A stretch of DNA of 64,000 bases, from contig CM059438.1 in NCBI GenBank assembly GCA_030390025.1, positions 79,546,001 to 79,610,000 of the forward strand. Direction: 5' to 3'. The position numbers and the translations under genes were made by a program. How positions within the stretch are numbered: position 1 is the stretch's first letter; each line of letters opens with the position of its first letter. The stretch is from Squalus acanthias (taxonomy: Eukaryota). The notes beneath the pieces were generated by a model. The model ran no database searches and was not told the origin of the DNA. It worked only from the letters and a program-made list of their open reading frames with translations. Of the stretch, positions 1-64,000 are shown one piece after another.

Positions 1-272
1 GGGGAGGGAGGGAGGGAGGGGGTGAGTGGTGAGAGGGAGGGAGGGAGGGAGGGAGGGGGTGAGGGGTGAGAGGGAGGGAGGGAGAGGGAGGGAGGGAGGG
101 AGGGGTGAGAGGGAGGGAGGGAGGGGTGAGAGGGAGGGAGGGAGGGGTGAGAGGGAGAGGGTGGGAGGGGGGTGGGAGAGAGATGGATGGAGGGAGGGAG
201 GGGGTGGGAGAGAGATGGATGGAGGGTGGGAGAGGGAGGGAAGGGGCTGGGAGAGGGGGAGGGAGGGAGAGA
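1..272. repeat. Purine-rich low-complexity (GGGA/GAGG)n tract in a CRB2 intron
   Basis: Almost pure G/A run of gggagggaggga and ggggtgaga units. The G/R/E-rich ORFs over it are compositional artefacts. Confidence 0.95.
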
Positions 273-2030
273 GGGCGCCAGGTACACAGGTGGAGAAATC
301 AGTGGGTATTGTTAGATTAAGTTTTCACTTGAACTATTTTCTGCAGAAAAAAAAACACATGTTGCTAACGCCTTCCCTCTAAAATGTGTGCTGGTCAATT
401 TTTTAAGCTCCCGAACTGCAGCTGCCGCCTTTCAAAAATTAACACGGAAGTTTCAAGCTCCACTTAATAATGCGATTTTTGAAGTACATTAAACTCAAAT
501 TAATTGCTCAAACTTTTTTTTTTTAGCAGTTTATTTGATTCAGCTTCCAGCATCTGTCATGTGATGCTACCTTTAACACACTTGGATTTACTTTAGCTTT
601 GTAACTTTTAATGATACACTCCGAATCCTCTGGAGGGTGTCTGGGGCCACTGTTTAATTTCTACAACCTATGATCGTTTTACCATCCAACGGCACCCACT
701 ATAAGTGGAGCGGACTGTTTTAGCAGCATAATGCCGACCCTGTACCAACCACTGTACACATCCACCCTCCCTCCACGCAGTTACAATACCTTCCTGGCGT
801 CACTCTCCGTAGGCTTGTCGGAGAGTAATTGGGAATCCAAAGACCCTTTTTATTGCACGTGTGTGGTGTGAGGACATCATTACAGGACTCCACTTCCACT
901 GGAACATTCTCAATTGGGCGGCTTTGAAGCTTTTGGCATCATGAAGATACCCAAACTGGCTATGGATGCTTTGTGGGTCAGCTGCAGAGCCACTACACCC
1001 AGCAGCAGCTGACATCACCTATGATAAAAAATGGTTTACATTGTTTATAGGGGGAAAAAAATAAGAGAATGTTGATCAGTAGATTCCCTTTCGCTCTTAT
1101 GAAATAGTAACATGGATTTTTGTATTTAAGGCTTCTTCCTCTTTTCCAGCTGAAAACAATGTCCAAAGAATTAACTGCGAGATTCCCAAAGCACTTCCGG
1201 GAATGGTTGTTTACTTTACAAACTTCTTTTTGCATGTGCTTCAACTGCCCAATGAGGATACATAGCTGTTGTTAGTTTTTTTTTTTAATTATTTACTTTC
1301 AGTGATCACACCATCCTGATTATAGCAAAAAAAACCCCACATCAGGTTAAATATAATAGGCAAAATAACAGCAAAATCGAGGTAATTTCTTGTATTCAAA
1401 GAAAACCTTTTCTGTTTTGCCATTTTTATCCAAACAACAAATTGACAGATAACAGGCTCTGTAAAGAACAGGAATTGAACTGCAATGAGCAAAAATCAAT
1501 AGTAGCTCGCCAGTCACTGAGATTGTTAACCAACAGAAATTGAGAAAAGTGAGAAACAGATAATATATTGTGAATAGGCAAGCAGATTGTGGCCTGGAAC
1601 ACAAGGCAAGAGAATGTGGTGAATAAAGTTTGATACAGAATAAAGTTATCAGGGAAGTACCATGCACATAGCTGCAGCTTTGGTCTGTAGGAATGTGAGA
1701 CAAACACAAGTTCTGAGCTGAAGTTATGGTTTATTTAGAGAGAAATTACAGGTAAATATTTGGTTTATCTTTAAGGAGTATTAAAGAGTGCCGGCACAGA
1801 CACGATGGGCCAAATGGCCTCCTTCTGTGCCGTAAATTTCAATACTTCTATGATTAAACTGATCTCGTCAACTTTCAAAAGAAAATGACCATTGAATGCT
1901 GAACGAAGTATTCGTTTAATCACCCATGAACTAATTCATGAAATTAACTTATTCCCCCACCCGAAATCATTTGGTATTCTCGATACATTTTCAAACATTC
2001 AACAAATCCATTTTCTTCTCCCTTCTGCAG

Positions 2031-2590
2031 AATACATCCCTGCGACATTCAGCAATAAGAATTCAAGCAGCTCTGCCTCTTTTATTATCACGGATGATCC
2101 TGGCACAAAATTTGTTATTTCTTTTTTCATTCGCACACTAAAGGCAGATGGCTTCATATTACAACTCAGCAAGGGGGAAACTCCTTATCTCACAATATAC
2201 CTGAACAACAGCAGAATTTGTATTGAGACAAAAACTACGATGATAGAGTCATCTATGAACCTCGCCGATGGCATCAAACGACTGATAGAAATTCGCTTTG
2301 ATGAAGCCTGGGTGACTGTTAGCGAATCAGATGTTATCTTGCTAGATTTTCTATTGTCTTCTGTGAAGATTCAACCATTCGACATTGTCCACATTGGTCA
2401 AGGTCCGAATGAGGAGTCTGCTGCATGGGGAGGAGCTTTCAAGGGCTGCCTGCAGGACATAAGGCTCAACGATAACCAACTGGAGTTTTACCCACTGGAA
2501 ATCTGGAATTACACCTCACCACTGGGTGTTTACAACAATAAAACACTTGTAAATGTGATCAAGGATTGCATCAGTGATAATTCTTGTGTG
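2031..2590 (+). CDS. CRB2: Crumbs homolog 2, internal exon: laminin G domain (second LamG) and start of an EGF
   Basis: Acceptor ttttcttctcccttctgcag|AATAC, donor GTG|gtaaga. Peptide EYIPATF...SSASF...PG...SFFIRT...WGGAFKGCLQDIRLN...CISDNSCV is a Crumbs LamG, closer to CRB2 than CRB1 as recalled. Phase 1 in, phase 0 out. Confidence 0.93.
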
Positions 2591-2789
2591 GTAAGAAAAG
2601 AACTTGTCTGTCTACTTTATGTGACCAATGGTTTTAGGTTTATATATCGTTTAAAATGAAGGATGCTGTGCTACTACTCTACAAATTAGTAGTTTTCTGT
2701 TTGAATAGGTAAAAGTAGCATGTTAATCATGTCTCTCACAAACATCGCAAAGTGTTTCATAAACAGTGATTTTTTTTTTTGAAATGCAA

Positions 2790-3105
2790 TCACTATTATG
2801 TAGGGATAGACAGCAGCCAATTTGGCACGACGAGATACCATAATGATGAATGTGTAATGAGATGAATAACTATTTAACCTTCTGGTGGTACTGGTTGGGA
2901 GGGAATGTTCCATAGGATCTTTAATGTCAACCTGAACAAGAGAAACAGGAATACAAGGCCTTGGTTTAATGTCTCATTTGAAGGACGGCACCTCTAACAA
3001 TGTAACGCTCTTCCAAGCCTAGTTTAATGTGTTCAAATCCTGGAGTGGGGCTTGAATCCAAAACATTTGAGCTCAAGAAACAAGAGTGTTATCAACTGAG
3101 TCAAG
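2790..3105 (-). mobile_element. Degenerate Deu-type tRNA-derived SINE
   Basis: Diverged match to the SINE copies at 5995, 30331 and 55829 (ggatctttaatgtc, ggtttaatgtctcatttgaaggacggcacctc, ggagtggggcttgaa). Confidence 0.7.
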
Positions 3106-3192
3106 CTACTTATTGTGAAAATTGGACTGGAAAATAAAAGGGAAGAAAATAAACATGTAAAAGTTAAAGTAAGTAAATATCAAATTTAAAAG

Positions 3193-3405
3193 TACAGGAA
3201 ACTTTCGTTTATCCGGCACCCAAATATCCGGAATTCTCGCTTAACCGGCAAAAATCATCCTCCGAAAACTCCTCTCAAATAACCGGCAATGTTGCCGAGC
3301 CACAGTCGAGTCTCCGCGAACGCCGAGTGCTCCGAAAACTCCTCTCAAATAACCGGCAATGTTGCCGATCCCGAGTCCGAGTCCGAGTCCGCGAACGCCG
3401 ATTTA
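3193..3405. mobile_element. Probable Tc1/mariner-pogo (Tigger-like) DNA transposon end with an internal direct repeat
   Basis: Begins TA-CAG...ttcgtttatccggcac, a Tigger-like terminus. CpG-rich. The 39-bp ctccgaaaactcctctcaaataaccggcaatgttgccga occurs at ~3260 and ~3330. No matching right TIR found. Confidence 0.45.
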
Positions 3406-4170
3406 GTCAGTAGGGGTACTTTTCAAAAGTGCCACTACTCGGCCACCTGGCGCTGTCGGAAGTCCTATCTCTATTTGTGCAGACTGACTATGTGGAAAGT
3501 TGGCCAATTTTTAATCTCTTTCCTTAGCAGTGGTGAAATAGTGCAATAGTTATGGGTAATTCAAAAGAGAGGGTGTTATCCAAAATATATGAATTTCCCA
3601 GCAAATTTTCATTTTATTTTTAATGTTTTCCTAGAACCTGAAAAATGTTAAGCTTTTACTAAAGGAGATGCTTGTTTCAAGGCAACACCGAGTCCCCTCT
3701 AATCTTCCACACTTGTTCATGTATTGTTGGTGTTAGATCCATGTTGTAGGTTGGAGTATTGCAACAAGTAAACATTGTTAGCTCGTAGTCTGGTTAAACT
3801 ACCCCTGCTGGGTGTGAGCTGAAACTTTCTCCAAAAAGCATAGCTGTGAATTTGAGAGAGATTCACTCTCATTGCACTGGCATTTTCAAACACAAAAGTA
3901 AAACTGATCCTTGCACATTCTCATTACAATCTATTAACAAAAGAAAGATTTGCATTTATATAGCGCCTTTCATGGAATCAGGATGTCCCAAACCACTTTA
4001 CAACCAGTTAAGTACTTTTGAAGTGAAGTCGCTGTTGCAATGTAGGAAACATAAACTAAATTATATATTGTACTCAGATAGTGTAGTTACTACTGACAGA
4101 TGTGACAAAACGATATATAGTGAAAAAGAAATTGGTTTGTGTGACCGACATACTTATTGCTTTTATGCAG

Positions 4171-4336
4171 GATGTTCCTTGCCAAAATGGAGGCAATTGT
4201 ACTGTGACGTGGAACGATTTTGAATGTAAATGTCCACAGGCGTTCACTGGAAGAACCTGCGCGGAGAAAGTGTGGTGCGAGACTGATCCATGCCCTGCAG
4301 GATGTCACTGTCAGAACCTTCCAGGTGGATATGAAT
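4171..4336 (+). CDS. CRB2: CRB2 internal exon, EGF-like repeats
   Basis: ttttatgcag|GAT ... GAAT|gtaaga. Peptide [61 protein letters not shown] is CRB2-like. 166 nt, phase 0 in, phase 1 out. Confidence 0.95.
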
Positions 4337-4724
4337 GTAAGAACTGCAAGAATTCATTTAATTGTACAAGCAAATATTCAGATACTAGGAAACATTAAAA
4401 ATATAGACTTTTTAAAATCTATTGCAAGTTTTAAAACCTAAAACTTCAAAGTACACACTACACTGAATTAAGTTCTTTATTTTAAACTTCCATTTTTCTT
4501 TCTCATCTCCCTATACAATGCACTGACAAAGGATGAGGAGAGAATGGGAAGATCTGATTTTAGTTGTCTGCTAACATTACTTTGCCTTGGTTGGTAGGAT
4601 TTGCAGAAGAGTGACTTAGGGCTAAATTTCCTTCTCATTTTCTTTCTTCCACTATGGAACAGTTCCTGGATTCGGCTCACCTCCCAACAGCTGACATCAG
4701 GAATTCAGATGAAATCAAACCAGT

Positions 4725-4971
4725 GGCCCATCAGGGTGTGCCCTATACTCTGAGAGGCCAGGGCCCATCAGTGTGTGCCCTATACTCTGAGAGGCCAGGG
4801 CCCATCAGGATGTGCCCTATACTCTGAGGCCAGGGCCCATCAGTGTGTGGCCCTATACTCTGAGAGGCCAGGGCCCATCAGGATGTGCCCTATACTCTGA
4901 GAGGCCAGGGCCCATCAGTGTGTGGCCTATACTCTGAGGCCAGGGCCCATCAGGGTGTGCCCTATACTCTG
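4725..4971. repeat. Minisatellite, ~7 copies of a 35-38 bp unit
   Basis: Unit ggcccatcag(g/t)(g/a)tgtgccctatactctgagaggccag repeated head-to-tail with small indels. Confidence 0.95.
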
Positions 4972-5994
4972 GAAGGCTAAAATAATGCACCAGCTTCAAG
5001 AGAACTTCTTTCAAAAAAAGTGACAAAATGCTATTCTCATTTTAGACTTAAAAACAATTTGGGATGGAATAATTAAGCAACATAGGGAAAAATTCCCATT
5101 TGCTACTTGTAACAAAGTTGTAAATGTAACTGTAAAGAATAGCAAACAGGGGGGAAATCATCCCCCAAGGACAGTACCGTGAAATCTTACATTTTAAGTT
5201 TTTTTCCTTTCCTACAGATTTCCCATTCTTGCACCATTTTCCAGATTAAGGGAGCAAAAGCGACTGGCACAAGCCTGAGAACTGTCCCTGATAATTCAGC
5301 AACTGACTTTCTCTTCTTCCCTGTGGGAAAGTACGAAGCCTACACTTGGGTGCTTCCCCTAACAGGAAGAACAGAAACTTGGCATGTGGAAAACTGCCAC
5401 TGATACTGAATGTCCAATATTAAAATCAGCTTTGTTATAATTGAATGTGACCACATCAGGAATGTCAATCGACAGTCCGACGAACTAAAGAAAGCAGTAA
5501 CAACTGACTTTTAACTAGAATGGATTACCCTGAAATTACTAGATGGGGCATTCAAGGTATACCCGAGCCAAAGGATCAACTACATTCTCCATTTCTTCAG
5601 ATTGTCAGTCTGAACTAAAGTAGACCATGGCCCCCTGAAAGAAAGACTGAAATATAAGACTGTTTCCAATAGCTGAACTGAAATGAAAAAATGTAGAGAT
5701 TCAACCAGTACAGAGAGATAAAGTACTTTGTGACCGCAAGGTATCACTTCTCAATGACCCCTGTGAGACATTCTGCTGTTCCTTATGGGCTAAACAGAGG
5801 CAGATTAATCCCCACGTTTTCTGTCTGAATGGCTGGTGAATTCACTAGAACAGGAGTATCCTTCCATTCAATAATATATTAAATAAATCAATACATTGGA
5901 TTTGTCCCTCCATAAACAGAATTTCATATCCAAATTCCCCATATTTTCATACTTGTATTTTAAAAAATAAAATTGGACGAAAATCCCACCCAGA

Positions 5995-6420
5995 AAGAAA
6001 GACTTGCATTTATATAGCGCCTTTCACGGCCTCAGGACGTCCCAAAGCGCTTTTCTTCTGAAGCGGAGTCACTGTTGCAATTTAGGAAACGCGGCGGCTA
6101 ATTTGCGCACAAGGTCCCCCAAAGAGCAATGTGATAATGACCAGATAATCTTGCTCTCGTGATGTTGGTTGAGGGATGAATATTGGCCAGGACACCGGGG
6201 AGAAATCCCCTGCTCTTCTTTGAAATAGTGCCCTGGGATCTTTTACGCCCAGCTAAAGGGGCAGACGGGGCCTCATTCGAAAGACGACACTTCTGACAGT
6301 GCAGCACTCCTCAGTACTGCACTGGGAGTGTCAGCCTGGATTATGTGCTCCAATCTCTGGAGTGGGGCTTGAACCCACAACCGTTTGACTCAGAGGCAAG
6401 AGTGCTACCACTGAGCTAGG
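5995..6420 (-). mobile_element. Deu-type tRNA-derived SINE (SacSINE1/AmnSINE-like), near full length
   Basis: L2-like tail aaagacttgcatttatatagcgcc. Deu core ggccaggacaccgggg...gaaatagtgcc..gggatcttttac. tRNA-like head with A and B boxes on the - strand. Confidence 0.85.
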
Positions 6421-6758
6421 GCTGCTTTTCACAAAGCCTTGCAAAAAGATTCGGGTGTCCTTAAAGCAACTTATTGGACTGCAGCCTTTTCTTCATATCA
6501 TTTGAACTTTGGGTTAAAATATAACAATTTAACCAATGTAATATGGGTAGGTATTTCCATCAAAAACATTAACCAAACTGGAAGCAGTTAGTTCCCAATG
6601 TGCCAACCGTTAGTTGCACAGATCTTTGTTTCTTCAAAAGCAGATCCTTGTGTCAGGAAGGTGAGGTTGTGGAAGGGATCCAAAGGCGGGGATGAATCAG
6701 CAGCGCAGGTTTCAATGAGATAATTTAATGTATCTTCTATTTTTGTGGATTTTCACAG

Positions 6759-7626
6759 GTCATGCTAATGCAACATTTCAAGGTGAAAATCCAATTGTAT
6801 ACATTGGCAACAAGTTAATCACAAGAGATCTCATAAGCATTTCCATGGACTTCAAAACCAGAGATACGGATGCTGTTCTGCTGCAGGCCAGCAATGGTGC
6901 CGATTCTGTTTGGTTTGGTTTCCACAATTCGCAGTTGCAGTTCAGATTGTATAGTGGGAACAGTGTGGAAGGCCTCACTCTCTTGAGTAACATCAACATC
7001 TCAGATGGACAGTGGCATTCAGTGCTCATTGCGATGGTGGAGCCTTTTGTGATGTCGTCAAAGTGGATCATTATTGTTAATGGAAATTCCAATTTTACCA
7101 GCACAGTCACTGCTGGGAACTTAAATTTTCTTCGAGACAATGTGAATATAACACTAAGCAACAATTTTACAGGTTGTCTTGGAGTGGTTAAAATTGGTGG
7201 AATATATCTTCCTTACTTCAATCAACATTTTTTTACAAACACTGAACAGTTTGTTATAATGAGCGGTCCCCCGGCTCAAATTGGATGCTTTGGCACAGAG
7301 GTATGTTCCTCAAATCCATGCCAAAATAATGGAACATGCGAAGATCTATTTGACCTTTTCCAGTGCAATTGCATTGCAGGGTGGGAAGGCACAAGGTGTG
7401 AAATCAACATCGATGACTGCGTGTCCAGTCTCTGTATTCATGGTAATTGCAGCGATTTGGTGGAAGGCTACAAGTGTAACTGCGATCAGGGCTACACCGG
7501 AATGAACTGTGAGAATGATATAGATGACTGCATAAACCACACATGTAAAAACGGCGGGACCTGCGTTGACGGCATCAACTTGTACTTCTGCAACTGTCCA
7601 AACCAGTTCACTGGACAATACTGCGA
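6759..7626 (+). CDS. CRB2: CRB2 large internal exon: third laminin G domain plus three EGF repeats
   Basis: tttcacag|GTCAT ... TGCGA|gtaagc. Peptide (C)HANATFQ...FKTRDTDAVLL...ISDGQWH...FTGCLGVVKIGGIYLPY, then CSSNPCQNNGTC, DDCVSSLC and DDCINHTC EGFs. Phase 1 in, phase 2 out. Confidence 0.96.
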
Positions 7627-9292
7627 GTAAGCGTTCTGTTCTACATACTGGAAATCCTCAAATTGACCAAGGCATTTAAAACAACTAGCACCAAAGTAGT
7701 AGGAATTAAGAATAGGAATTGCTGCCTGACTCCTCTGATATCTAAGTTATCTTTGTCTGTGATTCCTACTACTTTAATGCTAGTTGTTTTAAAGGCCTTG
7801 CTCACTTCGGTTGATCATTGTAAATTCATGGTAAAGCAGAGACAGATACATGAGCCTACCTGTCTTTGGCTGAGTTCTTGCACCATCAGTATTCACTACA
7901 AGCTGCTGTCTACATTTTCCTCTGGCCAATGTGTACAAATCTTTATGGTACCAGACATGACGACATCTTTTTGATCTGGTCAGTTCTCGGTTAGTGTCCC
8001 ACCACAGGACTAATATTTTATAACCCAGTCTTTCATCTGAACCCGTGCCCTGCCAATTCTTCCAGCAGAGTCATGGAACAGTCTCAAAATTGCTCATCGA
8101 ATTCCTAAATGGAGGTATTTGAAGATAGTGTTGTAAGGAATTAAATGGAAAGAAAGCAGAATTTTAAAGCAATACATTAGTAACTGAAGAATTTAAAGAT
8201 TTTATCTGATTCTTCCATTGTTAATGATTGTTTACAGATTTGACATTCAATGAAGGTGAGCTGTTTTAATTTAAATATACCTAGTACTTGACCGATAAAC
8301 TCATTTAAATTGTTTTATTTGTACCCTGATGTATGTGACAAATGAAATGGATACATACAAGTAAAAGTCTAGGAAGGAAACAAATTCTTTACAATTTTAG
8401 TAAAGTACTAAATTTATAAAATACTGAAAAATTCCCTTCCCAAGTTTGTGATTTAGAATTACAAATTCTCCAGCACAAGTAGTACCACTGTATACTATAA
8501 ATCTGAGCTTCAGATATAGAATTCCTGGTCAATACAAGCGATGCTGGCTTAGCTTTTTCCATATATTTGAGGTCTCTCCTCATAGAAAAATCAAAGCATT
8601 TGAGGCACTGCAGAATATCTGGTTGTAAAACCATGAAAATATTGGCGCATGTATTACATCGGAGTATAGAACAGCAACGGGATCAGAAAAATTCATTCAC
8701 ATTAAATTAATGGAAATTCTCAGCACTTTATTAGCCAGGGTACCACGAGGATGGATAGTACCATATCCCAATATAAATTACTGTGTTTGGCAGGGGTGGG
8801 GAAGAGAGAGATAAGGAGAGAATATCAGGGAAGCATTGGAGAAAAAGAATTGGACTATAATTCTTTATTTAAACTTAAAACTAAACCATCAATACCTTTG
8901 AAAACACAAGTGAATTAGAAAAAACTTTAAGTACACAATGGGAGAATTCACTAATATCACATCTGTCCTTGTGGTGAGCTGTTCTGTCTGCTCTAAACTG
9001 ACAAGTTGTATGTCTATTATATAGAAAGGTTAATATTAGCAGGACGAGCTGATATTTAGCTTCCAGCGTCTCAGGCAGGGATAGAATCTGAATAAATTAT
9101 GTGTTTCTCTCACAAAACTGGTGTTGTATGCTGTACAAATAGCATACAGCTGACAGGAGACAAATGACACAAAAATATGTGGTGCATACTGAATACTCAA
9201 GAGTCTATTGTACTTGTGTTTTTGTGCATGAAACAGCCCTTGTAGTGAAATCTAATTTGCTTGTGAATGAAAAGCATTCTTAATTTTTTCAG

Positions 9293-9409
9293 ATGGTTGT
9301 ACCCACCAGTCAAGTGTGGAGAGAGTTTCAGCTGTAACAATGGAGGGCTTTGCACTGATGGATTCTGGGGTGCCAATTGTACCTGCATGCCAGGCTTTAC
9401 CGGAGAAAG
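9293..9409 (+). CDS. CRB2: CRB2 internal exon, EGF-like repeat (missed by the ORF track)
   Basis: taattttttcag|ATGG ... GAAAG|gtaatg. Translated by hand: (E)WLYPPVKCGESFSCNNGGLCTDGFWGANCTCMPGFTGE(R). 117 nt, phase 2/2, matching both neighbours. Confidence 0.93.
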
Positions 9410-10143
9410 GTAATGACAGTCATTAAGGCCCAACAAATCTATTACTCACTTGGTTTCCCTATTTTAATAAATGAATTTGCTTCTTGTCTTGGTGTGGTGT
9501 CACAGTTCATATCTTATTAGTGCTTTTGGAACTCTAATGTATTTTAGTTTCTTACTACGTGTGGTTGGTTGCACAAATGTGGGGAGCCTATTCAGAAGGT
9601 GGGTATGAGTAAGCAGATGGGTATGGCTGGAGGGGAGGGGTTAATGCCAAGATAAAAAGGACACAACAGTGTAAAGACATTTCCCATTAATATTTTGCAC
9701 TGTTTGCAAAAAATATACAGAAACTTTTCAAACATCACCCAGCAAAATTTCAAAGCATTACACTGTTTACCTGCAATTCCTAACTTGTATAAGTTAACAT
9801 GTCTAGATATCTTATCATTAGAGAGAAGATCAAGAGGAGAGAATATTCAGGTTGTTAAAACACTGTTCAACAGCATCTATAAAAGTGTTATTTTCACAAA
9901 TTTCACAGCTACCATTTTTCATGAAAATAAAGGCCGTATGAATGTTTGTCCTGGCAAGAATATGGTAGGTGTGAAAATTTAAATATGTAATACTGCCCTG
10001 AGTTCCTTCTAATAAAAATTTTCCTTGGTATATTCCCATTTTTCAGAAATACGTTTTCTATTAACTTGGACTGTGTTTTCAACGCTAAAAATACACCCCT
10101 ACAATGCTAACAAACTTCAAGTAAGACTAGACAGTAGAGCAAT

Positions 10144-10507
10144 AGCAAAATACTGCGGATGCTGGAAATCTGAAATAACAACAGAAAATGCTGGAAGCAC
10201 TCAGCAGGCCAGGCAGCATCCGTGGAGAGAGAAACAGAGTTAACGTTTCAGGTCTGTGATCCTTCATCAGAACTGAAAAAGGTTAGAGATGTAACAGATT
10301 TTAAGCAGGTGCAGAGACAGGGAAAGTGGGGTGGGGGGAGGAAGGAATTGAAGGAATAGTCTGTGCTAAGGTAGGAGGCAGGAGTGGTTAAATGTTGCAA
10401 ATGGGGATGGCAGAATCACCAACAGCCGCCTGAAAAAAAGAGGGGCAGGGGTTATAGTCTGAAATTGTTGAACTCAATGTTGAGTCCAGAATGCTGTAAA
10501 GGCATAA
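10144..10507. mobile_element. Penelope-like retroelement fragment with a 13-bp target-site duplication
   Basis: The sequence aaatactgcggatgctggaaatctgaaata...gaaaatgctgga...ctcagcagg is a repeat I recognise as abundant in chondrichthyans. Flanked by acagtagagcaat at 10131-10143 and 10508-10520. Family assignment is from memory. Confidence 0.7.
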
Positions 10508-11477
10508 ACAGTAGAGCAATCTGCTGTGACGTTCCACAGAGGGAATCAAGACCAAGTGCAGTCTTCAGATGAAGCGGAATTAGAGGGTGGGGATCACTGG
10601 ACTAACACATGCAGATGTAAGATTTTTTAATAAGATAACAGATGTGGAATAAAATTTAATTAAAGTTAGTTATTCCTTTATTAATTAAACCCTTTAAAAC
10701 ATGGCTGTACGACTGTTCATTGTGAAAGGGGTAGAAACTTCTCGGTGATAAATATATCCATAATCAAACACTCTATATAGGACTGTGCCTTTAATCCTGT
10801 CCTGAACACAACAGTTTCATCTGTGGAAAGCAACAGGTTGTAATTAAATAATGGTGTCCTGGTGTTTTTCCACTTAATTGCTTCTGAGGTCAAGAAGAGG
10901 TTTTCTCTCGTTTTACCTAGTTACATGGTAAAAATATAAATTTGGGGAGTCCAAGACAATAGAAATTGTATTTGGTTGGTTAGAAGCAGAAGGTTCATTG
11001 GCCTGAAAGACCTTTTGTTGATCCTTATTTTTAAACTGAGCAACTTTACCATAAACTATGCATCTCAAATATCGTGCACCCTTTTGCTGTATAATTGCTA
11101 GGTATTATCAGAATGCTAATATTGAGGCAGCATTTAATAGTCATGTTAGACAACATCAACTTTTAGAAATTCGAAATGATAGAAAATATGAAAATCAGGT
11201 TTTCCCATTCACTGACATAGTTTTAGGCCTTGATCATTCCTACTCAAATAATTAAATAATAGTTACAAATTTTAATTGAAGATATGGAAATATTGTGCTT
11301 CCCTCATGGTTCAGTAAGTATATCCAGGAAGTATACAACAGAGAGGTCTCAGATCAATTCTCAAACTGTGCTGTTAGTCATTCTCAGCTGGGGTGTTGGT
11401 AGAGGTACTGCAATTGGCTTTAGTTCTCCTGGGTTAGGAAGGGGAAATTTGGCTCGGGTTTTCACTCCCAATTACTA

Positions 11478-12860
11478 TAGAATCATAGAATGATACAGCA
11501 CAGAAAGAGGCCATTTGGCCCAAAGTCCCTGTGCCGGCTCTTTGCAAGAGCTATCCAATTAGTCCCAAACCCTTGCTCTTTCCCCAAAGCCTTGCAAATT
11601 TTTCCCCTTCAAGTATTTATCCAATTCTCTTTTGAAGGTTGCTATTGAATCTGCTTCCACCACCCTTTCAGGCAGCGCGTTCCAGATCATAACAATGTTT
11701 TTCCCCCTCATCTCGCTTCTGGTTCTTTTGCCAATTACCTTAAATCTGTGTCCTCTGGTTACCAACCCTTCTGCCACTGGAAGCAGTTTCTCCTTTTTTA
11801 AGGAGAACCTTCGTGATTTTTGAACACCTCTACCAAATCTCCTCTTAACCTTCTCTGCTTTAAGGAGAAGAACCCAAGATTCTCTAGTCTTTCCATGTAA
11901 CTGAAGTCCCTCATTCCTGAAACCATTTTAGTAAATCTCCTCTGCACCCTCTCTAAGGCCTTGATATCCTTCCTAAAGTGTGGTGCCCAGAACTGGACAT
12001 AATATTCCAGCTGGGGCCTAACCCGTGTTTAATAAATGTTTATCATAACTTCCTTGCTTTTGTACTTTATGGTCCCGATCTTATCTCGGAGGTGAGGAGG
12101 GAGCATGGGGAACAATTTTGTGGTCGGGCTCAGGTTAATCCGAATTTAACGGCAGGACCTGATTACCATTTTTTGTCTCCGTTTCCCGGCTGCAGCCAGC
12201 CAGTTTGAGAAGCTGGCTCGTTGCCGGGGAGCAGAGAGGAGAGAGGGAGGGATCAGAAAGGCCAGACGGGATGGGGGGAGATTGGAGGTCAAAGGGGAGA
12301 TCGGCGGCCAGGGTCGGGGTAAGATCGGGGTCTGGAGCAGAGGGGAGATCAGAGGGCAGAAGGGAGATCGGAAGGGTTGGGTGGATGAAGCAGGTAAACT
12401 GGATCCAGCAGGTAAGTGGAAAGGCACTTGCCTCCTGGATCCAGCAGTCCTCGCATCCCTTTAGCTGCCAGGTTTCCCGAGGCCCGGGAAACCCGGCCGA
12501 CCAGGGTTAAATTTAAAATGGTGGTTAGTTCTGAGGCACGCAGCCTCATTAGAATATTTAACTGACCAACCCGCCTCCTGCGAGTGGGTTGATTGCTCGC
12601 CCCCATTCCACCTCCGTTAAAACTGGAAGTAGGTGGGTTGGGGTTGGGTTTCAGGTTTTTAGCATTTTTACATCCTACCCAGCCCAAACCCACACGTTTC
12701 TGGGGGTTAAAATTCCCCCCCCCCATAACACTATTTCTAAAGCCAAGCATCCCATATGCTTTTTTTTTTTAAACAGCCTTCTCAACTTGTCCTGCCACCT
12801 TCAAAGATTTGTGTATATACACTCTCAGGTCTCTCTGTTCTTGCACCCCCTTTAAAATTG
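11478..12860 (-). mobile_element. CR1 LINE 3' fragment, interrupted by a TIR element
   Basis: atagaatcatagaa tail. ORF TRGHRFKV...WNALPERVVEA. CR1 sequence stops at ~12070 and resumes at ~12725. Confidence 0.85.
12071..12724. mobile_element. GC-rich non-autonomous DNA element (MITE-like) nested in CR1
   Basis: Abrupt switch to GC-rich sequence inside the CR1. Ends ggtcccgatctta... and ...gttaaaattcccccc form imperfect TIRs. Confidence 0.65.
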
Positions 12861-13789
12861 CACATATCCAGCAACTCCTGCTATAAGTACACATATGTCG
12901 TGCCCCCTATGAAGCTGGTTATAGGAACAGGCTTGGATGTGATGACTTTCCTTCCCCCTCCACCCACACCTGTAGCCAAATAGTCTGCTGACAGTCACCA
13001 CTGAGGCTTCCACCTGAATGGTGACTTCAGGTGGGACAAACACTTGCTAATGCCTTCAGGACAGTGGAGAAAACGAGCAAAAATTTATAAAGAAGAAAAT
13101 ACTCACCTACCACCTGTTAGAAGTGCGCCAATGTATTGGTCATCATATCTAAACACAAACATCTCCAGACAAATTCCATCTTGTAATTGGGATGTTTATT
13201 CAGTCACTCCATCCTCACAGGGGACAGGTTGTACTCTGAATTATCACACATGATTGAAAAGTAAAGTCATTCATCAAGACAATAGATCTGAATAAGTTCT
13301 GGATGCCGTGAGTCTCTTATGGAGTCTTCAGCTGGAAGTGGGAGTCGTGTGCTCCAGAAAGTTTACATTTATCAAAGTATTGCCCTAGAAATGTTAAAAA
13401 TGGCACAACCTACTTTATTAATTGAAGGTATGGATGTGATTACTTTGAAATTAATTTAAAACCTTTTAAGTGTCTTAGAGGTTTGGAATGTAACCAGTTT
13501 TTCCTTACTATGAGAAAAAGGAAATTATAAACCATTGCCTTGAGTGAAAGGCTTCATATTATTGGTGCTAAAAGACGGCATTTCTAAACTAGGGTTTTTT
13601 TTACATAAAGTACTGAACAATGTTGTCAGTTGCATTTGTGTGAATTCCAGTCTGTAGGAAACGAACTGATAGACATTACAAATGACTAGCAGTCTGAACC
13701 ACACCAGATCATTTTGGGAAAGGGACTGGTTTGTCAAATTCGTATGGTCTCTCTTTACTGAATTTCCTCCTCAAACTTTTTTTTTGAAG

Positions 13790-13916
13790 ATGTGAACAAG
13801 AAGTCAATGAGTGTGACCCAAACCCCTGCCAGAATGGAGGGACCTGCCAGGACCTGGTCAACAAGTTTGAATGCATTTGTGGAGCCAATTTCGCGGGCGA
13901 ACAGTGCGAGATTGAC
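13790..13916 (+). CDS. CRB2: CRB2 last EGF exon (missed by the ORF track)
   Basis: tttttttttgaag|ATGT ... ATTGAC|gtaagc. Peptide (R)[42 protein letters not shown]. 127 nt, phase 2 in, phase 0 out. Confidence 0.96.
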
Positions 13917-14036
13917 GTAAGCGACCTTTCTTTCTTCTGCTCAATGTTGCTTTGGCAAAATCTTTTTCAGTTCTTGTCCTATCTAATCCTGCACATGGAC
14001 ACCGAGGAGCCTGAAACAGAGTTTGTCTGGCGCTAG
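13917..14036 (+). CDS. CRB2: Alternative C-terminus by read-through of the last EGF exon (CRB1-B-like TM and acidic tail)
   Basis: In frame: [39 protein letters not shown]. Closely matches the human CRB1 alternative tail as recalled (VSSLSFYVSLLFWQNLFQLLSYLILRMNDEPVVEWGEQEDY). Confidence 0.85.
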
Positions 14037-14377
14037 ATTTGCTCAAGTCCTTCCAAATCTGTGTACCAGGGAGGGATGTGTTGTGACAATATGTATGGAA
14101 TACTATACAAGTAAAAAAAAAACATTTTTCAATCCTGTTGGAAGTTTGTAGGCAAATCTTTGGTGGTCCTAATGTTTCACAACTGATGTTGTCCAGCAGT
14201 AGAATGGCTACAATAATTAGTTTGTCCTGTTGAACACATGTTGGAATCGGAGCTGACACCCCAGTCTACTCCCCAAATGTGTGGAGGCCTCCACCATTCT
14301 CAGTCAGGTTACTGTGCAAAGTATTTAATTGAGGCAGAGCACTCTCATTTTATCAGTCTTTTCTCTGCTAAGGTTCT

Positions 14378-14383
14378 AATAAA
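14378..14383 (+). terminator. Candidate intronic poly(A) signal for the read-through isoform
   Basis: AATAAA ~340 nt after the stop at 14036, followed by U/GU-containing sequence. Position is suggestive only. Confidence 0.4.
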
Positions 14384-14529
14384 TTGTGGGTCTCCCCTGC
14401 CAGTATTATCTTACGTTGTATTCCTGCTCCGAGATCCACTGCCAGTTCACAAAGGAATAGGAAAAAATTAAAGTGTAGTCCGACTGCTAGATGGAAAGTA
14501 CAATTTCACTGATGTTAAAGTCACATTAG

Positions 14530-14840
14530 CACATAAAAGTAAAAACATGGAAACAGGCCATTTGGCCCAACCAGTCCAGGTCAGCGTTTACCCTCCACGC
14601 AAGCAAATAGTTCGAATCACATTTACTCACCCTGTTCCCATATCCAGTCAATTCCTTTCCTTCATCCACCGAACCAATCCAATCTTGAATGTTGGCACTT
14701 TCTGCCTCAACCACTAGCCCTGGAACTAAGTTTCACAACCTCACAGCTCTGTGTGAAGAGGCTTCTCCTGTCCTCAGTTCGAAATCTCTTACGTTTAAAA
14801 TCATGCTTAAGTGGCTCCTTAATCTTGACTCCATAACTAC
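14530..14840 (-). mobile_element. Old CR1 LINE 3' fragment
   Basis: caggccatttggccca tail motif. Translated remnants RRSLFTQ and VEAESA. Confidence 0.7.
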
Positions 14841-15429
14841 GGTCTTGATACCCCTGAACTGCACTAGTGCAGGTGCATCTAGTGGAAGCTCCTAGTCTGG
14901 TTTGTGTACTTATGCTGTTGATTGCCAAGTCATCACACTGTGATTTTCAGGTATCTAGGAGTTAACTACAGTCATTAACAATTTACGTACACAAACCATA
15001 CCTTCCCAAGATTGATTTCCACCATGAAAATGGACCATTTTCCTAACAAATGGTCCTGGTAAGCATTTCTCTAATGGTTCCACTTCATTAATCATCTATC
15101 TGTGCACATTGGGGAAAGAAGTATTTTTAAAGCTGCAGTGTCCCATAGTTGGCACAGTCAGAGTTTGAAGGTGCAAGAGATTTATCCAAAACTAGAAGAT
15201 TAAAGTGATGCTACAAGTAGCACTCAGTAAGATTTCAATTGTCAATCTAAAGAATTGATTTTGCCGAAGCAAAATCCCAGCCATTTTTCCCTAAAATAAG
15301 ATGGTTGTAAAAGCAAACTTGCAGTAAATTAGAAACTCAAAACCTGTTGAAGAAAAGAGCCCAAGTACATTGTGCAAAACAAGTTACAGCAACGGCACTG
15401 ATGCTGCAACTATTCTGTCTATTAAAGCT

Positions 15430-16120
15430 TCATAGAAATTTTCAGCACAGGAGGCCATTCGACTCATCGTGTCTGTGCCGGCCGGAAAAGAGCTATCCAG
15501 CTTAATCCCACTTTCCAGTTCTTGGTCCGTAGCCTTGTAGGTTACGGCACTTCAAGTGCATATCCAAGTACTTTTTAAATGCGATGAGGGTTTCTGCCTC
15601 TACCACCCTTTCAGGCAGTGTTTTCCAGACCCCCACCACCCTCTGGATGAAAAAATTTCTCCTCAACTCCACTCCAATCCTTCTACCAATTACTTTAACT
15701 CTATGCCCCATGGTTATTGACCTCTCTGCTAAAGGAAATAGGTCCTTCCTATCCACTCTATCTAGGCCCCTCAAAATTTTATACACCTCAATTCAATCTC
15801 CCCTCAGCCTCCTCTGTTCCAAAGAAAACCCCAGCCTATCCAATCTTTCCTCATAGCTAAAATTTTCCAGTCCTGGCAACATCCTCATAAATCTCCTCTG
15901 TATCCTCTCTCGTGCAATCACATCTTTCCTGTAATGTGGTGACCAGAGCTATACTAGCTGTGGCTTGACTAGTGTTTTATACAGTTCTAGCATAACCTCC
16001 CTGCTCTTATATTCTATGCCTCGGCTAATAAAGGAAAGTATCCCGTATGCCTTCTTAACCACCTTATCTCCCTGTCCTGCTACCTGCAGGGATCTGTGGA
16101 CACGCACTCCAAGGTCCCTC
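15430..16120 (-). mobile_element. CR1 LINE 3' fragment
   Basis: ORF MYKILRGLDRVDRKDLFPLAE...RRNFFIQRVVGVWKTLPERVVEA is a CR1 ORF2 C-terminus. Confidence 0.9.
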
Positions 16121-18890
16121 TGTTTGTACAGGTTCAGGTTGAATCATTGCATATACACTTTGCACCTTTTACTACTTTGACTCTTGCAGCTCCAGGACAG
16201 AACATTGCGTGCCCTATTTTATCTAGTAAAAGACTAGCACTAGGTAGAAGGACTTGAAGCCAAGTCTGTGTTGCAAATATGATTAACATTTACAGCAAAT
16301 GTTTGCTCAAATAAATACCTTTGATTAACCTGCTAGGATTTCATGGGTTGATGATTTTCAACGGAACTTGAATGCAATCATTTCACTTACGAGGCCAAGT
16401 AACAAGAAAACTTCGAAGTTGAAATATTTTGGTTATTAAAATAGAACATTACCTTAATTTTAAAATAAATGGTTTTATAAAACCATGAGGAAAAACTGAC
16501 AATTATGAGCAGTTTTAGCCAAATTTATTGCTATTTTTGACTATGTCATCAACACTCTGGTGTTTCCTTTCAGTTTTATGCGCTGTATAACCACAAACTA
16601 ACCAGCTTGAATAAGAATATGCATGATAAAGAGCTGCATCAATCACTTTTACCTGGTCACATTCAGTTTATATAAAGAATATTTTTGGACTCTGAACATG
16701 GGTTGTAATTAAATGTACATAACAGAGTTTATATAACTACTTTGTAAATAGACTGTATGCTACATTATTTTTTAGATCTGCGGGGATCCATCAGTACTTT
16801 CATTCTAGGGTTTAGTGCCTGTTGGGTTGCTTGTTTAATCACATGGGAATGCTTGAATCTGCTATCATTCGAATGGTTCCTTCTTCCAAAATGCACTGCT
16901 TCTTCTACCCTGTTTTCACTGGATGGACTCATACTGTTGCTAATGTGGTCTTGGAATGGATACCTGCATGTGCTGGGTTCTTTAGGGTGACACTGGATTT
17001 AGTTTATGAAAGAGCATGGGATACCTTGGAGAATGCTAGTGTATGCAATCAAGTGAATATTATGAGAATGCCTTACTTGACATCCAGCATGACTTTCTTT
17101 ATGACCTTGGAATTTCTTATTCCTCATTTGCTAATGCTTCTCCTCAGCTCAGAACTGTTATAATGTACAGCGAAAAAAACATTTATCAGACTTGGGGAAT
17201 GTTCAAAGCATAAAGTGATTTACCTTAAGTATTTGCTTTTGTGTCTTCTTGTCTGTCATCTCTTTTTCTTCCACAAATATGTCATCTGCCTTTTGTTATT
17301 TATTTGGGCGGAGGATGTCTTCCAATCTTCCCTTCCTCTAATGAATTTATTGCCTCCAAAAGGACTAATCCTCTCTCGGTCAGGATGGCTGACAGCAGCT
17401 CATCAAAAGGTAGTTAGTCTAAGAATTTTTTTCTATGCAGTATATCTCACCAGAATGTGCCATTTGACTTATTCCTTCCTTGCTGGCAGGAGTATGGAAC
17501 TCCATGCTCATTGCCTTTTCAGGGAACCAGAGAAGCCCTTTTGGAAAGTTAATAAATGGGAGAGGATTAATCTGCTAGTAATACCTAGCTGTTGTGCATC
17601 TGTTCTCCCTTTAACACATTAACTGTTTCTGTCTTTAACAAACAGAGCTAATTTTTCCTATATGGCTTTTACTAAGGATTTACTCAATGACGACTAAAAT
17701 CATTTTTGTCTACTAACAGTTCCTGAATGACATGTTGTGCACTTCATTGGAATAAACCAATTTGTATGTTTTCTGCTGGCTGTGCTCCTTCATCTTCAAT
17801 GTGCTTTTTCCGTTTTCAGGGTAATGCTCTTTACCAGGATATGTTTTCAGAATGTATAAAGAGTTGGATCTTGCTCATACCAGTGGCACTTTACATAATT
17901 ATCCAACCCAGCAACACACGCACATGGTACTTCCTGCTGGGATGTTTATCTGAATAAGCATTGGTCCAGGTTTACAAACAGATGTGACTGACAGTTATTT
18001 CAGCAAGGATGGCATTAATCTTCTGTCACCGATGGGATTGTGGCATTAATTGGTAATCTCAGAGACACATGGCTGTGTGTTTTATCACGCTGCTTCTGCG
18101 TGTGCAATTAGCATTAAGATTAAGATATAGTGAAGGAGCTTATTATTCATGCAGCTTCATTATGTTAACAGCTTGTTACTCATCAGAAACATTAAAAAGA
18201 TGACACAAAGTATTACAGAAGTTGCAAACATTTGTTGGATGTTTACATTATGACTGTAAGTGCATCAATTAGAACAGTTCATGAATAATAGACTGTAGTT
18301 TGTCTAACTGCCATCTTCTCCTCACCTCAGTCTGGACCGACCAGACTTTAAAAAAAAAATCAGTCAATAAAACCGGACACAGAATGAAATGTAATAATAG
18401 TTCACTGGTGATGAACACTAAATTGAATTTGAAACCAGGAGTGACCTGCCCAATTATGGCTTCTTGATTTATCTGATCTTTTTTCAAACTTGATGCTGTC
18501 CTGCTCTGTGAGCTTTGGCCCTTCACTTAGGTTTCTCAATTAAAAAAAAAGAATTGGCTATTCCTGTTTCTTACCCCACAGAGACTCAAATTTGCCTTAA
18601 TTGTATCTGGTGCGCATAAAGATTTTTTCATTGCCTTGCCGTCACAACTAAAGGCAAAATAACAGGGATGGAGGAAATGAGGTGCATTTAAATTCTGGTG
18701 GCCTTATGGTGTGTACACCATTTTGCAGCAATTATATACATTGATGCTTCTTTCTAGTACAGGGTTAGGTACTTCTTTTCTGATACTGCAGTGTGGTATG
18801 TCAGTGCTGCAGAATGGGACATTCTTTTCAACTCGGTGTCAATAACTAATACTCTCAGGTCATGCACAGCACAAGATATATTTAGGGTAA

Positions 18891-21800
18891 AGATCTATCT
18901 TTGCCCCCTCCCCTTCCTCATCTACATGCTGCCCTTCAGCAACATCAAAGACATAGAAGATAGGAGCAGGAGTAGGCCATTCGGCCCCTCGAGCCTGTTC
19001 CGCCATTTAATGAGATCATGGCTGATCATCCAAATTCAGTACCCTGTCTGTCCCTGCTTTCTCCCCATATCCCTTGATCCCTTTAGCCTTAAGAAATATA
19101 TCTAACTCCTTCTTGAATATATTTAATGAATTGGCCTCAACTGCCTTCTGTAGTAGAGAATTCCACAGGTTCACCACTCTCTGGGTGAAGAAATTCCTCC
19201 TCATCTCAGTCCTAAATGGCTTACCCCTTATCCTTAGACTCTGACCCCTGGTTCTGGACTCACCCGCCATCAGGAACATCCTTCCTGCATCTAGTCTGTC
19301 TAGTCCTGTTAGAATTTTATAAGTTTCAATGAGATCCCCTCTCATTCTTCTAAACTCTAGCGAATATAAGCCTAATCGACCCAATCTCTCTTCATATGTC
19401 ATTCCTGCCATCCCAGGTATCAGTCTGGTGAATCTTCGCTGCACTCCCTCCATGGCAAGAACATCCTTCCTCAGATAAGGCGACCAAAACTGTACACAAT
19501 ACTCAAGGTGTGGTCTCACCAAGGCCCTGTACAACTGCAGCAAGACATCCTTGCTCCTGTACTCGAATCCTCTCGCTATGAAGGCCAACATACCATTTGC
19601 CTTCTTAACCGCCTGCTGCACCTGCATGTTTACCTTCAGCGACTGGTGCACAAGGACACCCAGGTCTCGTTGCACTTCCCCTTTTCCCAATCTATTGCCG
19701 TTCAGATAATAATCTGCCTTCCTGTTTTTGCCACCAAAGTGGATAACCTCGCATTTATCCACATTATACTGCATCTGCCCTGCATCTGCCCAATCACCCA
19801 ACCTGTCCAAATCATACTGGAGTTTCTCTGCATCCTCCTCACACCACACACACCCACCCAGCTTTGTGTCGTCTGCAAACTTGGAGATATTACATCTAGT
19901 TCCCTCGTCTAGATCATTAATATATATTGTGAATAACTGGGGTCCTAGCACCGATCCCTGCGGTACCCCACTAGTCACTGCCTGCCACTCGGAAAAAGAC
20001 CCGTTTATTCCAACTCTTTGCTTCCTGTCTGCCGACCAGTTCTCTATCCAAGTCAGTACCTTACCCCCAATCCCATGTGCTTTAACTTTGCATGCTAATC
20101 TCTTATGCGGGACCTTATCGAAAGCCTTCTGAAAGTCCAAATACACCACATCCACTGGTTCTCCCTTATCTATTCTACCAGTTACATCCTCAAAAAATTC
20201 CAGTAGGTTAGTCAATCATGATTTACCTTCTGTAAATCCATGTTGACTTTGTCCGATCCTGTCACTGTTTTCCAAGTGCTCTGCTATTACATCTTTTATA
20301 ATGGACTCTAGCATTTTCCCCACTACCGATGTCAGGCTATAATTCCCCGTTTTCTCTCTACCACCTTTTTTAAATAGTGGGAACTGTGCCAGAGTGTATA
20401 GAATTTTGGAAGATGACCAGCAATGCATCTACTATTTCTAGGGCCACTTCCTTAAGTACCCTAGGATGTAGATTATCAGGCCCTGGGGATTTATCGGCCT
20501 TCAATCCCTACAAATACTGATTTCATTCAGTTCCTCCCTCTCATTAGACGCTATGTTCCCCGACATCTCTGGGAGGTTATTTGAGTCCTCCTTTGTGAAA
20601 ACAGAACCAAAGTATGTATTTAATTGGTCTGCCATTTCTTTGTTCCCCATTATAATTTCCCCTGATTCTGACCGCAAGGGACCTACGCTTGACTTCACCA
20701 ATCTTTTTCTCTTCACATATCTATAGAAGCTTTTACAGTCAGTTTTTATGTTCCCTGCAAGCTCACTCTCATACTCTATTTTCCTCCTCTTAATTAATCC
20801 CTTTGTCCTCCTTTGCTGAATCCTAAACTGCTCCCAATCCTCAGGTTTGCTGCTTTTTTGGCCAATTTATATGTCCTCTCCTTGGATCTTATGCTATCCC
20901 TAATTTCCCTTGTTAGCCACGGTTGAGTCACCTTTTTTGTTTTATTTTTATGCCAAACAGGGATGAACAAATTCTGTAGTTCATCCATGCGATCTTTAAA
21001 TGTTTGCCATTGCCTATCCACTGTCAACCCTTTAAGTAACGCTCCATCCATCCTAGCCAACTCACGCCTCATACCATCGTAGTTTCCTTTATTTAAATTC
21101 AGGACCCTAGTCTCTGAGTCAACTACTTCACTCTCCATCTTAATGAAGAGTTCTATCATATTATGATCGCTCCTCCCCAAGGGGCCTCGCACAACAAGAT
21201 TGCTAATTAATCCTCTCTCATTACATAATACCCAGTCTAAGATGGCCTGATCTCTAATTGATTCCTCTACATATTGGTCCAGAAAACCATCCCGTATACA
21301 CTCTAGGAATTCCTCCTCCACAGTATTGTTACTAATTTGGTTAGCCCAATCTATATGTAGATTAAAGTCACCCATGATAACTGCTGTGCCCTTATTGCAC
21401 GCGTCTCTAATTTCCTGTTTAATGCCATCCCCAACCTCAGCATTACTGTTTGGGGGTCTGTATACAACTCCCACTAACGTTTTCTGCCCCTTGGTATTTC
21501 TCAGCTCTACCCATACAGATTCCACATCATCAGAGCTAATATCCTTCCTTACTATTGTGTTATGGCATCAGGTTTCACATATACGCTGACAACACCCAGA
21601 TCTACTTCTCCACCATCTCTCTTGACCCCTCCACTGCGGCTGTGTTGTCAGCCTGCATGTCTGCCATTTCATCGGGAAGACCGAAGCCATCGTCTTTGGC
21701 CCCCACTACCAACTCCGACTCCCTCCATACGCACTGTCTCAGGTTGAAGCTGTCTGTCCGCAATTTCCGCATCCTATTTTATCCCGAGCTGAGCTTCTGA

Positions 21801-22479
21801 CCCCACATCTTCTCCATCACAAAGACCATCTACTTCTGCCTTTGTAATATCGTGCGTCTCCATCCCTGCCTCAGCCCGTCTGTTGCCGAAACCCTCATCC
21901 ATGCCGTTGTCACCTCCAGACTGGACTATTCCAATGCTCTCCTGGCCAGCCTCCCATCCTCCATAAACCTCATCTCATCTAAGCTTGGTCTCATCTCATC
22001 CAAAACTCTGTTGCCCATATCCTAACCCGCACTCTCCAGTGCACCCATTAACCCTGTGCTTGCTGACCTATGTTGCCTCCCGGTGGTCCAATACCTCCAA
22101 TTCAAAATTCTCATCCTTATCTTCAAATCCCTTCATGGCCTCACCCCTCCCTATCTTTGTAACCTCCTTCAGCCCTACAACCCTTGGAGAACACGGCGTT
22201 CCTGTAACATTGGCCTCAGCCATCCCCACTTCCTTCGACCCACAATTGGCGGCCGTACCTTCAGCCATTTAGGCCCTAAGCTCTGGAATTCCCTCCCTAA
22301 ATCTCTTTTCCCCTTTAAGACCTTCCTTAAAAAAAAACTACCTCTTTGACCAAGCTTTTAGCTGCCTCCTAATACCTCCTTGGGTGGCTCGGTGTCAATG
22401 TTTGTCGGATTACGGTTGTGAAACATCTTTGGCTGTTTTTCTACATTAAAGGCGTTGTATAAATTCAAGTAGTTGTTGT
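18891..22479 (+). mobile_element. L2-clade LINE 3' portion split by a CR1 insertion (pieces ~18891-18946 and ~21560-22479)
   Basis: RT motif PLPFLIYMLPFSNI continues after the CR1 as YGIRFHIYADNTQIY. Downstream LPV..LQFKILILIFKSLHGLTPPYL...GGRTFS...PKLWNSLP, then a (gtt)n tail. Confidence 0.85.
18947..21557 (-). mobile_element. CR1 LINE, 5'-truncated, with endonuclease and RT fragments (frameshifted ORF2)
   Basis: APE motifs GVVYRPP, MGDFN, LDWVL, SDHN (20794-21525). RT motifs YLDFQKAFDKV, GVPQGSVLGP, FADD in a 399-aa ORF (19016-20215). Confidence 0.97.
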
Positions 22480-24295
22480 AAATTTGCCCCAACAGCGTAT
22501 TTCAACCCCCAGCTTCAGAAGTCATGACTTTGGGATCACTGATTGAGAGGTTAAACAATTGGTATTGCAATTGTTAACCACAAGAAACAGGGTTGAGCCT
22601 AACTGATTTCAATTATGACCCTTAGAGCCAATAGAAAAATGAGATTTAATTTCTTCTTTCTAGGTTTGATTCAACTTAGCCAGCTAAACTCAAACAGGAT
22701 AAACAGACTTAATGTCAAAAGGTTTATTGGAAGATCCCATTTTAAAAAACTTATTTTAATAGAATAGTATATTTAAATTTCCAACCCAATTTTAGATCAT
22801 CAATCCTGCTACACTAAGCTGTCATTCCCTATCTTCCACGACAGGAATGCAAGAGCTTTAAAACCATGTAAAGCACATGGATCTGACTCAGGCTGCTAGA
22901 AACAGTCAGGTCCTTCACGAGCTTGTGTCCTGTTTGATATACCCTGCCCGTGATTTGTTCTACACCACAACAGGGTTATAAAGGATAAAGACATTGATAG
23001 CTTTAGTACCTTCTCTTCCAGTCCACAGAGGATATTGGTCCTTGGGTGGAGGTGGGGTGGAGTTAAACAAACCTGGAAAGATGTGTAGTAAGAAATGCAT
23101 TCAGCCTCTGTTTTCAGGGCCAAGTTTGCATGGATCAGCTACTCTGGTACTAATAGTTAATAATGCACTTACAAAACTCCTGATACTAAATTATCAAAGT
23201 TAATTATTTTTCCACATTAATTAACTTTGTGGCAAACAATAATTTAACTCCTGCACATGTATGTGAAAATCAACATGGGACTTTAGGGTGAAAAGAAGAT
23301 AGCAACACAGATTTTACCAATAATGTAACTTGGTTTTCAACCAGTCCATATTATGAACCAATTACTGCTGATTGACCCAATTACTCCCATTTGCCAACAT
23401 TGTAAAGATGTTACTATTTCAGGATCAGCATTAAATAGAATACATCTGCAAACCAAATATCAAAGGCTGCTTTAAGAAATGTGTTAACAAAATGCAGTAC
23501 GTGTTGGTTTGGAGAAATTATTACTGCGTTGAAAATTTTAGTTGCAATGAAGGGGTGCTGGTTTGGTTAATTGATTTTGCCTCCTTATCAAGTACTTATT
23601 CCTCTGGGGTTGACCATTATCTCCAATTTGTCTCAGCAGGAAAATGCTCTCACCTTGTTTGCAATGCACACCTTGCTGAAGCTTTTACTGTATTAAGTAA
23701 TTAAATAGTAACTTTCCCATTAGCAAAGCATTTATGATTTGTGCATAAATGCGGTTCACAGTACTGTGTATTTGAATGTGTAATGTAGCCATATGGCTGG
23801 ATTTAGTCTTCTACAGACAATCTGCAGGGCTTCAGTAGTCCCGTTGTGGGGCCCACAAGGAGATAATCAAGCCCTGCTTCCAATCATTCATCAAATGGGA
23901 CTTCATCTACAGCAAGCTGGAAACTTGTGACCTCAAAAATCCACAAAACAGTAAGTATCCTATCCAAAGTTCTACTTCTTGAATATTTTTAGAATGATTA
24001 AATTATTTCCTAGACAGGCTCCTGAGGTGACACAAAGCCGTACTGGCATCTCTCATGCCCACTCACTATCCAATGATATTAGGGTTAAAATTCCTCTGTA
24101 CACTGGTTAGCTGTATTCCTGTGTGCAATAATTTAACAAAGTCAGTTTATTTGTAGTAAACTGTATAATTTGTAAGAGTCCCATTGGAGATGTCTGTTTT
24201 CGAGGCTGAGAGCTGTAGCTTATCAAGTCATTCTTCATAGCTCCTCTCTATAATACCAGGTATCAACCTCATTACAATTCTCTGCACCATCTCTA

Positions 24296-24875
24296 GGGCT
24301 TGCTTAGCCCCCTTATGACAAGTGCTAAGTGGATGATGCTTCTCGGCCTCCTCCTGAGGTGCTCACCATCACAGATGCCAGTCTTCAACCGAACTGATCT
24401 CATTCTACGTGACATCAAGAAACAGCTGAGTGCACTGGACACATCCAAGGCTACGGACCCCAACAACATCCTGGCTGTAGTGCTGAAGACCTGTGCTCCA
24501 GAACTAGCCATGCCCTTAGTCAAGCTGTTCCAGTACAGCTGCTCCAGTACAGCTGCAACACTGGCATCTATCTGAAAATGTGGCAAATTGCCCAGTTATG
24601 TCCTGTCCACAAAATGGACAAATCCAACCCTATCAATTACCGCACTATCAGCCTACTCCCAATTGTCAACAGTGTTATCAAGCAGCACTTACTCACCAAT
24701 GCTCAGTTTGGGTTCTGCTCGGACCACTCGGCTCCAGCCCCAGTTATTACAGCTTTGGCCCAAACATGGACATGAACTGAGTTCCAGAGGTGAGGGGAGA
24801 TTGACTGCCCTTGACCGTGTGCGCCACCAAGGAGCCTTAGTAAAACTGAAATCAATGGGGGTCGGGGGAAAACTT
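24296..24875 (+). mobile_element. Degenerate LINE RT fragment, probably the same family as 46481-49059
   Basis: LDTSKATDPNNILAVVLKTCAPELA, PVHK..KSNPINYRTISLL and QFGF are N-terminal RT motifs, with frameshifts. Confidence 0.8.
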
Positions 24876-26099
24876 CTTCACAAAACTGAACTTTGGTCCA
24901 GGACATTAACTAACTAGAAAAATAATGTTAATGATTTTAGTTCTTGCTTTTAAATGCCCATAGCAAACTGCAGCTAGTAACAATTCCACAGAGAGAGAAA
25001 AGAGGGAGATGTCATTCAGGTTCATATTGTCAAAATCTGTGGAATAGCTCCAGTAAATTATAACCTTATTTGGTTGTGTTTCAAATAGTTATTCATTTTT
25101 AGCATATTTAATAACTTAACTTAAGAAGAGAGACACTTTTGCTGCTTACAAAGAACAGTTCCAGTCTTTGTCAAACATGCACAAGTTGCAGGCTCTTAAA
25201 GAGCTTTTCAGCTCCACTGGCCAGATCCATCAAGAATGTGGTCTGTTGCGAGCGGCAGGTTGGAAGATTAAAGGTTAAAAGTAACTGAAAAAAGCAATAA
25301 TATCTCTGCATGACATCAGGGGTTAATGCTCTTTGACAGATGCATTGTTGAAACTTGAATAGGCAGAGAAAGTAACCCAAGGGCTCAGCAGGCAGGACAA
25401 TAATAGATTCCCTGCTTTAACTTAAATAGTTTCTAACCTGGTCTGAAACTAAGCAATAAAAAGGCAAATGTTGCAGAAAGTTACATTAAATTGCAAGCTG
25501 GAACACTCTGTTGCAGTTAAAATACAAAAATGGGGTTTCCAGTTCAAGGGTAGTTCGTTACTCTTAGACCTTTTGAAGCATTAAATGTTATCAAAATAAT
25601 TTTCTTTACAGATAAATCTGTGCACAAAGGCAATAACAGGAAACAATAGACACACAAAACCAGTAGATTTCACCTTTAATGGTGAGAGTACTCGGTGTAT
25701 TGCAGGGTATAGCACTAATTTCTGTGCACTGTACTTCTGAGAGATTGATAATGAGGTATTGGCCTGGCAAATTGAGTGACTGATCCCCTTAAAACTGCTT
25801 AATCAAGTGCAGCATTATAAGAGGCACAAGAAAAGCTAAATATAATGACCAGTAAAAAAAACACGTTATTAAATGCATTGAAATCACCATGAAGAGAAGT
25901 GATACAAGAACTGCTCCTACGTGAGTTTATGTATGCTGTTCTCTGTGGTACTTTATTATTCACATTAAAAAAAACTGTAGTATCTTTTTCTGAAAGTGTG
26001 GGTTTTGTTCGTTGCTATGTTGATTGAAATGGGTGAAAATCAACTTAAAGGATTACAAATTTACTACTGCCAGGAGTGCCATAATTATTAAAGACTATG

Positions 26100-26290
26100 T
26101 ACCCCTTACCCAAAAGGCTGTGGATACTGGTTCAATTGACATTTTCAAGATTGAGATCGATAGATTTATGTTAGTTAAGGGTATCAAAGGATATGGAGCA
26201 AAGGTGGATAAATGGAGTTAAGGTACAGATCAGCCATGATCTAACAGAATGGCAGAAGACTCAAGGGGCTGAATGGCCTATTCCTATTGC
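26100..26290 (+). mobile_element. CR1 3' tail fragment
   Basis: IFKIEIDRF...KGIKGYG remnant and aggggctgaatggcctattcct tail. Confidence 0.8.
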
Positions 26291-28117
26291 AAGTAAGGTC
26301 AGATTACCAAGAGTTTGGCAGCTAAACCTACTTCTTGGCCTTACTACAAACTTTGCATAATATTGTGACTATCAGGGCAAAATACAGGGGACATTTTGGG
26401 TGTCACCATGTGGTGGGGAGGGGAGGGGAGGGGAGGGAAGCATTTACAGCACCTTGGAGAGCTAATTTGGTTGGCTCAGATTTTGTGATGTACCCAGGAC
26501 TCAACTGGAGGATGGTAAATTCCTCAAGACGGTCTTTACCAGAGCACTTGGCTGTTTTTCCTATAATCTTGGTAGATTAATTTAACAGACAAATATCCAC
26601 CTTGCAATTCAACCTCCAACTTCTCAAAGTGCAGAGGTGAGGTTTTAGAAATGAAGCATGCTGCTGAGAAGGTTGGCTCAATGGGCACCAGCGTCTTCCA
26701 CAAGTGGCCATTCTTCCTGTGTACTTAGGGTTAGCAGGTAATTTTACCATGGAGACATTACAGCCACATTATCATCCTCTCCAGACATCCACACAGATGC
26801 ACTTTCCAGCAACATCATTGGATCAAGAACAGTAGCCAGAACATTGGCAGATTAGTTCCCTCCTTAATCCAAAAACATGGAGACCAATTGTGGCACCCAC
26901 AAACAGATTAGATGTGATCAGCTAATTTAGCACAAAGTGGGGCCTTTCTGGTCCAAATGGCTGAGTACCACAATTTGTGGTCCATTTCCAGCTATGGTAC
27001 TGGAGGAGCCACCTCTCTTTTTGGGAGAGAGGAACCATTACTCTTGCTCTTCTTTAGATTATAACCTCCCCTTCGTGCACAACTCCAATACTGAGAGGAA
27101 AGACAGATGAACCATTTGCAATATGTAACCACATGCCATCCATAAGAGCATGAGAACAGTGCAGATTGATTCATGGTCTAAAACCTTAACTCTGTTGAAG
27201 AGTTACCCTTCAGCCCCCTCCCCAAATCACCTGGTGAAACTTGTGTGGAAAATCACAACACAATCCCATGTTCACAAAGATGTACAATAAACCTTTTAAT
27301 TTAAACTAAAGTCACCAATTTACTTAAAAGGACACTTCCCATTTGAGAGAGATTTTCAGAATAGGCGCGTGCTGGAATAGCCAGGCCTAGGTGCTAGAAC
27401 ATAATTTTGGCCTTTTTAAGTTATTGATCCCTTTAAATGTTCATCATATGAAGAATAATTTAGTGGAATAGAACAAGTGGCAGGATGATCCATGATTTAA
27501 TCATTCTGTAACTACACTGGAAACTTACAGACACCGAGGACCCAATTAATGCCGAAAGTTCTCCTTTTGTTCCAGATGATAAGCATACCTGTATATCAAT
27601 TGGCTCAATCCTGTACAAGCCCACTGAAAGTGGGACATTCTTCTGTTTATGTGTGAGTAGATCATTCAGGTATGTATCTGGGGCCAGGGCAAGTGGTGGG
27701 GGACTGTTGTAATGGACACAAAATTCATTCCATCGATGAAGAATGAGATTTCTCAAAAGTACAAGCATTAAGTAAATCTGTGCCACACTTTCTCTGAATA
27801 GATCTCACAAGTGCCACTGGCATGGGTCAATGATTGTTTACTTTAAGGTACTCCAAGCCACATTATTAATTTGGTGTGTTCACACTATTGTTACTGTTTT
27901 ATTAACAATGCTCTGTATGATTTCTCTGTCTGTACTGTTTCCTTGTCCAGTGCTTTGTCTGTTGTGCTTTTGCTTCTGATATGGCCCCTTGCTTCTGATA
28001 TCTGCGTCATATAATTTTAGTCGATTCCAAGGAGATGGAGAGGTTACTATGAACAATGCATTTAACAGAATCTGCAGCGGTTTGCGGCCCACTTATTGTC
28101 TCCCATTGTCTTTACAG

Positions 28118-28339
28118 AGAGGGAAAAAGGCCGACCCTGTCCCGTTACTGGCAGTAGCTGTGCCGGTGGTGTGTGGGAGTGCGCTGCTGATTGTAATAGC
28201 TCTTATTTTTGTGGTTCTTACTGCCCGTAAAAAGCGCCAGACAGAAGGGACGTACAATCCAAGCCAACAGGAAGTGGCTGGGGCTCGACTGGAGATGGAT
28301 AGTGTCCTTAAAGTGCCACCCGAAGAGCGCTTGATATGA
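28118..28339 (+). CDS. CRB2: CRB2 terminal exon A: transmembrane helix plus canonical CRB2-type 37-aa tail
   Basis: ctcccattgtctttacag|AGA, phase 0. Peptide [77 protein letters not shown]-binding GTY and PDZ-binding ERLI present. [24 protein letters not shown] matches CRB2. Confidence 0.97.
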
Positions 28340-29384
28340 TTGCTTGATTGATTGAACGCTTAGAGGAAAAGATGCTCTTGTTTTGAGTAGACCTCATATC
28401 TGACATTACAGGTAGCATTTCTTCAGCAATATGCCTGCTCATGACTACTGATTCTTCTGACACACCGAGAAAATTCTCTCATTCTAGGCATCTGCTTCAT
28501 CGAGAGGTTGATATAATCCAATTTATGTTGGCTGTGCAATTTTCTCACAGTAACTGCAGCTAGTGAAACGTCTAGTGGGGAAATTCACGCTGAGTATGCT
28601 GCTCATTGCAATGTCACATGAATGACATGTAACTTTTTTATCTACTGAAGTCAACTAAGACAGATTCAAGCATTCCCATTTATGATACATCACCACCTCT
28701 GCTAAGATCACGTCCGTCTCAGAAGTAGCTTTTACAGGTGTCCCATTCAGCTATTCTAATCCTTCGCCAGCATGTTGCATTTTACTGAAAAGCTTTTAAA
28801 TAAGCTCGTGTTCTGACTGATATGAAATTATGGTGGAAATATTTTTTCATTTATTTAAATGAACTTTTAAAGTAATTTTAAGTCTTAAGTGAACCATGTG
28901 GGTTTTTTTTAAAAAAAGATAGAATGCCATGTAGCCTTGAAATTTAAATTGATTTAATCTAAAAAAAAAATCTGAACTATGTGTTAATGAAGGAGGCATT
29001 TGTCCAAATCTATATATAGGGTTATGCTGGAAAAAGGGTTCCATGTTAACATTCCGTGATGGTGTTCTTTACGCAAATGGATAGAAGTAATCTTCTTTGG
29101 GTCTGATGTCATTGTCTTATCTTTTCCATGTCTAATTAAAGGCAAGTTCACTATGAGCAAGTCTGTACACAGCTTGAAAGCACCTATGTTGTTGCATCAA
29201 CAGTTGTTACTGACAGACTCTGTCCCTGCCTATTCTATGAACAAACTGCTGTTGGTGAAAAATCTCCCAGTAAGGTCAGGATGAGGATTTGTTACTTGAG
29301 TCCAGATACACATTGCTGGACAAGGACAACAAACAGTGTAACTTTCTCACTTCCATTTTACTCAATGGTAATGTTCTACAACAG

Positions 29385-29606
29385 AAAGGAACCACCCAGA
29401 GAAATGACACTCTCATTATCGCTGGTTCTGTGGCTGCAGCTGGAGGACTTGTCATCTTCATCATCGCCATCATAGTTCTGGTGATCACTATGAGAAAGAA
29501 GAGGGCAACGCAGGGAACCTATAGCCCCAGTCGGCAGGAAAAGGATGGAGCAAGGGTGGAGATGTGGAACATAATGAAGCCTCCACCAACAGAAAGGCTT
29601 ATTTGA
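29385..29606 (+). CDS. CRB2: Alternative terminal exon B: transmembrane helix plus CRB1-type 37-aa tail
   Basis: gttctacaacag|AAA, phase 0. Peptide [73 protein letters not shown]. 222 nt, the same length as exon A, with no stops or frameshifts. Confidence 0.88.
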
Positions 29607-30330
29607 CTTTCATTAAAAACAGGAGACAATTAAACAGAAGCTTATTAATCTGTTTGGGACTGAAGACAATACATGGTTTCAGGTGGTAATGAGTGATCCA
29701 AAGTAGTTCAGTCCAGTTAAAACTAGAGTCTGGCACTAAGCATGGCTAAGCTGGTAAAATCTAAATTGGAAGTGTGTGGAAATAGATAAATCTCAGAGGA
29801 ACGTAACTGGTTAGAGTCAAAATATTTGATGCTCACAAATGCAATGCATGACATGATTTTACATTAGATATCTTAAATGTACACTGCAAAAAGTTTCAGG
29901 AACTTTCAAAATAACTTGCCTCCAATGTCACTTATTGTCTTTTGGCACAACTTGAATTAATTATAATTAACACCGTCAGCATTTGCGCTGCTTCTAAGAT
30001 TAACTACTGAAAAGATCAGTTTTACTTTTTCTGATTGATTACTTTCAAGGCAATTACAACTATACAGGTTTTTAATCAAATGCTTTGCTTCCACTTTGTT
30101 TACAGTAGTCTCCACAGTGTCGTTAATGGGACATAAAATGACAAACGCATTTTCAACATCATTCCTAAATTATGTAATGAACTGGTAGCAGTATTAAGAT
30201 TAATATGAGCACAGAAGACAGAATAATCACATATAAAACAGTGAGTTGTTGTCAAGTGAATTCTAGATTAGGAAAGAAAGACAATGAGTTCCAGTACTCA
30301 TACTCAAGTAGTATCCATTTCAATTTAGGG

Positions 30331-30705
30331 GAAAGAAAGACTTGCATTTATATAGCGCCTTTCATGACCACCGGACGTCCCAAAGCGCTTTACAGCCAAT
30401 TAAGTACTTTTGAAGTGTAGTCACTGTTGTAATGTGGGAAACGCGGCAGCCAATCTGCGCACAGCAAGCTCCCACAAACAGCAATGTGATAATGACCAGA
30501 TCATCTGTTTTTGTTATGTTGATTGAGGGATAAATATTGGCCAGGACACCGGGGATAACTCCCCTGCTCTTCTTCGAAATAGTGCCATGGGATCTTTTAC
30601 ATCCGAGAGAGCAGACGGGGGCCTCGGTTTAACGTCTCATCCAAAAGATGGCACCTCCAACAGTGCAGCACTCCCTCAGTACTGCACTGGAGTGTCAGCC
30701 TAGAT
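30331..30705 (-). mobile_element. Deu-type SINE (5'-truncated)
   Basis: Same tail and Deu core as 5995-6420. Confidence 0.88.
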
Positions 30706-33399
30706 TCATGTTAGGAACTAATATGCTGGAACTCTTACTATTTTGAATCTAAAACTAGAACCTGCCTGGCAGAAATTTTATATTTTGTTAAATAATTCTT
30801 AAATATTTAGTACAAACTGGCATAATAGCAAAAACTTTACACTGTAAATCAAAACACCCTTATGTGATGGAACTAAACAGGTTTCTTTTGAGCTTTTTCT
30901 CCCCTCAGGAACTAACAACTTTCAGTAATTTTAAATCCTTTTCCCCCATTCAGAAAATTCCATTATTTATTTTTAGTGAGTCAGTTGGCCTTGCTTGATG
31001 ACTTTGGGTGAGAAAGGGTTAAGAAGATTTTTAAACCATCACTGCCTTTCACTGAATTGTATGAAGTCTTAGAATCAAGTGCAGTTAACTTTTAATACAT
31101 TGGAAACTAGATTATGAATTTGGAGTACTTTTATTAATTACACATTTGCAGACACGTTTTCACGGGGATGACTAACAAATATCAAGTGTTGCTTTTAAAG
31201 TTATACCCATGATGACATTTGGTTATAGCTTTGCCAGGTAGTGCTGTAACTCTTGGTTTGGTGAATAACTAAAATAATTTACTGAGCTCCCGATGTGACG
31301 TTAAAATTATGACCTTTTTCTAAGCGAATTCTTCCCCCTTCCCCCGCAATTGATATCATGCAAGATTACATTTATACTCACGAAAAAAAGAAAAAAAAAA
31401 ATCGCTCTAATTTCGCACAATCATTCTGGAGGAATTTTTTTTAACCAGAAATCCAGGACAGAGAAGCAAAAAATATTCAAGTGCTACAGATATGTAGTTT
31501 GAACATGTAACCAGTGGCATGAAGAGCCCTAAAGCCAACTTTGTTAGTTGTTTCAAGTACACAAGCTGTTTGACTAACACTCCATTGTTTTTTAACTTTC
31601 CCTGTTGCATTGCAATTGTTTCATTCTCCAGCAAATACAATACACAGCATGGTAATAGAAGGGAGACAAGGTAGTGGTGAAGAGGTGCAGTGTTTTACAA
31701 CCGCATCTCAGAGCCATATCGATACAAATGTTATTAACTACAGAGCATGACTCAAATCTTTATTACTATCCAGTCAGAAAACAAGAGTTCCAGGAGCGTT
31801 CATCTTGCTCTGAAGTTAAAACTTGTTTCTCCATACACTGCGCAACGTTTGGATGTCACCTCCATAAAATGTGTTTCATCATAAAATTGTATCAGTATTA
31901 GTTATGCCCCATGTTAACGAGAGTCTCCCTGAAGGTGATGGGGGCACATTTATTTGAAATGTTTTAGTATATGTAGACTACAGTATAGGGAAATGCAGGC
32001 GAGGTAATCTAATACTTATGAACTGTACAGATATTTCAAAATGAAAACATTAGTGCCCTATTGCATTGTTTGATCAATAGACTGACTGTCCATATGAATT
32101 TTTCCAATGTGCTTTTAAATATCAGATCAGTAAACTTAACTAGTTGGTTCACAGCTCACGAGTTGTTAAAAGAATGTATTGTTCTTCCCGTACTTGTTAG
32201 AACAACCATCATCTTCATTGCCATTTTTCCCCTTATGGTCTCTCACCTTGAAGTACTGGAAGGAGGGGAATGTAGGTGGAAAAACTCTGCTCCACCCCAC
32301 AGGAAGAGTCAGTTTAGGCTTAGACCAACATTTTAATTCTGAGGAGATATGTTTTGGTGCCTGGAGGTGTCCTACCCAATGGTCTGAATGAGACGCACAA
32401 AAGTCCCTGAAGTGTAATAGAAAAAAAAGTGAAAAACAAAAACAAAAAGTAGGGAATATTGAAAAGTATACACTAACCTTAATGATGGGAAGTATTAAGA
32501 TAAGCAGTGTTTTTTGTATAAGATACAATGACAACTCATAGAGTTGCTCAGATTGCACTAGGAGCATTAATCAGTGATGGTATTAGTAGATAACTTTTAC
32601 TTAACACTGGACAAAAAGGTATATTGCAGACTGCAGTGCCTTTAGATTTTAGAAAGAGAGAATTAGATGTAATTTTATTTGCCAAGTGTATTAATTCTTG
32701 TCCCACAATAGCACTAATTTTAGTCATATATTTAAATATTAGGTGATTGATCCTTTAATCCTTTTTATACGACAAAACAAAAGCAAATCTGGATTTAATA
32801 GGAGTAAGAAATAATAAAAGGCAAAAAGTGCTTCTCGACTCCGATTCCCTTAATCTGATTTAAGTAACTCTTGCACATTTAACATAACAAGCAACATATT
32901 TCAAGTTACTGTGTTTTAGAAGAACTTTTCTGCAATACTGCAGCACAAGTATATAAAAAATATTTCTCTGCTGGCTAAACAGATATTAAAATAAATCTAT
33001 TCTTTAATCACTGGGAACTGAACAATTGTAACAAGTTTCTATACAGATCGATGTAAAATAACCTTGTACATAATGAGGCAGGACTGAAGGAAATGTGGTA
33101 TTCTATTTTGTTGCTTACATGCAAAAAAAATGATGTTGTAAAACATCTTGGGATGACTTCATTGCTCCACACTGTTGTGGCCTTGCGTGCAGGCAAAGCC
33201 TGGCGACACTGGGCTGTAACCTTGTACTGCAGGTGATGTCACAATAGTATAAAAACAGGGGATCAACAAATTCACTGGGAAAACACGTGCTCTTTAAAGC
33301 AATGTACAAAAACCACTGAACACTGATGAATTAACAGCATTCTCAATAAAAGTCTTCAAATAGTTGTACCAAACAGTGGGACTGGATCTTCAGAAGATC

Positions 33400-33715
33400 A
33401 TAACAACAACAACTTGTATTTATATAGCGCCTTTAACGTAGTAAAACGTCCCAAGGCGCTGCACAGGAGTATTTTAAGACAACAAATGTGACACCGATCC
33501 ACATAAGGATAAATTAGGGCAGGTGACCAAAAGCTTGGTCAAAGTGGTAGGTTTTAAGGAGCGTCTTAAAAGGAGGAAAGAGAGGTAAGCGAGGCGGAGA
33601 GGTTTAGGCAGGGAATTCCAGAGCTTAGGGGCCCAGGCAACAGAAGGGACGACCACCAAAGGTTGAGCAATTATAATCAGGGATGCTCAAGAGAGCAGAA
33701 TTAGAGGAGCGCAAA
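33400..33715 (-). mobile_element. L2 LINE 3' end
   Basis: (aac)n tail, ttgtatttatatagcgcc, and PKLWNSLP remnant. Confidence 0.85.
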
Positions 33716-34444
33716 ATGAATCATAACACAAAATGAATTCATGAGTGAGAACCCCCAAAACTTTTCAATGAATGCATGCAGTGGAGAAAAAAATTCCCAT
33801 TCGAGGAATTAGATTGTAGCACATTAAGTGACACATTTCATATTCCAGATGGAAAGGAGGTAGTTTGATTAGATTCAGAACAGATTTTTGTCAAAATGAC
33901 TTTGTTTGAAGCATTTTACATTGTAGAATATCTGTGTGCATGTACATCATACAAATTGTAAACATTATAGCATTTCACTAGAAGATGCCAAATTGGATAA
34001 GCACCTATACACTAAAGGTACCAGGTATAAGGCAATTCTGAATGATCTTTGGGTTGCAGTAGGTTAGAAATCAGTGGCTCAAATTCATTGCAAGCATCTC
34101 TGTTGGTACCAAAGCATCAAAAGTGAGTTCAGTTTACTACAAAAACTTTTAAAATTTCCATTTTGTTCATACGTCCAGATTCCATTATTTGTTCTGAGCA
34201 GCATAATGTTTTTGATGATGGTGAAAAGTGGTAGTTACACCACCACCAATGAATGCAATCATACCAAAAACAAAAGGCTACAGCACTAAACTGGCAAATT
34301 TAGAATGTTTCTGAAGGAAGCCTCCCCCAAAGCTAGGGTTAGTTATTAGCCTGCGTGGCATTATTACATTTAATGAAGCACACTGATCTCTCTGTCAAGT
34401 TATGAACTGGGCTTGGGCCAATTGAGTGTACAACTATAAACACT

Positions 34445-35176
34445 GGCCCGAATTTTGCGGTGAGCGACACTCGCCATTTAATGCGCTTGCAGCTGCCTAC
34501 GGACTTTTAGTGGGATTTTGCATGGCAGCTTGCATCAATTAAAGAGCCCTTTCAGCATAGCGCCCTCTACAGGGGATCTGGGACCTGTGTGAACAGGAAA
34601 AGCAATAGCGTGACTCTTAAACCAATCAGATTGAAGAATCCTTACTGAGACACGCAGAGTCTTAGCCAGAAAGTGCAAGTTAGAATATTTCTTTCAATGT
34701 AAAATCATATACAGAAAGCAAAATAAAGTGGGGGAAAGAAAGATGGGATTAAGAGATAAAAAAAAGACAGAATTTCTTAATTTTAATAAAATCTCCAGCA
34801 GTAATTAAAATCTGATGGAAAGAGACCCCACACTTGTAAAAGTACATTTTCAGTGCCAGAGAGGTTGTTTGGTAGTAATTAAGACTGATCATGCCGCTAA
34901 AAATTCACTTACACTGCAATGGACAAGCCCTAACTTTTTCTGGCATGTTTAGTAGGTATCTATCACGCAAGTACCACATCTTCACGGTGTCGCCTGTTTT
35001 TCAATGCCGAGTGTGTTGGCGCAGCTTCTGGAGAAGCAGGGCAAATCGGACAGCAACTTCCTGATTTCCACGTTTAGCAGCACACGTGCAGACGCCAGAA
35101 GTTGCTGACCGATTTACTCCTCAATAACGGTTAGTGCTGATAGCCTCACCGTTATGCCTACCGCAAAATCCTGGCC
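34445..35176. mobile_element. ~730-bp non-autonomous TIR element (MITE)
   Basis: Imperfect TIRs ggcccgaattttgcggt and accgcaaaatcctggcc. Interior is homologous to 49060-49677 (tttcagtgccagagaggttg, aaagaaagat.ggattaagaga). Confidence 0.8.
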
Positions 35177-35327
35177 TCCTTTTTAAAACTTAAAAAGGTA
35201 AAAAGAAAATGGATCTGCAAATACTTAAGCTCAGCATAGACATTTCCTTATGAATTTGCATCTCAGTGTTTGAGAGTCTGGCCTCCCTTCCAGAAGGTCA
35301 AGACAAAACAGGTTCATAAGACACTTG

Positions 35328-35568
35328 GCCCGATTCCAACACCGGACCAGTTTTTGGCTGATAAGCAGCAGTGAGCAACTCCCCCGCTGCTCCTGAAATG
35401 AGGCTTGGGGTATTTATCTCCTAGGCCTCATTTACATCCCGCTGGCCGACTTCCCACCTATTCCGGGCGGGAAGTTGTTGAGAAGCAGCAGAAATTCGCG
35501 CAATTCAGAGACTGCTCGGCGACACATGGATCAGCTGCTGGGGCCGTTCCGATAAAGTTAAAATTCCC
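35328..35568. mobile_element. Short GC-rich MITE-like fragment
   Basis: Ends ggcccgatt... and ...gttaaaattccc resemble the termini of 12071-12724. Confidence 0.45.
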
Positions 35569-37069
35569 TTTAGTGTGTCCAATGCTTTACTAACAAGACT
35601 GTATGATACAGTGTCATTGTTTATCCAAATGAATAGTTCAGGGATTATGAAAATACACAAAGGAGAAAAATCACCAACCTAAATAGGCTCTGTGCCCACA
35701 GATTAAAAGATTTTCCCCCTCACTTTTATAATACTTAGAAAAGAGCCACCAGTTATCCAAAACTTGAGGGTTTTGTCTAAATATGATGAAATGTTAATGA
35801 ATTTACTGTGACTGTTATCGAAAGAATAACTCCAGGATATTGTGATAAAACACAGAAATCAAATACATCTTCAGAAAGATAATTATGAGTCTAGATTATT
35901 TGTGACGTACTAAAAACAGTTTCTGAAAATGTGAACGCGCTATAGACCAAACACAGCTGTTGCGAAAGTAATAATTGAACTAAACATCTGGACATCAGCA
36001 TGGAGTATGTTTTTCAGCAGAAGTTATATGATTTCAGGTTATTTTATGATATAGCTGGACTTACCTTTTAATACTAAGCCTGGGAGAATTAAAGCATGCT
36101 CCATAAAACACGGTTTGGATAAGCTGTTGATGCCAGTAATGAAACAAAGCATCAAGTACAGTGACTTTACTGGTGACAAGAGTTCACTTGTAGTACCAAT
36201 GATAATCAGTAGAAAGATATTCACCCACAAAATACTGAAGATGTGAATTGCAAAAACGGTAGAAACAAATGAATGGAACATCTGGGATCAAACTACTGCA
36301 ACTCTTTACCTGGTCATCAGTTTGAATAATAAGCACTACACAAATCCCCTCCAACTGAGTCTGCTCTTCAATGATCAGGTTTAATTTTGCTAAGGCATTT
36401 TTATCTTGAAGTGATTGCAGTTAATAGCAGATGTGTGATTTTACCCCTATTGATGAAAATCTCGAACAAATAAAAGGTAATAACCACTGGAGTTCCAAAG
36501 GCTCAAATTTCCAAGAGTCTTGCAATATGCCTTGGGAATAAATGCCTCCTGTCCTTGATCATTAAGCATGTGGACACTTCAGCATGTCGAGCTGGTTCCG
36601 TGTGTCCGCACGCTTGCATCATAAAACGTTTTCACATTATGAGGTGAGCATCCAAATGCACAATATTGGTTTCGCATCAATTCCTAGGCATCATCTCAAA
36701 AGAAAACAAGACTATACCATGCAGGCCAAATATACCAATGTGAACAGTACCCTCAACTTCTACATTTATAAGCTAATGGCAGCTAGACGTTGCACCAAAA
36801 GCAACATCTGTCCCCAGCTCCTTGCGGTCTAACTAGATATTTTTAATAAATGCAATTTAATACAGATCTTAAAACAGATGAATCCATTTGTTATATGTAG
36901 TCTGTAGCAGTACACTCACTCATTCCAGTTTATGAATGGACCTCCAGGCTTAGAGTAAGAATAGTGACAGATTACAATATAAATTGGGGCGGGTGCACTC
37001 GTGTTATTTGAGTGCCACTCTCCTGGAACCCAATCAGTAAGGTAATAGTTGCATTTTTGTAATAACTAG

Positions 37070-37380
37070 TTAACAACTTGCATTTATGTAGAGGCTTTAA
37101 CACAGAAAATGCCCAAGTTGCTTTAGGTGGGGTGTTGTGGACACTGAACCATGGTGCGACAGTTAGGAGGTGACTGAAAACTTGTTCAAAAATGGGGTTT
37201 TGAGAAGGTTTTTAAAGGTGGAGAGAGAACTGGAGAGGCAGAAGGGATTATGCAGCGAGTTCCAGAGAACACGGTTGAGGGAGTGAGGATTCTGCCACCA
37301 GACAAAGGGGGAAGGGGGATCCACTAAAGGCTAAAGTCTGAGAACCGAAGGGTGCTGGAGGACATAAGGCTGGACGAGAA
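37070..37380 (-). mobile_element. Old L2 3' fragment
   Basis: aacaacttgcatttatgtagaggctttaac tail. Diverged match to 33400-33715. Confidence 0.6.
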
Positions 37381-38354
37381 ACATGGCCATTTATAGAAGT
37401 TTTGAATCCATCTTAAGCAAATCATTCAGAAATCACGTTACAGCTTTGCATGGAATAGAATGGGCAGTATGCTCACAAACTTGAGAGGCATCAAATTTAT
37501 TTGGGAAATAAAGACAATGTTCATTATTTATCAGCCAATATCAAAGGAGACAAACCTTGAGGCTTGATAAACAGGGTGCTTTGGTCATGGGGTTTACATA
37601 ATGAAATACGGGTTGGTGTAAGTAATATAAGATATATCCAAGTGTTGATTCAGGAGTGCTTCTCAGCTCCAAAACAGGAGCAACTTCACTGTAAACGTCC
37701 AAAACTGGTACCATGACCTCACACAGTCAATGACTTTAATGATTTTCTATACAGTTTCTGCTAACTTTTATAAAATTAGGTTATGTTAACAAATTAAGTG
37801 TTATGTATTTTTTATTTGCAAAATAATATTGTTGTAAATTTTATAGGCTTGTACATTTGAATACATGTAACTGATAAAAGTTGTGTAAAATAAAGCGTGA
37901 TGAAATGGCAAGATTGTTATTTATTTTGGTATTTTGTTGAATATGCTGGACCCCACTGGGCCGACCCAAGGCCCAGCAACATTCCACAGTGGTGTGCAGG
38001 TTTTCCTTTTCACTGTACACTTGTTTGTCTCGGTCTAGTGCCCATGCCAAGAATATTTTACATTTTCTCTTAGAGATCCTAAATTCCAGTCAAGATGAAC
38101 CTCCAACACAAATCAGCCCATAATGTAGAGGACTTTGCCAGAAAGGCAATGCAGATACATGGTTTATCAGACTGGTGCAGCACAAGAGGTTGGAGTAAAG
38201 ACATATAGTGAGATGACAATTCTGCACCTGATCTGGGAGTGGGCAATACAGTGATTAGAGAAAAATAAATGACATCCCAACTCTGCCATTCCCTCAACTC
38301 AAGAGGATAAAGGTAATCCACTATCACAGTAGCAAAATACTATTTTAAGTGGCG

Positions 38355-38675
38355 TTCATGCTGGTAGCAGAAAAACAGAACACTGGTGGTGGTGGGCTTC
38401 CCTCTTTGATCTGCTGCAGACCTTGTGGTGATGGTGCTCGGGAGGGAATTCCATTTTTTGACCCAATGACAATGAAGGAACAGACATGCATGTCCATGTC
38501 AGGATGGTATGTGACTTGGAAGAGGAATGTGGAGGTGATGGTGTTCCCACAACACTGCTCTTGTCCTCAGTGGGAGATGCTGCAGAAGAGGGAGGGTCTG
38601 TCGAAGAATGCTTGGTGAGTTGCTGCAGTGCATTCTGTAGAGTGTACTTACTGCAGCCACAGTCCACCGGTGGTG
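38355..38675 (-). mobile_element. Degenerate 3' fragment of the 46481-49059 LINE family
   Basis: Reverse complement aligns by eye to 48670-49040 (ccaagtcacatacca.cctgac, gttccttcattgtcattgggtcaaaa). Confidence 0.7.
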
Positions 38676-39159
38676 GATATCGAGTATAATAACCTTATCC
38701 TAAAACATTCCTCATAAAAACATAGCCACGTTTTTTCCATATAAAAATTAAACCAGCACATTTTCTGAGTCATCTGATAACTCACTGATTTAGGGTCTCA
38801 TTTTTAGATTGTTCCCTAAGAATTGGGAGGCGTCTCGAAGATACCAAGCCCATACACAGAAAGCTGGAAAACTCACCAACAACTCCAAAAAAGCTGACAA
38901 CTCAAAATAACAACCACCAACAAAAAAAACCCTAATTAGAGATCTATGGCCATGGCCACTGCTTTATAGTGATTGAATAATTTAAACTGTTTATTTACAT
39001 GGTTTTCTATGATTTTCACCAGTGTTTTGCAATCATATTTCAGAATTTGCTCCCTTTTCCTATGAAAAACAAAATCTAAAGGCTTACTTATGGCATGAAA
39101 ACAAGTGGTAGGACATGAGCTTGTTACACATGAGTGTGTAGATATATCCATCACTTGTA

Positions 39160-39600
39160 CTGACCCATTAACCCCTGCTTGCTGACCATCATTGGCTCCC
39201 GGTCACCCAAGGCCTCCAATTTAAAATTCTCATCCTCGTGTTCACAACCTTTCATGGCCTCATCCCTCCCTATCTAGATAACCTGCTCTGGCCTACAACT
39301 CTGAGAACTCTGCGTTCCTCCAACTCTGGCATCTCAGGCAGCCCCCCATTCTCCTTGCCCCACCGTTTGCAGCCATTCCTTGAGCCGTCTTGGCCCTAAA
39401 CCCCGGAGTTCCCTCCCTAAATCTCTCCGCCTTCCTCTCCTCCTTCAAGACCCTCCTTCGAACCTGCCTGTTTGACCAAGTTTTAGTCACCCCTCCTAAT
39501 ATCTACTTCTTTGGCTCGATGTTAATTTTTGTCTGATTACACTTCTGTGAACTGCCTTAAGACATTTTCTGACGTTAAAGGCACGATATAAATGTAAATT
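39160..39600 (+). mobile_element. L2 LINE 3' end
   Basis: Homologous to 22045-22479 (tttaaaattctcatcct, tttgaccaag, ttaaaggcacgatataaatg). Confidence 0.85.
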
Positions 39601-40225
39601 AAGAACACAAGAACATAAGAAATAGGAGCAGGAGTAGGTCATTCGGCCCTTTGAGCCTGCCCCGCCATTCAATGAGATCATGGCTGATCTTCTGCCTCAA
39701 CTCCATTCACCGGCCCTATCGCCATATCCCTTGATGCCCTTACTAGTCAGAAATCTATCAATCTCTGTCTTGAATATACCCAATGACTGAGCCTCCACAG
39801 CCCTCTGGGGTAGAGAATTCCAAAGATTCACCACCCTCTGTGTGAAGAAATTTCTTCTCATCTCGGTCCTGAATGGCCTACCCTTTATCCTGAGGCTGTG
39901 GCCCCTGGTTCTAGACTCCTCAGCCAAGGGAAACATTCTCCCAGCATCCACCCTATCAAGCCCTGTAATAATTTTGTATGCTTCAATGAGATCCCCTCTC
40001 ATTCTTCTGAATTCAAGAGAATACAGGCCTAGTTTACTCAATCTCTTCTCATACGACAGTCCCGCCATCCCAGGAATCAATCTCGTGAACCTTCGTTGCA
40101 CTCCCTCTATGGCAAGTATATCCTTCCTTAGGTAAGGAGACCAAAATTGTGCACAGTACTCCAGGTGTGGTCTCACCATGGCCCTATATAATTGGAGTAA
40201 GACTTCTTTACTCCTGTACTCAAAT
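39601..40225 (-). mobile_element. CR1 LINE 3' fragment
   Basis: ORF VRPHLEYCAQFWSPYLRKDI...RRNFFTQRVVNLWNSLP, with aagaacataagaa tail. Confidence 0.95.
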
Positions 40226-40334
40226 TGTTGTTGTTAACTTGTCTTTTGTAACATCAAAAGGTGTTATGCAGTGAGTATAACACAGCAGACCCAATGTATG
40301 CTGCACCATGGCTGCATGAGGTAATAATGTAAAC

Positions 40335-40590
40335 AACACCTCGCAAACCTGCGACCTCTACCACCTGCAAGTTCCCCTCCAAGTCACACACCAGCCTGAC
40401 TTGGAAATATATCGCCATTCCTTCATTGTCACTGGGTTAAAACCCTGGAACTCCCAACCTAACAGCACTGTGGGCGTACCTTCACCACACGGACTGCAGC
40501 GGTTCAAGGCGGCAGCTCACCACCACCTTCTCAAGGGCAATTAGGGATGGGCAATAAATGATGGCCACATCCCATAAACAAATAAAAAAA
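40335..40590 (+). mobile_element. 3' end of the 46481-49059 LINE family
   Basis: Near-identical to 48750-49059, including aagggcaattagggatgggcaataaatg and an A-rich tail. Confidence 0.88.
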
Positions 40591-40611
40591 GTAATGGGCT
40601 GGAGGCTTACT

Positions 40612-42579
40612 TAAGAACATAAGAAATAGGAGCAGGAGAAGGCCATTAGACCCTTCGAGCCTGCTCCGCCATTCAATGAGATCATGGCTGATCTTCTTCC
40701 TCATCTCCACTTTCCTGCACTATCCCCATATCCCTTGTTTCCCTTAATATTCAAAAATCTATCGATCTCGGTCTTGAATATACTTAATGACGGAGCCTCC
40801 ACAGCCCTCTGGGGTAGAGAATTCCAAAGATTCACCACCCTGAGTGAAAAAATTTCTCCTCCTCTCAGTCCTAAATGACTGACCCCTTATTCTGAGACTG
40901 TGACCTCTGGTTCTAAACTCCCCAGCCAGGGGAAACAGCCTCCCTGCATCTACCCTGTCAAGCCCTGTAAGAATTTTGTATGTTTCAATGAGGTCACCTC
41001 TCATTCTTCTAAACTCTAGAGAATATAGGCCTAGTCTACTTAATCTCTCCTCATAGGACAATCCCCCCTTCCCAGAAATCAGTCTGGTGAACCTTCGTTG
41101 CACTCCCTCTATGGCAAGTATATCCTTCCTTAGATAAGGAGACCAAAACTGTACACAATACTCCAGGTGTGGTCTCACCAGGGCCCAATAAGAGTCTTTA
41201 CTCTTATACTCAAATCCTCTTGTAATTAAGGCCAACATACCATTTGCTTTCCTAATTGCTTGCTGTACCTGCATGTTAACTTTCAGTGATTCGTGTACAA
41301 GGACACCCAGGTCCCTCTGAACACCAACATTTCCCAATCTCTCACCATTTAAAAAATACTCTGCTTTTCTATTTTTCCTACCAAAGTGGATAACTTCACA
41401 TTTCTCCACATTATATTCCATTTGCCATGTTCTTACCCACTCACTTAGCCTGTCTAAATACCCTTGCAGCCTCCTCACAACTTACATTCTTACCCAGCTT
41501 TGTATCATCAGCAAACCTGGATATATTACATTTGGTCCCCTCATCCAAATCATCGATGTAGATTGTGAATAGCTGAGGCCCAAGCACTGATCCTTGCGGT
41601 ACCCCACTAGTTACAGCCTGCCAACCTGAAAATGACCAGTTTATTCCTACTCTCTGTTTTCTGTCCGTTAACCAATCCTCAATCCATGCTAGCATATTAC
41701 CCCCAATCCCATGAGCCCTAATTTTGTTTAATAACCTCTTGTGTGGCACCTTATCGAATGCCTTCTGAAAATCCAAATACACCACATCCACTGGTTCCCC
41801 CTTATCTATTCTGCTAATTACAACCTCAAAAAACTCTTAACAGATTTGTCAAACATGATTTCCCTTTCATAAATCCGTGTTGACTCTGCCCAATCCTATT
41901 AATTTCAAAGTACCCTGTCACCACGTCCATAATAATAGATTCCAGCATTTTCCCTACTACTGATGTCAGGCTAACTGGTCTGCAGTTCTCCGTTTTCTCT
42001 CTCCCTCCTTTCTTAAATAGTGGGGCTACATTTGCTGCCTTCCAATTCGCGGGAACCGTTCTAGAATCTATGGAATTTTGGAAGATGACAACCAATGCAT
42101 CCACTATCTCTACAGCCACCTCTTTCAAAACCCTAGGATGTAGGCCATCGGGTCCAGGGGATTTATCGGCCCTCTGTCCCATTAATTTCTCCAGCACCAC
42201 TTCCCTTCCAATACCAACCACCTTCAGTTCCTCACCCTCGCCAGACCCCCCGGCTCTCCACCACCTCCGGAAAGCTCCCTGCGTTCTCCTCCGTGAAGAT
42301 AGCCATTTCCTTATTCCCCATTATAATTTCTCCTGTCTCAGCCTGTAATGGACCCACATTTACTTTCAATAATCTTTTCCTTTTTACATACCTATAGAAG
42401 CTTTAACAGTCTGTTTTTATGTCTCTCACTAGTTTACTCTCATATTCTATTTTCCCTTTCTTTATCAATTTCTTGGTCCTCCTTTGCTGAATTCTAAAAT
42501 TCTCCCAATCCTCAGGCTTACATTATAAGCCTTGACAACATTATGAGCCTCTTCCTTTGATCTAATACTATCTTTAACT
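40612..42579 (-). mobile_element. CR1 LINE, 5'-truncated, with frameshifted RT
   Basis: KSPGPDGLHPRVLKE, YLDFQKAFDKV, GVPQGSVLGP, FADD and RPHLEYCVQFW spread across three ORFs. A poly-G run follows at 42581. Confidence 0.96.
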
Positions 42580-43409
42580 GTGGGGGGGGGGGGGGGGGGG
42601 GGAGGGTGTTACAACCTTGGACATGGCCATTTAACAGCCTTATCCACCAGCTATAGCCAAGAACTCTAACTCTAACCACCCATTGTTATACATTGGCTAA
42701 TATTAGCTCCACTTCTGATACAAGCACTATACTCATTTTTATTAGCACAAATACACTTTTAAGCCTTCCCCCCCCCAAAGATTTAATTATTAGATATTGG
42801 TTTAAAGTGCCAAATATTTGTTTAGTCTCAAACCTGTTTCTTTACAAAATGGTTTCTCTGTTACAAAATTGTGCTCTTTTTATTTGTGTATTTTTATGCA
42901 GTCTCCATAGGAGCTGCAAGTCCCCCACCCCTTCCCCAACCTTGCCGCCCTAACATCTAAGTAGGAGGCAAAACAGCCAGCCTGTGAAAGGAATTTTCTT
43001 TCTAGCTCCAGCCAAGATGCTACATTTTGTACTAATTGTCAATTTCAGGAATGCATTGGCTCTCCTTGAACGCATGACCTCTTGTGCATTGCCCTTTAAT
43101 TTGCAGCAAATCACAAAGTCAGGACTGAGAGCAAACAGCAGAGGTCAGGTAGATTTTTCTTCCACAGTGTTAGACAACTTCTTTAGCTCCGCTCTTTACA
43201 TCAAAAAAAACTACTAATTTGCGAGGAATGGCACTCAAGTGCAATTGCAAAGATACAGTTGACCATCCAGTAATCTTTGTTTTCGCAGCTTGAGACTGTA
43301 GCTTACTTTATGGCACCGAAGCGTGCACAAGAGAGGTTTACAGGAAGAGATCAGTCCTCCAAGTTGAATCAAGTTACTCCATAGTTCAAGTTTGTGTCAC
43401 CCACACATC

Positions 43410-43525
43410 TTAAGAACATAGGAAATAGAAGCAGGAGTAGGCCATTTGGCCCTTCGAGCCTGCTCCGCCATTCAATAAGATCATGGCTGATCTTCTACCT
43501 CAGCTCCACCTTCCTGCACTATCCC
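43410..43525 (-). mobile_element. CR1 3' tail
   Basis: aagaacatagg...gcaggagtaggccatttggcccttcgagcctgctccgcc, as at 40612. Confidence 0.85.
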
Positions 43526-46312
43526 ACTTTGCAAATACATGTCAAGGAACAGGAAACTGCTAAACTTCTGCGGTAGACATTGCGCACCAAGAATAGAGCC
43601 AGATGTACTCACCCTCTCCTCAGTCTAGTCTAATATTTTTCTTAAATTCAGAACTCCTCAAAAACCAACTGCACAGTGAATTTGATTTGTAGAAATGGCA
43701 CCAACTAGTATTAATTCATGTAGAAGGCATGATTCCTGGGACAAAATACAATCCAGGCTCATAATATTAGGTTTAGTTTGACCAAATTTTGACCAGGGAG
43801 GGAGGAACAGGGAGAATGAGGTTGAATTTAAAAAGATAGCAATAATACATCAATTGTACTGATAATGGGATGAACACTGGCCTAAATGCAGAAACTATTG
43901 ACACACATAAATATACCTTCACATAATGCCTCAGTGGTGTTGATTGTCTCACAAGGGACGAATTGGTGGATGACAAAAAGAGTAGGGTTTTAACAGTTCA
44001 AATAAAATCAGACAAACTGCATTCCAATGAGCCTAGTAGTGGTAAGGAACTGTTTGTTAAAATTTATTTTAAAAAATATATTCAGTTCTTTTAATGATCA
44101 GCAGGAGGTTAAATATGTTATACTTGTCTCTATATACACAGTGAATGAAGGCTACAAGTGATTTACAAGACATTTACACTATTGGAGTTCAGATAACAAT
44201 GAACCATAAAAGTATTGTCATCAGTTTTAAATGCAATGATCTCATAAATTTTACAACAATCACCACTTAACTGGCTTGTCTAAGCTGCACACTTCAAGCT
44301 GTTTAGTTGCCATTCTTGGGCCAGTAGGTTAAAACCTAATGAGGCTGCCCTGTTTCAGGTTGTTCACTGTATTGTATACATCGTACTGCCACACCATAAT
44401 GATGGGGACTACCATATCTTCAACACTTCAGTAATGCTTGTGAATTAAGATGATGCTCATTGGGATACAATTCACTTTGTGTAATACCACAGGCAGCCTC
44501 ACTATTCTCAGAGTTACCATGAACTTTAATGATGGGCTCACCTATGCAAAACTTGATTAATCCTCTCACCAACAGTCTTCTGTCACATACTCCAAACACA
44601 ACAGCAGTTCACTTTGTACTAATCTGTGTAATTGTACCAAAGTTGGACTTAATTAACCTAATTGAGGGTCACTTGATAGAATTATCTGCCATGTCTGTTG
44701 AACAATGTTTGTTTAACAAGAACTGTGCACATGTGGTGGTTGTTATCTCACAACGAGCTTAGTTGAACTTTATTGACTTACAATGGAATTAAGAAGAAAA
44801 ACTAAGAAAACTGCAGTGTTGATTTAATATTTTTTTAAACATCATCCAGATTTTGTCCCATTTTTTAAACTAACTTTACTATTCTTTTCTAACCCCTTTT
44901 AAATTAACATTAAAATCTTTTACCTTATTCTTCTTTCCCCTGATTGCCACCATCTATTTTTGAGTTGAGGGGACCCAGTTTACCATAAAAGTGATTAATT
45001 TTACACATCACAAAGTAAACGGCTACCAAATGTGTATAATTTTGATGCCCCCCCCCACCCCCTTCCAAAGAATCTGACAATTCATAGATGAGTGAAGTTG
45101 TCCATGAAAATATATTGTGGAGTTACTTGCCTTTTTCTCTTCATTGTAATTTTTGCATAATTCATAATGGGGTAATAAAAGTGTTTTTTAAATTTTCTTT
45201 GAACACATTTGTTTACAAGTTATGGACATGGGGAAAAAGAGCTGTTTGACAGTCAAGAATCATCTAGTCGGGTAACGAAGACTCTGTTCGCTTTCCAGTT
45301 GGGGTGGGAAGGTGGCGCACCGCGAGTATGGACATGTTGGGCAATCAATGGCAGGAGTGTGGGGGCAGGGCGGTTGGAGGCAGGGGTTCATGTGATGACA
45401 CATCCAGGAATATGCCCAACCAGAGTTGGCAACCCTATGAAAAGCATAAGAAGAATAGAAGCTTCTGAAAGGAACAGAAGGCAAGGCAGGGGCTGCTAAA
45501 ATGGGTGGGGGGTGGGGGGTCTAGTGGCAAAAGTTGTCGAATATAAAGTAAGATGTAATGGGCAAGTTTTGTATTTGTCTTTCAGAATTCTTGAACTTTG
45601 TAAGGGTATTTAGCAGGACGGGTGAAGAAATAATTTGGCTGGTGGTAGTTTTCCTACTTGTCCGCAGTTGAGTCACATGGTTATGTCATCCAATCAGTAA
45701 AGTCTGAGAGTTTTTTTTGGTGCTATGAACACATTTAAAGTGACACACACTATATGCACAAGACTTCTAATTATATAGAGGTTACTTTAATCACAAAAAA
45801 ATATGGCAATACAAGTAGGATTCTACTAAAGCCGACCACAGCTGCAGTGCCATCTTCCATGAATAAGCAACAATTATACAGGTTTTCATTTCAAGCTTTG
45901 AACTTATTTGTGCCAAAAAGAAATGATTTGATTTATGAAGCAAACATCTTATGAAAGTTGTTGAGACAAAAACACAACATGTGCTAAACAATACCTTCAG
46001 AAACAAAATCTGAGGCGAGGCAAATAAAACCCTTAAGAAAGCAAAGAAAAATGTAATATCACCACAATGTACCCATCAATGGTGGTGACTTCTGAAGGCT
46101 TAAAATCTGGGTCTTCTACTGAGGATGAAACCGAGGCACACTATCTATCACCAGACTGCCTGGGAAACTGACGTACTCAGTCACTGTAATACCCTCATGG
46201 AATGGAAATGGAAATCTCACACCACTATCGCACCGCCCACCCTCGCCATCCCACCCCAGCCCCACCATTATTTTTTCAGGCCTCTTGATTTCGCAGCAGG
46301 GTTAGCGAGAAT

Positions 46313-49300
46313 GGGCCAGATTTTGCTGTAGCGGTGCATCTAACTACGTCTGCTGTTTGTTGCCCCAGCACCCTAGAGCTCAAAAAGTTTTTGCCGACAA
46401 AGTTGCTGAACGTGCAAGCTGATAACGGTGCAGCGAGGGAAACAGGACATCTGGCACCTGAGTGAACAGGGCAATTACAGGAACAGTGGCATAGTGGTTA
46501 TGTTACTGGACCAGTGATCCAGAGGCCTGGACTAACGATCCGGAGACGTGAGTTCAAATCCCACCTCAAATCCAAGTCGGCAGCTGGGGAATTTAAATTC
46601 AGTTAATTAAATAAATCTGGAATAAGAAGCTAGTATCAGTAATGGTGACCATGAAACTATCGGATTGTTGTAAAAACCCATCTGGTTCACTGATGTCCTT
46701 TTGGGAAGGAAATCTGCCGTCCTTACCTTACCAAACCGCTACGAGAAACAATAATATGAATAAATCCAGACAGACCACCCGGCATCGACCTAGGCACCGG
46801 CTTCGGACACGACAACGGCACACCCAGCCCAGTCAACCCTGCAAAGTCCTTCTCACTAACATCTGGGGACTTGTGCCAAAATTGGGAGAGCTGTCCCTCA
46901 GACTAGTCAAGCAACAGCCTGACATAGTCATACTCACAGAATCATACTTTTCAGCTGATGTCCCAGACTCCTCCATCATCATCCCTGGGTATGTCCTGTC
47001 CCACTGGCAGGACAGACCCACCAGGGGTGGCGGCACAGTGGTGTACAGTCGGGAGGGAGTGGTCCTGGGAGTCCTCAACATTGACTCCGGACCCCATGAA
47101 GTCTCATGGCTTCAGGTCAAGCATGGGCAAGGAAACCTCCTGCTGATTACCACCTACCACCCTCCTTCAGCTGATGAATCAGTACTCCTCCATGTTGAAC
47201 ACCACTTGGAAGAAGCACTGAGGATAGCAAGGGCACAGGATGTACTCTGGGTGGGGGACTTCAACGTCACTACTACTGACCGAGCTGGCCAAGTCCTGAA
47301 GGACATAGCTGCCAGACTGGGCCTGCGGCAGGTGGTGAGAGAACCAATACGAGGAAAAAACCTACTTGACCTCGTCCTCACCAATCTACCTGTCGCAGAT
47401 GCATCTGTCCATGACAGCATTGGTAGCAGTGACCACCGCACAGTCATTGTGGAGACGAAGTCCCGTCTTCACACTGAGGACACCCTCCATCGTGTTCTGT
47501 GGCACTACCACCGTGCTAAATAGGGATAGATACAGAACAGATCTAACAGCTCAAAACTGGGCATCCATGAGGCGCTGTGGGCCATCAGCAGCAGCAGAAT
47601 TGTATTTCACCACAATCTGTAACCTCATGGCCCGGCATATCTCTCACTCTACCATTACCATCAAGCCAGGTGACCAACCCTGGTTCAATGAGGAGTACAG
47701 AAGGGCATGCCAGGAGCAGCACCAGGCGTACCTAAAAATGAGGTGTCAACCTGGGGAAACTGCAACACAGGACTACATGCATGCTAAACAGCGGAAAGCA
47801 GCACGCTATAGACAGGGCTAAGCGATCCCACAACCAACGGATCAGATCCAAGCTCTGCAGTCCTGCCACATCCAGTCGTGAATGGTGGTGGACAATTAAA
47901 CAACTAACGGGGGGAGGAGGAGGCTCCATGAATATTCCCATCCTTAATGATGGCGGAGCACAGCACGAGTGCAAAAGACAAGGCTGAAGTGTTTGTAACC
48001 ATCTTCAGCCAGAAGTGCCAAAAGGTTGATCCATCTCGGCCTCCTCCTGAGGTCCCCATCTCAGCCCCAGGGCATCGATGCAGGAGTTCCTCAGGACAGT
48101 GTCCTACTACCCAACCATCTTCAGCTGCTTCATCAATGACCTTCCCTCTATCATAAGGTCAGATGTGGGGATGTTGGCTGATAATTGCACCGTGTTCAGT
48201 TCCATTCGCAACTCCTCAGAAAATGAAGCAGTCCATGCCCACATGCAGCAAGACCTGGACGACATTCAGGCTTGGGCTGATAAGTGGCAAGTAACATTCG
48301 CGCCACACAAGTGCCAGGCAATGACTATCTCGAACAAGCAAAAGTCTAACCACCTCCCCTTGACATTCAACAGCATTACCCTCGCTGAATCCCCCTCCAT
48401 CAACATCCTGGGGATCACCATTGACCAGAAACTTAACTGGATCAACCGCATAAATACTGTGGCAACAAGCGTGAGTCAGGGGCTGGGTATTCTGCGGCAA
48501 GTGAATACCCAAAGCCTTTCCACCATCTACAAGGCACAAGTCAGGATGGCATACTCTCCACTTGCCTGGATGAGTGCAGCTCCAACAACACTCAAGAAGC
48601 TCGACACCATCCAGGACAAAGCAGCCCACTTGACTGGCACCCCATCCACCACCTTCAACATTCACTCCCTCCACCACCGACGTACCGTGGCTGCAGTGTG
48701 TACCATCTAACAAGATACACTGCAGCAACTCGCCAAGGCTTCTTCAACAGCACCTCCCAAACCCGCGACCTCTACCACCTAGAAGGACAAGGGCAGCAGG
48801 TGCATGGGAAGACCATCACCTCAAAGTTCTCCTCCAAGTCATACACCACCCTGACTTGGAAATATATTACCGTTCCTTCATCATCACTGGGTCAAAATCC
48901 TGGAACTCCCTCCCTAACAGCACTGTGGAAGTACTTTCACCACACGGACTGCAGCGGTTCAAGAAGGTGGCTCACCACCATCTTCTCAAGGGCAATTAGG
49001 GATTGGCAATAAATGCTGGCCCTGCCAGCAACGCCCACATCCTGGAACGAATAAAAAAAGATCAACAGGGTATTTCCTTAAGCAATGAGATTTAAGGATT
49101 GGGAATAAACACATGAAGGACTGATAAGGAGGGTGACTTAAAGGGGTAAATTCAATGTTAAATCAGACATAGAAAGTGAAATAAAGAGGGAAAGAAAGAT
49201 TGGATTAAGAGAGAGAACAAAAGAGACAGAAAGGAAGAGTAAAAAAAACCTAACATTTAAAATTGACATTTTTAAAATCTCCAAAAATAATTTTCAACCT

Positions 49301-49677
49301 GAAGGAATGAGACACCACACTTATAATAGTTAGTTTTCAGTGCCAGAGAGGTTGATTGGCAGTCATTAACACTGATCACCTCGTTAAAAGGGTACTTAAG
49401 CTTGTAATTACTAGCTCTAATTATCTGCGGTGGGTTTAGTTCGTATCTACCTAGAAAATACAGCAACCTCATGACATTAAATACATTTCAATAGTGATCA
49501 AACAGCAAAATGCAGTTTAGCAACACTAACAGTGGAGCAACACAACTCAGACAGCAACTTTTGGAAATTCACATTTAACCGCACATCTGCCCCTCGCCTG
49601 AAGTCGCTGTACCATTTATGCATAAATAACGGCGAGCGCCATCAGCCTCACTGTTATTTTGAAGCAAAATCTGGCCC
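46313..49677. mobile_element. TIR element (same family as 34445-35176) split by a LINE insertion
   Basis: Perfect 15-bp TIRs gggccagattttgct (46313-46327) and agcaaaatctggccc (49663-49677). Halves at 46313-46480 and 49060-49677. Confidence 0.85.
46481..49059 (+). mobile_element. CR1/L2-group LINE with a tRNA-like 5' head, APE endonuclease and internally deleted RT
   Basis: A-box tggcatagtgg and B-box gagttcaaatccc. APE motifs PDIVILTE, WVGDFN, LDLVLTN, SDH. RT remnants FSCFINDLP, LADN and WQVTFAPHKC. Ends gaataaaaaaa. Confidence 0.9.
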
Positions 49678-52600
49678 AACATCTTTTAATAAATGAAATA
49701 TGAAACATCTTTTCAGTAAAAGGCAAAAGATTTATACAATAACAAGACGCAACAGGACACAAAATGGTCTTTCATTGAATAAAATGTGTTTCTCATGGCT
49801 GAGATATTATGGTGTTTATTTTGTGTAAAACAAACAAGCAGAAAGTGATTCAACCTATTTCCTGATTAAGTGATTAAAAAGGATATTTCCTGAATGATCT
49901 CCTGAGCTGTAGAGATTATTTCTTGAGGGTATTTGTTAGCTTCACACTGGACTGTAGAGTTACATTTTTCCATAACAAAGAGACTCCGTAACAGAGTTCA
50001 ATATTAATTTGTAAATAATTCACTAGCTCTGGGATACTGATAGCGTGTTAGTAAATAAATCATTATCAGTACCTACAGCTAGAACTATTTGTTATATTTA
50101 TTTCAAGTCATTATACATAATGCATTTGTATTTTTTTTAATGCACTATTGCTGCCAGAACTCATCATTGCACTTAAAGAAACTCCGTCAGTTTTGTTTCA
50201 CAACTATTTGACTATTTTCCATATGTATTTTTGCATTAAATATTTCCCATAAAATACTGATTAGCAACTAAGTAAATGACTCACGTGAATTTTGTACATT
50301 TTAAATATTTCTGGATTAAATTGTACAGAAATCCTAAAAGTGCCAATAAGTATTTTTTCTCCATATAATCTAAATGTTATTTTTCCTCATAAATGTATTC
50401 TGTGTTCACATTTAACATTCGCTGAAATTTTACCTGCTCCAAGGACATAATTCCAATGGAGTAAATCACTTCCATTGTCTCAGATCTTCAATTGTTAAAC
50501 TACTTTCTAATCATTCCAATTATGTAGAACCATAATCGATCATCAAGACATTTCCCATTCATTCCTATTATATAGAATTCAAATCCATTTTTGATTCACT
50601 CCCATTGTATAAACTGGTGACCATGGAAGTGGGTCAATGCATTGTCCTTTACTTCTGTCACTTCGGTTGAACCCAGCAAAGTCTGATAAGGTGACAGTCT
50701 CTTCTTTGCATTTGATGTAAGGGTCCTAGGTGAATTGAGTTTGTGTAGTCTCAACCTAAACCTCAAGGGATATGGCAAGAAAGTCACTGCATAACACTGC
50801 CTGTAATTTAGCGTGAAATTGCAATTGCAAATTAAAATGAGAGGCCATTGATAAGGCTGGTGCTAGTTCTGTTCTAGAGTTGTGGTTAGCCATATTGTTT
50901 GTACACGTAAGAAATACTTACTGTGTCTCAATTCCGTATTACACATAACTTGAGAATATTTGATGTAGACAGTGGGTGCAAAAACTGGAAGAATGTTCTG
51001 TTCCTCAGCGCTGACATCCTTCATTTTGATGAGCACAGAAGTAATATTCAAAATTCCTGATTCAGGCATAAAATGGTCACAAGTACTCTAGTCAATCCAT
51101 TGCTCAGTGCCACTGAAAAAGAGCAGCACACTGAAGAAGTCTAATGACTTTTGTGTAAGAAATTATCTTGTTTAGTTTCTGCTTAGACTGAATTGTTGAA
51201 TGAACGATTAAAATAACTGTGTTCCAGAGATATCCAAGTTGGCTGTTTTTTCATAGTAATCTTGATCCACACAAGCCTACCGATTCATTAATTTGACTGA
51301 ACTATATCCGCAGGATGTTAATTGTGGCAGAAACATATTCATATTTATATCAATTTCTAAACATGAAATATACAGAAAGGTAGTTCTGGATGATCCTCTA
51401 ATTTCTGTAACTTAAAAAGAGGTGATTTTTTTTAAACAAAGTATTGCATACTTGTTAAAATACCAACATTTCCAGACATAATGGCAATAAAATACATTTT
51501 GGGCTTCTCTGTACAGTTTGAGGACTGGATTTGAATTCCAGTCTGGGCTGACATTTGAAGTTATCCAGCTCTTAGTCGATGAGATTGTTCCACTCTTCGG
51601 CTGGGTAGTTGGATGATGCGCCTTTTGGTAATGGAACATTCCGATTCTGGAGAAAGAAAGGAGAATGTGTGGGAGGCCAAATCCAGGTGCACACCCGTCA
51701 GCTCATTACTGAGTGACAGCCCACAACGTCCTCCCACACCTCCCAAAACCGGAAGCGAAACAGCTGAAGGGGAACCTAAAGGAGGAATTTCCAATTAAAA
51801 ATAATTTCCAGCAACATATGATTTATTAAATAAATCCATTCATAATACAGACTTTGCATGGAGAGATGAAATAAGTTACTTTGCTCCTCACACCTCATCA
51901 TATTGTTTGTTTCTCAGTAAAGCACATGCATGTTTGGAACAATTGCTCTTTGAAAGAGATTTACCTTCCACCTTCCAGAAATGCTTAGACTATTTGCATG
52001 TTTTGATGGAATCACCAGAGACATTATAAGCCTAATTGAATATGCATAAGTGACAGTTATGTTGCTGCTGAAATATTTATTACTTTGGTTTCATTACATT
52101 CTTTTTCCCCCCACCCTACAAAGCCCCTTTTTTGTTTGCAATGCATATTTTGTTATTTGCAGTTTGCGACCTTTTTGTGTTTAGGATTTTCTATTCAATT
52201 TTTCTTCCGTGTTGGTCCTCAAAATTCATAAAATCACAAAAAAATGTTAAAATGTACACGGATTGAAGCCTCCTTTTCACTAGTTCTGTGATAATGCAGC
52301 ACATAATGTGGTAGGTAATCAGGAGCTTGTGTGTTGAAACATCTCATGAATACATGCAAGTTACCATAAGTGGGCATTGTAATCCACACATGAAGTATAT
52401 CCACTCATTGCTTTTACTTACCTATTCCCATTGAACAAATTCCTCATCTTCCTTCCTGTTAGTTTCAGTGGACCTCAAATTAAAAGTTTTTGAAAAAAAT
52501 GCAACCAAATATATAAGCCTTGAAAAATTGATAGCTACTTGGCTGCAAATTCCTGTTTACAGTTTAAAATCTGATTAGAAGCTCAAGAAACATCAAAACC

Positions 52601-52736
52601 ATGTCACCGCTGTGGTGAGCTTCCAAATTGATTCTTTCCACTGTTCTCTAAAAATATTTACTCGAAGCTGGCGGGCAATTAAACAAAGTTGCTGCTTGAT
52701 GAACTTATACTTACAAATACGATAGACCTTGTTCAA

Positions 52737-54349
52737 GCTGTTGTGAGGTCCATGGATTGAGCTCGAGCTGCTCTGAGGTCCATGGATTGAGCTCGAGCTG
52801 TTGTGAGGTCCATGGATTGAGCTCGAGCGGTTGTGAGGTCCATGGATTAAGCTCGATCTGTTGTGAGGTCCATGGATTGAGCTCGAGCTGCTCTGAGGTC
52901 CATGGATTGAGCTCGAGCTGCTCTGAGGTCCATGGATTGAGCTCGAGCTGCTCTGAGGTCCATGGATTGAGCTCGAGCTGTTGTGAGGTCCATGGATTGA
53001 GCTCGAGCTGCTCTGAGGTCCATGGATTGAGCTCGAGCTGTTGTGAGGTCCATGGATTGAGCTCGAGCTGTTGTGAGGTCCATGGATTGAGCTCGAGCTG
53101 CTCTGAGGTCCATGGATTGAGCTCGAGCTGTTGTGAGGTCCATGGGTTGAGCTCGAGCTGTTGTGAGGTCCATGGATTAAGCTTGAGCTGCTGTGAGTTC
53201 CATGGATTGAGCTCGAGCTGTTGTGAGGTCCATGGATTGAGCTCGATCTGTTGTGAGGTCTATGGATTGAGCTCGAGCTGCTCTGAGGTCCATGGATTGA
53301 GCTCGAGCTGCTCTGAGGTCCATGGATTGAGCTCGAGCTGTTGTGAGGTCCATGGATTGAGCTCGAGCTGCTCTGAGGTCCATGGATTGAGCTCGAGCTG
53401 TTGTGAGGTCCATGGATTGAGCTCGAGCTGTTGTGAGGTCCATGGATTGAGCTCGAGCTGCTCTGAGGTCCATGGATTGAGCTCGAGCTGTTGTGAGGTC
53501 CATGGGTTGAGCTCGAGCTGTTGTGAGGTCCATGGATTAAGTTCGAGCTGCTGTGAGTTCCATGGATTGAGCTCGAGCTGTTGTGAGGTCCATGGATTGA
53601 GCTCGATCTGTTGTGAGGTCTATGGATTGAGCTCGAGCTGCTCTGAGGTCCATGGATTGAGCTCGAGCTGCTCTGAGGTCCATGGGTTGAGCTCGAGCTG
53701 CTCTGAGGTCCATGGATTGAGCTCGAGCTGCTCTGAGGTCCATGGGTTGAGCTCGAGCTGTTGAGGTCCATGGATTGAGCTCGAGCTGCTCTGAGGTCCA
53801 TGGATTGAGCTCGAGCTGTTGTGAGGTCCATGGATTGAGCTCGAGCTGCTCTGAGGTCCATGGATTGAGCTCGAGCTGTTGTGAGGTCCATGGATTAAGC
53901 TCGAGCTGTTGTGAGGTCCATGGATTGAGCTCGAGCTGCTCTGAGGTCCATGGATTGAGCTCGAGCTGTTGTGAGGTCCATGGATTAAGCTCGAGCTGTT
54001 GTGAGGTCCATGGATTGAGCTCGAGCTGTTGTGAGGTCCATGGATTGAGCTCGAGCTGTTGTGAGGTCCATGGATTAAGCTCGAGCTGTTGTGAGGTCCA
54101 TGGATTGAGCTCGAGCTGCTCTGAGGTCCATGGATTGAGCTCGAGCTGTTGTGAGGTCCATGGATTGAGCTCGAGCTGCTCTGAGGTCCATGGATTAAGC
54201 TCGAGCTGTTGTGAGGTCCATGGATTAAGCTCGAGCTGTTGTGAGGTCCATGGATTGAGCTCGAGCTGCTCTGAGGTCCATGGATTGAGCTCGATCTGCT
54301 GTGAGGTCCATGGATTAAGCTCGATCTGTTGTGAGGTCCATGGATTGAG
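52737..54349. repeat. 30-bp minisatellite, ~54 copies
   Basis: Unit gctg(ttg/ctc)tgaggtccatggattgagctcga, with one 2-bp deletion at ~53761. There are no unique spacers, so this is not CRISPR. Confidence 0.99.
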
Positions 54350-55828
54350 TTTAGCCAGTTAGGAGGGTGAAAGACAGCTCAAATTTTTAATGAGGATGAG
54401 AAACTGAGCTCCAGGTTTTACAAAAACAAACTGAGCTTGGGCAATTATGAAGATGAAACTGAGCTTGGAGATTTATGAAGACAACATATTGAGCTCAGGG
54501 TTTGAAGGCAGTGCCTGAGTTAGGGTTGGTCTGAGTACTATGAGTTGTTATTAAAAACAATGGATTGAGTCATGGTTGTTGAGGATGAAAGACTGAGCTG
54601 GGATTGTTGCAGTAGCAGAACTTTGTAAAACCTCCAACTGTAAAATCATATTTATTTCAGATGCTGTTGGCCAAGATACTGTAAATTTAAAATGGACTCA
54701 GTTAGCCACATTCTTAAAAGAGCTCCCTTGTATTTGTGGGAGAAAAAGGCAATACATGAAAACAGTCTTAATTTTTATGGGACTATGTGATGCAGTTGAT
54801 TTCCTACAGCAAAGTCATTACGTGGATTCAGAATTGCATCAAAAATGTCTTCATTTTTTTGAGATGTTAATAAATGCAAACCATCATCAAAGCAAAAATG
54901 GCTACAAGAGCAAACAAGCTATGGAGATCAAATGTCAAAGGCAAACAAGACCGCCAGAATGACCAGAAGATTGCTGCTCACATCCTATTTATGTGAGCAG
55001 TAAAATTGATTAATAATGATTGTCTGGTTAGTGGGAAATAACTTCTGTGATCTGATGTGTCAATGGCTGTCTTTGGTATTGCATAAATGTTGCTGATTTT
55101 CCCCATATCCAGTTTCTTGTTTTCAAGTTCAAGTGGTGATGAAAGGGCTCCACGTAACATATCATCAGAAACTCCATTAAAAGATCCCAGAAAGGACATT
55201 AAGATTTTGGATGCATTATTGTTTTCCATTTAAGAAATGTGGAAGTATCGAATTGGTAGTTACTCGATGGTTTTTGATTCTGTTTAATTATGTACTTCAC
55301 AAATAAATCTTCTATTTGTTTGTTCTTGGGATGTGGGTGACAGTGTTGTCCTCAGGGCAATTATGGATGGGCGAGAGTCATATGTGCGCTAGACCGGGTA
55401 GGGGTGGCAAGCTCAAAATTTGCCATGGTGGGATTTTCAACTCTCAACCTCTGGGTTGCTCGTCCAGTATGAAACCCACTAGGCTACCGTACCCTGACTA
55501 TTACCTTTCGCATATTATAGTCCATCAATCAGCTGCCTTCCAAAGTGGATAGGAGCACTTTGAGGACAACTGTGGTGTGGTGTGAAGTGTTAAGGTAAAA
55601 TGGTAATTGTTGGTCCTGTGGGATTGTATGCCTATTCACATCACACACAAGTTTTAGTACATAGGAGCTGCAGGTCCACTTATGGAATTTGAGCTTAAAG
55701 CAGTTGAGAGCCCAAATTGTAACAGGGACAATGGACTCTCAGACTTTCATGAAGGCAACATAATGAGGTTGAGACATAGCCATATGGTTAGAGTTTTGCT
55801 TTCCTGTGAGGATTGTCACATTTAGTTA

Positions 55829-56265
55829 GAAAGAATTTGCATTTATATAGCGCCTTTCATGACCTCAGGACGTCCCAATGAATTACTTTTGAATGGTAGA
55901 CACTGTGGTATCGTAGGGAAACGCAGAGGCCAATTTGCGCACAATAAGCTCCCACAAACAGCAATGTGATCGTGACCGGATAATCTGTTTTATTGATGTT
56001 GGTTGAGGGATAAATATTGGCCAGGACACTAGGAAGAACTCCCCTGCTCTTCTTCGAAATAGTAGCGTGGGATCTTTTACATCCTCCTGAGGGCAGATGG
56101 GCCTCGGTTTAACGTCTCATCCAAAAGACAGCACCTCTGACAGGGCAACGCTCGCTCAGCACTGCACTGGAGTGTCAGCCTAGAATTTGTGCTCAAGTCT
56201 CTGGTGTGGGACTTGAACCCACAATCTTCTGACTCATTGGCGAGGGTGCTACCAACTGAGCCATG
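55829..56265 (-). mobile_element. Deu-type tRNA-derived SINE, near full length
   Basis: Same tail, Deu core and tRNA-like head (tggctcagttggtagcacc...gggttcaagtcccac on the - strand) as 5995-6420. Confidence 0.88.
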
Positions 56266-56773
56266 GCAAAACTGAGCTCTAAAAGAGAAAAAAATTCTGT
56301 ACTTTCTCTAGGATTGGTAACAACATGAACTGATTTTTGAAAATAATCACAAAGGTTTTCTTTTAGGCCTACAAAACGTTACTGAAACCATGAAAAAAAA
56401 AATTAAAGCTTTCGCCTTCTGTTCCTAGAAGTTATGGTAAATTAAATTCGGATTATTGAAATTCTTAAAACACATACCTGCAGATCTGAAACAAGTTTAG
56501 AAGTCTGAGGCTTTCTTGTTGCAACTTAAGCTCTTCTTTCCAATGCAATAGAAGATTTCTCTTGTAGGTCTACAAGAATGTGCACACTATTTGAAGCCCA
56601 TCAAGTTACTAGGGTAGGGTGTTCATTTTTTGCTGACGTTGCAGAAAATTTTCCTTTGTAACTTATTCAATTTTGTATGTTAGGCTTTTAGCTGAATATT
56701 AATAACTAAACCTCAGGACAGCAGCGCATCTCCAAGTGCTATGTTTCAATGCTTTTGTGCACTTGCAGCACTG

Positions 56774-56806
<33 letters not shown>

Positions 56807-56812
56807 TAAATA
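56774..56812. repeat. (TA)n-(TAAA)n microsatellite
   Basis: Directly visible. Confidence 0.9.
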
Positions 56813-56939
56813 TTGTGACAGTATCTTCGGAGATTGACAACAGTTAACGGAGTCATTAAACTTTCTGAACAAGTACAGCTGTGGGGAACACAAATGTAGA
56901 CCTCTAATAAATAATGGAGAAAAAACAGAGAGAGAGATT

Positions 56940-59900
56940 ACACAGGAGAATCATTACTTTTATTACTTTCGAGTCCCATGGCATCACTCTGTCAGTTTAC
57001 AATTCCATTCCGCCATCTTAATTACAAAAATCATTTGTTCACAGTCGTATGAGTCAGAACCAATAACAGAACACAAAAATAATATTGCACTGAATCTCAG
57101 CCCTGCTGTTTCTGTGCTATGCAATTTTTACTAGTAGTAAATCGTGCAGTGAACCAATATCTACATACTTTTGATTCCAATTCTCTTCAGAAACCAAACA
57201 AAACAGTGTCTTTGGACACAGAAGTGCAGAAACCTGTATATACAACCAACTTTGGCAAAGTAGCCATGAATAAAGAACTCTTGAAGCTCGGGGAGGGGGT
57301 GGGTGCGTAGAAGCATGACAATGCTTAAATAAACCTGCCTTTTGCATTTTCGGAACAACTTTAATGATACTTTTTTTTGAACGAATTATACAGAACATCT
57401 GTCTGATTTTTATATTTCTGGATGGATCTTTTAAAAATGTTCGACTGAGAATTATAGTGTCAGTAAGCTTCTACTATAAAATAACAGATCCCTAAATACG
57501 AAAACCATGGGCCCTCCATAATACTTGAGGAAAAACTGCTAATAGCAGTTATTAAGATTAAAGTGTCACTGGGGCCTCGGTTACAAATACTAGATGTACT
57601 ATTACTCCAATCACAAATAAACACATATTAGCTATTGGTTAATGCCAATGCCAGCTGAAATTCACTGTAGATATACTTATATCTGCAGTCAGTCTAGATT
57701 AAAGCTCAGTGGAAAACCTTCGCAGTCACTTACTAATTCTGCGTTGCTGTTATAAATACGTTAAGTAAACCCTTAAGGGAGAATTGAAAGTTTTGACCGC
57801 ACACTTTAAAATTCAATACATAAAACACATATTCACGGTATTACTGAGAAATATATTAAAACAGAAAAGAGATGCATAGAACAAAACTGCACACCTGACA
57901 AGCACTGCTGTAACAGAAATATTCTTTACAATATCTCCAGGAACTTGGTACACTTATTTAGCAGCAACTTATTTGGCCAAGTTACAAAAGCAATGTGTAA
58001 GCTTCGACAAGTATCCCAAAACAAGCTACACCATATTGTACAATGCCAGGGATTCGCTATTATCATAGTAAGGAATCACTGCAGCGATTTAGTGTGGGTA
58101 AATCAAACAGGTTCACGTACATAGACGCTATTTTGTATATTATCTCAGCTTCAGACTATCACAGCATCATACATTCCACAAGTGTTTGAGGCACAAGTTA
58201 ATAAAGAATGCTAATTCTCAGGAGATGTGTGTACCACGGCCAATGTGAGAACTAATAAAAGTAACTACCATATCACACTACACACTGAATGACCCGTTTA
58301 GCTGGGTTTTCCAAAAGTATTAGATTATTTAGAATGTAAAGTCTAATTCAAATATTTAAATTCTGCATCTATACAGTAACCTAATATGTGTAAGTATCCC
58401 AGATCTTATAGGCATGTATAAAAGTTCCTTGAGACCAATTATTTATCTAGAAGCTTACATAAGGTTTACTTTGTGAGGAGAGATTTTCACACTGATTCCT
58501 TGCTTTAATATGTATCCACATTAAGCGTGAATAGAAATGAACAATGATGTGAATATAAAATGTGCATTAGTATTGAACTGTAGCACCGTAACCTTTTGTG
58601 GTTTCATGAACAATTTAAGTTGCATTATGGCCACAATACTCATTTTCACAATAGCTAGTTCATAAACCTAAAACTGAATAAATTTTCATCGCTATTTTAT
58701 GTGCTAATAATACACGAGAAAGAATTTTGGCCATGAAGGCAAGCTCTTTGTACAATTGCAGAGTACCCATGCCAACAAAGCTACTCCCATTGTTATCATT
58801 GGTATGCAATGTTCCAGTGCAAAATATGCAATGTAAAACACTAACAGAAAAACACTGAGCAGTTATCTGCACGTTTATCTTAGAGTGACTTGTGCCATAA
58901 TTTCTAGCTATTAAAGTTTGAACATTCCATTGACATCGCAACAAGTTACCTATGTCTAAAGCTACCAAAAATACCATTTCAGTTATTTGCAGGTTCTGTA
59001 ATTAAATTAAAATGAAGGTTTGGGTGCTTGTGTTATTGGCAGCCATCACTTGCAAGACAGATCAATTAGTATTTCAAACTTCTTGAGCAATATGTGTGAA
59101 AATACTTGATGAAAAACAGTTTAAAAATGAAAAGAAAATATTAAAAGTTGGATATTGCTTGGGCTTATTGACTAATGAAAAGGAAAAGGACACCTTTAAA
59201 ATCACAATAAACATCAACTTATTTTTGAAGGAGAAACATACTTTATATACTGACAATATAAAGTTTAAATTCCTTTATTTTGTGCTGCTTGTTTCACGTG
59301 ATCACAATCCTACTTTGATCCTTACCCTATAAATGATTGGAACTGGTTTGTGTGGAGGTTGTGTAATGAAATGTAATGGCATTCTTGCATATTATTCTCC
59401 GTGAGCTTTTATCAACTGAAGAAACTGTGTGCGTGTGCGTCTGTATATGTGAGAGTCATCAACCATGTTACTTTTACACACCCAGTGGATACCTCTCGCA
59501 TGGCATTGCTGGAGACCTGTGATTTGGTCACCTCACCTTTTGGGCACAGGAGGTTCATTGCCTGGAGGACTGCAAGAAGAAGAAGAAGTTCTAAAGCTTA
59601 ACAAAAGTGTCAGCAATCGAAGGCGAGCATCTCTTAATGGAACAGACCTACCAGTGAGAGTGGTACAATAGCAACAGTCGCAGTTTTATCGAGGAAATGT
59701 GCAAAATGACTCAATTTTATCCGAAATAATGATTTCTGAAACATTTAAACTATTGACTGATTAGGTCAAAATGGGGGAAAACGGATACTGCACAGAGGGT
59801 GTAACGTGTGTAACACATAAATATACGGCAGTTTATAAATACTGAATTTTTCACTCTATTATCAAATCCAGGAAGTGGAACTTTTGATTGCATCCATGAT

Positions 59901-61836
59901 CAATTACATCACTCGCCAGAATAAAAATAAAGTGTACGACAACTGAAAGAAGTCCATCTTACCCATGACTTTTAAACTTGGCTCAGCTTGGACTTATTAT
60001 TGACGATAATAGAATGACTTACGGGAACCTTAGAAAATGCAGTATTTCTAATCAACATTGCATTGTATTTGTCCAGCAAGTTACAGAAATAAACGTGAAA
60101 CAGAGGTAAAATCTGGTTTGAAATACTTAGCTTTTAGATTGTAAATTTAGCCTTTGAATCCCTTTTCGCCAGCTGTACCATCCAAGAAAAGCAGAAATGA
60201 TCCATGAATGCCAGCTGAATGAGCCCTTTTAAATTCATTAACATTGGGCAGAAGAAAAATAAATTAAAAGAAACAGTGCCAGGTGTATTAACAAACTTTC
60301 CCTTCACAAAATCTGTAAACATGTCCTAATATGAATGCTAATTAGATACATGGCTTGACAGAGATTCCCAAGAATAGATTTCTTTTCAGGCAACTTTAAT
60401 GTATGGCATAATGGCACCAAAGTAATGCTTAACTGTAGAAGACTAAAATCCGGTCAAATTAATGATAGAGCATAAGTTTTTATAAGAATCTGAGGAAATA
60501 CAAAGCCATTATTTTCCTTTAATGATCACCAAAAGAGTTTGGAAAAAGCCGCAAGAGAACAATCATGTTGGCGTAAATCAAGAAGTGGAAATAAGTAGTC
60601 TGCATGAATTGAAAGCCTGTTAAGAGTTCAAGAATTTCACCTACGTGCCTCGTGAGGACTGACAATAATTTGTGGAGGACCCACCTGACTCCCACTTCCT
60701 GCTGCCCAGTGCATTGGTACTTTTGTTGGAACAGCTAGTGGTAAAAACAGGCTTGCAGCATTTATATCCAAGTTATAGAACGGCTGCAAGAGCTTCGTTC
60801 CATTTGGACTGCAAGGCATATTATGTCAACCAGTATAATACTCAGTCAAAGTTGCTCGTTATTAACAACACTAGTAGTAGCTGTACATTAGACATAGAGC
60901 TGTGGATTTTTTTTTAAACAGATCTAATTATCCATTAGCCTAGGCACAATCAATAGACACAGCATTTGTCTCACAGCAAAGCCAATGTAAATACTTTACT
61001 AACAAGACTGAATTACAGCAGCAGCACTGAGCTGTGAGAGAAACGCATGATATAGCTGTATACTAAATTACCTTGCTTCCTTTTTGGTTTCATCCACACA
61101 CATTTACATTAAATACACAATACTTTATCATAATTAACTCTTTCAAAAAAAGTTCATGTTCAGGAGGCATTGATTTTACTCTTTGTGATGTCATGGTAGG
61201 AAAACTCAATGCTCGATAAAATTTAGATAAATATAGCATTCATTTTATGATATCCCGTATAATTGTCAAAAATACTACAGGATCAAGAGCACTAAAGTAG
61301 AAAGATGTAGCAAAATTAATACCTACACTGACAGCTATAAGGTGTGGTACCTAATGGCCTTAGCATGATGCAAAAGTTTAGATTCAGTGCTGAGGAATAG
61401 TGAGCTGCAAGATCAGTACATTAATATTAGTGACTTACATATCAATGACGTCATTGAGTTTACAAAAAGAAAAATCAGAAGTCAAGGAAACAAGGCAACC
61501 TCTATCTGAGTTTCAGCAATTTTTCCAGGAGTGTTTACAGGAAAACAACTGCAAAAGTCACAATTAATCACCAAACAAAACAGACCACATGCAAGCCATG
61601 ATAAATGGCTTGCTGTAGGTTTTAAGTATAGTGTAGTAGCTCCTCGCTATAACATTTTTGGATACAATATGCATTCATTATGGTTCTCTAGTCATTAGAG
61701 AAACCATACAAAACACCCTCTTGTATAATGCACCCCCTGCTATAAGATACTTTTTTGTGTGGCATCCAAAGGCAGCAGTATAGAGAAGCTCTACTGTCAC
61801 TCAATAATTATTATTAGAACATTTTGTTTTCTGCTT
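56940..61836 (-). other. DENND1A: Putative long 3' UTR of DENND1A
   Basis: AT-rich, with no recognisable transposon for ~4.9 kb. Minus-strand AATAAA at 56959-56964 followed by a U/GU-rich tract. The 3' end is inferred. Confidence 0.5.
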
Positions 61837-63174
61837 TTATTCAAAGGTCTCCCATTTCTTCCTGAGCTGGTCCACTCTACTTTGTGATGGTGCTGCCTCC
61901 TTCTTTGTTGCATTAAGCAAATCTGCAAATGGATCTTGAGCCTCCCCAGGATTGGATGGTTGTAATATTCTTTCTTTGGAAGGCTTTGGTGGGACTAACG
62001 GTGGCTCAGTCAAATTTTTTGCAGCACCGCCCACCACTGGATTGGAATCAGACACATTTGTACCCGCTTTTCCTGCTGTTTTTGTGTAGCTTATACCACC
62101 GAGGCTTGCTGACGAGACTGCACTTTGCTGAATAAAAGTACCAGACTGAGGGATGGCTGTGGGCTGGTTGTACAAGTGGTGAAGGGAAGGTGCTGAATAG
62201 TTCCTATGAGGCATTTGGGGTTGGAAGAAACCTGAATTTGAAGGCAAAAAGCTTGAAACAAAAGCAGACGCTGCAGGTGGAGCAAAATGACTTGCAGGGG
62301 GCTGTGTCTGAGGAAACTGAAGAGCTGCTGGCATTGTTTGAGAAAATGGATAGGACGGTGGCTGTGGAAACTGCGCCATTGGTGCTGGGCTGGGGGTTGA
62401 GTATCCTAGGGTTTGGCTGAACTGTAAGGAAGCTGGTGGAGTACTTATTCCAAGGTCAGTTCCTGGTGGAGCAAAACCAGTAGAAGCAGGAGTTGAAGAC
62501 AAAGACGGTGCAGATGCTAATGAACCTTTGGGACCTGGAGATTGGCTCCTGTCAAGGCTAGAACTGGCACTCAGTGGATCCAAAAGACTCAAGAGATCGT
62601 TTCTGCTATCCGTTTCTACGCTGACTTTAATAGGTTTCAGGATATCAACAGCACATGAACTTAACAGAGGCTGAGGAGACGAATTCAATGATTGTCTTAA
62701 GTCTGGTGCTTGGGGTTTCTTTTCAGCTCCAATTGATTCTTGTAACATCTCTGAAACCGAGCCAGTGCTGGACACAGTTGTATCTTGTTTAGAGCTATCC
62801 TGTAATACTGTTGATACTTGATTAACTCCAGGAAATGCCTGCTGTTTGACTCCTCGACTAACAGCTACTGGAGGTGGAAGCACTATTCCCTTTTCTGTAG
62901 ACTTCCTGCCATGAGGCCTTGGGATTGTAATGCTGCCTTGCCCACTTGCAATTAGATCTGATGTAGGCACTGAACTGTCCCTGTTCGAAACCTCTGGATC
63001 AATCTCAGTGAAGAAACTTCCAAAGTGAATGCTGCCAGAAGATGAACCATTGATAGACTTAATATTTAGAGCCATGTCATCTTGGCCCATGCTCCAATGT
63101 TTTGTATGAGGCAGAGTATGATGCAGTCCTGCTGACATGGTCTTGCTCTTCTCAGCTGATGTCATTACTTTCCA
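61837..63174 (-). CDS. DENND1A: DENND1A (connecdenn 1, Rab35 GEF) last coding exon
   Basis: Acceptor tgtatctttgcag|TGG. Motifs WSMGQDDMA, GSITIPRPHGRK, LLSLLDPL, a Pro-rich region, the DPF motif and the C-terminal WETFE* (AP-2-binding WXXF-acidic) match DENND1A as recalled. Tail-to-tail with CRB2, as in human. Confidence 0.93.
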   Translation of the reverse strand, partial: WKVMTSAEKSKTMSAGLHHTLPHTKHWSMGQDDMALNIKSINGSSSGSIHFGSFFTEIDPEVSNRDSSVPTSDLIASGQGSITIPRPHGRKSTEKGIVLPPPVAVSRGVKQQAFPGVNQVSTVLQDSSKQDTTVSSTGSVSEMLQESIGAEKKPQAPDLRQSLNSSPQPLLSSCAVDILKPIKVSVETDSRNDLLSLLDPLSASSSLDRSQSPGPKGSLASAPSLSSTPASTGFAPPGTDLGISTPPASLQFSQTLGYSTPSPAPMAQFPQPPSYPFSQTMPAALQFPQTQPPASHFAPPAASAFVSSFLPSNSGFFQPQMPHRNYSAPSLHHLYNQPTAIPQSGTFIQQSAVSSASLGGISYTKTAGKAGTNVSDSNPVVGGAAKNLTEPPLVPPKPSKERILQPSNPGEAQDPFADLLNATKKEAAPSQSRVDQLRKKWETFE

Positions 63175-64000
63175 CTGCAAAGATACATACAATGAAAAAG
63201 TAACATACATGTATTTTTGAATAGTAAGAGTGTATTGTCATAATTCAGTGGAACTAGGGCTTTGAAACGAATACTAAGGTTGGCATGCATCTGCAAACAG
63301 GTTAAAACGCGCTAAATTGATTTATACATTCTCTGGGCAATATTGCAGATTACAAAAATGCAGTGAATAAAGTCTTATGGGCTGATTATGCTACCAAGCA
63401 GTTTCTGATGCTCATCAACACAAACCATATAACTCAGGATTCTGACTGACATAACCCACTGTACTAATACTGACAAACCTTTTCAGCTTTCAAAACATAG
63501 ACATGGACTATGGACATAGTTTCCTTCTATGACATCATTGATAAATTTCACCAGTTCTCAGCTGGGCTTATTGCTGGAAAAAAAATACAATTTACCTGCC
63601 TGTTAGCAAGTAGGACTTATTTTTAAAGACCCTGCCTAGATTAACTTTTCACTCACCATCAAGCTACTTGAAACTAACCTATGGAATGGAATTTAAAAAG
63701 GAACCATGCACAACTTTGATGAGGAGGATGAGCTGGCCAGTGGAATCGGGAGGATCTGCACCAGCCCACAAGAAACAAGAGCTGCTATGTTTTTCAGTTA
63801 GCTACAGCTGCAAGTTCAACCAGTTAGAAAGTAGAGCCATTGATCTTTCATCAGGATGTTGCATGGGGTTTGTCAATGCTGGACTAGGTACAAGAAAGTT
63901 TCTCATCACAAAGGCAAGTCTTCAACCTCCAACCTCTCTCCAGTTTACTGACGCTACTAAAGCCATTACTCCTTAGGACCTTCTTCTCGTTTATTCTAAG

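What the first reader, a model, noticed from the sequence alone, without database searches (positions are those of the whole stretch)
13790..29606. Three-way C-terminal switch as a relic of the pre-duplication vertebrate Crumbs gene (isoform subfunctionalisation)
Seen: one donor position with three outcomes (B-type read-through, CRB2-type exon, CRB1-type exon). Knowledge: CRB1-DENND1B-LHX9 and CRB2-DENND1A-LHX2 are paralogous blocks attributed to the vertebrate whole-genome duplications. Inference: the ancestor already had all three tails. Mammalian CRB1 kept B plus the downstream exon, and CRB2 kept only the upstream exon. If so, the CRB1 and CRB2 tails are paralogous exons older than the genes themselves, which would confound tail-based Crumbs phylogenies. 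An alternative is that exon B arrived by exon shuffling or gene conversion from CRB1, but that would not explain the B-type tail as simply.
Basis: inference. Interest (0 to 1): 0.8.

Follow-up and report, generated by a model that had tools for sequence, protein, structure and literature searches.

The report
Shark Crumbs gene keeps three tails
This shark's CRB2 cell-polarity gene can end in three different ways, and its sister gene CRB1 has the same three endings in the same order, so the tails that mammals use to tell CRB1, CRB2 and CRB3 apart are probably leftovers of one older multi-ended gene.

Summary
Confirmed and extended. One donor (13916) has three in-frame outcomes: a CRB1-B-type read-through (B, to 14036), an upstream tail exon (U, 28118-28339) and a downstream one (D, 29385-29606).

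The gene is CRB2. Its ectodomain groups with tetrapod CRB2 (86/78), outside the CRB1 clade (100/99), and its neighbour is DENND1A.

The separate CRB1 on contig C15 also has B, U and D in the same order. Tails group by position, not by gene (D 97/92, U 88/89). Third codon positions are about 60% diverged, so recent transfer is excluded.

New: CRB1's last intron holds a short CRB3-like unit that shares exon U and has CRB3's exon layout. This suggests CRB3 began as an internal short isoform.

Correction: CRB2 kept D in amphibians, reptiles and birds, so partitioning was late.

Limits: RNA contigs show only the U splice (3 of 4 runs). B on CRB2 was seen only in this genome. No lamprey, hagfish or mammalian CRB2 sequence was reachable, so an early post-duplication block transfer is not excluded. 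Public gene models already contain most of these isoforms; I found no paper describing the pattern.

The parts
2030..2589 (+). CRB2 coding exon, second laminin-G domain (boundaries approximate)
   Evidence: tblastn 84% to Heterodontus protein P0176
4171..4336 (+). CRB2 coding exon, EGF repeats
6759..7626 (+). CRB2 coding exon, third laminin-G domain plus three EGF repeats
   Evidence: Pfam PF02210 and PF00008; 90% to P0176; 45% to the C15 paralog
9293..9409 (+). CRB2 coding exon, one EGF repeat
13790..13916 (+). Last EGF exon; its weak phase-0 donor is the switch point
   Evidence: donor score 1.46 in my simple matrix; donor used in 3 of 4 runs
13917..14036 (+). B ending: in-frame read-through into the intron, CRB1-B-type C-terminus without FERM or PDZ motif
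   Evidence: 22 of 28 residues identical to the C15 CRB1 read-through, differences at codon positions 1/2/3 = 5/2/17; 77% to bird CRB1-B
14378..14383 (+). Candidate intronic polyadenylation signal (AATAAA) for the B transcript; inferred
   Evidence: use not shown
17820..17957 (+). Possible fourth, minor terminal exon (phase 0, 45 codons); lead only
   Evidence: acceptor and ORF; a contig of run X2 aligns from 17820 starting at its base 31, like the contig spliced at 28118; single copy in the genome; junction not listed
28118..28339 (+). Tail exon U (upstream, CRB2/CRB3-type): TM plus 37-aa tail, FERM motif and ERLI
   Evidence: spliced from 13916 in runs X1, X2, X7
29385..29606 (+). Tail exon D (downstream, CRB1-type): TM plus 37-aa tail, FERM motif and ERLI; lies in the 3' UTR of U-spliced RNA
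   Evidence: 94% over 66 columns to Heterodontus CRB2 isoform X2; contig 28118-30215 is continuous
29607..32000 (+). Shared 3' UTR; end not determined, candidate signals at 32813 and 33345
   Evidence: contig cover to the end of the laid stretch
61837..63237 (-). Probable last coding exon of the convergent DENND1A gene (identity of this ORF inferred)
   Evidence: 466-codon ORF; no Pfam hit, Atlas uninformative; a DENN exon 216 kb further on, same strand, is 33/33 identical to DENND1A and 31/33 to DENND1B

Best explanation
This is shark CRB2 with alternative last exons inherited from the single Crumbs locus that preceded the CRB1/CRB2 split.

How it works (partly inferred): the donor at 13916 is weak because its GTAAGC also codes for the first B residues. 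If it is ignored and an intronic poly(A) site is used, the protein ends in the B tail, which lacks both polarity motifs. If it splices to the nearer acceptor (28118), it gains tail U, and D stays untranslated in the 3' UTR (shown). If U is skipped, it gains tail D (inferred here; modelled in other species).

History (inferred): an early vertebrate duplicated the terminal TM+tail exon in tandem (U then D) and already had the B read-through. Genome duplication copied the block. CRB1 and CRB2 of sharks kept B, U and D. A short internal-promoter unit splicing onto U exists at the CRB1 locus, and the third copy kept only that unit, giving CRB3. Reciprocal loss came late: amphibians and sauropsids still have U and D on CRB2, while mammalian CRB1 uses D and B. 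So the canonical CRB1 and CRB2 tails are paralogous exons, not ohnologous ones.
For: Same order B-U-D at both long-Crumbs loci of this genome.

Mirror synteny Crumbs >< DENND1 > LHX2/9-type on C14 and C15, and Crumbs >< DENND1 on C22.

Ectodomain tree: window with tetrapod CRB2 86/78, C15 in CRB1 100/99.

Tail tree of 35 rows: all 16 D tails one clade (97/92), all 10 U tails one clade (88/89); an AU test rejects CRB1-locus U+D as a clade, p=0.008.

Derived states shared across genes: the Trp and the Lys after 'QE' of D, and the Glu of U's 'TEG', are rare or absent in invertebrate-type tails (Trp 1 of 26; Lys 0 of 24; Glu 0 of 24).

Public models with both U and D: on a CRB2-type ectodomain in 7 species (1 shark, 4 amphibians, turtle, lizard), on a CRB1-type ectodomain in 5 chondrichthyans.

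B is under protein-level selection (5/2/17). The nested unit on C15 and CRB3 on C22 both have a phase-1 signal-peptide exon, a 53-nt exon and exon U.
Against: No cyclostome sequence was examined, so 'before genome duplication' is not directly shown.

CRB2 monophyly was only 50 in the quick mixture-model tree of 24 rows. It was 86/78 after dropping 5 rows and using LG+G4.

The tail alignment has 67 columns; U support is unstarred, CRB2-D tails are not resolved as a clade, and CRB2-locus U+D as a clade is not rejected (p=0.117). Within-locus U-D identity (24/37, 21/37) is close to between-locus U-U and D-D identity (25/37, 26/37).

No D splice among the joints shown, and B-region cover is above background in only 1 of 4 runs, and modestly. 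The B search returned 8 of 8 candidates, none with a CRB2-type ectodomain. No convincing B-type first exon was found at the CRB2 locus. Public isoform models are predictions whose RNA support I could not see.
Confidence: 0.82

Rival explanations
1. The tandem U-D (and B) 3' block arose at one locus after the genome duplication and was copied to the other by gene conversion or homeologous exchange in the gnathostome stem, before sharks and bony fish split.
For: It gives the same order and the same by-position tail tree. U-U, D-D and U-D distances are all similar. CRB2-locus tails as a clade are not rejected (p=0.117).
Against: The EGF half of the exon that carries B is only 23/42 identical between loci, with third positions as diverged (28/42) as B's (17/28). 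A transfer would therefore have to be nearly as old as the split and cover a 14-23 kb intron span. It is an extra event with no direct sign.
Confidence: 0.1
2. CRB1's upstream exon is not an ohnolog of CRB2's U but part of a CRB3 gene copy inserted into the CRB1 intron; CRB2 duplicated its own tail separately or received D from CRB1.
For: CRB1-U groups with CRB3 (88/87), apart from CRB2-U. The short-unit exons are at C15 and C22 but not in the window.
Against: U lies immediately upstream of D at both loci (243 and 1045 bases). CRB3 itself sits in a matching paralogous block beside a convergent DENND1. The rival needs two independent events ending in the same layout, and it does not explain B on both genes.
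Confidence: 0.05
3. Independent tandem duplications of the tail exon in CRB1 and in CRB2, with convergence.
For: Tails are short and strongly constrained, so convergence is possible in principle.
Against: AU test rejects CRB1-locus tails as a clade (p=0.008); shared derived residues are rare or absent in invertebrates.
Confidence: 0.02
4. The history is right, but in this shark the switch is no longer three-way: only U is used, and D and B are unexpressed relics.
For: Only the U junction was seen (3 of 4 runs).
Against: D is intact, 94% identical to another shark's modelled isoform, and conserved to birds (31/37 tail residues). B shows 5/2/17 codon-position differences against its paralog. Only 15 of 81 joints were shown, the tissues are unknown, and contigs drop rare variants.
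Confidence: 0.07

Closest known systems
Mammalian CRB1-A / CRB1-B isoform switch (PMC7335077; passages and section 12 read)
   Same: The B C-terminus lacks the two conserved Crumbs motifs (paper); here it arises by read-through of the last EGF exon's donor. The window's B is 77% identical to bird CRB1-B ends and matches the mouse B model P0343 in type.
   Different: Here B sits on CRB2, not CRB1. There are two ERLI tail exons instead of one. The paper's B has its own 5' exon and promoter, which I did not find at this locus; 'CRB2' does not occur in that paper's main text.
Vertebrate CRB2 (zebrafish crb2a/crb2b; tetrapod CRB2 beside DENND1A and LHX2, PMC3100342, passages read)
   Same: Ectodomain clade, neighbours and U-type tail (34/37 identical to turtle CRB2-U).
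   Different: The passages read mention a membrane form, a secreted form and, in zebrafish crb2b, a short form from an internal start (PMC3100342, PMC7044448). None mentions a second, CRB1-type tail or a B-type tail.
CRB3 (short Crumbs; zebrafish crb3a and crb3b)
   Same: CRB3's tail is a U-type exon. The unit nested in this genome's CRB1 has the same three-exon coding layout, and public annotation names its relatives 'crumbs homolog 3-like' and '3a'.
   Different: The window has exon U but no short-unit exons. The nested unit shares its last exon with CRB1 rather than being a separate gene. PMC5676222 (passages read) treats zebrafish crb3a/crb3b as duplicates of crb3.
Subfunction partitioning after genome duplication, e.g. 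zebrafish mitfa/mitfb (named in PMC1538996, passages read; that the mitf pair splits alternative isoforms is recalled)
   Same: Alternative products of one ancestral gene end up fixed in separate paralogs.
   Different: Here the divided parts are terminal signalling exons from a tandem duplication, and both ohnologs kept the full set in sharks. The duplicates were not preserved by prompt reciprocal loss of tails.

Membership tests
Crumbs family | EGF plus laminin-G ectodomain | tested here: met
   Pfam EGF and Laminin_G_2; 86% over 1389 aa to shark Crumbs P0176
Crumbs family | Single TM and short tail with FERM motif RxxxGxYxPS and C-terminal ERLI (definition from PMC5968619) | tested here: met
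   Met by U and by D; B lacks both motifs, as expected for a B-type end
CRB2 orthologues | Ectodomain groups with CRB2 and not CRB1 | tested here: met
   86/78 with tetrapod CRB2; CRB1 clade 100/99 excludes it; weaker (50); no mammalian CRB2 in the set
CRB2 orthologues | Linked to DENND1A and LHX2 | tested here: met
   DENN exon 33/33 to DENND1A against 31/33 to DENND1B. LIM exon pair of LHX2/9 type at C14:80.13 Mb; LHX2 versus LHX9 not discriminated
CRB1 orthologues | Ectodomain in the CRB1 clade | tested here: not met
   The C15 gene, not the window gene, is in that clade
CRB1-B-type isoform | Conserved read-through C-terminus from the last EGF exon | tested here: met
CRB1-B-type isoform | Own 5' exon and promoter | tested here: inconclusive
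   One candidate at C15, none as good at C14
CRB1-B-type isoform | Expressed in photoreceptors as a membrane protein | not testable with these tools
   Run tissues unknown; best 19-residue hydropathy only 1.36
CRB3-type short unit in the window | Signal-peptide exon plus 53-nt exon splicing onto U | tested here: not met
   0 candidates in 14,201 bases in a scan that recovered the true exons on C15 and C22; relaxed scan gave only weak or repeat-derived candidates
Isoform subfunctionalisation after genome duplication | Ancestor carried all isoforms | tested here: inconclusive
Isoform subfunctionalisation after genome duplication | Reciprocal loss in the descendants | tested here: inconclusive
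   Not in sharks. No mammal among 79 CRB2-type D hits and no bony vertebrate among 5 CRB1-U hits, but those searches were insensitive and no mammalian genome was searched

The most novel reading that the evidence does not exclude
All vertebrate Crumbs genes descend from one locus with a long ectodomain, an internal short-form promoter and three endings (B, U, D), present before the first genome duplication. CRB3 is that internal short isoform left alone after its host's ectodomain was lost. The photoreceptor CRB1-B tail is older than CRB1 itself. Teleost crb3a is then a product of the CRB1 paralogon and not a teleost duplicate of CRB3, and chick and Xenopus CRB2 make a CRB1-tailed isoform that functional studies have overlooked.
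Probability: 0.55. Interest if true: 0.82.

Novelty: new variant of a known kind. Interest (0 to 1): 0.7.

Why it matters
CRB1 and CRB2 are retinal and kidney disease genes whose signalling is carried by a 37-residue tail. If the result holds, the CRB1 and CRB2 tails are different exons with different histories, which changes how tail comparisons, tail-based trees and tail antibodies are read in chick, frog and fish.

The confusion is already visible. 44 of 83 hits to tail D are bird proteins labelled CRUM1, and 79 of the 83 have a CRB2-type ectodomain.

It offers a concrete, testable origin for CRB3 and dates the poorly understood CRB1-B tail to before the CRB1/CRB2 split. It also provides natural ectodomain-tail combinations (CRB2-D, CRB2-B, CRB1-U) for separating ectodomain from tail function.

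Tried and rejected
Recent transfer of D or B from this species' CRB1: rejected on codon-position divergence and tree position.

The window being CRB1: rejected.

A nested short unit in the window's last intron: not found. The first scan missed its own positive control because thresholds were too strict; it was repeated with looser ones. Comparing the C14 and C15 last introns found only LINE repeats and B.

D or B remnants at the CRB3 locus: none in 70 kb.

B-type first exon shared by both genes: not found.

The first ectodomain classification was biased by a missing exon in my C15 model and was redone with complete references. That model also lacks one exon in the trees. The careful mixture-model tree did not finish.

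The representative-protein search was swamped by EGF repeats; it gave invertebrate outgroups, and none of the 20 proteins named was a lamprey or hagfish. The Atlas did not identify the 61837-63237 ORF. No RNA holder was listed as RNA on record, so the runs' kind is a guess; the 14,201-base GT..AG joint argues for RNA. The zebrafish crb3a position was not found.

Two public models that fuse U to D (P0001, P0002) were taken as prediction artefacts and used only for exon order. No complex or structure prediction was run.
Full report
What is there. The window is G000:C14:79546001-79610000 of a 3.7-Gb genome. Its proteins are nearest to sharks (89% over 858 columns to a Heptranchias Crumbs). It holds the 3' half of a long Crumbs gene on the + strand. 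The last EGF exon, 13790-13916, ends at a phase-0 donor with three in-frame outcomes: read-through to a stop at 14036 (B), an acceptor at 28118 (exon U, to 28339) and an acceptor at 29385 (exon D, to 29606). U and D each encode a TM segment and a 37-residue tail with the FERM motif and ERLI that define Crumbs (definition in PMC5968619, passages read; both match the Drosophila tail in PDB 4WSI). B has neither motif.

Use of the ends. Contigs of 3 of 4 runs carry the joint 13916>28118 with GT..AG ends, and one contig runs unbroken from 28118 to 30215, so D lies in the 3' UTR of the U form. No joint to 29385 is among the 15 of 81 joints shown. One run has a contig over 14012-14637, only modestly above intronic background. 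The runs are guessed to be RNA and their tissues are unknown. So U is shown, while D and B are inferred from conservation and from public models.

Which gene. An ectodomain tree of 19 rows places the window with tetrapod CRB2 (86/78) and outside a CRB1 clade (100/99) that holds this genome's C15 gene (5 rows dropped: Gouania, goby, Acanthaster, Discoglossus, Chiloscyllium). The quick mixture-model tree of all 24 rows gave the same CRB1 clade but only 50 for CRB2. A convergent DENN exon downstream is 33/33 identical to DENND1A and 31/33 to DENND1B, followed by an LHX2/9-type gene. This matches the Crb2-Dennd1a-Lhx2 block of PMC3100342 (passages read). The corresponding C15 DENN exon did not discriminate 1A from 1B. 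No mammalian CRB2 was in my set.

The decisive test. Two own-genome searches found five Crumbs tail exons at three loci. The CRB1 on C15 has a B read-through, then an intact U-type exon, then its D exon 243 bases later. CRB3 on C22 has only a U-type exon, with no D or B remnant in 70 kb. All three loci face a DENND1 gene tail to tail. In a tree of 35 tails, the 16 D tails form one clade (97/92) and the 10 U tails another (88/89), across genes. Forcing CRB1's U and D together is rejected (AU p=0.008); forcing CRB2's together is not (p=0.117). D's Trp and Lys and U's Glu are derived: 1 of 26, 0 of 24 and 0 of 24 invertebrate-type tails have them. The alignment is short (67 columns), so these supports are moderate.

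Not a recent transfer. Between C14 and C15, B is 22/28 identical in protein, with codon-position differences 5/2/17. D's tail is 26/37 with 7/3/22, U's is 25/37 with 10/5/17, and the EGF half of the B-bearing exon is 23/42 with 12/10/28. All are similarly diverged at third positions, and B is clearly selected as protein. The window's D is closer to bird CRB2-D (31/37) than to its own CRB1-D (26/37), though platypus CRB1-D gives 29/37.

How widespread. Of 83 proteins found with D (210 candidates), 79 have a CRB2-type ectodomain; the named ones are from amphibians, turtles, lizards and birds, and 44 of the 83 are labelled CRUM1. Public models give both U and D on CRB2 in Heterodontus, Xenopus, Ambystoma, Rhinoderma, Ascaphus, Pelodiscus and Pogona. 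They give both on CRB1 in Scyliorhinus canicula, Cetorhinus, two Chiloscyllium species and Callorhinchus. CRB1-U was found only in chondrichthyans (5 of 77 candidates) and B only on CRB1-type or short proteins (8 of 8). Both searches were insensitive, so absence is weak evidence. Mouse CRB1 models carry D or B. That mammalian CRB2 has only U is recalled, not tested.

An added piece. Two 118-residue public models named 'crumbs homolog 3-like' and '3a' cluster with shark CRB1. They map inside the last intron of the C15 gene: a signal-peptide exon (C15:68622906-68622825, phase 1) and a 53-nt exon splice onto exon U. CRB3 on C22 has the same layout, including a 53-nt middle exon, and its tail groups with CRB1-U (88/87). 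The same scan found no such exons in the window. The simplest reading is that CRB3 is an internal short isoform left behind when one ohnolog lost its ectodomain. It arose either before the split and was lost from CRB2, or on the branch to CRB1+CRB3. That human chromosomes 1 and 19 form one pair of this paralogon is recalled; one search found no source. An earlier scan note on a ray reports the same nested unit (e1-7942591). I saw it after my own tests and do not count it as support.

Mechanism. Shown: donor, acceptors, phases, the U splice, and D within U's UTR. Inferred: a weak donor (score 1.46 in a simple matrix; the same GTAAGC at C15) allows read-through and cleavage near AATAAA 14378; splicing defaults to the nearer acceptor with the better pyrimidine tract; D needs U to be skipped. 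U and D both keep the FERM and PDZ motifs but differ next to the aPKC sites and just before ERLI, so they may tune partner binding rather than switch it. B would remove the polarity output altogether.

Literature. Ten searches listed no paper on tandem Crumbs tail exons, a B-type tail on CRB2, or CRB3 nested in CRB1. I read passages of PMC7335077 (plus section 12), PMC7044448, PMC11129452, PMC3100342, PMC5676222, PMC5968619, PMC10706136, PMC9006659 and PMC1538996, and searched the supplements of PMC10601974; the rest I saw as listings only. Zou et al. 2012 was not held, the original zebrafish crumbs survey (Omori and Malicki 2006) was not seen, and most subscription papers are outside the library, so prior description cannot be excluded. 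The isoforms themselves already stand in public annotation.

Verdict. Origin of B, U and D before the CRB1/CRB2 split: about 0.82. The fuller model with CRB3 as a freed short isoform and crb3a as a CRB1-paralogon product: about 0.55. It is a new variant of isoform partitioning after genome duplication, in a disease-gene family. Interest 0.7.

Noticed in passing
G000:C15:68622906-68612985 (L025, L026), minus strand: Short CRB3-like unit (signal-peptide exon, 53-nt exon, shared exon U; 118 aa) nested in the last intron of CRB1.
   Followed up: yes
window 17820-18116: Strong acceptor and 45-codon phase-0 ORF; an RNA contig starts aligning exactly there. Possible fourth terminal exon, single copy in the genome.
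   Followed up: partly
G000:C15:68673904-68673862, minus strand: Short hydrophobic ATG-led exon with a good phase-1 donor in the intron before the first laminin-G exon of CRB1; candidate CRB1-B-type first exon.
   Followed up: partly
G000:C14:79389678-79416909 (L045, L046): EGF-repeat exons on the + strand upstream of CRB2 exon 1 (C14:79440196); a separate EGF gene or a decayed one, unidentified.
   Followed up: partly
proteins: 44 bird proteins labelled CRUM1 have a CRB2-type ectodomain with tail D; probable mis-annotation caused by the CRB1-type tail.
   Followed up: yes
P0001, P0002: Public models joining exon U to exon D through a cryptic donor near the end of U, giving two TM segments; probably artefacts, but they confirm the exon order in a bird and one unnamed record.
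   Followed up: no
G000:C15 tails U and D (L002:1498-2199): Both CRB1-locus tails lack the second threonine of the aPKC motif that both window tails keep.
   Followed up: no
window 19016-21567, 39697-42320, 46615-49012: LINE retroelement fragments with long reverse-transcriptase or endonuclease-like ORFs in the last intron and downstream; family not determined.
   Followed up: no
window 52593-54378: Long tandem repeat that opens several repetitive reading frames.
   Followed up: no

Follow-up and report, generated by a model that had tools for sequence, protein, structure and literature searches.

CRB1 is a blindness gene and CRB2 is a cell-polarity gene. The closest described counterpart of the feature reported here is CRB1-B, the main CRB1 form in the adult retina. 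According to the available text of Ray et al. 2020 (PMC7335077), CRB1-B begins with an internal exon that is joined to exon 6. By the same account, the protein is membrane-bound, uses its two unique ends together and, in mouse, is located in photoreceptor inner and outer segments, while the partners of its tail are unknown. Isoform B of CRB1 comprises exons 5c to 11 and has 58 unique residues, as given in the accessible part of PMC8657784. Supplement 1 of PMC7335077, in its accessible part, extends CRB1-B to cow, rat and zebrafish only. The main text of Ray et al. 2020 does not mention 'CRB2', and in the accessible part of the long-read table of PMC7335077 the nine mouse Crb2 rows share the canonical 5′ start.

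Alternative forms of CRB2 have been described as well. Zebrafish Crb2b-sf has an internal start and lacks the first 11 EGF repeats (available text of PMC11129452), and it rises in the maturing eye (available text of PMC7044448); in these excerpts it is described as differing by its start site alone, and no B-type tail is mentioned. A human CRB2 isoform without transmembrane and intracellular domains was described by Katoh 2004, as cited in the accessible part of PMC7044448. No report of a B-type tail in CRB2 was found in the literature searched, in which the coverage of subscription journals was small, so that absence from print is unproven.

The stretch of shark DNA that we analysed (64,000 nucleotides, hereafter the window; G000:C14:79546001-79610000) contains, on its + strand, the 3′ half of a Crumbs gene. 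Like CRB1-B, this gene has a homologous 3′ end at the same exon position that lacks GTY and ERLI, and a candidate internal signal exon of shark CRB2 lies at the matching junction. Unlike CRB1-B, the shark tail lies in CRB2, CRB1 being on C15, its acidic end has diverged, and it is known here from sequence. Because its host gene is CRB2, the shark tail is not CRB1-B itself. As in zebrafish Crb2b-sf, the candidate exon follows 11 EGF repeats. The human isoform of Katoh resembles the shark feature in being an alternative 3′ end of CRB2, whereas it is described as having no membrane anchor. We consider it likely that the shark feature is an ancestral alternative 3′ end of the vertebrate Crumbs gene that was kept in cartilaginous-fish CRB2 and works like the CRB1-B end.

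Assignment of the host gene to CRB2

The gene was assigned with a tree of its laminin-G exon, which used one exon only and contained 33 rows, 31 of them proteins picked by hand. The exons concerned are as follows.

6759..7626, + strand: laminin-G plus EGF exon, basis of the CRB2 assignment by the tree
9293..9409, + strand: 117-nt EGF exon before the last EGF exon
13790..13916, + strand: last EGF exon of CRB2, 127 nt, with a phase-0 end, exon 12/13 according to the exon map; part of spliced contigs in all 4 runs aligned

In this tree the window gene grouped with CRB2 of sharks, rays and chimaera (98/96), the sharks being closest, and it was excluded from the CRB1 clade (99/100), which contained a paralogue on C15; a single exon did not settle the deeper CRB2 branching, including monophyly of all CRB2. 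A genome search with the last EGF exon plus the tail gave 107 matches, and only the window and C15:68635708-68635932 (63% over 76 residues) reached through the tail. CRB2 (C14) and CRB1 (C15) lie on different chromosomes of this shark. The downstream terminal exon a was identical to a marsupial CRB2 tail at 34 of 37 residues, as expected of the canonical CRB2 cytoplasmic tail. Several of the top database matches are labelled 'crumbs homolog 1-like', which would suit a gene that is really CRB1 with the known CRB1-B end as its tail. However, these records grouped with CRB2-labelled ones in the tree, the CRB1 clade already holds the separate C15 gene, and the closest orthologue of the window gene has 66 cysteines (11 EGF) before the first laminin-G exon, as does Xenopus CRB2, compared with 54 in bird CRB1. 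CRB1 identity is scarcely conceivable in light of these results, and on the evidence of the laminin-G exon tree the window gene is shark CRB2, not CRB1.

A B-type tail in the read-through frame

The initial annotation claimed that ignoring the donor after the last EGF exon would extend the protein by 39 residues, with an acidic tail lacking GTY and ERLI.

13917..13922, + strand: 5′ splice donor GTAAGC after GAC, with a non-consensus -1 base; identical hexamer in the CRB1 paralogue
13917..14036, + strand: 39-codon B-type tail and its TAG, continuing the frame of the EGF exon
13992..14033, + strand: short acidic cytoplasmic end without GTY or ERLI, which departs from the CRB1 consensus and varies between cartilaginous fish

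Read-through of GAC|GTAAGC at 13917 does add 39 codons in frame, up to TAG at 14034-14036, and the translation is exactly the peptide that had been given. By itself the open frame is weak evidence, as 18% of 39-codon stretches in the same intron are stop-free, and the donor sequence dictates the first two tail codons (V and S), which add no evidence of selection. The similarity of the peptide to CRB1 is far beyond chance: the first 28 residues scored 122 against the B-type tail of a parrot CRB1 (P0196; 24/28 identical) and 108 against that of a camel CRB1 (P0291; 21/28 identical), while the best of 39,159 intronic stretches scored 22 and 25, respectively. BLASTP, the comparison with CRB1 that the annotation had suggested, aligned the tail with the camel B-type end (24/36 identical, 67%; E 2e-14). 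The parrot and camel records are named CRB1 rather than CRB1-B, and 'B-type' is a label that we assigned because the camel end (41 residues) and a bird N-terminus (P0180; 17 residues) add up to the 58 residues unique to isoform B. The peptide contains neither the FERM-binding GTY nor the PDZ-binding ERLI, again as annotated. These sequence comparisons indicate that the CRB2 tail is homologous to the CRB1 B-type tail.

The donor hexamer of shark CRB1 (C15) is identical, and read-through there likewise leads into a tail, of 36 residues. When the CRB2 and CRB1 tails of this shark were compared over 28 ungapped codons, 22 residues were identical and the differences fell 5/2/17 by codon position (17/24 at third positions), giving pS 0.865 and pN 0.135 (Fisher 9e-9). 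The corresponding values for the neighbouring EGF exon were 0.895 and 0.28. In the other two reading frames of the tail, 17/27 residues were changed between the paralogues. The codon pattern indicates that the tail is coding-constrained and has been held as a protein by old selection, and it suggests that the tail predates the CRB1/CRB2 split, as the initial annotation had proposed.

Alternative explanations of this conservation were considered. The stretch might have been conserved as a non-coding splice-control element beside the donor, with the peptide as a by-product; the donor does fix the first two codons, and a contig from another organism (organism C, below) is unchanged over 57 nt, even at synonymous sites. 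Between the paralogues, however, synonymous sites are saturated while residues are kept, and in the reading frame only, which largely refutes this explanation and leaves it highly improbable; an RNA element that overlaps the coding tail in addition to its coding role is possible. Alternatively, the tail might have been copied from CRB1 into CRB2 by gene conversion after the duplication. It is better kept between the paralogues than the adjoining EGF exon, and other B tails in the databases searched are CRB1-like (23/24 of those with a scorable EGF). Nevertheless, the tail was not copied recently, because its synonymous sites are as saturated as those of the exon. The two genes also lie on different chromosomes, shark and chimaera CRB2 have a common version of their own, and two further terminal exons are common to both genes in identical order (below). 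We therefore regard conversion as very unlikely, although a very early event is conceivable, and favour an ancestral tail.

Occurrence of the tail in other species

The CRB2 B tail is already in a public database as an unremarked chimaera gene model. This CRB2 record (P0159; old RefSeq XP_007907240.1) ends in the tail, with 25 of the first 28 residues identical to those of the shark, and the later version of the same RefSeq model (P0156) ends in exon a. The tail was found in one of the 66 records listed from ten CRB2 clusters of cartilaginous and early bony fish, and was absent from the best 120 of 399 database matches. Among 108 further cluster members listed, at most 15 per cluster, it occurred in one, within a CRB1 cluster; the 89 of them in bony-vertebrate CRB2 clusters all lacked it. 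A profile search of 1.84 billion representatives gave 24 matches, one of them spurious and none assignable to bony-fish CRB2. Proteins with the tail and a scorable EGF, from the profile search and later look-ups, numbered 24, of which 23 were nearer to CRB1 and one was a tie.

A contig from organism C (run X8) provided a further comparison. The 192-nt contig aligned to 13929-14061 with 8 differences, no gap and an intact stop codon (depth 2.9, at which single differences may be errors). It showed no difference in 13929-13985, while the exon in the same run had 11 differences in 125 nt; at that exon rate, no change over 57 nt has P of about 0.005. Read by hand codon by codon, codons 5-23 were unchanged and codons 24-36 contained four residue changes plus three silent codons. 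Most of the differences fall in the acidic end at 13992-14033, which has drifted from the motif kept in CRB1. The last 44 letters of the contig do not fit, so the likeness stops shortly past the stop codon.

The annotation had suggested translating the same intron start in CRB2 of other gnathostomes. The chimaera record and the organism C contig agreed with a conserved B-type frame, but read-throughs of the same donor in tetrapod-type CRB2 (turtle P0205, Xenopus P0276, P0314) gave unrelated peptides. Judging from the records searched, the CRB2 B tail seems to be confined to cartilaginous fish and was apparently lost in tetrapods.

Two observations concern other B-type tails. An ENA record (P0310) has a divergent B-type tail, equal EGF scores for CRB1 and CRB2, and Q in place of V at the donor position; its donor may have been lost and its tail may be constitutive, in a deep-branching or duplicate gene. 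There are also at least three distinct versions of fish-like CRB1 B tails (P0293/P0294, P0299/P0302/P0305 and P0296/P0320), perhaps from duplicate crb1 genes.

Contigs over the tail and a candidate intronic poly(A) signal

Parts of 13790-14420 occur in 12 runs, none of which is recorded as RNA and 9 of which we guessed to be RNA. Contigs of 4 of the 12 (X1, X2, X8 and X9) were aligned to 13500-15300, and cover at 14530-14800 was disregarded because it is a common repeat. In all four runs, contigs with the last EGF exon left the window at the exon edges, as spliced RNA would, and the main X1 contig ended exactly at 13916, as expected if several exons follow. Past the tail, X1 contigs covered 14012-14637, 14686-14855 and 14851-15008. 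The first of these starts exactly 30 letters before its one difference at 14042, like a fork in a graph, which is a hint of an upstream contig rather than evidence of one. No listed contig from the four runs, presumed to be RNA, has 31 letters on both sides of the donor at 13917. There was no cover at 13500-13743 in any of the four runs, at 13927-13987 in X1, X2 and X9, or from 13926 up to the repeat in X2 and X9, and such gaps are uninformative since the filter drops records. In two of the four runs, contigs lie on parts of the tail or 3′ region, but none of those listed bridges the donor as would the transcripts past 13916 that the annotation had predicted. A minor isoform with an extended 3′ end would give this pattern, and so would pre-mRNA; CRB2-B is a candidate isoform.

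The annotation had also placed a poly(A) signal behind the stop codon.

14378..14421, + strand: candidate intronic poly(A) signal, AATAAA at 14378-14383, CA at 14401-14402 and a T/GT-rich stretch behind

AATAAA is present in a reasonable context, with CA 18 nt on and then the T/GT-rich stretch. However, its presence does not exceed chance, as the local density of 1.04 per kb gives P=0.30 for a distance of up to 342 nt from the stop, and an X1 contig runs through it to 14637.

These results bear on whether the tail is a relic, that is, an ancestral sequence that was long coding but is now rarely or never used in this lineage, the intronic contigs being unspliced pre-mRNA or DNA. Such disuse would accord with the lack of a bridging contig among those listed, with the shallow depth of the intronic contigs (2.9 to 6, compared with 18 to 31 for spliced exon contigs, contig depth being a poor measure), with the tail's presence in a single one of the 66 listed records, and with the changing acidic end; the tetrapod-type read-throughs show that the tail can be lost. 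In contrast, this shark and chimaera agree at 25/28 residues of the helix core, and an unused frame would not have stayed unchanged over 57 nt in organism C. We consider a relic unlikely and favour a tail still in use.

The donor at 13917 is perfect from +1 to +5 but its -1 base is C, and 14.2 kb separate it from the next acceptor. At such a site, cleavage in the intron (intronic polyadenylation) can win over splicing. We propose that this donor would be skipped and the RNA cut within the 14-kb intron, so that the last EGF would run on into a 22-residue helix and a short acidic end.

A probable membrane helix with an invariant polar face

13926..13991, + strand: 22-residue hydrophobic helix with a polar stripe (Q14, N15, Q18, S21, Y22), likely a membrane anchor, from the structure model and wheel angles

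The hydrophobic stretch of about 22 residues with a polar core that was described in the annotation is real, but its hydrophobicity is modest. The best 19-residue Kyte-Doolittle mean was 1.36 for the CRB2 tail, below the usual 1.6 mark; the shark CRB1 tail reached 1.63, and both ERLI exons about 3.0. A structure model of 81 aa gave one unbroken 26-residue helix at 44-69, corresponding to tail residues 2-27, with pLDDT of 93 in block 51-60 and 82 in block 61-70. By wheel angles, Q14, N15, Q18, S21 and Y22 are on one face of the helix, and both glutamines are invariant in 26/26 aligned sequences. While the WQxxFQxxSY face is fixed, the acidic end varies, and this contrast suggests a role within the membrane. 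Helices in membranes are often paired through buried Gln and Asn, and on this ground we propose that the invariant polar face probably binds a partner within the membrane. Predicted self-association of the tail scored 0.02, a value obtained without an alignment that speaks neither for nor against pairing.

The product would keep the adhesive ectodomain of CRB2 on the membrane without GTY and ERLI. Because these motifs are missing, we propose that, like CRB1-B, it would have no link to the PALS1/PATJ/Par6 polarity scaffold. The low hydropathy and the Q, N and Q in the core raise the alternative that the isoform is made but that its tail forms an amphipathic or re-entrant helix or acts as a release signal, so that the product is not a type I membrane protein but peripheral or secreted. 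However, the model gives a single unbroken helix, and mouse CRB1-B, which has a near-identical core, was in the membrane fraction and reached the plasma membrane (available text of PMC7335077). A peripheral or secreted product is unlikely in our assessment, and a membrane-anchored one is preferred. As a second, independently evolving copy, the CRB2 tail marks which residues of the CRB1-B tail matter, and the fixed helix face gives the exact residues to mutate.

A candidate internal first exon

The search for a CRB1-B-like first exon upstream of the window, as recommended in the annotation, yielded one clear candidate among 172. Candidates were scored by a scheme of our own, in which phase-1 donors (any GT/GC donor) were compared with three known leaders; this was a second try with changed rules, an earlier scan with strict donors and one bird reference having missed the CRB2 candidate. 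The CRB2 candidate, at G000:C14:79533515-79533566 (L024:5515-5566) in intron 6, 12.4 kb upstream of the window, has 17 hydrophobic codons and a phase-1 donor at C14:79533567. It scored 35, the next candidate scored -2, and two control introns gave at most 17. The CRB1 candidate, at G000:C15:68673904-68673862 (L019, minus strand) in intron 5, has 14 hydrophobic codons and a strong phase-1 donor at C15:68673861; its score of 11 (next -4, 175 candidates) is within the control range. Both candidates end in I-T and ACAG|GT, and they have no significant DNA similarity to each other. CRX-like hexamers, by what we take to be the motif definition, are found within 230 nt upstream of both, and such hexamers occur about 2 per kb here.

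The CRB2 candidate sits at the junction where short CRB2 records of Xenopus and gecko begin, and shark and Xenopus CRB2 both have 66 cysteines before it. The Xenopus tropicalis records P0271 and P0278 (1013 and 1014 aa) and gecko P0266 have a short hydrophobic CRB1-B-like first exon with ERLI-type ends, so in CRB2 the internal start need not accompany the B tail. We propose that the shark tail would most likely be paired with the internal signal-peptide exon of intron 6, in photoreceptors, giving a predicted protein of about 980 aa (estimated from P0125). A further alternative start appears in CRB2 of sturgeon, paddlefish and bichir (P0014, P0019, P0163, P0169, P0175), whose longer form of about 1670-1680 aa has a different N-terminus.

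Three tails in two genes

28118..28339, + strand: terminal exon a, canonical CRB2/CRB3-type transmembrane segment with GTY and ERLI, phase 0
29385..29606, + strand: terminal exon b, CRB1-A-type transmembrane segment with GTY and ERLI, phase 0

Exons a and b both have phase-0 acceptors, and in shark CRB1, too, the B tail is followed by exon a and then by exon b. The order of the three tails, namely B, the CRB2/3-type ERLI exon a and the CRB1-A-type ERLI exon b, is common to the two shark genes; this observation is new, and the initial annotation had not made it. In an unrooted tree of 23 64-residue ends, the a exons of CRB1, CRB2 and a CRB3-like gene on C22 split from the b exons and invertebrate ends at 95.5/95, and support for a group of CRB1 and CRB2 b exons was 92.4/88. 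Because a exons and b exons each group across CRB1 and CRB2, the tandem pair predates the gene duplication.

Bird and caecilian CRB1 records terminate in exon b, which also ends the horn shark CRB2 isoform X2 (P0124) and white shark, many bird, turtle, crocodilian, gecko and amphibian CRB2 models. The exon b of bird, turtle, gecko, amphibian and horn shark CRB2 isoforms is the same as window 29385-29606; unlike the B tail, both ends of these isoforms, which are database models, carry GTY and ERLI. No paper on CRB2 isoforms that end in a CRB1-A-type exon was found in the literature searched. Exon a is the end of 7/7 marsupial CRB2 members listed, and exon b was absent from these and from 14/14 teleost crb2a members listed. 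None of the 19 CRB1 cluster members listed uses an exon-a-type end, and no B tail or exon b was found in the 10 kb examined at the CRB3-like locus, which perhaps lacks the relevant intron.

Shark CRB1 itself contains an intact CRB3-like exon a upstream of its usual exon (G000:C15:68612985-68613205; L010:1957-2177, minus strand), the first residues of which closely match the C22 CRB3-like gene.

Two starts and three ends were probably present in the ancestral gene and were later divided among CRB1, CRB2 and CRB3. A fuller reading, for which we judge the chances to be about even, is that the pre-duplication vertebrate Crumbs gene had a full-length and an internal photoreceptor start together with ends B, a and b, that in sharks both CRB1 and CRB2 retain this complete set and CRB2-B protein is made in photoreceptors, and that the tails of human CRB1-A, CRB1-B, CRB2 and CRB3 are old splice variants that were shared out, not products of post-duplication divergence. 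The three-tail layout would explain the difference between the CRB1-A and CRB2 tails, predicts that a CRB1-A-like tail is also made by non-mammalian CRB2, and would be a clean case of splice variants divided among gene duplicates. It is relevant to fish, frog and chick models of CRB1 disease and, because tetrapod CRB2 seems to have lost the B end, to the replacement of CRB1 by CRB2 in gene therapy.

Other features of the window

In human, CRB2 adjoins DENND1A and CRB1 adjoins DENND1B. A convergent gene has its last exon, 466 codons rich in proline and serine, at 61837-63237 on the minus strand of the window. This exon occurs once in the genome and presumably is DENND1A-like; an atlas search and a search of the shark's own genome gave it no name. 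Frames of up to 399 codons at 19016-22349, 39697-42348 and 46615-49012 are what we take to be LINE-like reverse transcriptase and endonuclease. A tandem array of about 1.8 kb at 52593-54378 has a short unit and is open in several frames.

Follow-up and report, generated by a model that had tools for sequence, protein, structure and literature searches.

The DNA analysed here, hereafter the window, is a stretch of 64,000 nt from the shark Squalus acanthias and is devoid of any N. It contains what we take, on sequence comparison, to be the 3' half of the shark CRB2 orthologue, as well as a frame on the opposite strand. The features are as follows, with A and B denoting the two terminal exons and X1, X4 and X11 sequencing runs:

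2031-2590, forward strand: CRB2 ectodomain exon (laminin-G region), located by tblastn, 86% identical to the sevengill-shark protein P0309 and 33% to shark CRB1, with AG/GT ends and an open frame
4171-4336, forward strand: CRB2 ectodomain exon (EGF), located by tblastn, open frame
6759-7626, forward strand: CRB2 ectodomain exon (laminin-G and EGF repeats), 93% identical to P0309, open frame
9293-9409, forward strand: penultimate EGF exon of CRB2, located by tblastn, open frame
13790-13916, forward strand: last EGF exon, with a phase-0 donor common to all downstream tails, joined to 28118 in run X11
13917-14036, forward strand: read-through tail of 39 aa, moderately hydrophobic, in frame past the donor at 13916, with an AATAAA at 14378
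17820-17957, forward strand: candidate fourth phase-0 terminal exon, 45 aa and stop, acceptor ttttcag, with an X1 contig starting at 17820
28118-28339, forward strand: terminal exon A, transmembrane segment (TM) and CRB2/CRB3-type tail (Y10, P12, E16, ERLI)
28340-30200 at least, forward strand: 3' UTR of the A isoform, unspliced through B in X1 (to 29680, the next piece to 30200), X4 and X11
29385-29606, forward strand: terminal exon B, TM and CRB1-type tail (Y10, P12, E16, ERLI)
61840-63237, reverse strand: long open frame that probably forms the final exon of a convergent DENND1 neighbour

The gene has the features of the Crumbs family: an ectodomain of EGF and laminin-G domains, a single TM and a 37-aa tail. 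Its ectodomain exons share 83-93% identity with P0309 and 33-56% with shark CRB1, and its ectodomain is closer to tetrapod CRB2 (47-50% identity) than to CRB1 (42-44%). A quick ectodomain tree set the window gene beside CRB1 (93, unstarred) with a long-branch warning, for which reason we preferred a mixture-model tree of 17 ectodomains; there the window gene falls with tetrapod CRB2 (88/90, unstarred) and the shark proteins resembling the contig C15 gene fall with platypus CRB1 (100/99). This second long Crumbs gene, CRB1, lies separately on C15 in the same genome. The frame at 61840-63237 had no naming match in the ESM Atlas or Pfam and no paralogous match elsewhere in the shark genome, and a DENN-domain exon occurs further along the window's contig (C14) on the same strand; a C-terminal motif and synteny suggest that the frame is DENND1A. 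Linkage of Crb2 and Dennd1a is described for mammals and chicken in the accessible part of PMC3100342.

As a preliminary description of the window had proposed, A and B are two intact phase-0 terminal exons of 222 nt each (73 aa followed by TGA), both preceded by an ...acag acceptor, placed 1267 nt apart from start to start, and both in frame with a single phase-0 donor (13916|gtaagc, the intron beginning at 13917). The five upstream exons join in one open frame that runs on into either of them. The two align without gaps and share 24/37 tail residues, but only 8/36 of the residues before the tail, 107/222 nucleotides and 7/32 of the codons specifying conserved residues, so that the duplication is indeed old, as had been claimed. 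Neither exon is a chance match, because searching the 3.7-Gb genome returned the self-match at E = 1.4e-40 and five tail exons in total. The FERM-binding residues Y10, P12 and E16, identified as such in PMC4718732, occur in both tails, each of which ends in ERLI; the tail of exon B matches the solved Drosophila Crumbs tail (Crumbs chain of PDB 4WSI/4YL8) at E = 3e-11. The acceptor of B is the weaker of the two (10/20 pyrimidines, as against 15/20 for A), and the only poly(A) signal between the exons is an ATTAAA at 29135, with the first downstream AATAAA at 32813. An in-frame ATG is found upstream of exon A, at 28049.

Transcript evidence came from contigs of four of the 20 listed runs, 14 of which count as RNA by guess only; the four, likewise guessed to be RNA and of unstated tissue, were compared with positions 13600-30200. 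The junction 13916>28118, one of two expected from the preliminary description, is present: a contig of run X11 joins the last EGF exon to exon A, and a contig match begins at 28118 in all four runs. The second, 13916>29385, was not among the joints listed for these four runs, in contigs, which drop rare forms. No contig breaks at 29385 in X1, X4 or X11; since single contigs cross this position unbroken, the A mRNA in these runs includes exon B in its 3' UTR. Run X6 has no listed pieces over exon B, which we do not count as evidence. The reading of A and B as alternative last exons is supported, as far as the exchange of tails on one ectodomain is concerned, by the isoform pairs, the conservation of exon B and the exon scan described below, but needs correcting in its geometry, because B had no 3' end of its own in the four runs: rather than each exon having a separate poly(A) site, the two share one terminal region, in which B is the distal and weak acceptor. 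The spliced form observed in this shark is A, and B is presumably spliced as well. Contigs of run X4 at 26448-28147 (depth 9-11.5) are intronic and run into exon A, and could reflect pre-mRNA or an internal start.

Two further candidate endings precede exon A. The read-through tail is a paralogue of the exon-11 extension of CRB1, which is CRB1-B-like (the EGF exon with its read-through is 63% identical to that on C15), and the shark CRB1 model P0136 ends in this paralogous read-through of CRB1. The human CRB1-B tail presumably matches the shark read-through tail in sequence. Searching with the read-through peptide returned one CRB1-like protein from one candidate, a result silent on CRB2 read-through elsewhere. 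An X1 contig at 14012-14637 may be read-through UTR or pre-mRNA. The X1 contig that starts at the 17820 candidate exon carries 30 upstream letters, the same lead as in the contig at 28118, and the depths of the A contig (24.5) and the 17820 contig (5.75) together approximate that of the EGF exon (31.4); neither a paralogue nor a Pfam match was found for 17820-17957. Several CRB1/CRB2 database models (P0132, P0137, P0138, P0150 and P0106) have very short C-termini past the last EGF, one of which corresponds to splicing at an acceptor within exon B of CRB1 that is out of frame.

Searching longer proteins with exon B gave 83 matches among 210 candidates, from frogs, salamanders, turtles, lizards and birds. 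In 79 of these (two of them models fusing A to B) the ectodomain resembled Xenopus CRB2 more than platypus CRB1, while two were CRB1 and two were too short to assign. The tail of the window's exon B is retained at 36/37 residues in the horn shark, where the exon is 94% identical, and at 30-34/37 residues in eight tetrapods (frogs, salamanders, reptiles and birds); in the same eight, just 4-10/27 TM residues are retained, yet the segment stays hydrophobic. Among seven same-species pairs, six consisted of CRB2 isoforms that do not differ until the last EGF junction, past which they run into either A or B; the remaining pair, from platypus CRB1, has B tails only and differs at other places. Horn-shark CRB2 and four shark CRB1 pairs are likewise identical to this junction and then diverge into A or B, all of these pairs (7 CRB2, 4 shark CRB1) being automated gene models rather than validated transcripts. 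The A exon of the CRB1 locus, with five matches among 77 candidates, shows 92-97% identity in four sharks and, over a partial match, 86% in a chimaera. No mammalian or teleost CRB2-B occurred among the 83 matches, a set in which A-tailed cluster representatives hide B members, as happened to the horn-shark B isoform. Many bird proteins named 'CRUM1' (P0015-P0077) combine a CRB2-like ectodomain with a B tail and are likely systematically misnamed; they are no independent proof of splicing, because they look homology-based. To our knowledge, mammalian CRB1 and CRB2 have one ERLI exon per gene. The human CRB1/CRB2 transcript table in the accessible part of PMC5380682 has no alternative ERLI tail, and in this the human CRB2 variants differ from shark CRB2.

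The conservation of the B tail as far as frogs and birds while the TM drifts is a protein-level pattern, and together with the intact frame and acceptor, the 94% identity to the horn-shark exon and the joining of B to the ectodomain in models of seven species, it argues against exon B being no longer spliced in this shark and surviving only as 3' UTR of the A mRNA. Such disuse would agree with the unbroken contig over 29385 in three of four runs, the lack of a listed B joint and the weak acceptor, but we consider it quite unlikely.

Genome searches with either exon placed the five tail exons at three loci: the window (C14), CRB1 (C15) and CRB3 (C22). CRB1 has the same order as the window, namely a last EGF exon with read-through, an A-type exon and a B-type exon, the canonical B-type exon starting 243 nt past the A-type stop and both being of phase 0. 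The presence of two tail exons in one Crumbs gene, the central claim of the preliminary description, is not peculiar to the window gene, since CRB1 has the same pair. The CRB3 locus has one A-type exon, and in the 30 kb examined there we found neither an EGF exon nor a B exon. Because Crumbs is convergent with a DENN-domain gene at each of the three loci, we regard them as duplicated blocks.

The history of the tails was examined in a tree of 48 TM-and-tail sequences over 64 columns, with long, presumably invertebrate, Crumbs proteins as outgroup. All 22 A-type rows (CRB2-A, CRB1-A, CRB3 including one hagfish CRB3) formed one clade (98/97, starred), and all 14 B-type rows (CRB1-B and CRB2-B) formed another (98/98, starred), in a bootstrap that is not fully settled. 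Exon A hence belongs with CRB2-A and CRB3, and exon B with the canonical last exon of CRB1, bearing out both type assignments; the tail-exon phylogeny, which had been suggested as a check, places B apart from A and not as its recent duplicate. Approximately unbiased (AU) tests rejected one clade per locus (p = 0.031 for CRB2, a modest value; p = 0.0024 for CRB1). As A groups with A and B with B, and per-locus clades are rejected, the A/B duplication predates the split of CRB1 and CRB2. This suggests that the tails by which the human Crumbs genes are now distinguished were at first alternative splice products of a single ancestral gene.

It is also conceivable that both tails are used while their layout is not ancestral, the exon having been duplicated in each paralogue separately, or copied between loci after the genome duplications. 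The alignments are short, the A exon of C14 is about equally similar to the B exon of C14 (24/37) and the A exon of C15 (25/37), and conversion between paralogues can imitate shared ancestry; still, the identical order and phase at both loci along with the shared read-through, the AU rejections and the position of hagfish CRB3 inside the A clade make such a history very unlikely.

The CRB1 locus contains, in addition, a short unit nested in its last intron:

C15:68622906-68612985, reverse strand: CRB3-like unit nested inside the final CRB1 intron and made up of a signal-peptide exon, a stalk exon and exon A
L022:4906-4826, L021:6573-6521 and L021:5206-4985: exons of the nested unit, giving a complete CRB3-like protein

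The exon phases of this unit equal those of CRB3 on C22, and annotations of two sharks name the unit 'crumbs homolog 3a/3-like'. In the tail tree, CRB1-A is sister to CRB3 (99/96), which fits a derivation of CRB3, as judged from sequence, from the short unit of a CRB1-like locus minus its ectodomain and exon B. Two teleost models, P0159 (Megalops) and P0256 (Periophthalmus, named 'crumbs homolog 3b'), join an A-type start to the B tail of CRB1, a hint that teleost crb1 still contains the nested unit and that what is called crb3b may be this unit.

An exon B ending a separate short product, be it a CRB3-like gene nested in the intron or a tail peptide, soluble and initiated at a juxtamembrane Met, would have precedents in this nested unit, although the latter ends in exon A, in the Met ahead of the basic stretch in the CRB2-B tails listed, and in the intronic X4 contigs just upstream of exon A. 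A scan for signal-peptide and stalk exons was positive at C15 and C22, and so is able to detect such units, but found no signal-peptide exon at 14040-29384, from which we conclude, in agreement with the preliminary description, that no separate short gene ends in exon B. Aligning the sequence with that of the nested unit gave chance scores only, and B retains a full hydrophobic TM; we judge a short product highly improbable. A misassembly that placed a CRB1 exon behind CRB2, for which we found no supporting evidence, is hardly credible given that CRB1 has its own, different B exon on C15 (26/37 tail residues identical to B of the window), that contigs of three organism labels span A and B, and that the pair is modelled in other species.

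We therefore favour, with a probability of roughly 0.84, an ancestral Crumbs locus with several tails that existed before the vertebrate genome duplications and was shared out among CRB1, CRB2 and CRB3, the donor of shark CRB2 still choosing between tails. Under this model, the donor at 13916 would select among A, B and read-through. Splicing to the proximal, stronger acceptor would produce the ERLI tail of CRB2 type; passing over it to the weaker acceptor of B, which lies distally inside the 3' UTR of A, would attach a TM and ERLI tail of CRB1 type to an unchanged ectodomain; and reading through the donor, with early polyadenylation at the AATAAA at 14378, would give a CRB1-B-like tail devoid of polarity motifs. 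The A/B pair would have arisen by one tandem exon duplication preceding the genome duplications that gave three CRB-DENND1 blocks. Shark CRB1 and CRB2 would each have retained read-through, A and B; CRB1 in addition carries the nested unit of signal peptide and stalk ending in A, and CRB3 would be the short unit alone. We infer that reciprocal losses in mammals, of A from CRB1 and of B from CRB2, left each of these paralogues with its own tail.

The switch would keep the ectodomain, which sets adhesion, constant and vary the TM together with the stretch of the tail that separates the FERM-binding motif from ERLI. Complexes of the Crumbs tail with PALS1 and with FERM domains are solved textbook structures. 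The binding behaviour of the A and B tails probably differs, and because both keep the core motifs, the difference would lie in tuning of partner affinity, phosphorylation or trafficking rather than in loss of PALS1 binding. The choice between A and B is plausibly regulated by tissue, retinal or neural, by analogy with CRB1 biology. At odds only somewhat better than even, we would extend the model to all vertebrate Crumbs C-termini: those of CRB1, CRB2/CRB3, CRB1-B and the short CRB3 would be regulated outputs of one pre-duplication locus, non-mammalian CRB2 would still switch between CRB2 and CRB1 tails by tissue or cell (e.g., retina versus kidney), the two tails would bind partners or be trafficked differently, and mammals would have fixed the switch by reciprocal exon loss.

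Subfunctionalisation, in which ancestral alternative exons become fixed in different paralogues after genome duplication, is an established model. The Crumbs case would depart from it in that the ancestral state persists in shark CRB1 and CRB2 and in amphibian, reptile and bird CRB2, and in that a third paralogue, CRB3, corresponds to the nested short unit. Both tails already occur on CRB2 ectodomains of the same orthology in RefSeq isoforms X1/X2 of Xenopus laevis (XP_018087310/XP_041429989) and Heterodontus (XP_067868625/XP_067868626), and likewise in CRB2 isoform models of Pelodiscus, Pogona and axolotl. As these parts are present in RefSeq models, what is new is the recognition of a layout that is shared and ancestral. 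The accessible parts of the reviews PMC11129452, PMC7456964, PMC5380682 and PMC9006659 give one tail per Crumbs gene, and in the full-text literature, outside subscription journals and supplements, we found no description of a second ERLI exon or of the A/B history. The arrangement belongs to a known class, in which alternative terminal exons are divided up following a genome duplication, and is apparently undescribed for Crumbs.

Two known systems are comparable, as far as the available portions of the sources go. CRB1-A and CRB1-B (Ray et al. 2020, PMC7335077) likewise place alternative C-termini on one ectodomain, and in human CRB1 an extension of 41 aa sits at the position matching the read-through (exon f, PMC5380682); CRB1-B, however, swaps the ERLI tail for one lacking the motifs (PMC7335077), whereas shark CRB2 would also alternate two motif-bearing tails. 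CRB3A and CRB3B, to whose clade exon A belongs, exchange C-termini by last-exon splicing (PMC7456964), but CRB3B, reported as mammalian, alters only the end (CLPI), in contrast to the exchange of the whole TM and 37-aa tail in the shark, where both forms end in ERLI.

If the favoured history holds, the tail and the ectodomain of Crumbs have separate histories, which bears on retinal dystrophy caused by CRB1 and on kidney and brain disease involving CRB2, and in sharks, amphibians, reptiles and birds the identity of the tail would be set by splicing. One ectodomain with two tails distinct since before the CRB1/CRB2 split would constitute a natural experiment on CRB1 versus CRB2 tail function, with a bearing on the use of CRB2 as a CRB1 substitute in gene therapy, a use treated in the accessible part of PMC5380682. 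Antibodies and probes directed at the tail, and orthology calls, can mistake CRB1 for CRB2 in chick and Xenopus. The model would also provide a concrete origin for CRB3 and a greater age for the CRB1-B tail.

The remainder of the window contains repeats. A 37-bp tandem repeat (6.9 copies) occupies 4720-4971 in a CRB2 intron, and an array of 30-bp units at 52736-54349 (53.9 copies, 93% matches) opens long low-complexity frames on both strands. Remains of LINE retrotransposons, recognised by reverse-transcriptase-like frames, lie at 15500-16250, 19019-21567, 39700-42320 and 46615-48750, the last including an endonuclease domain at 46615-47520.
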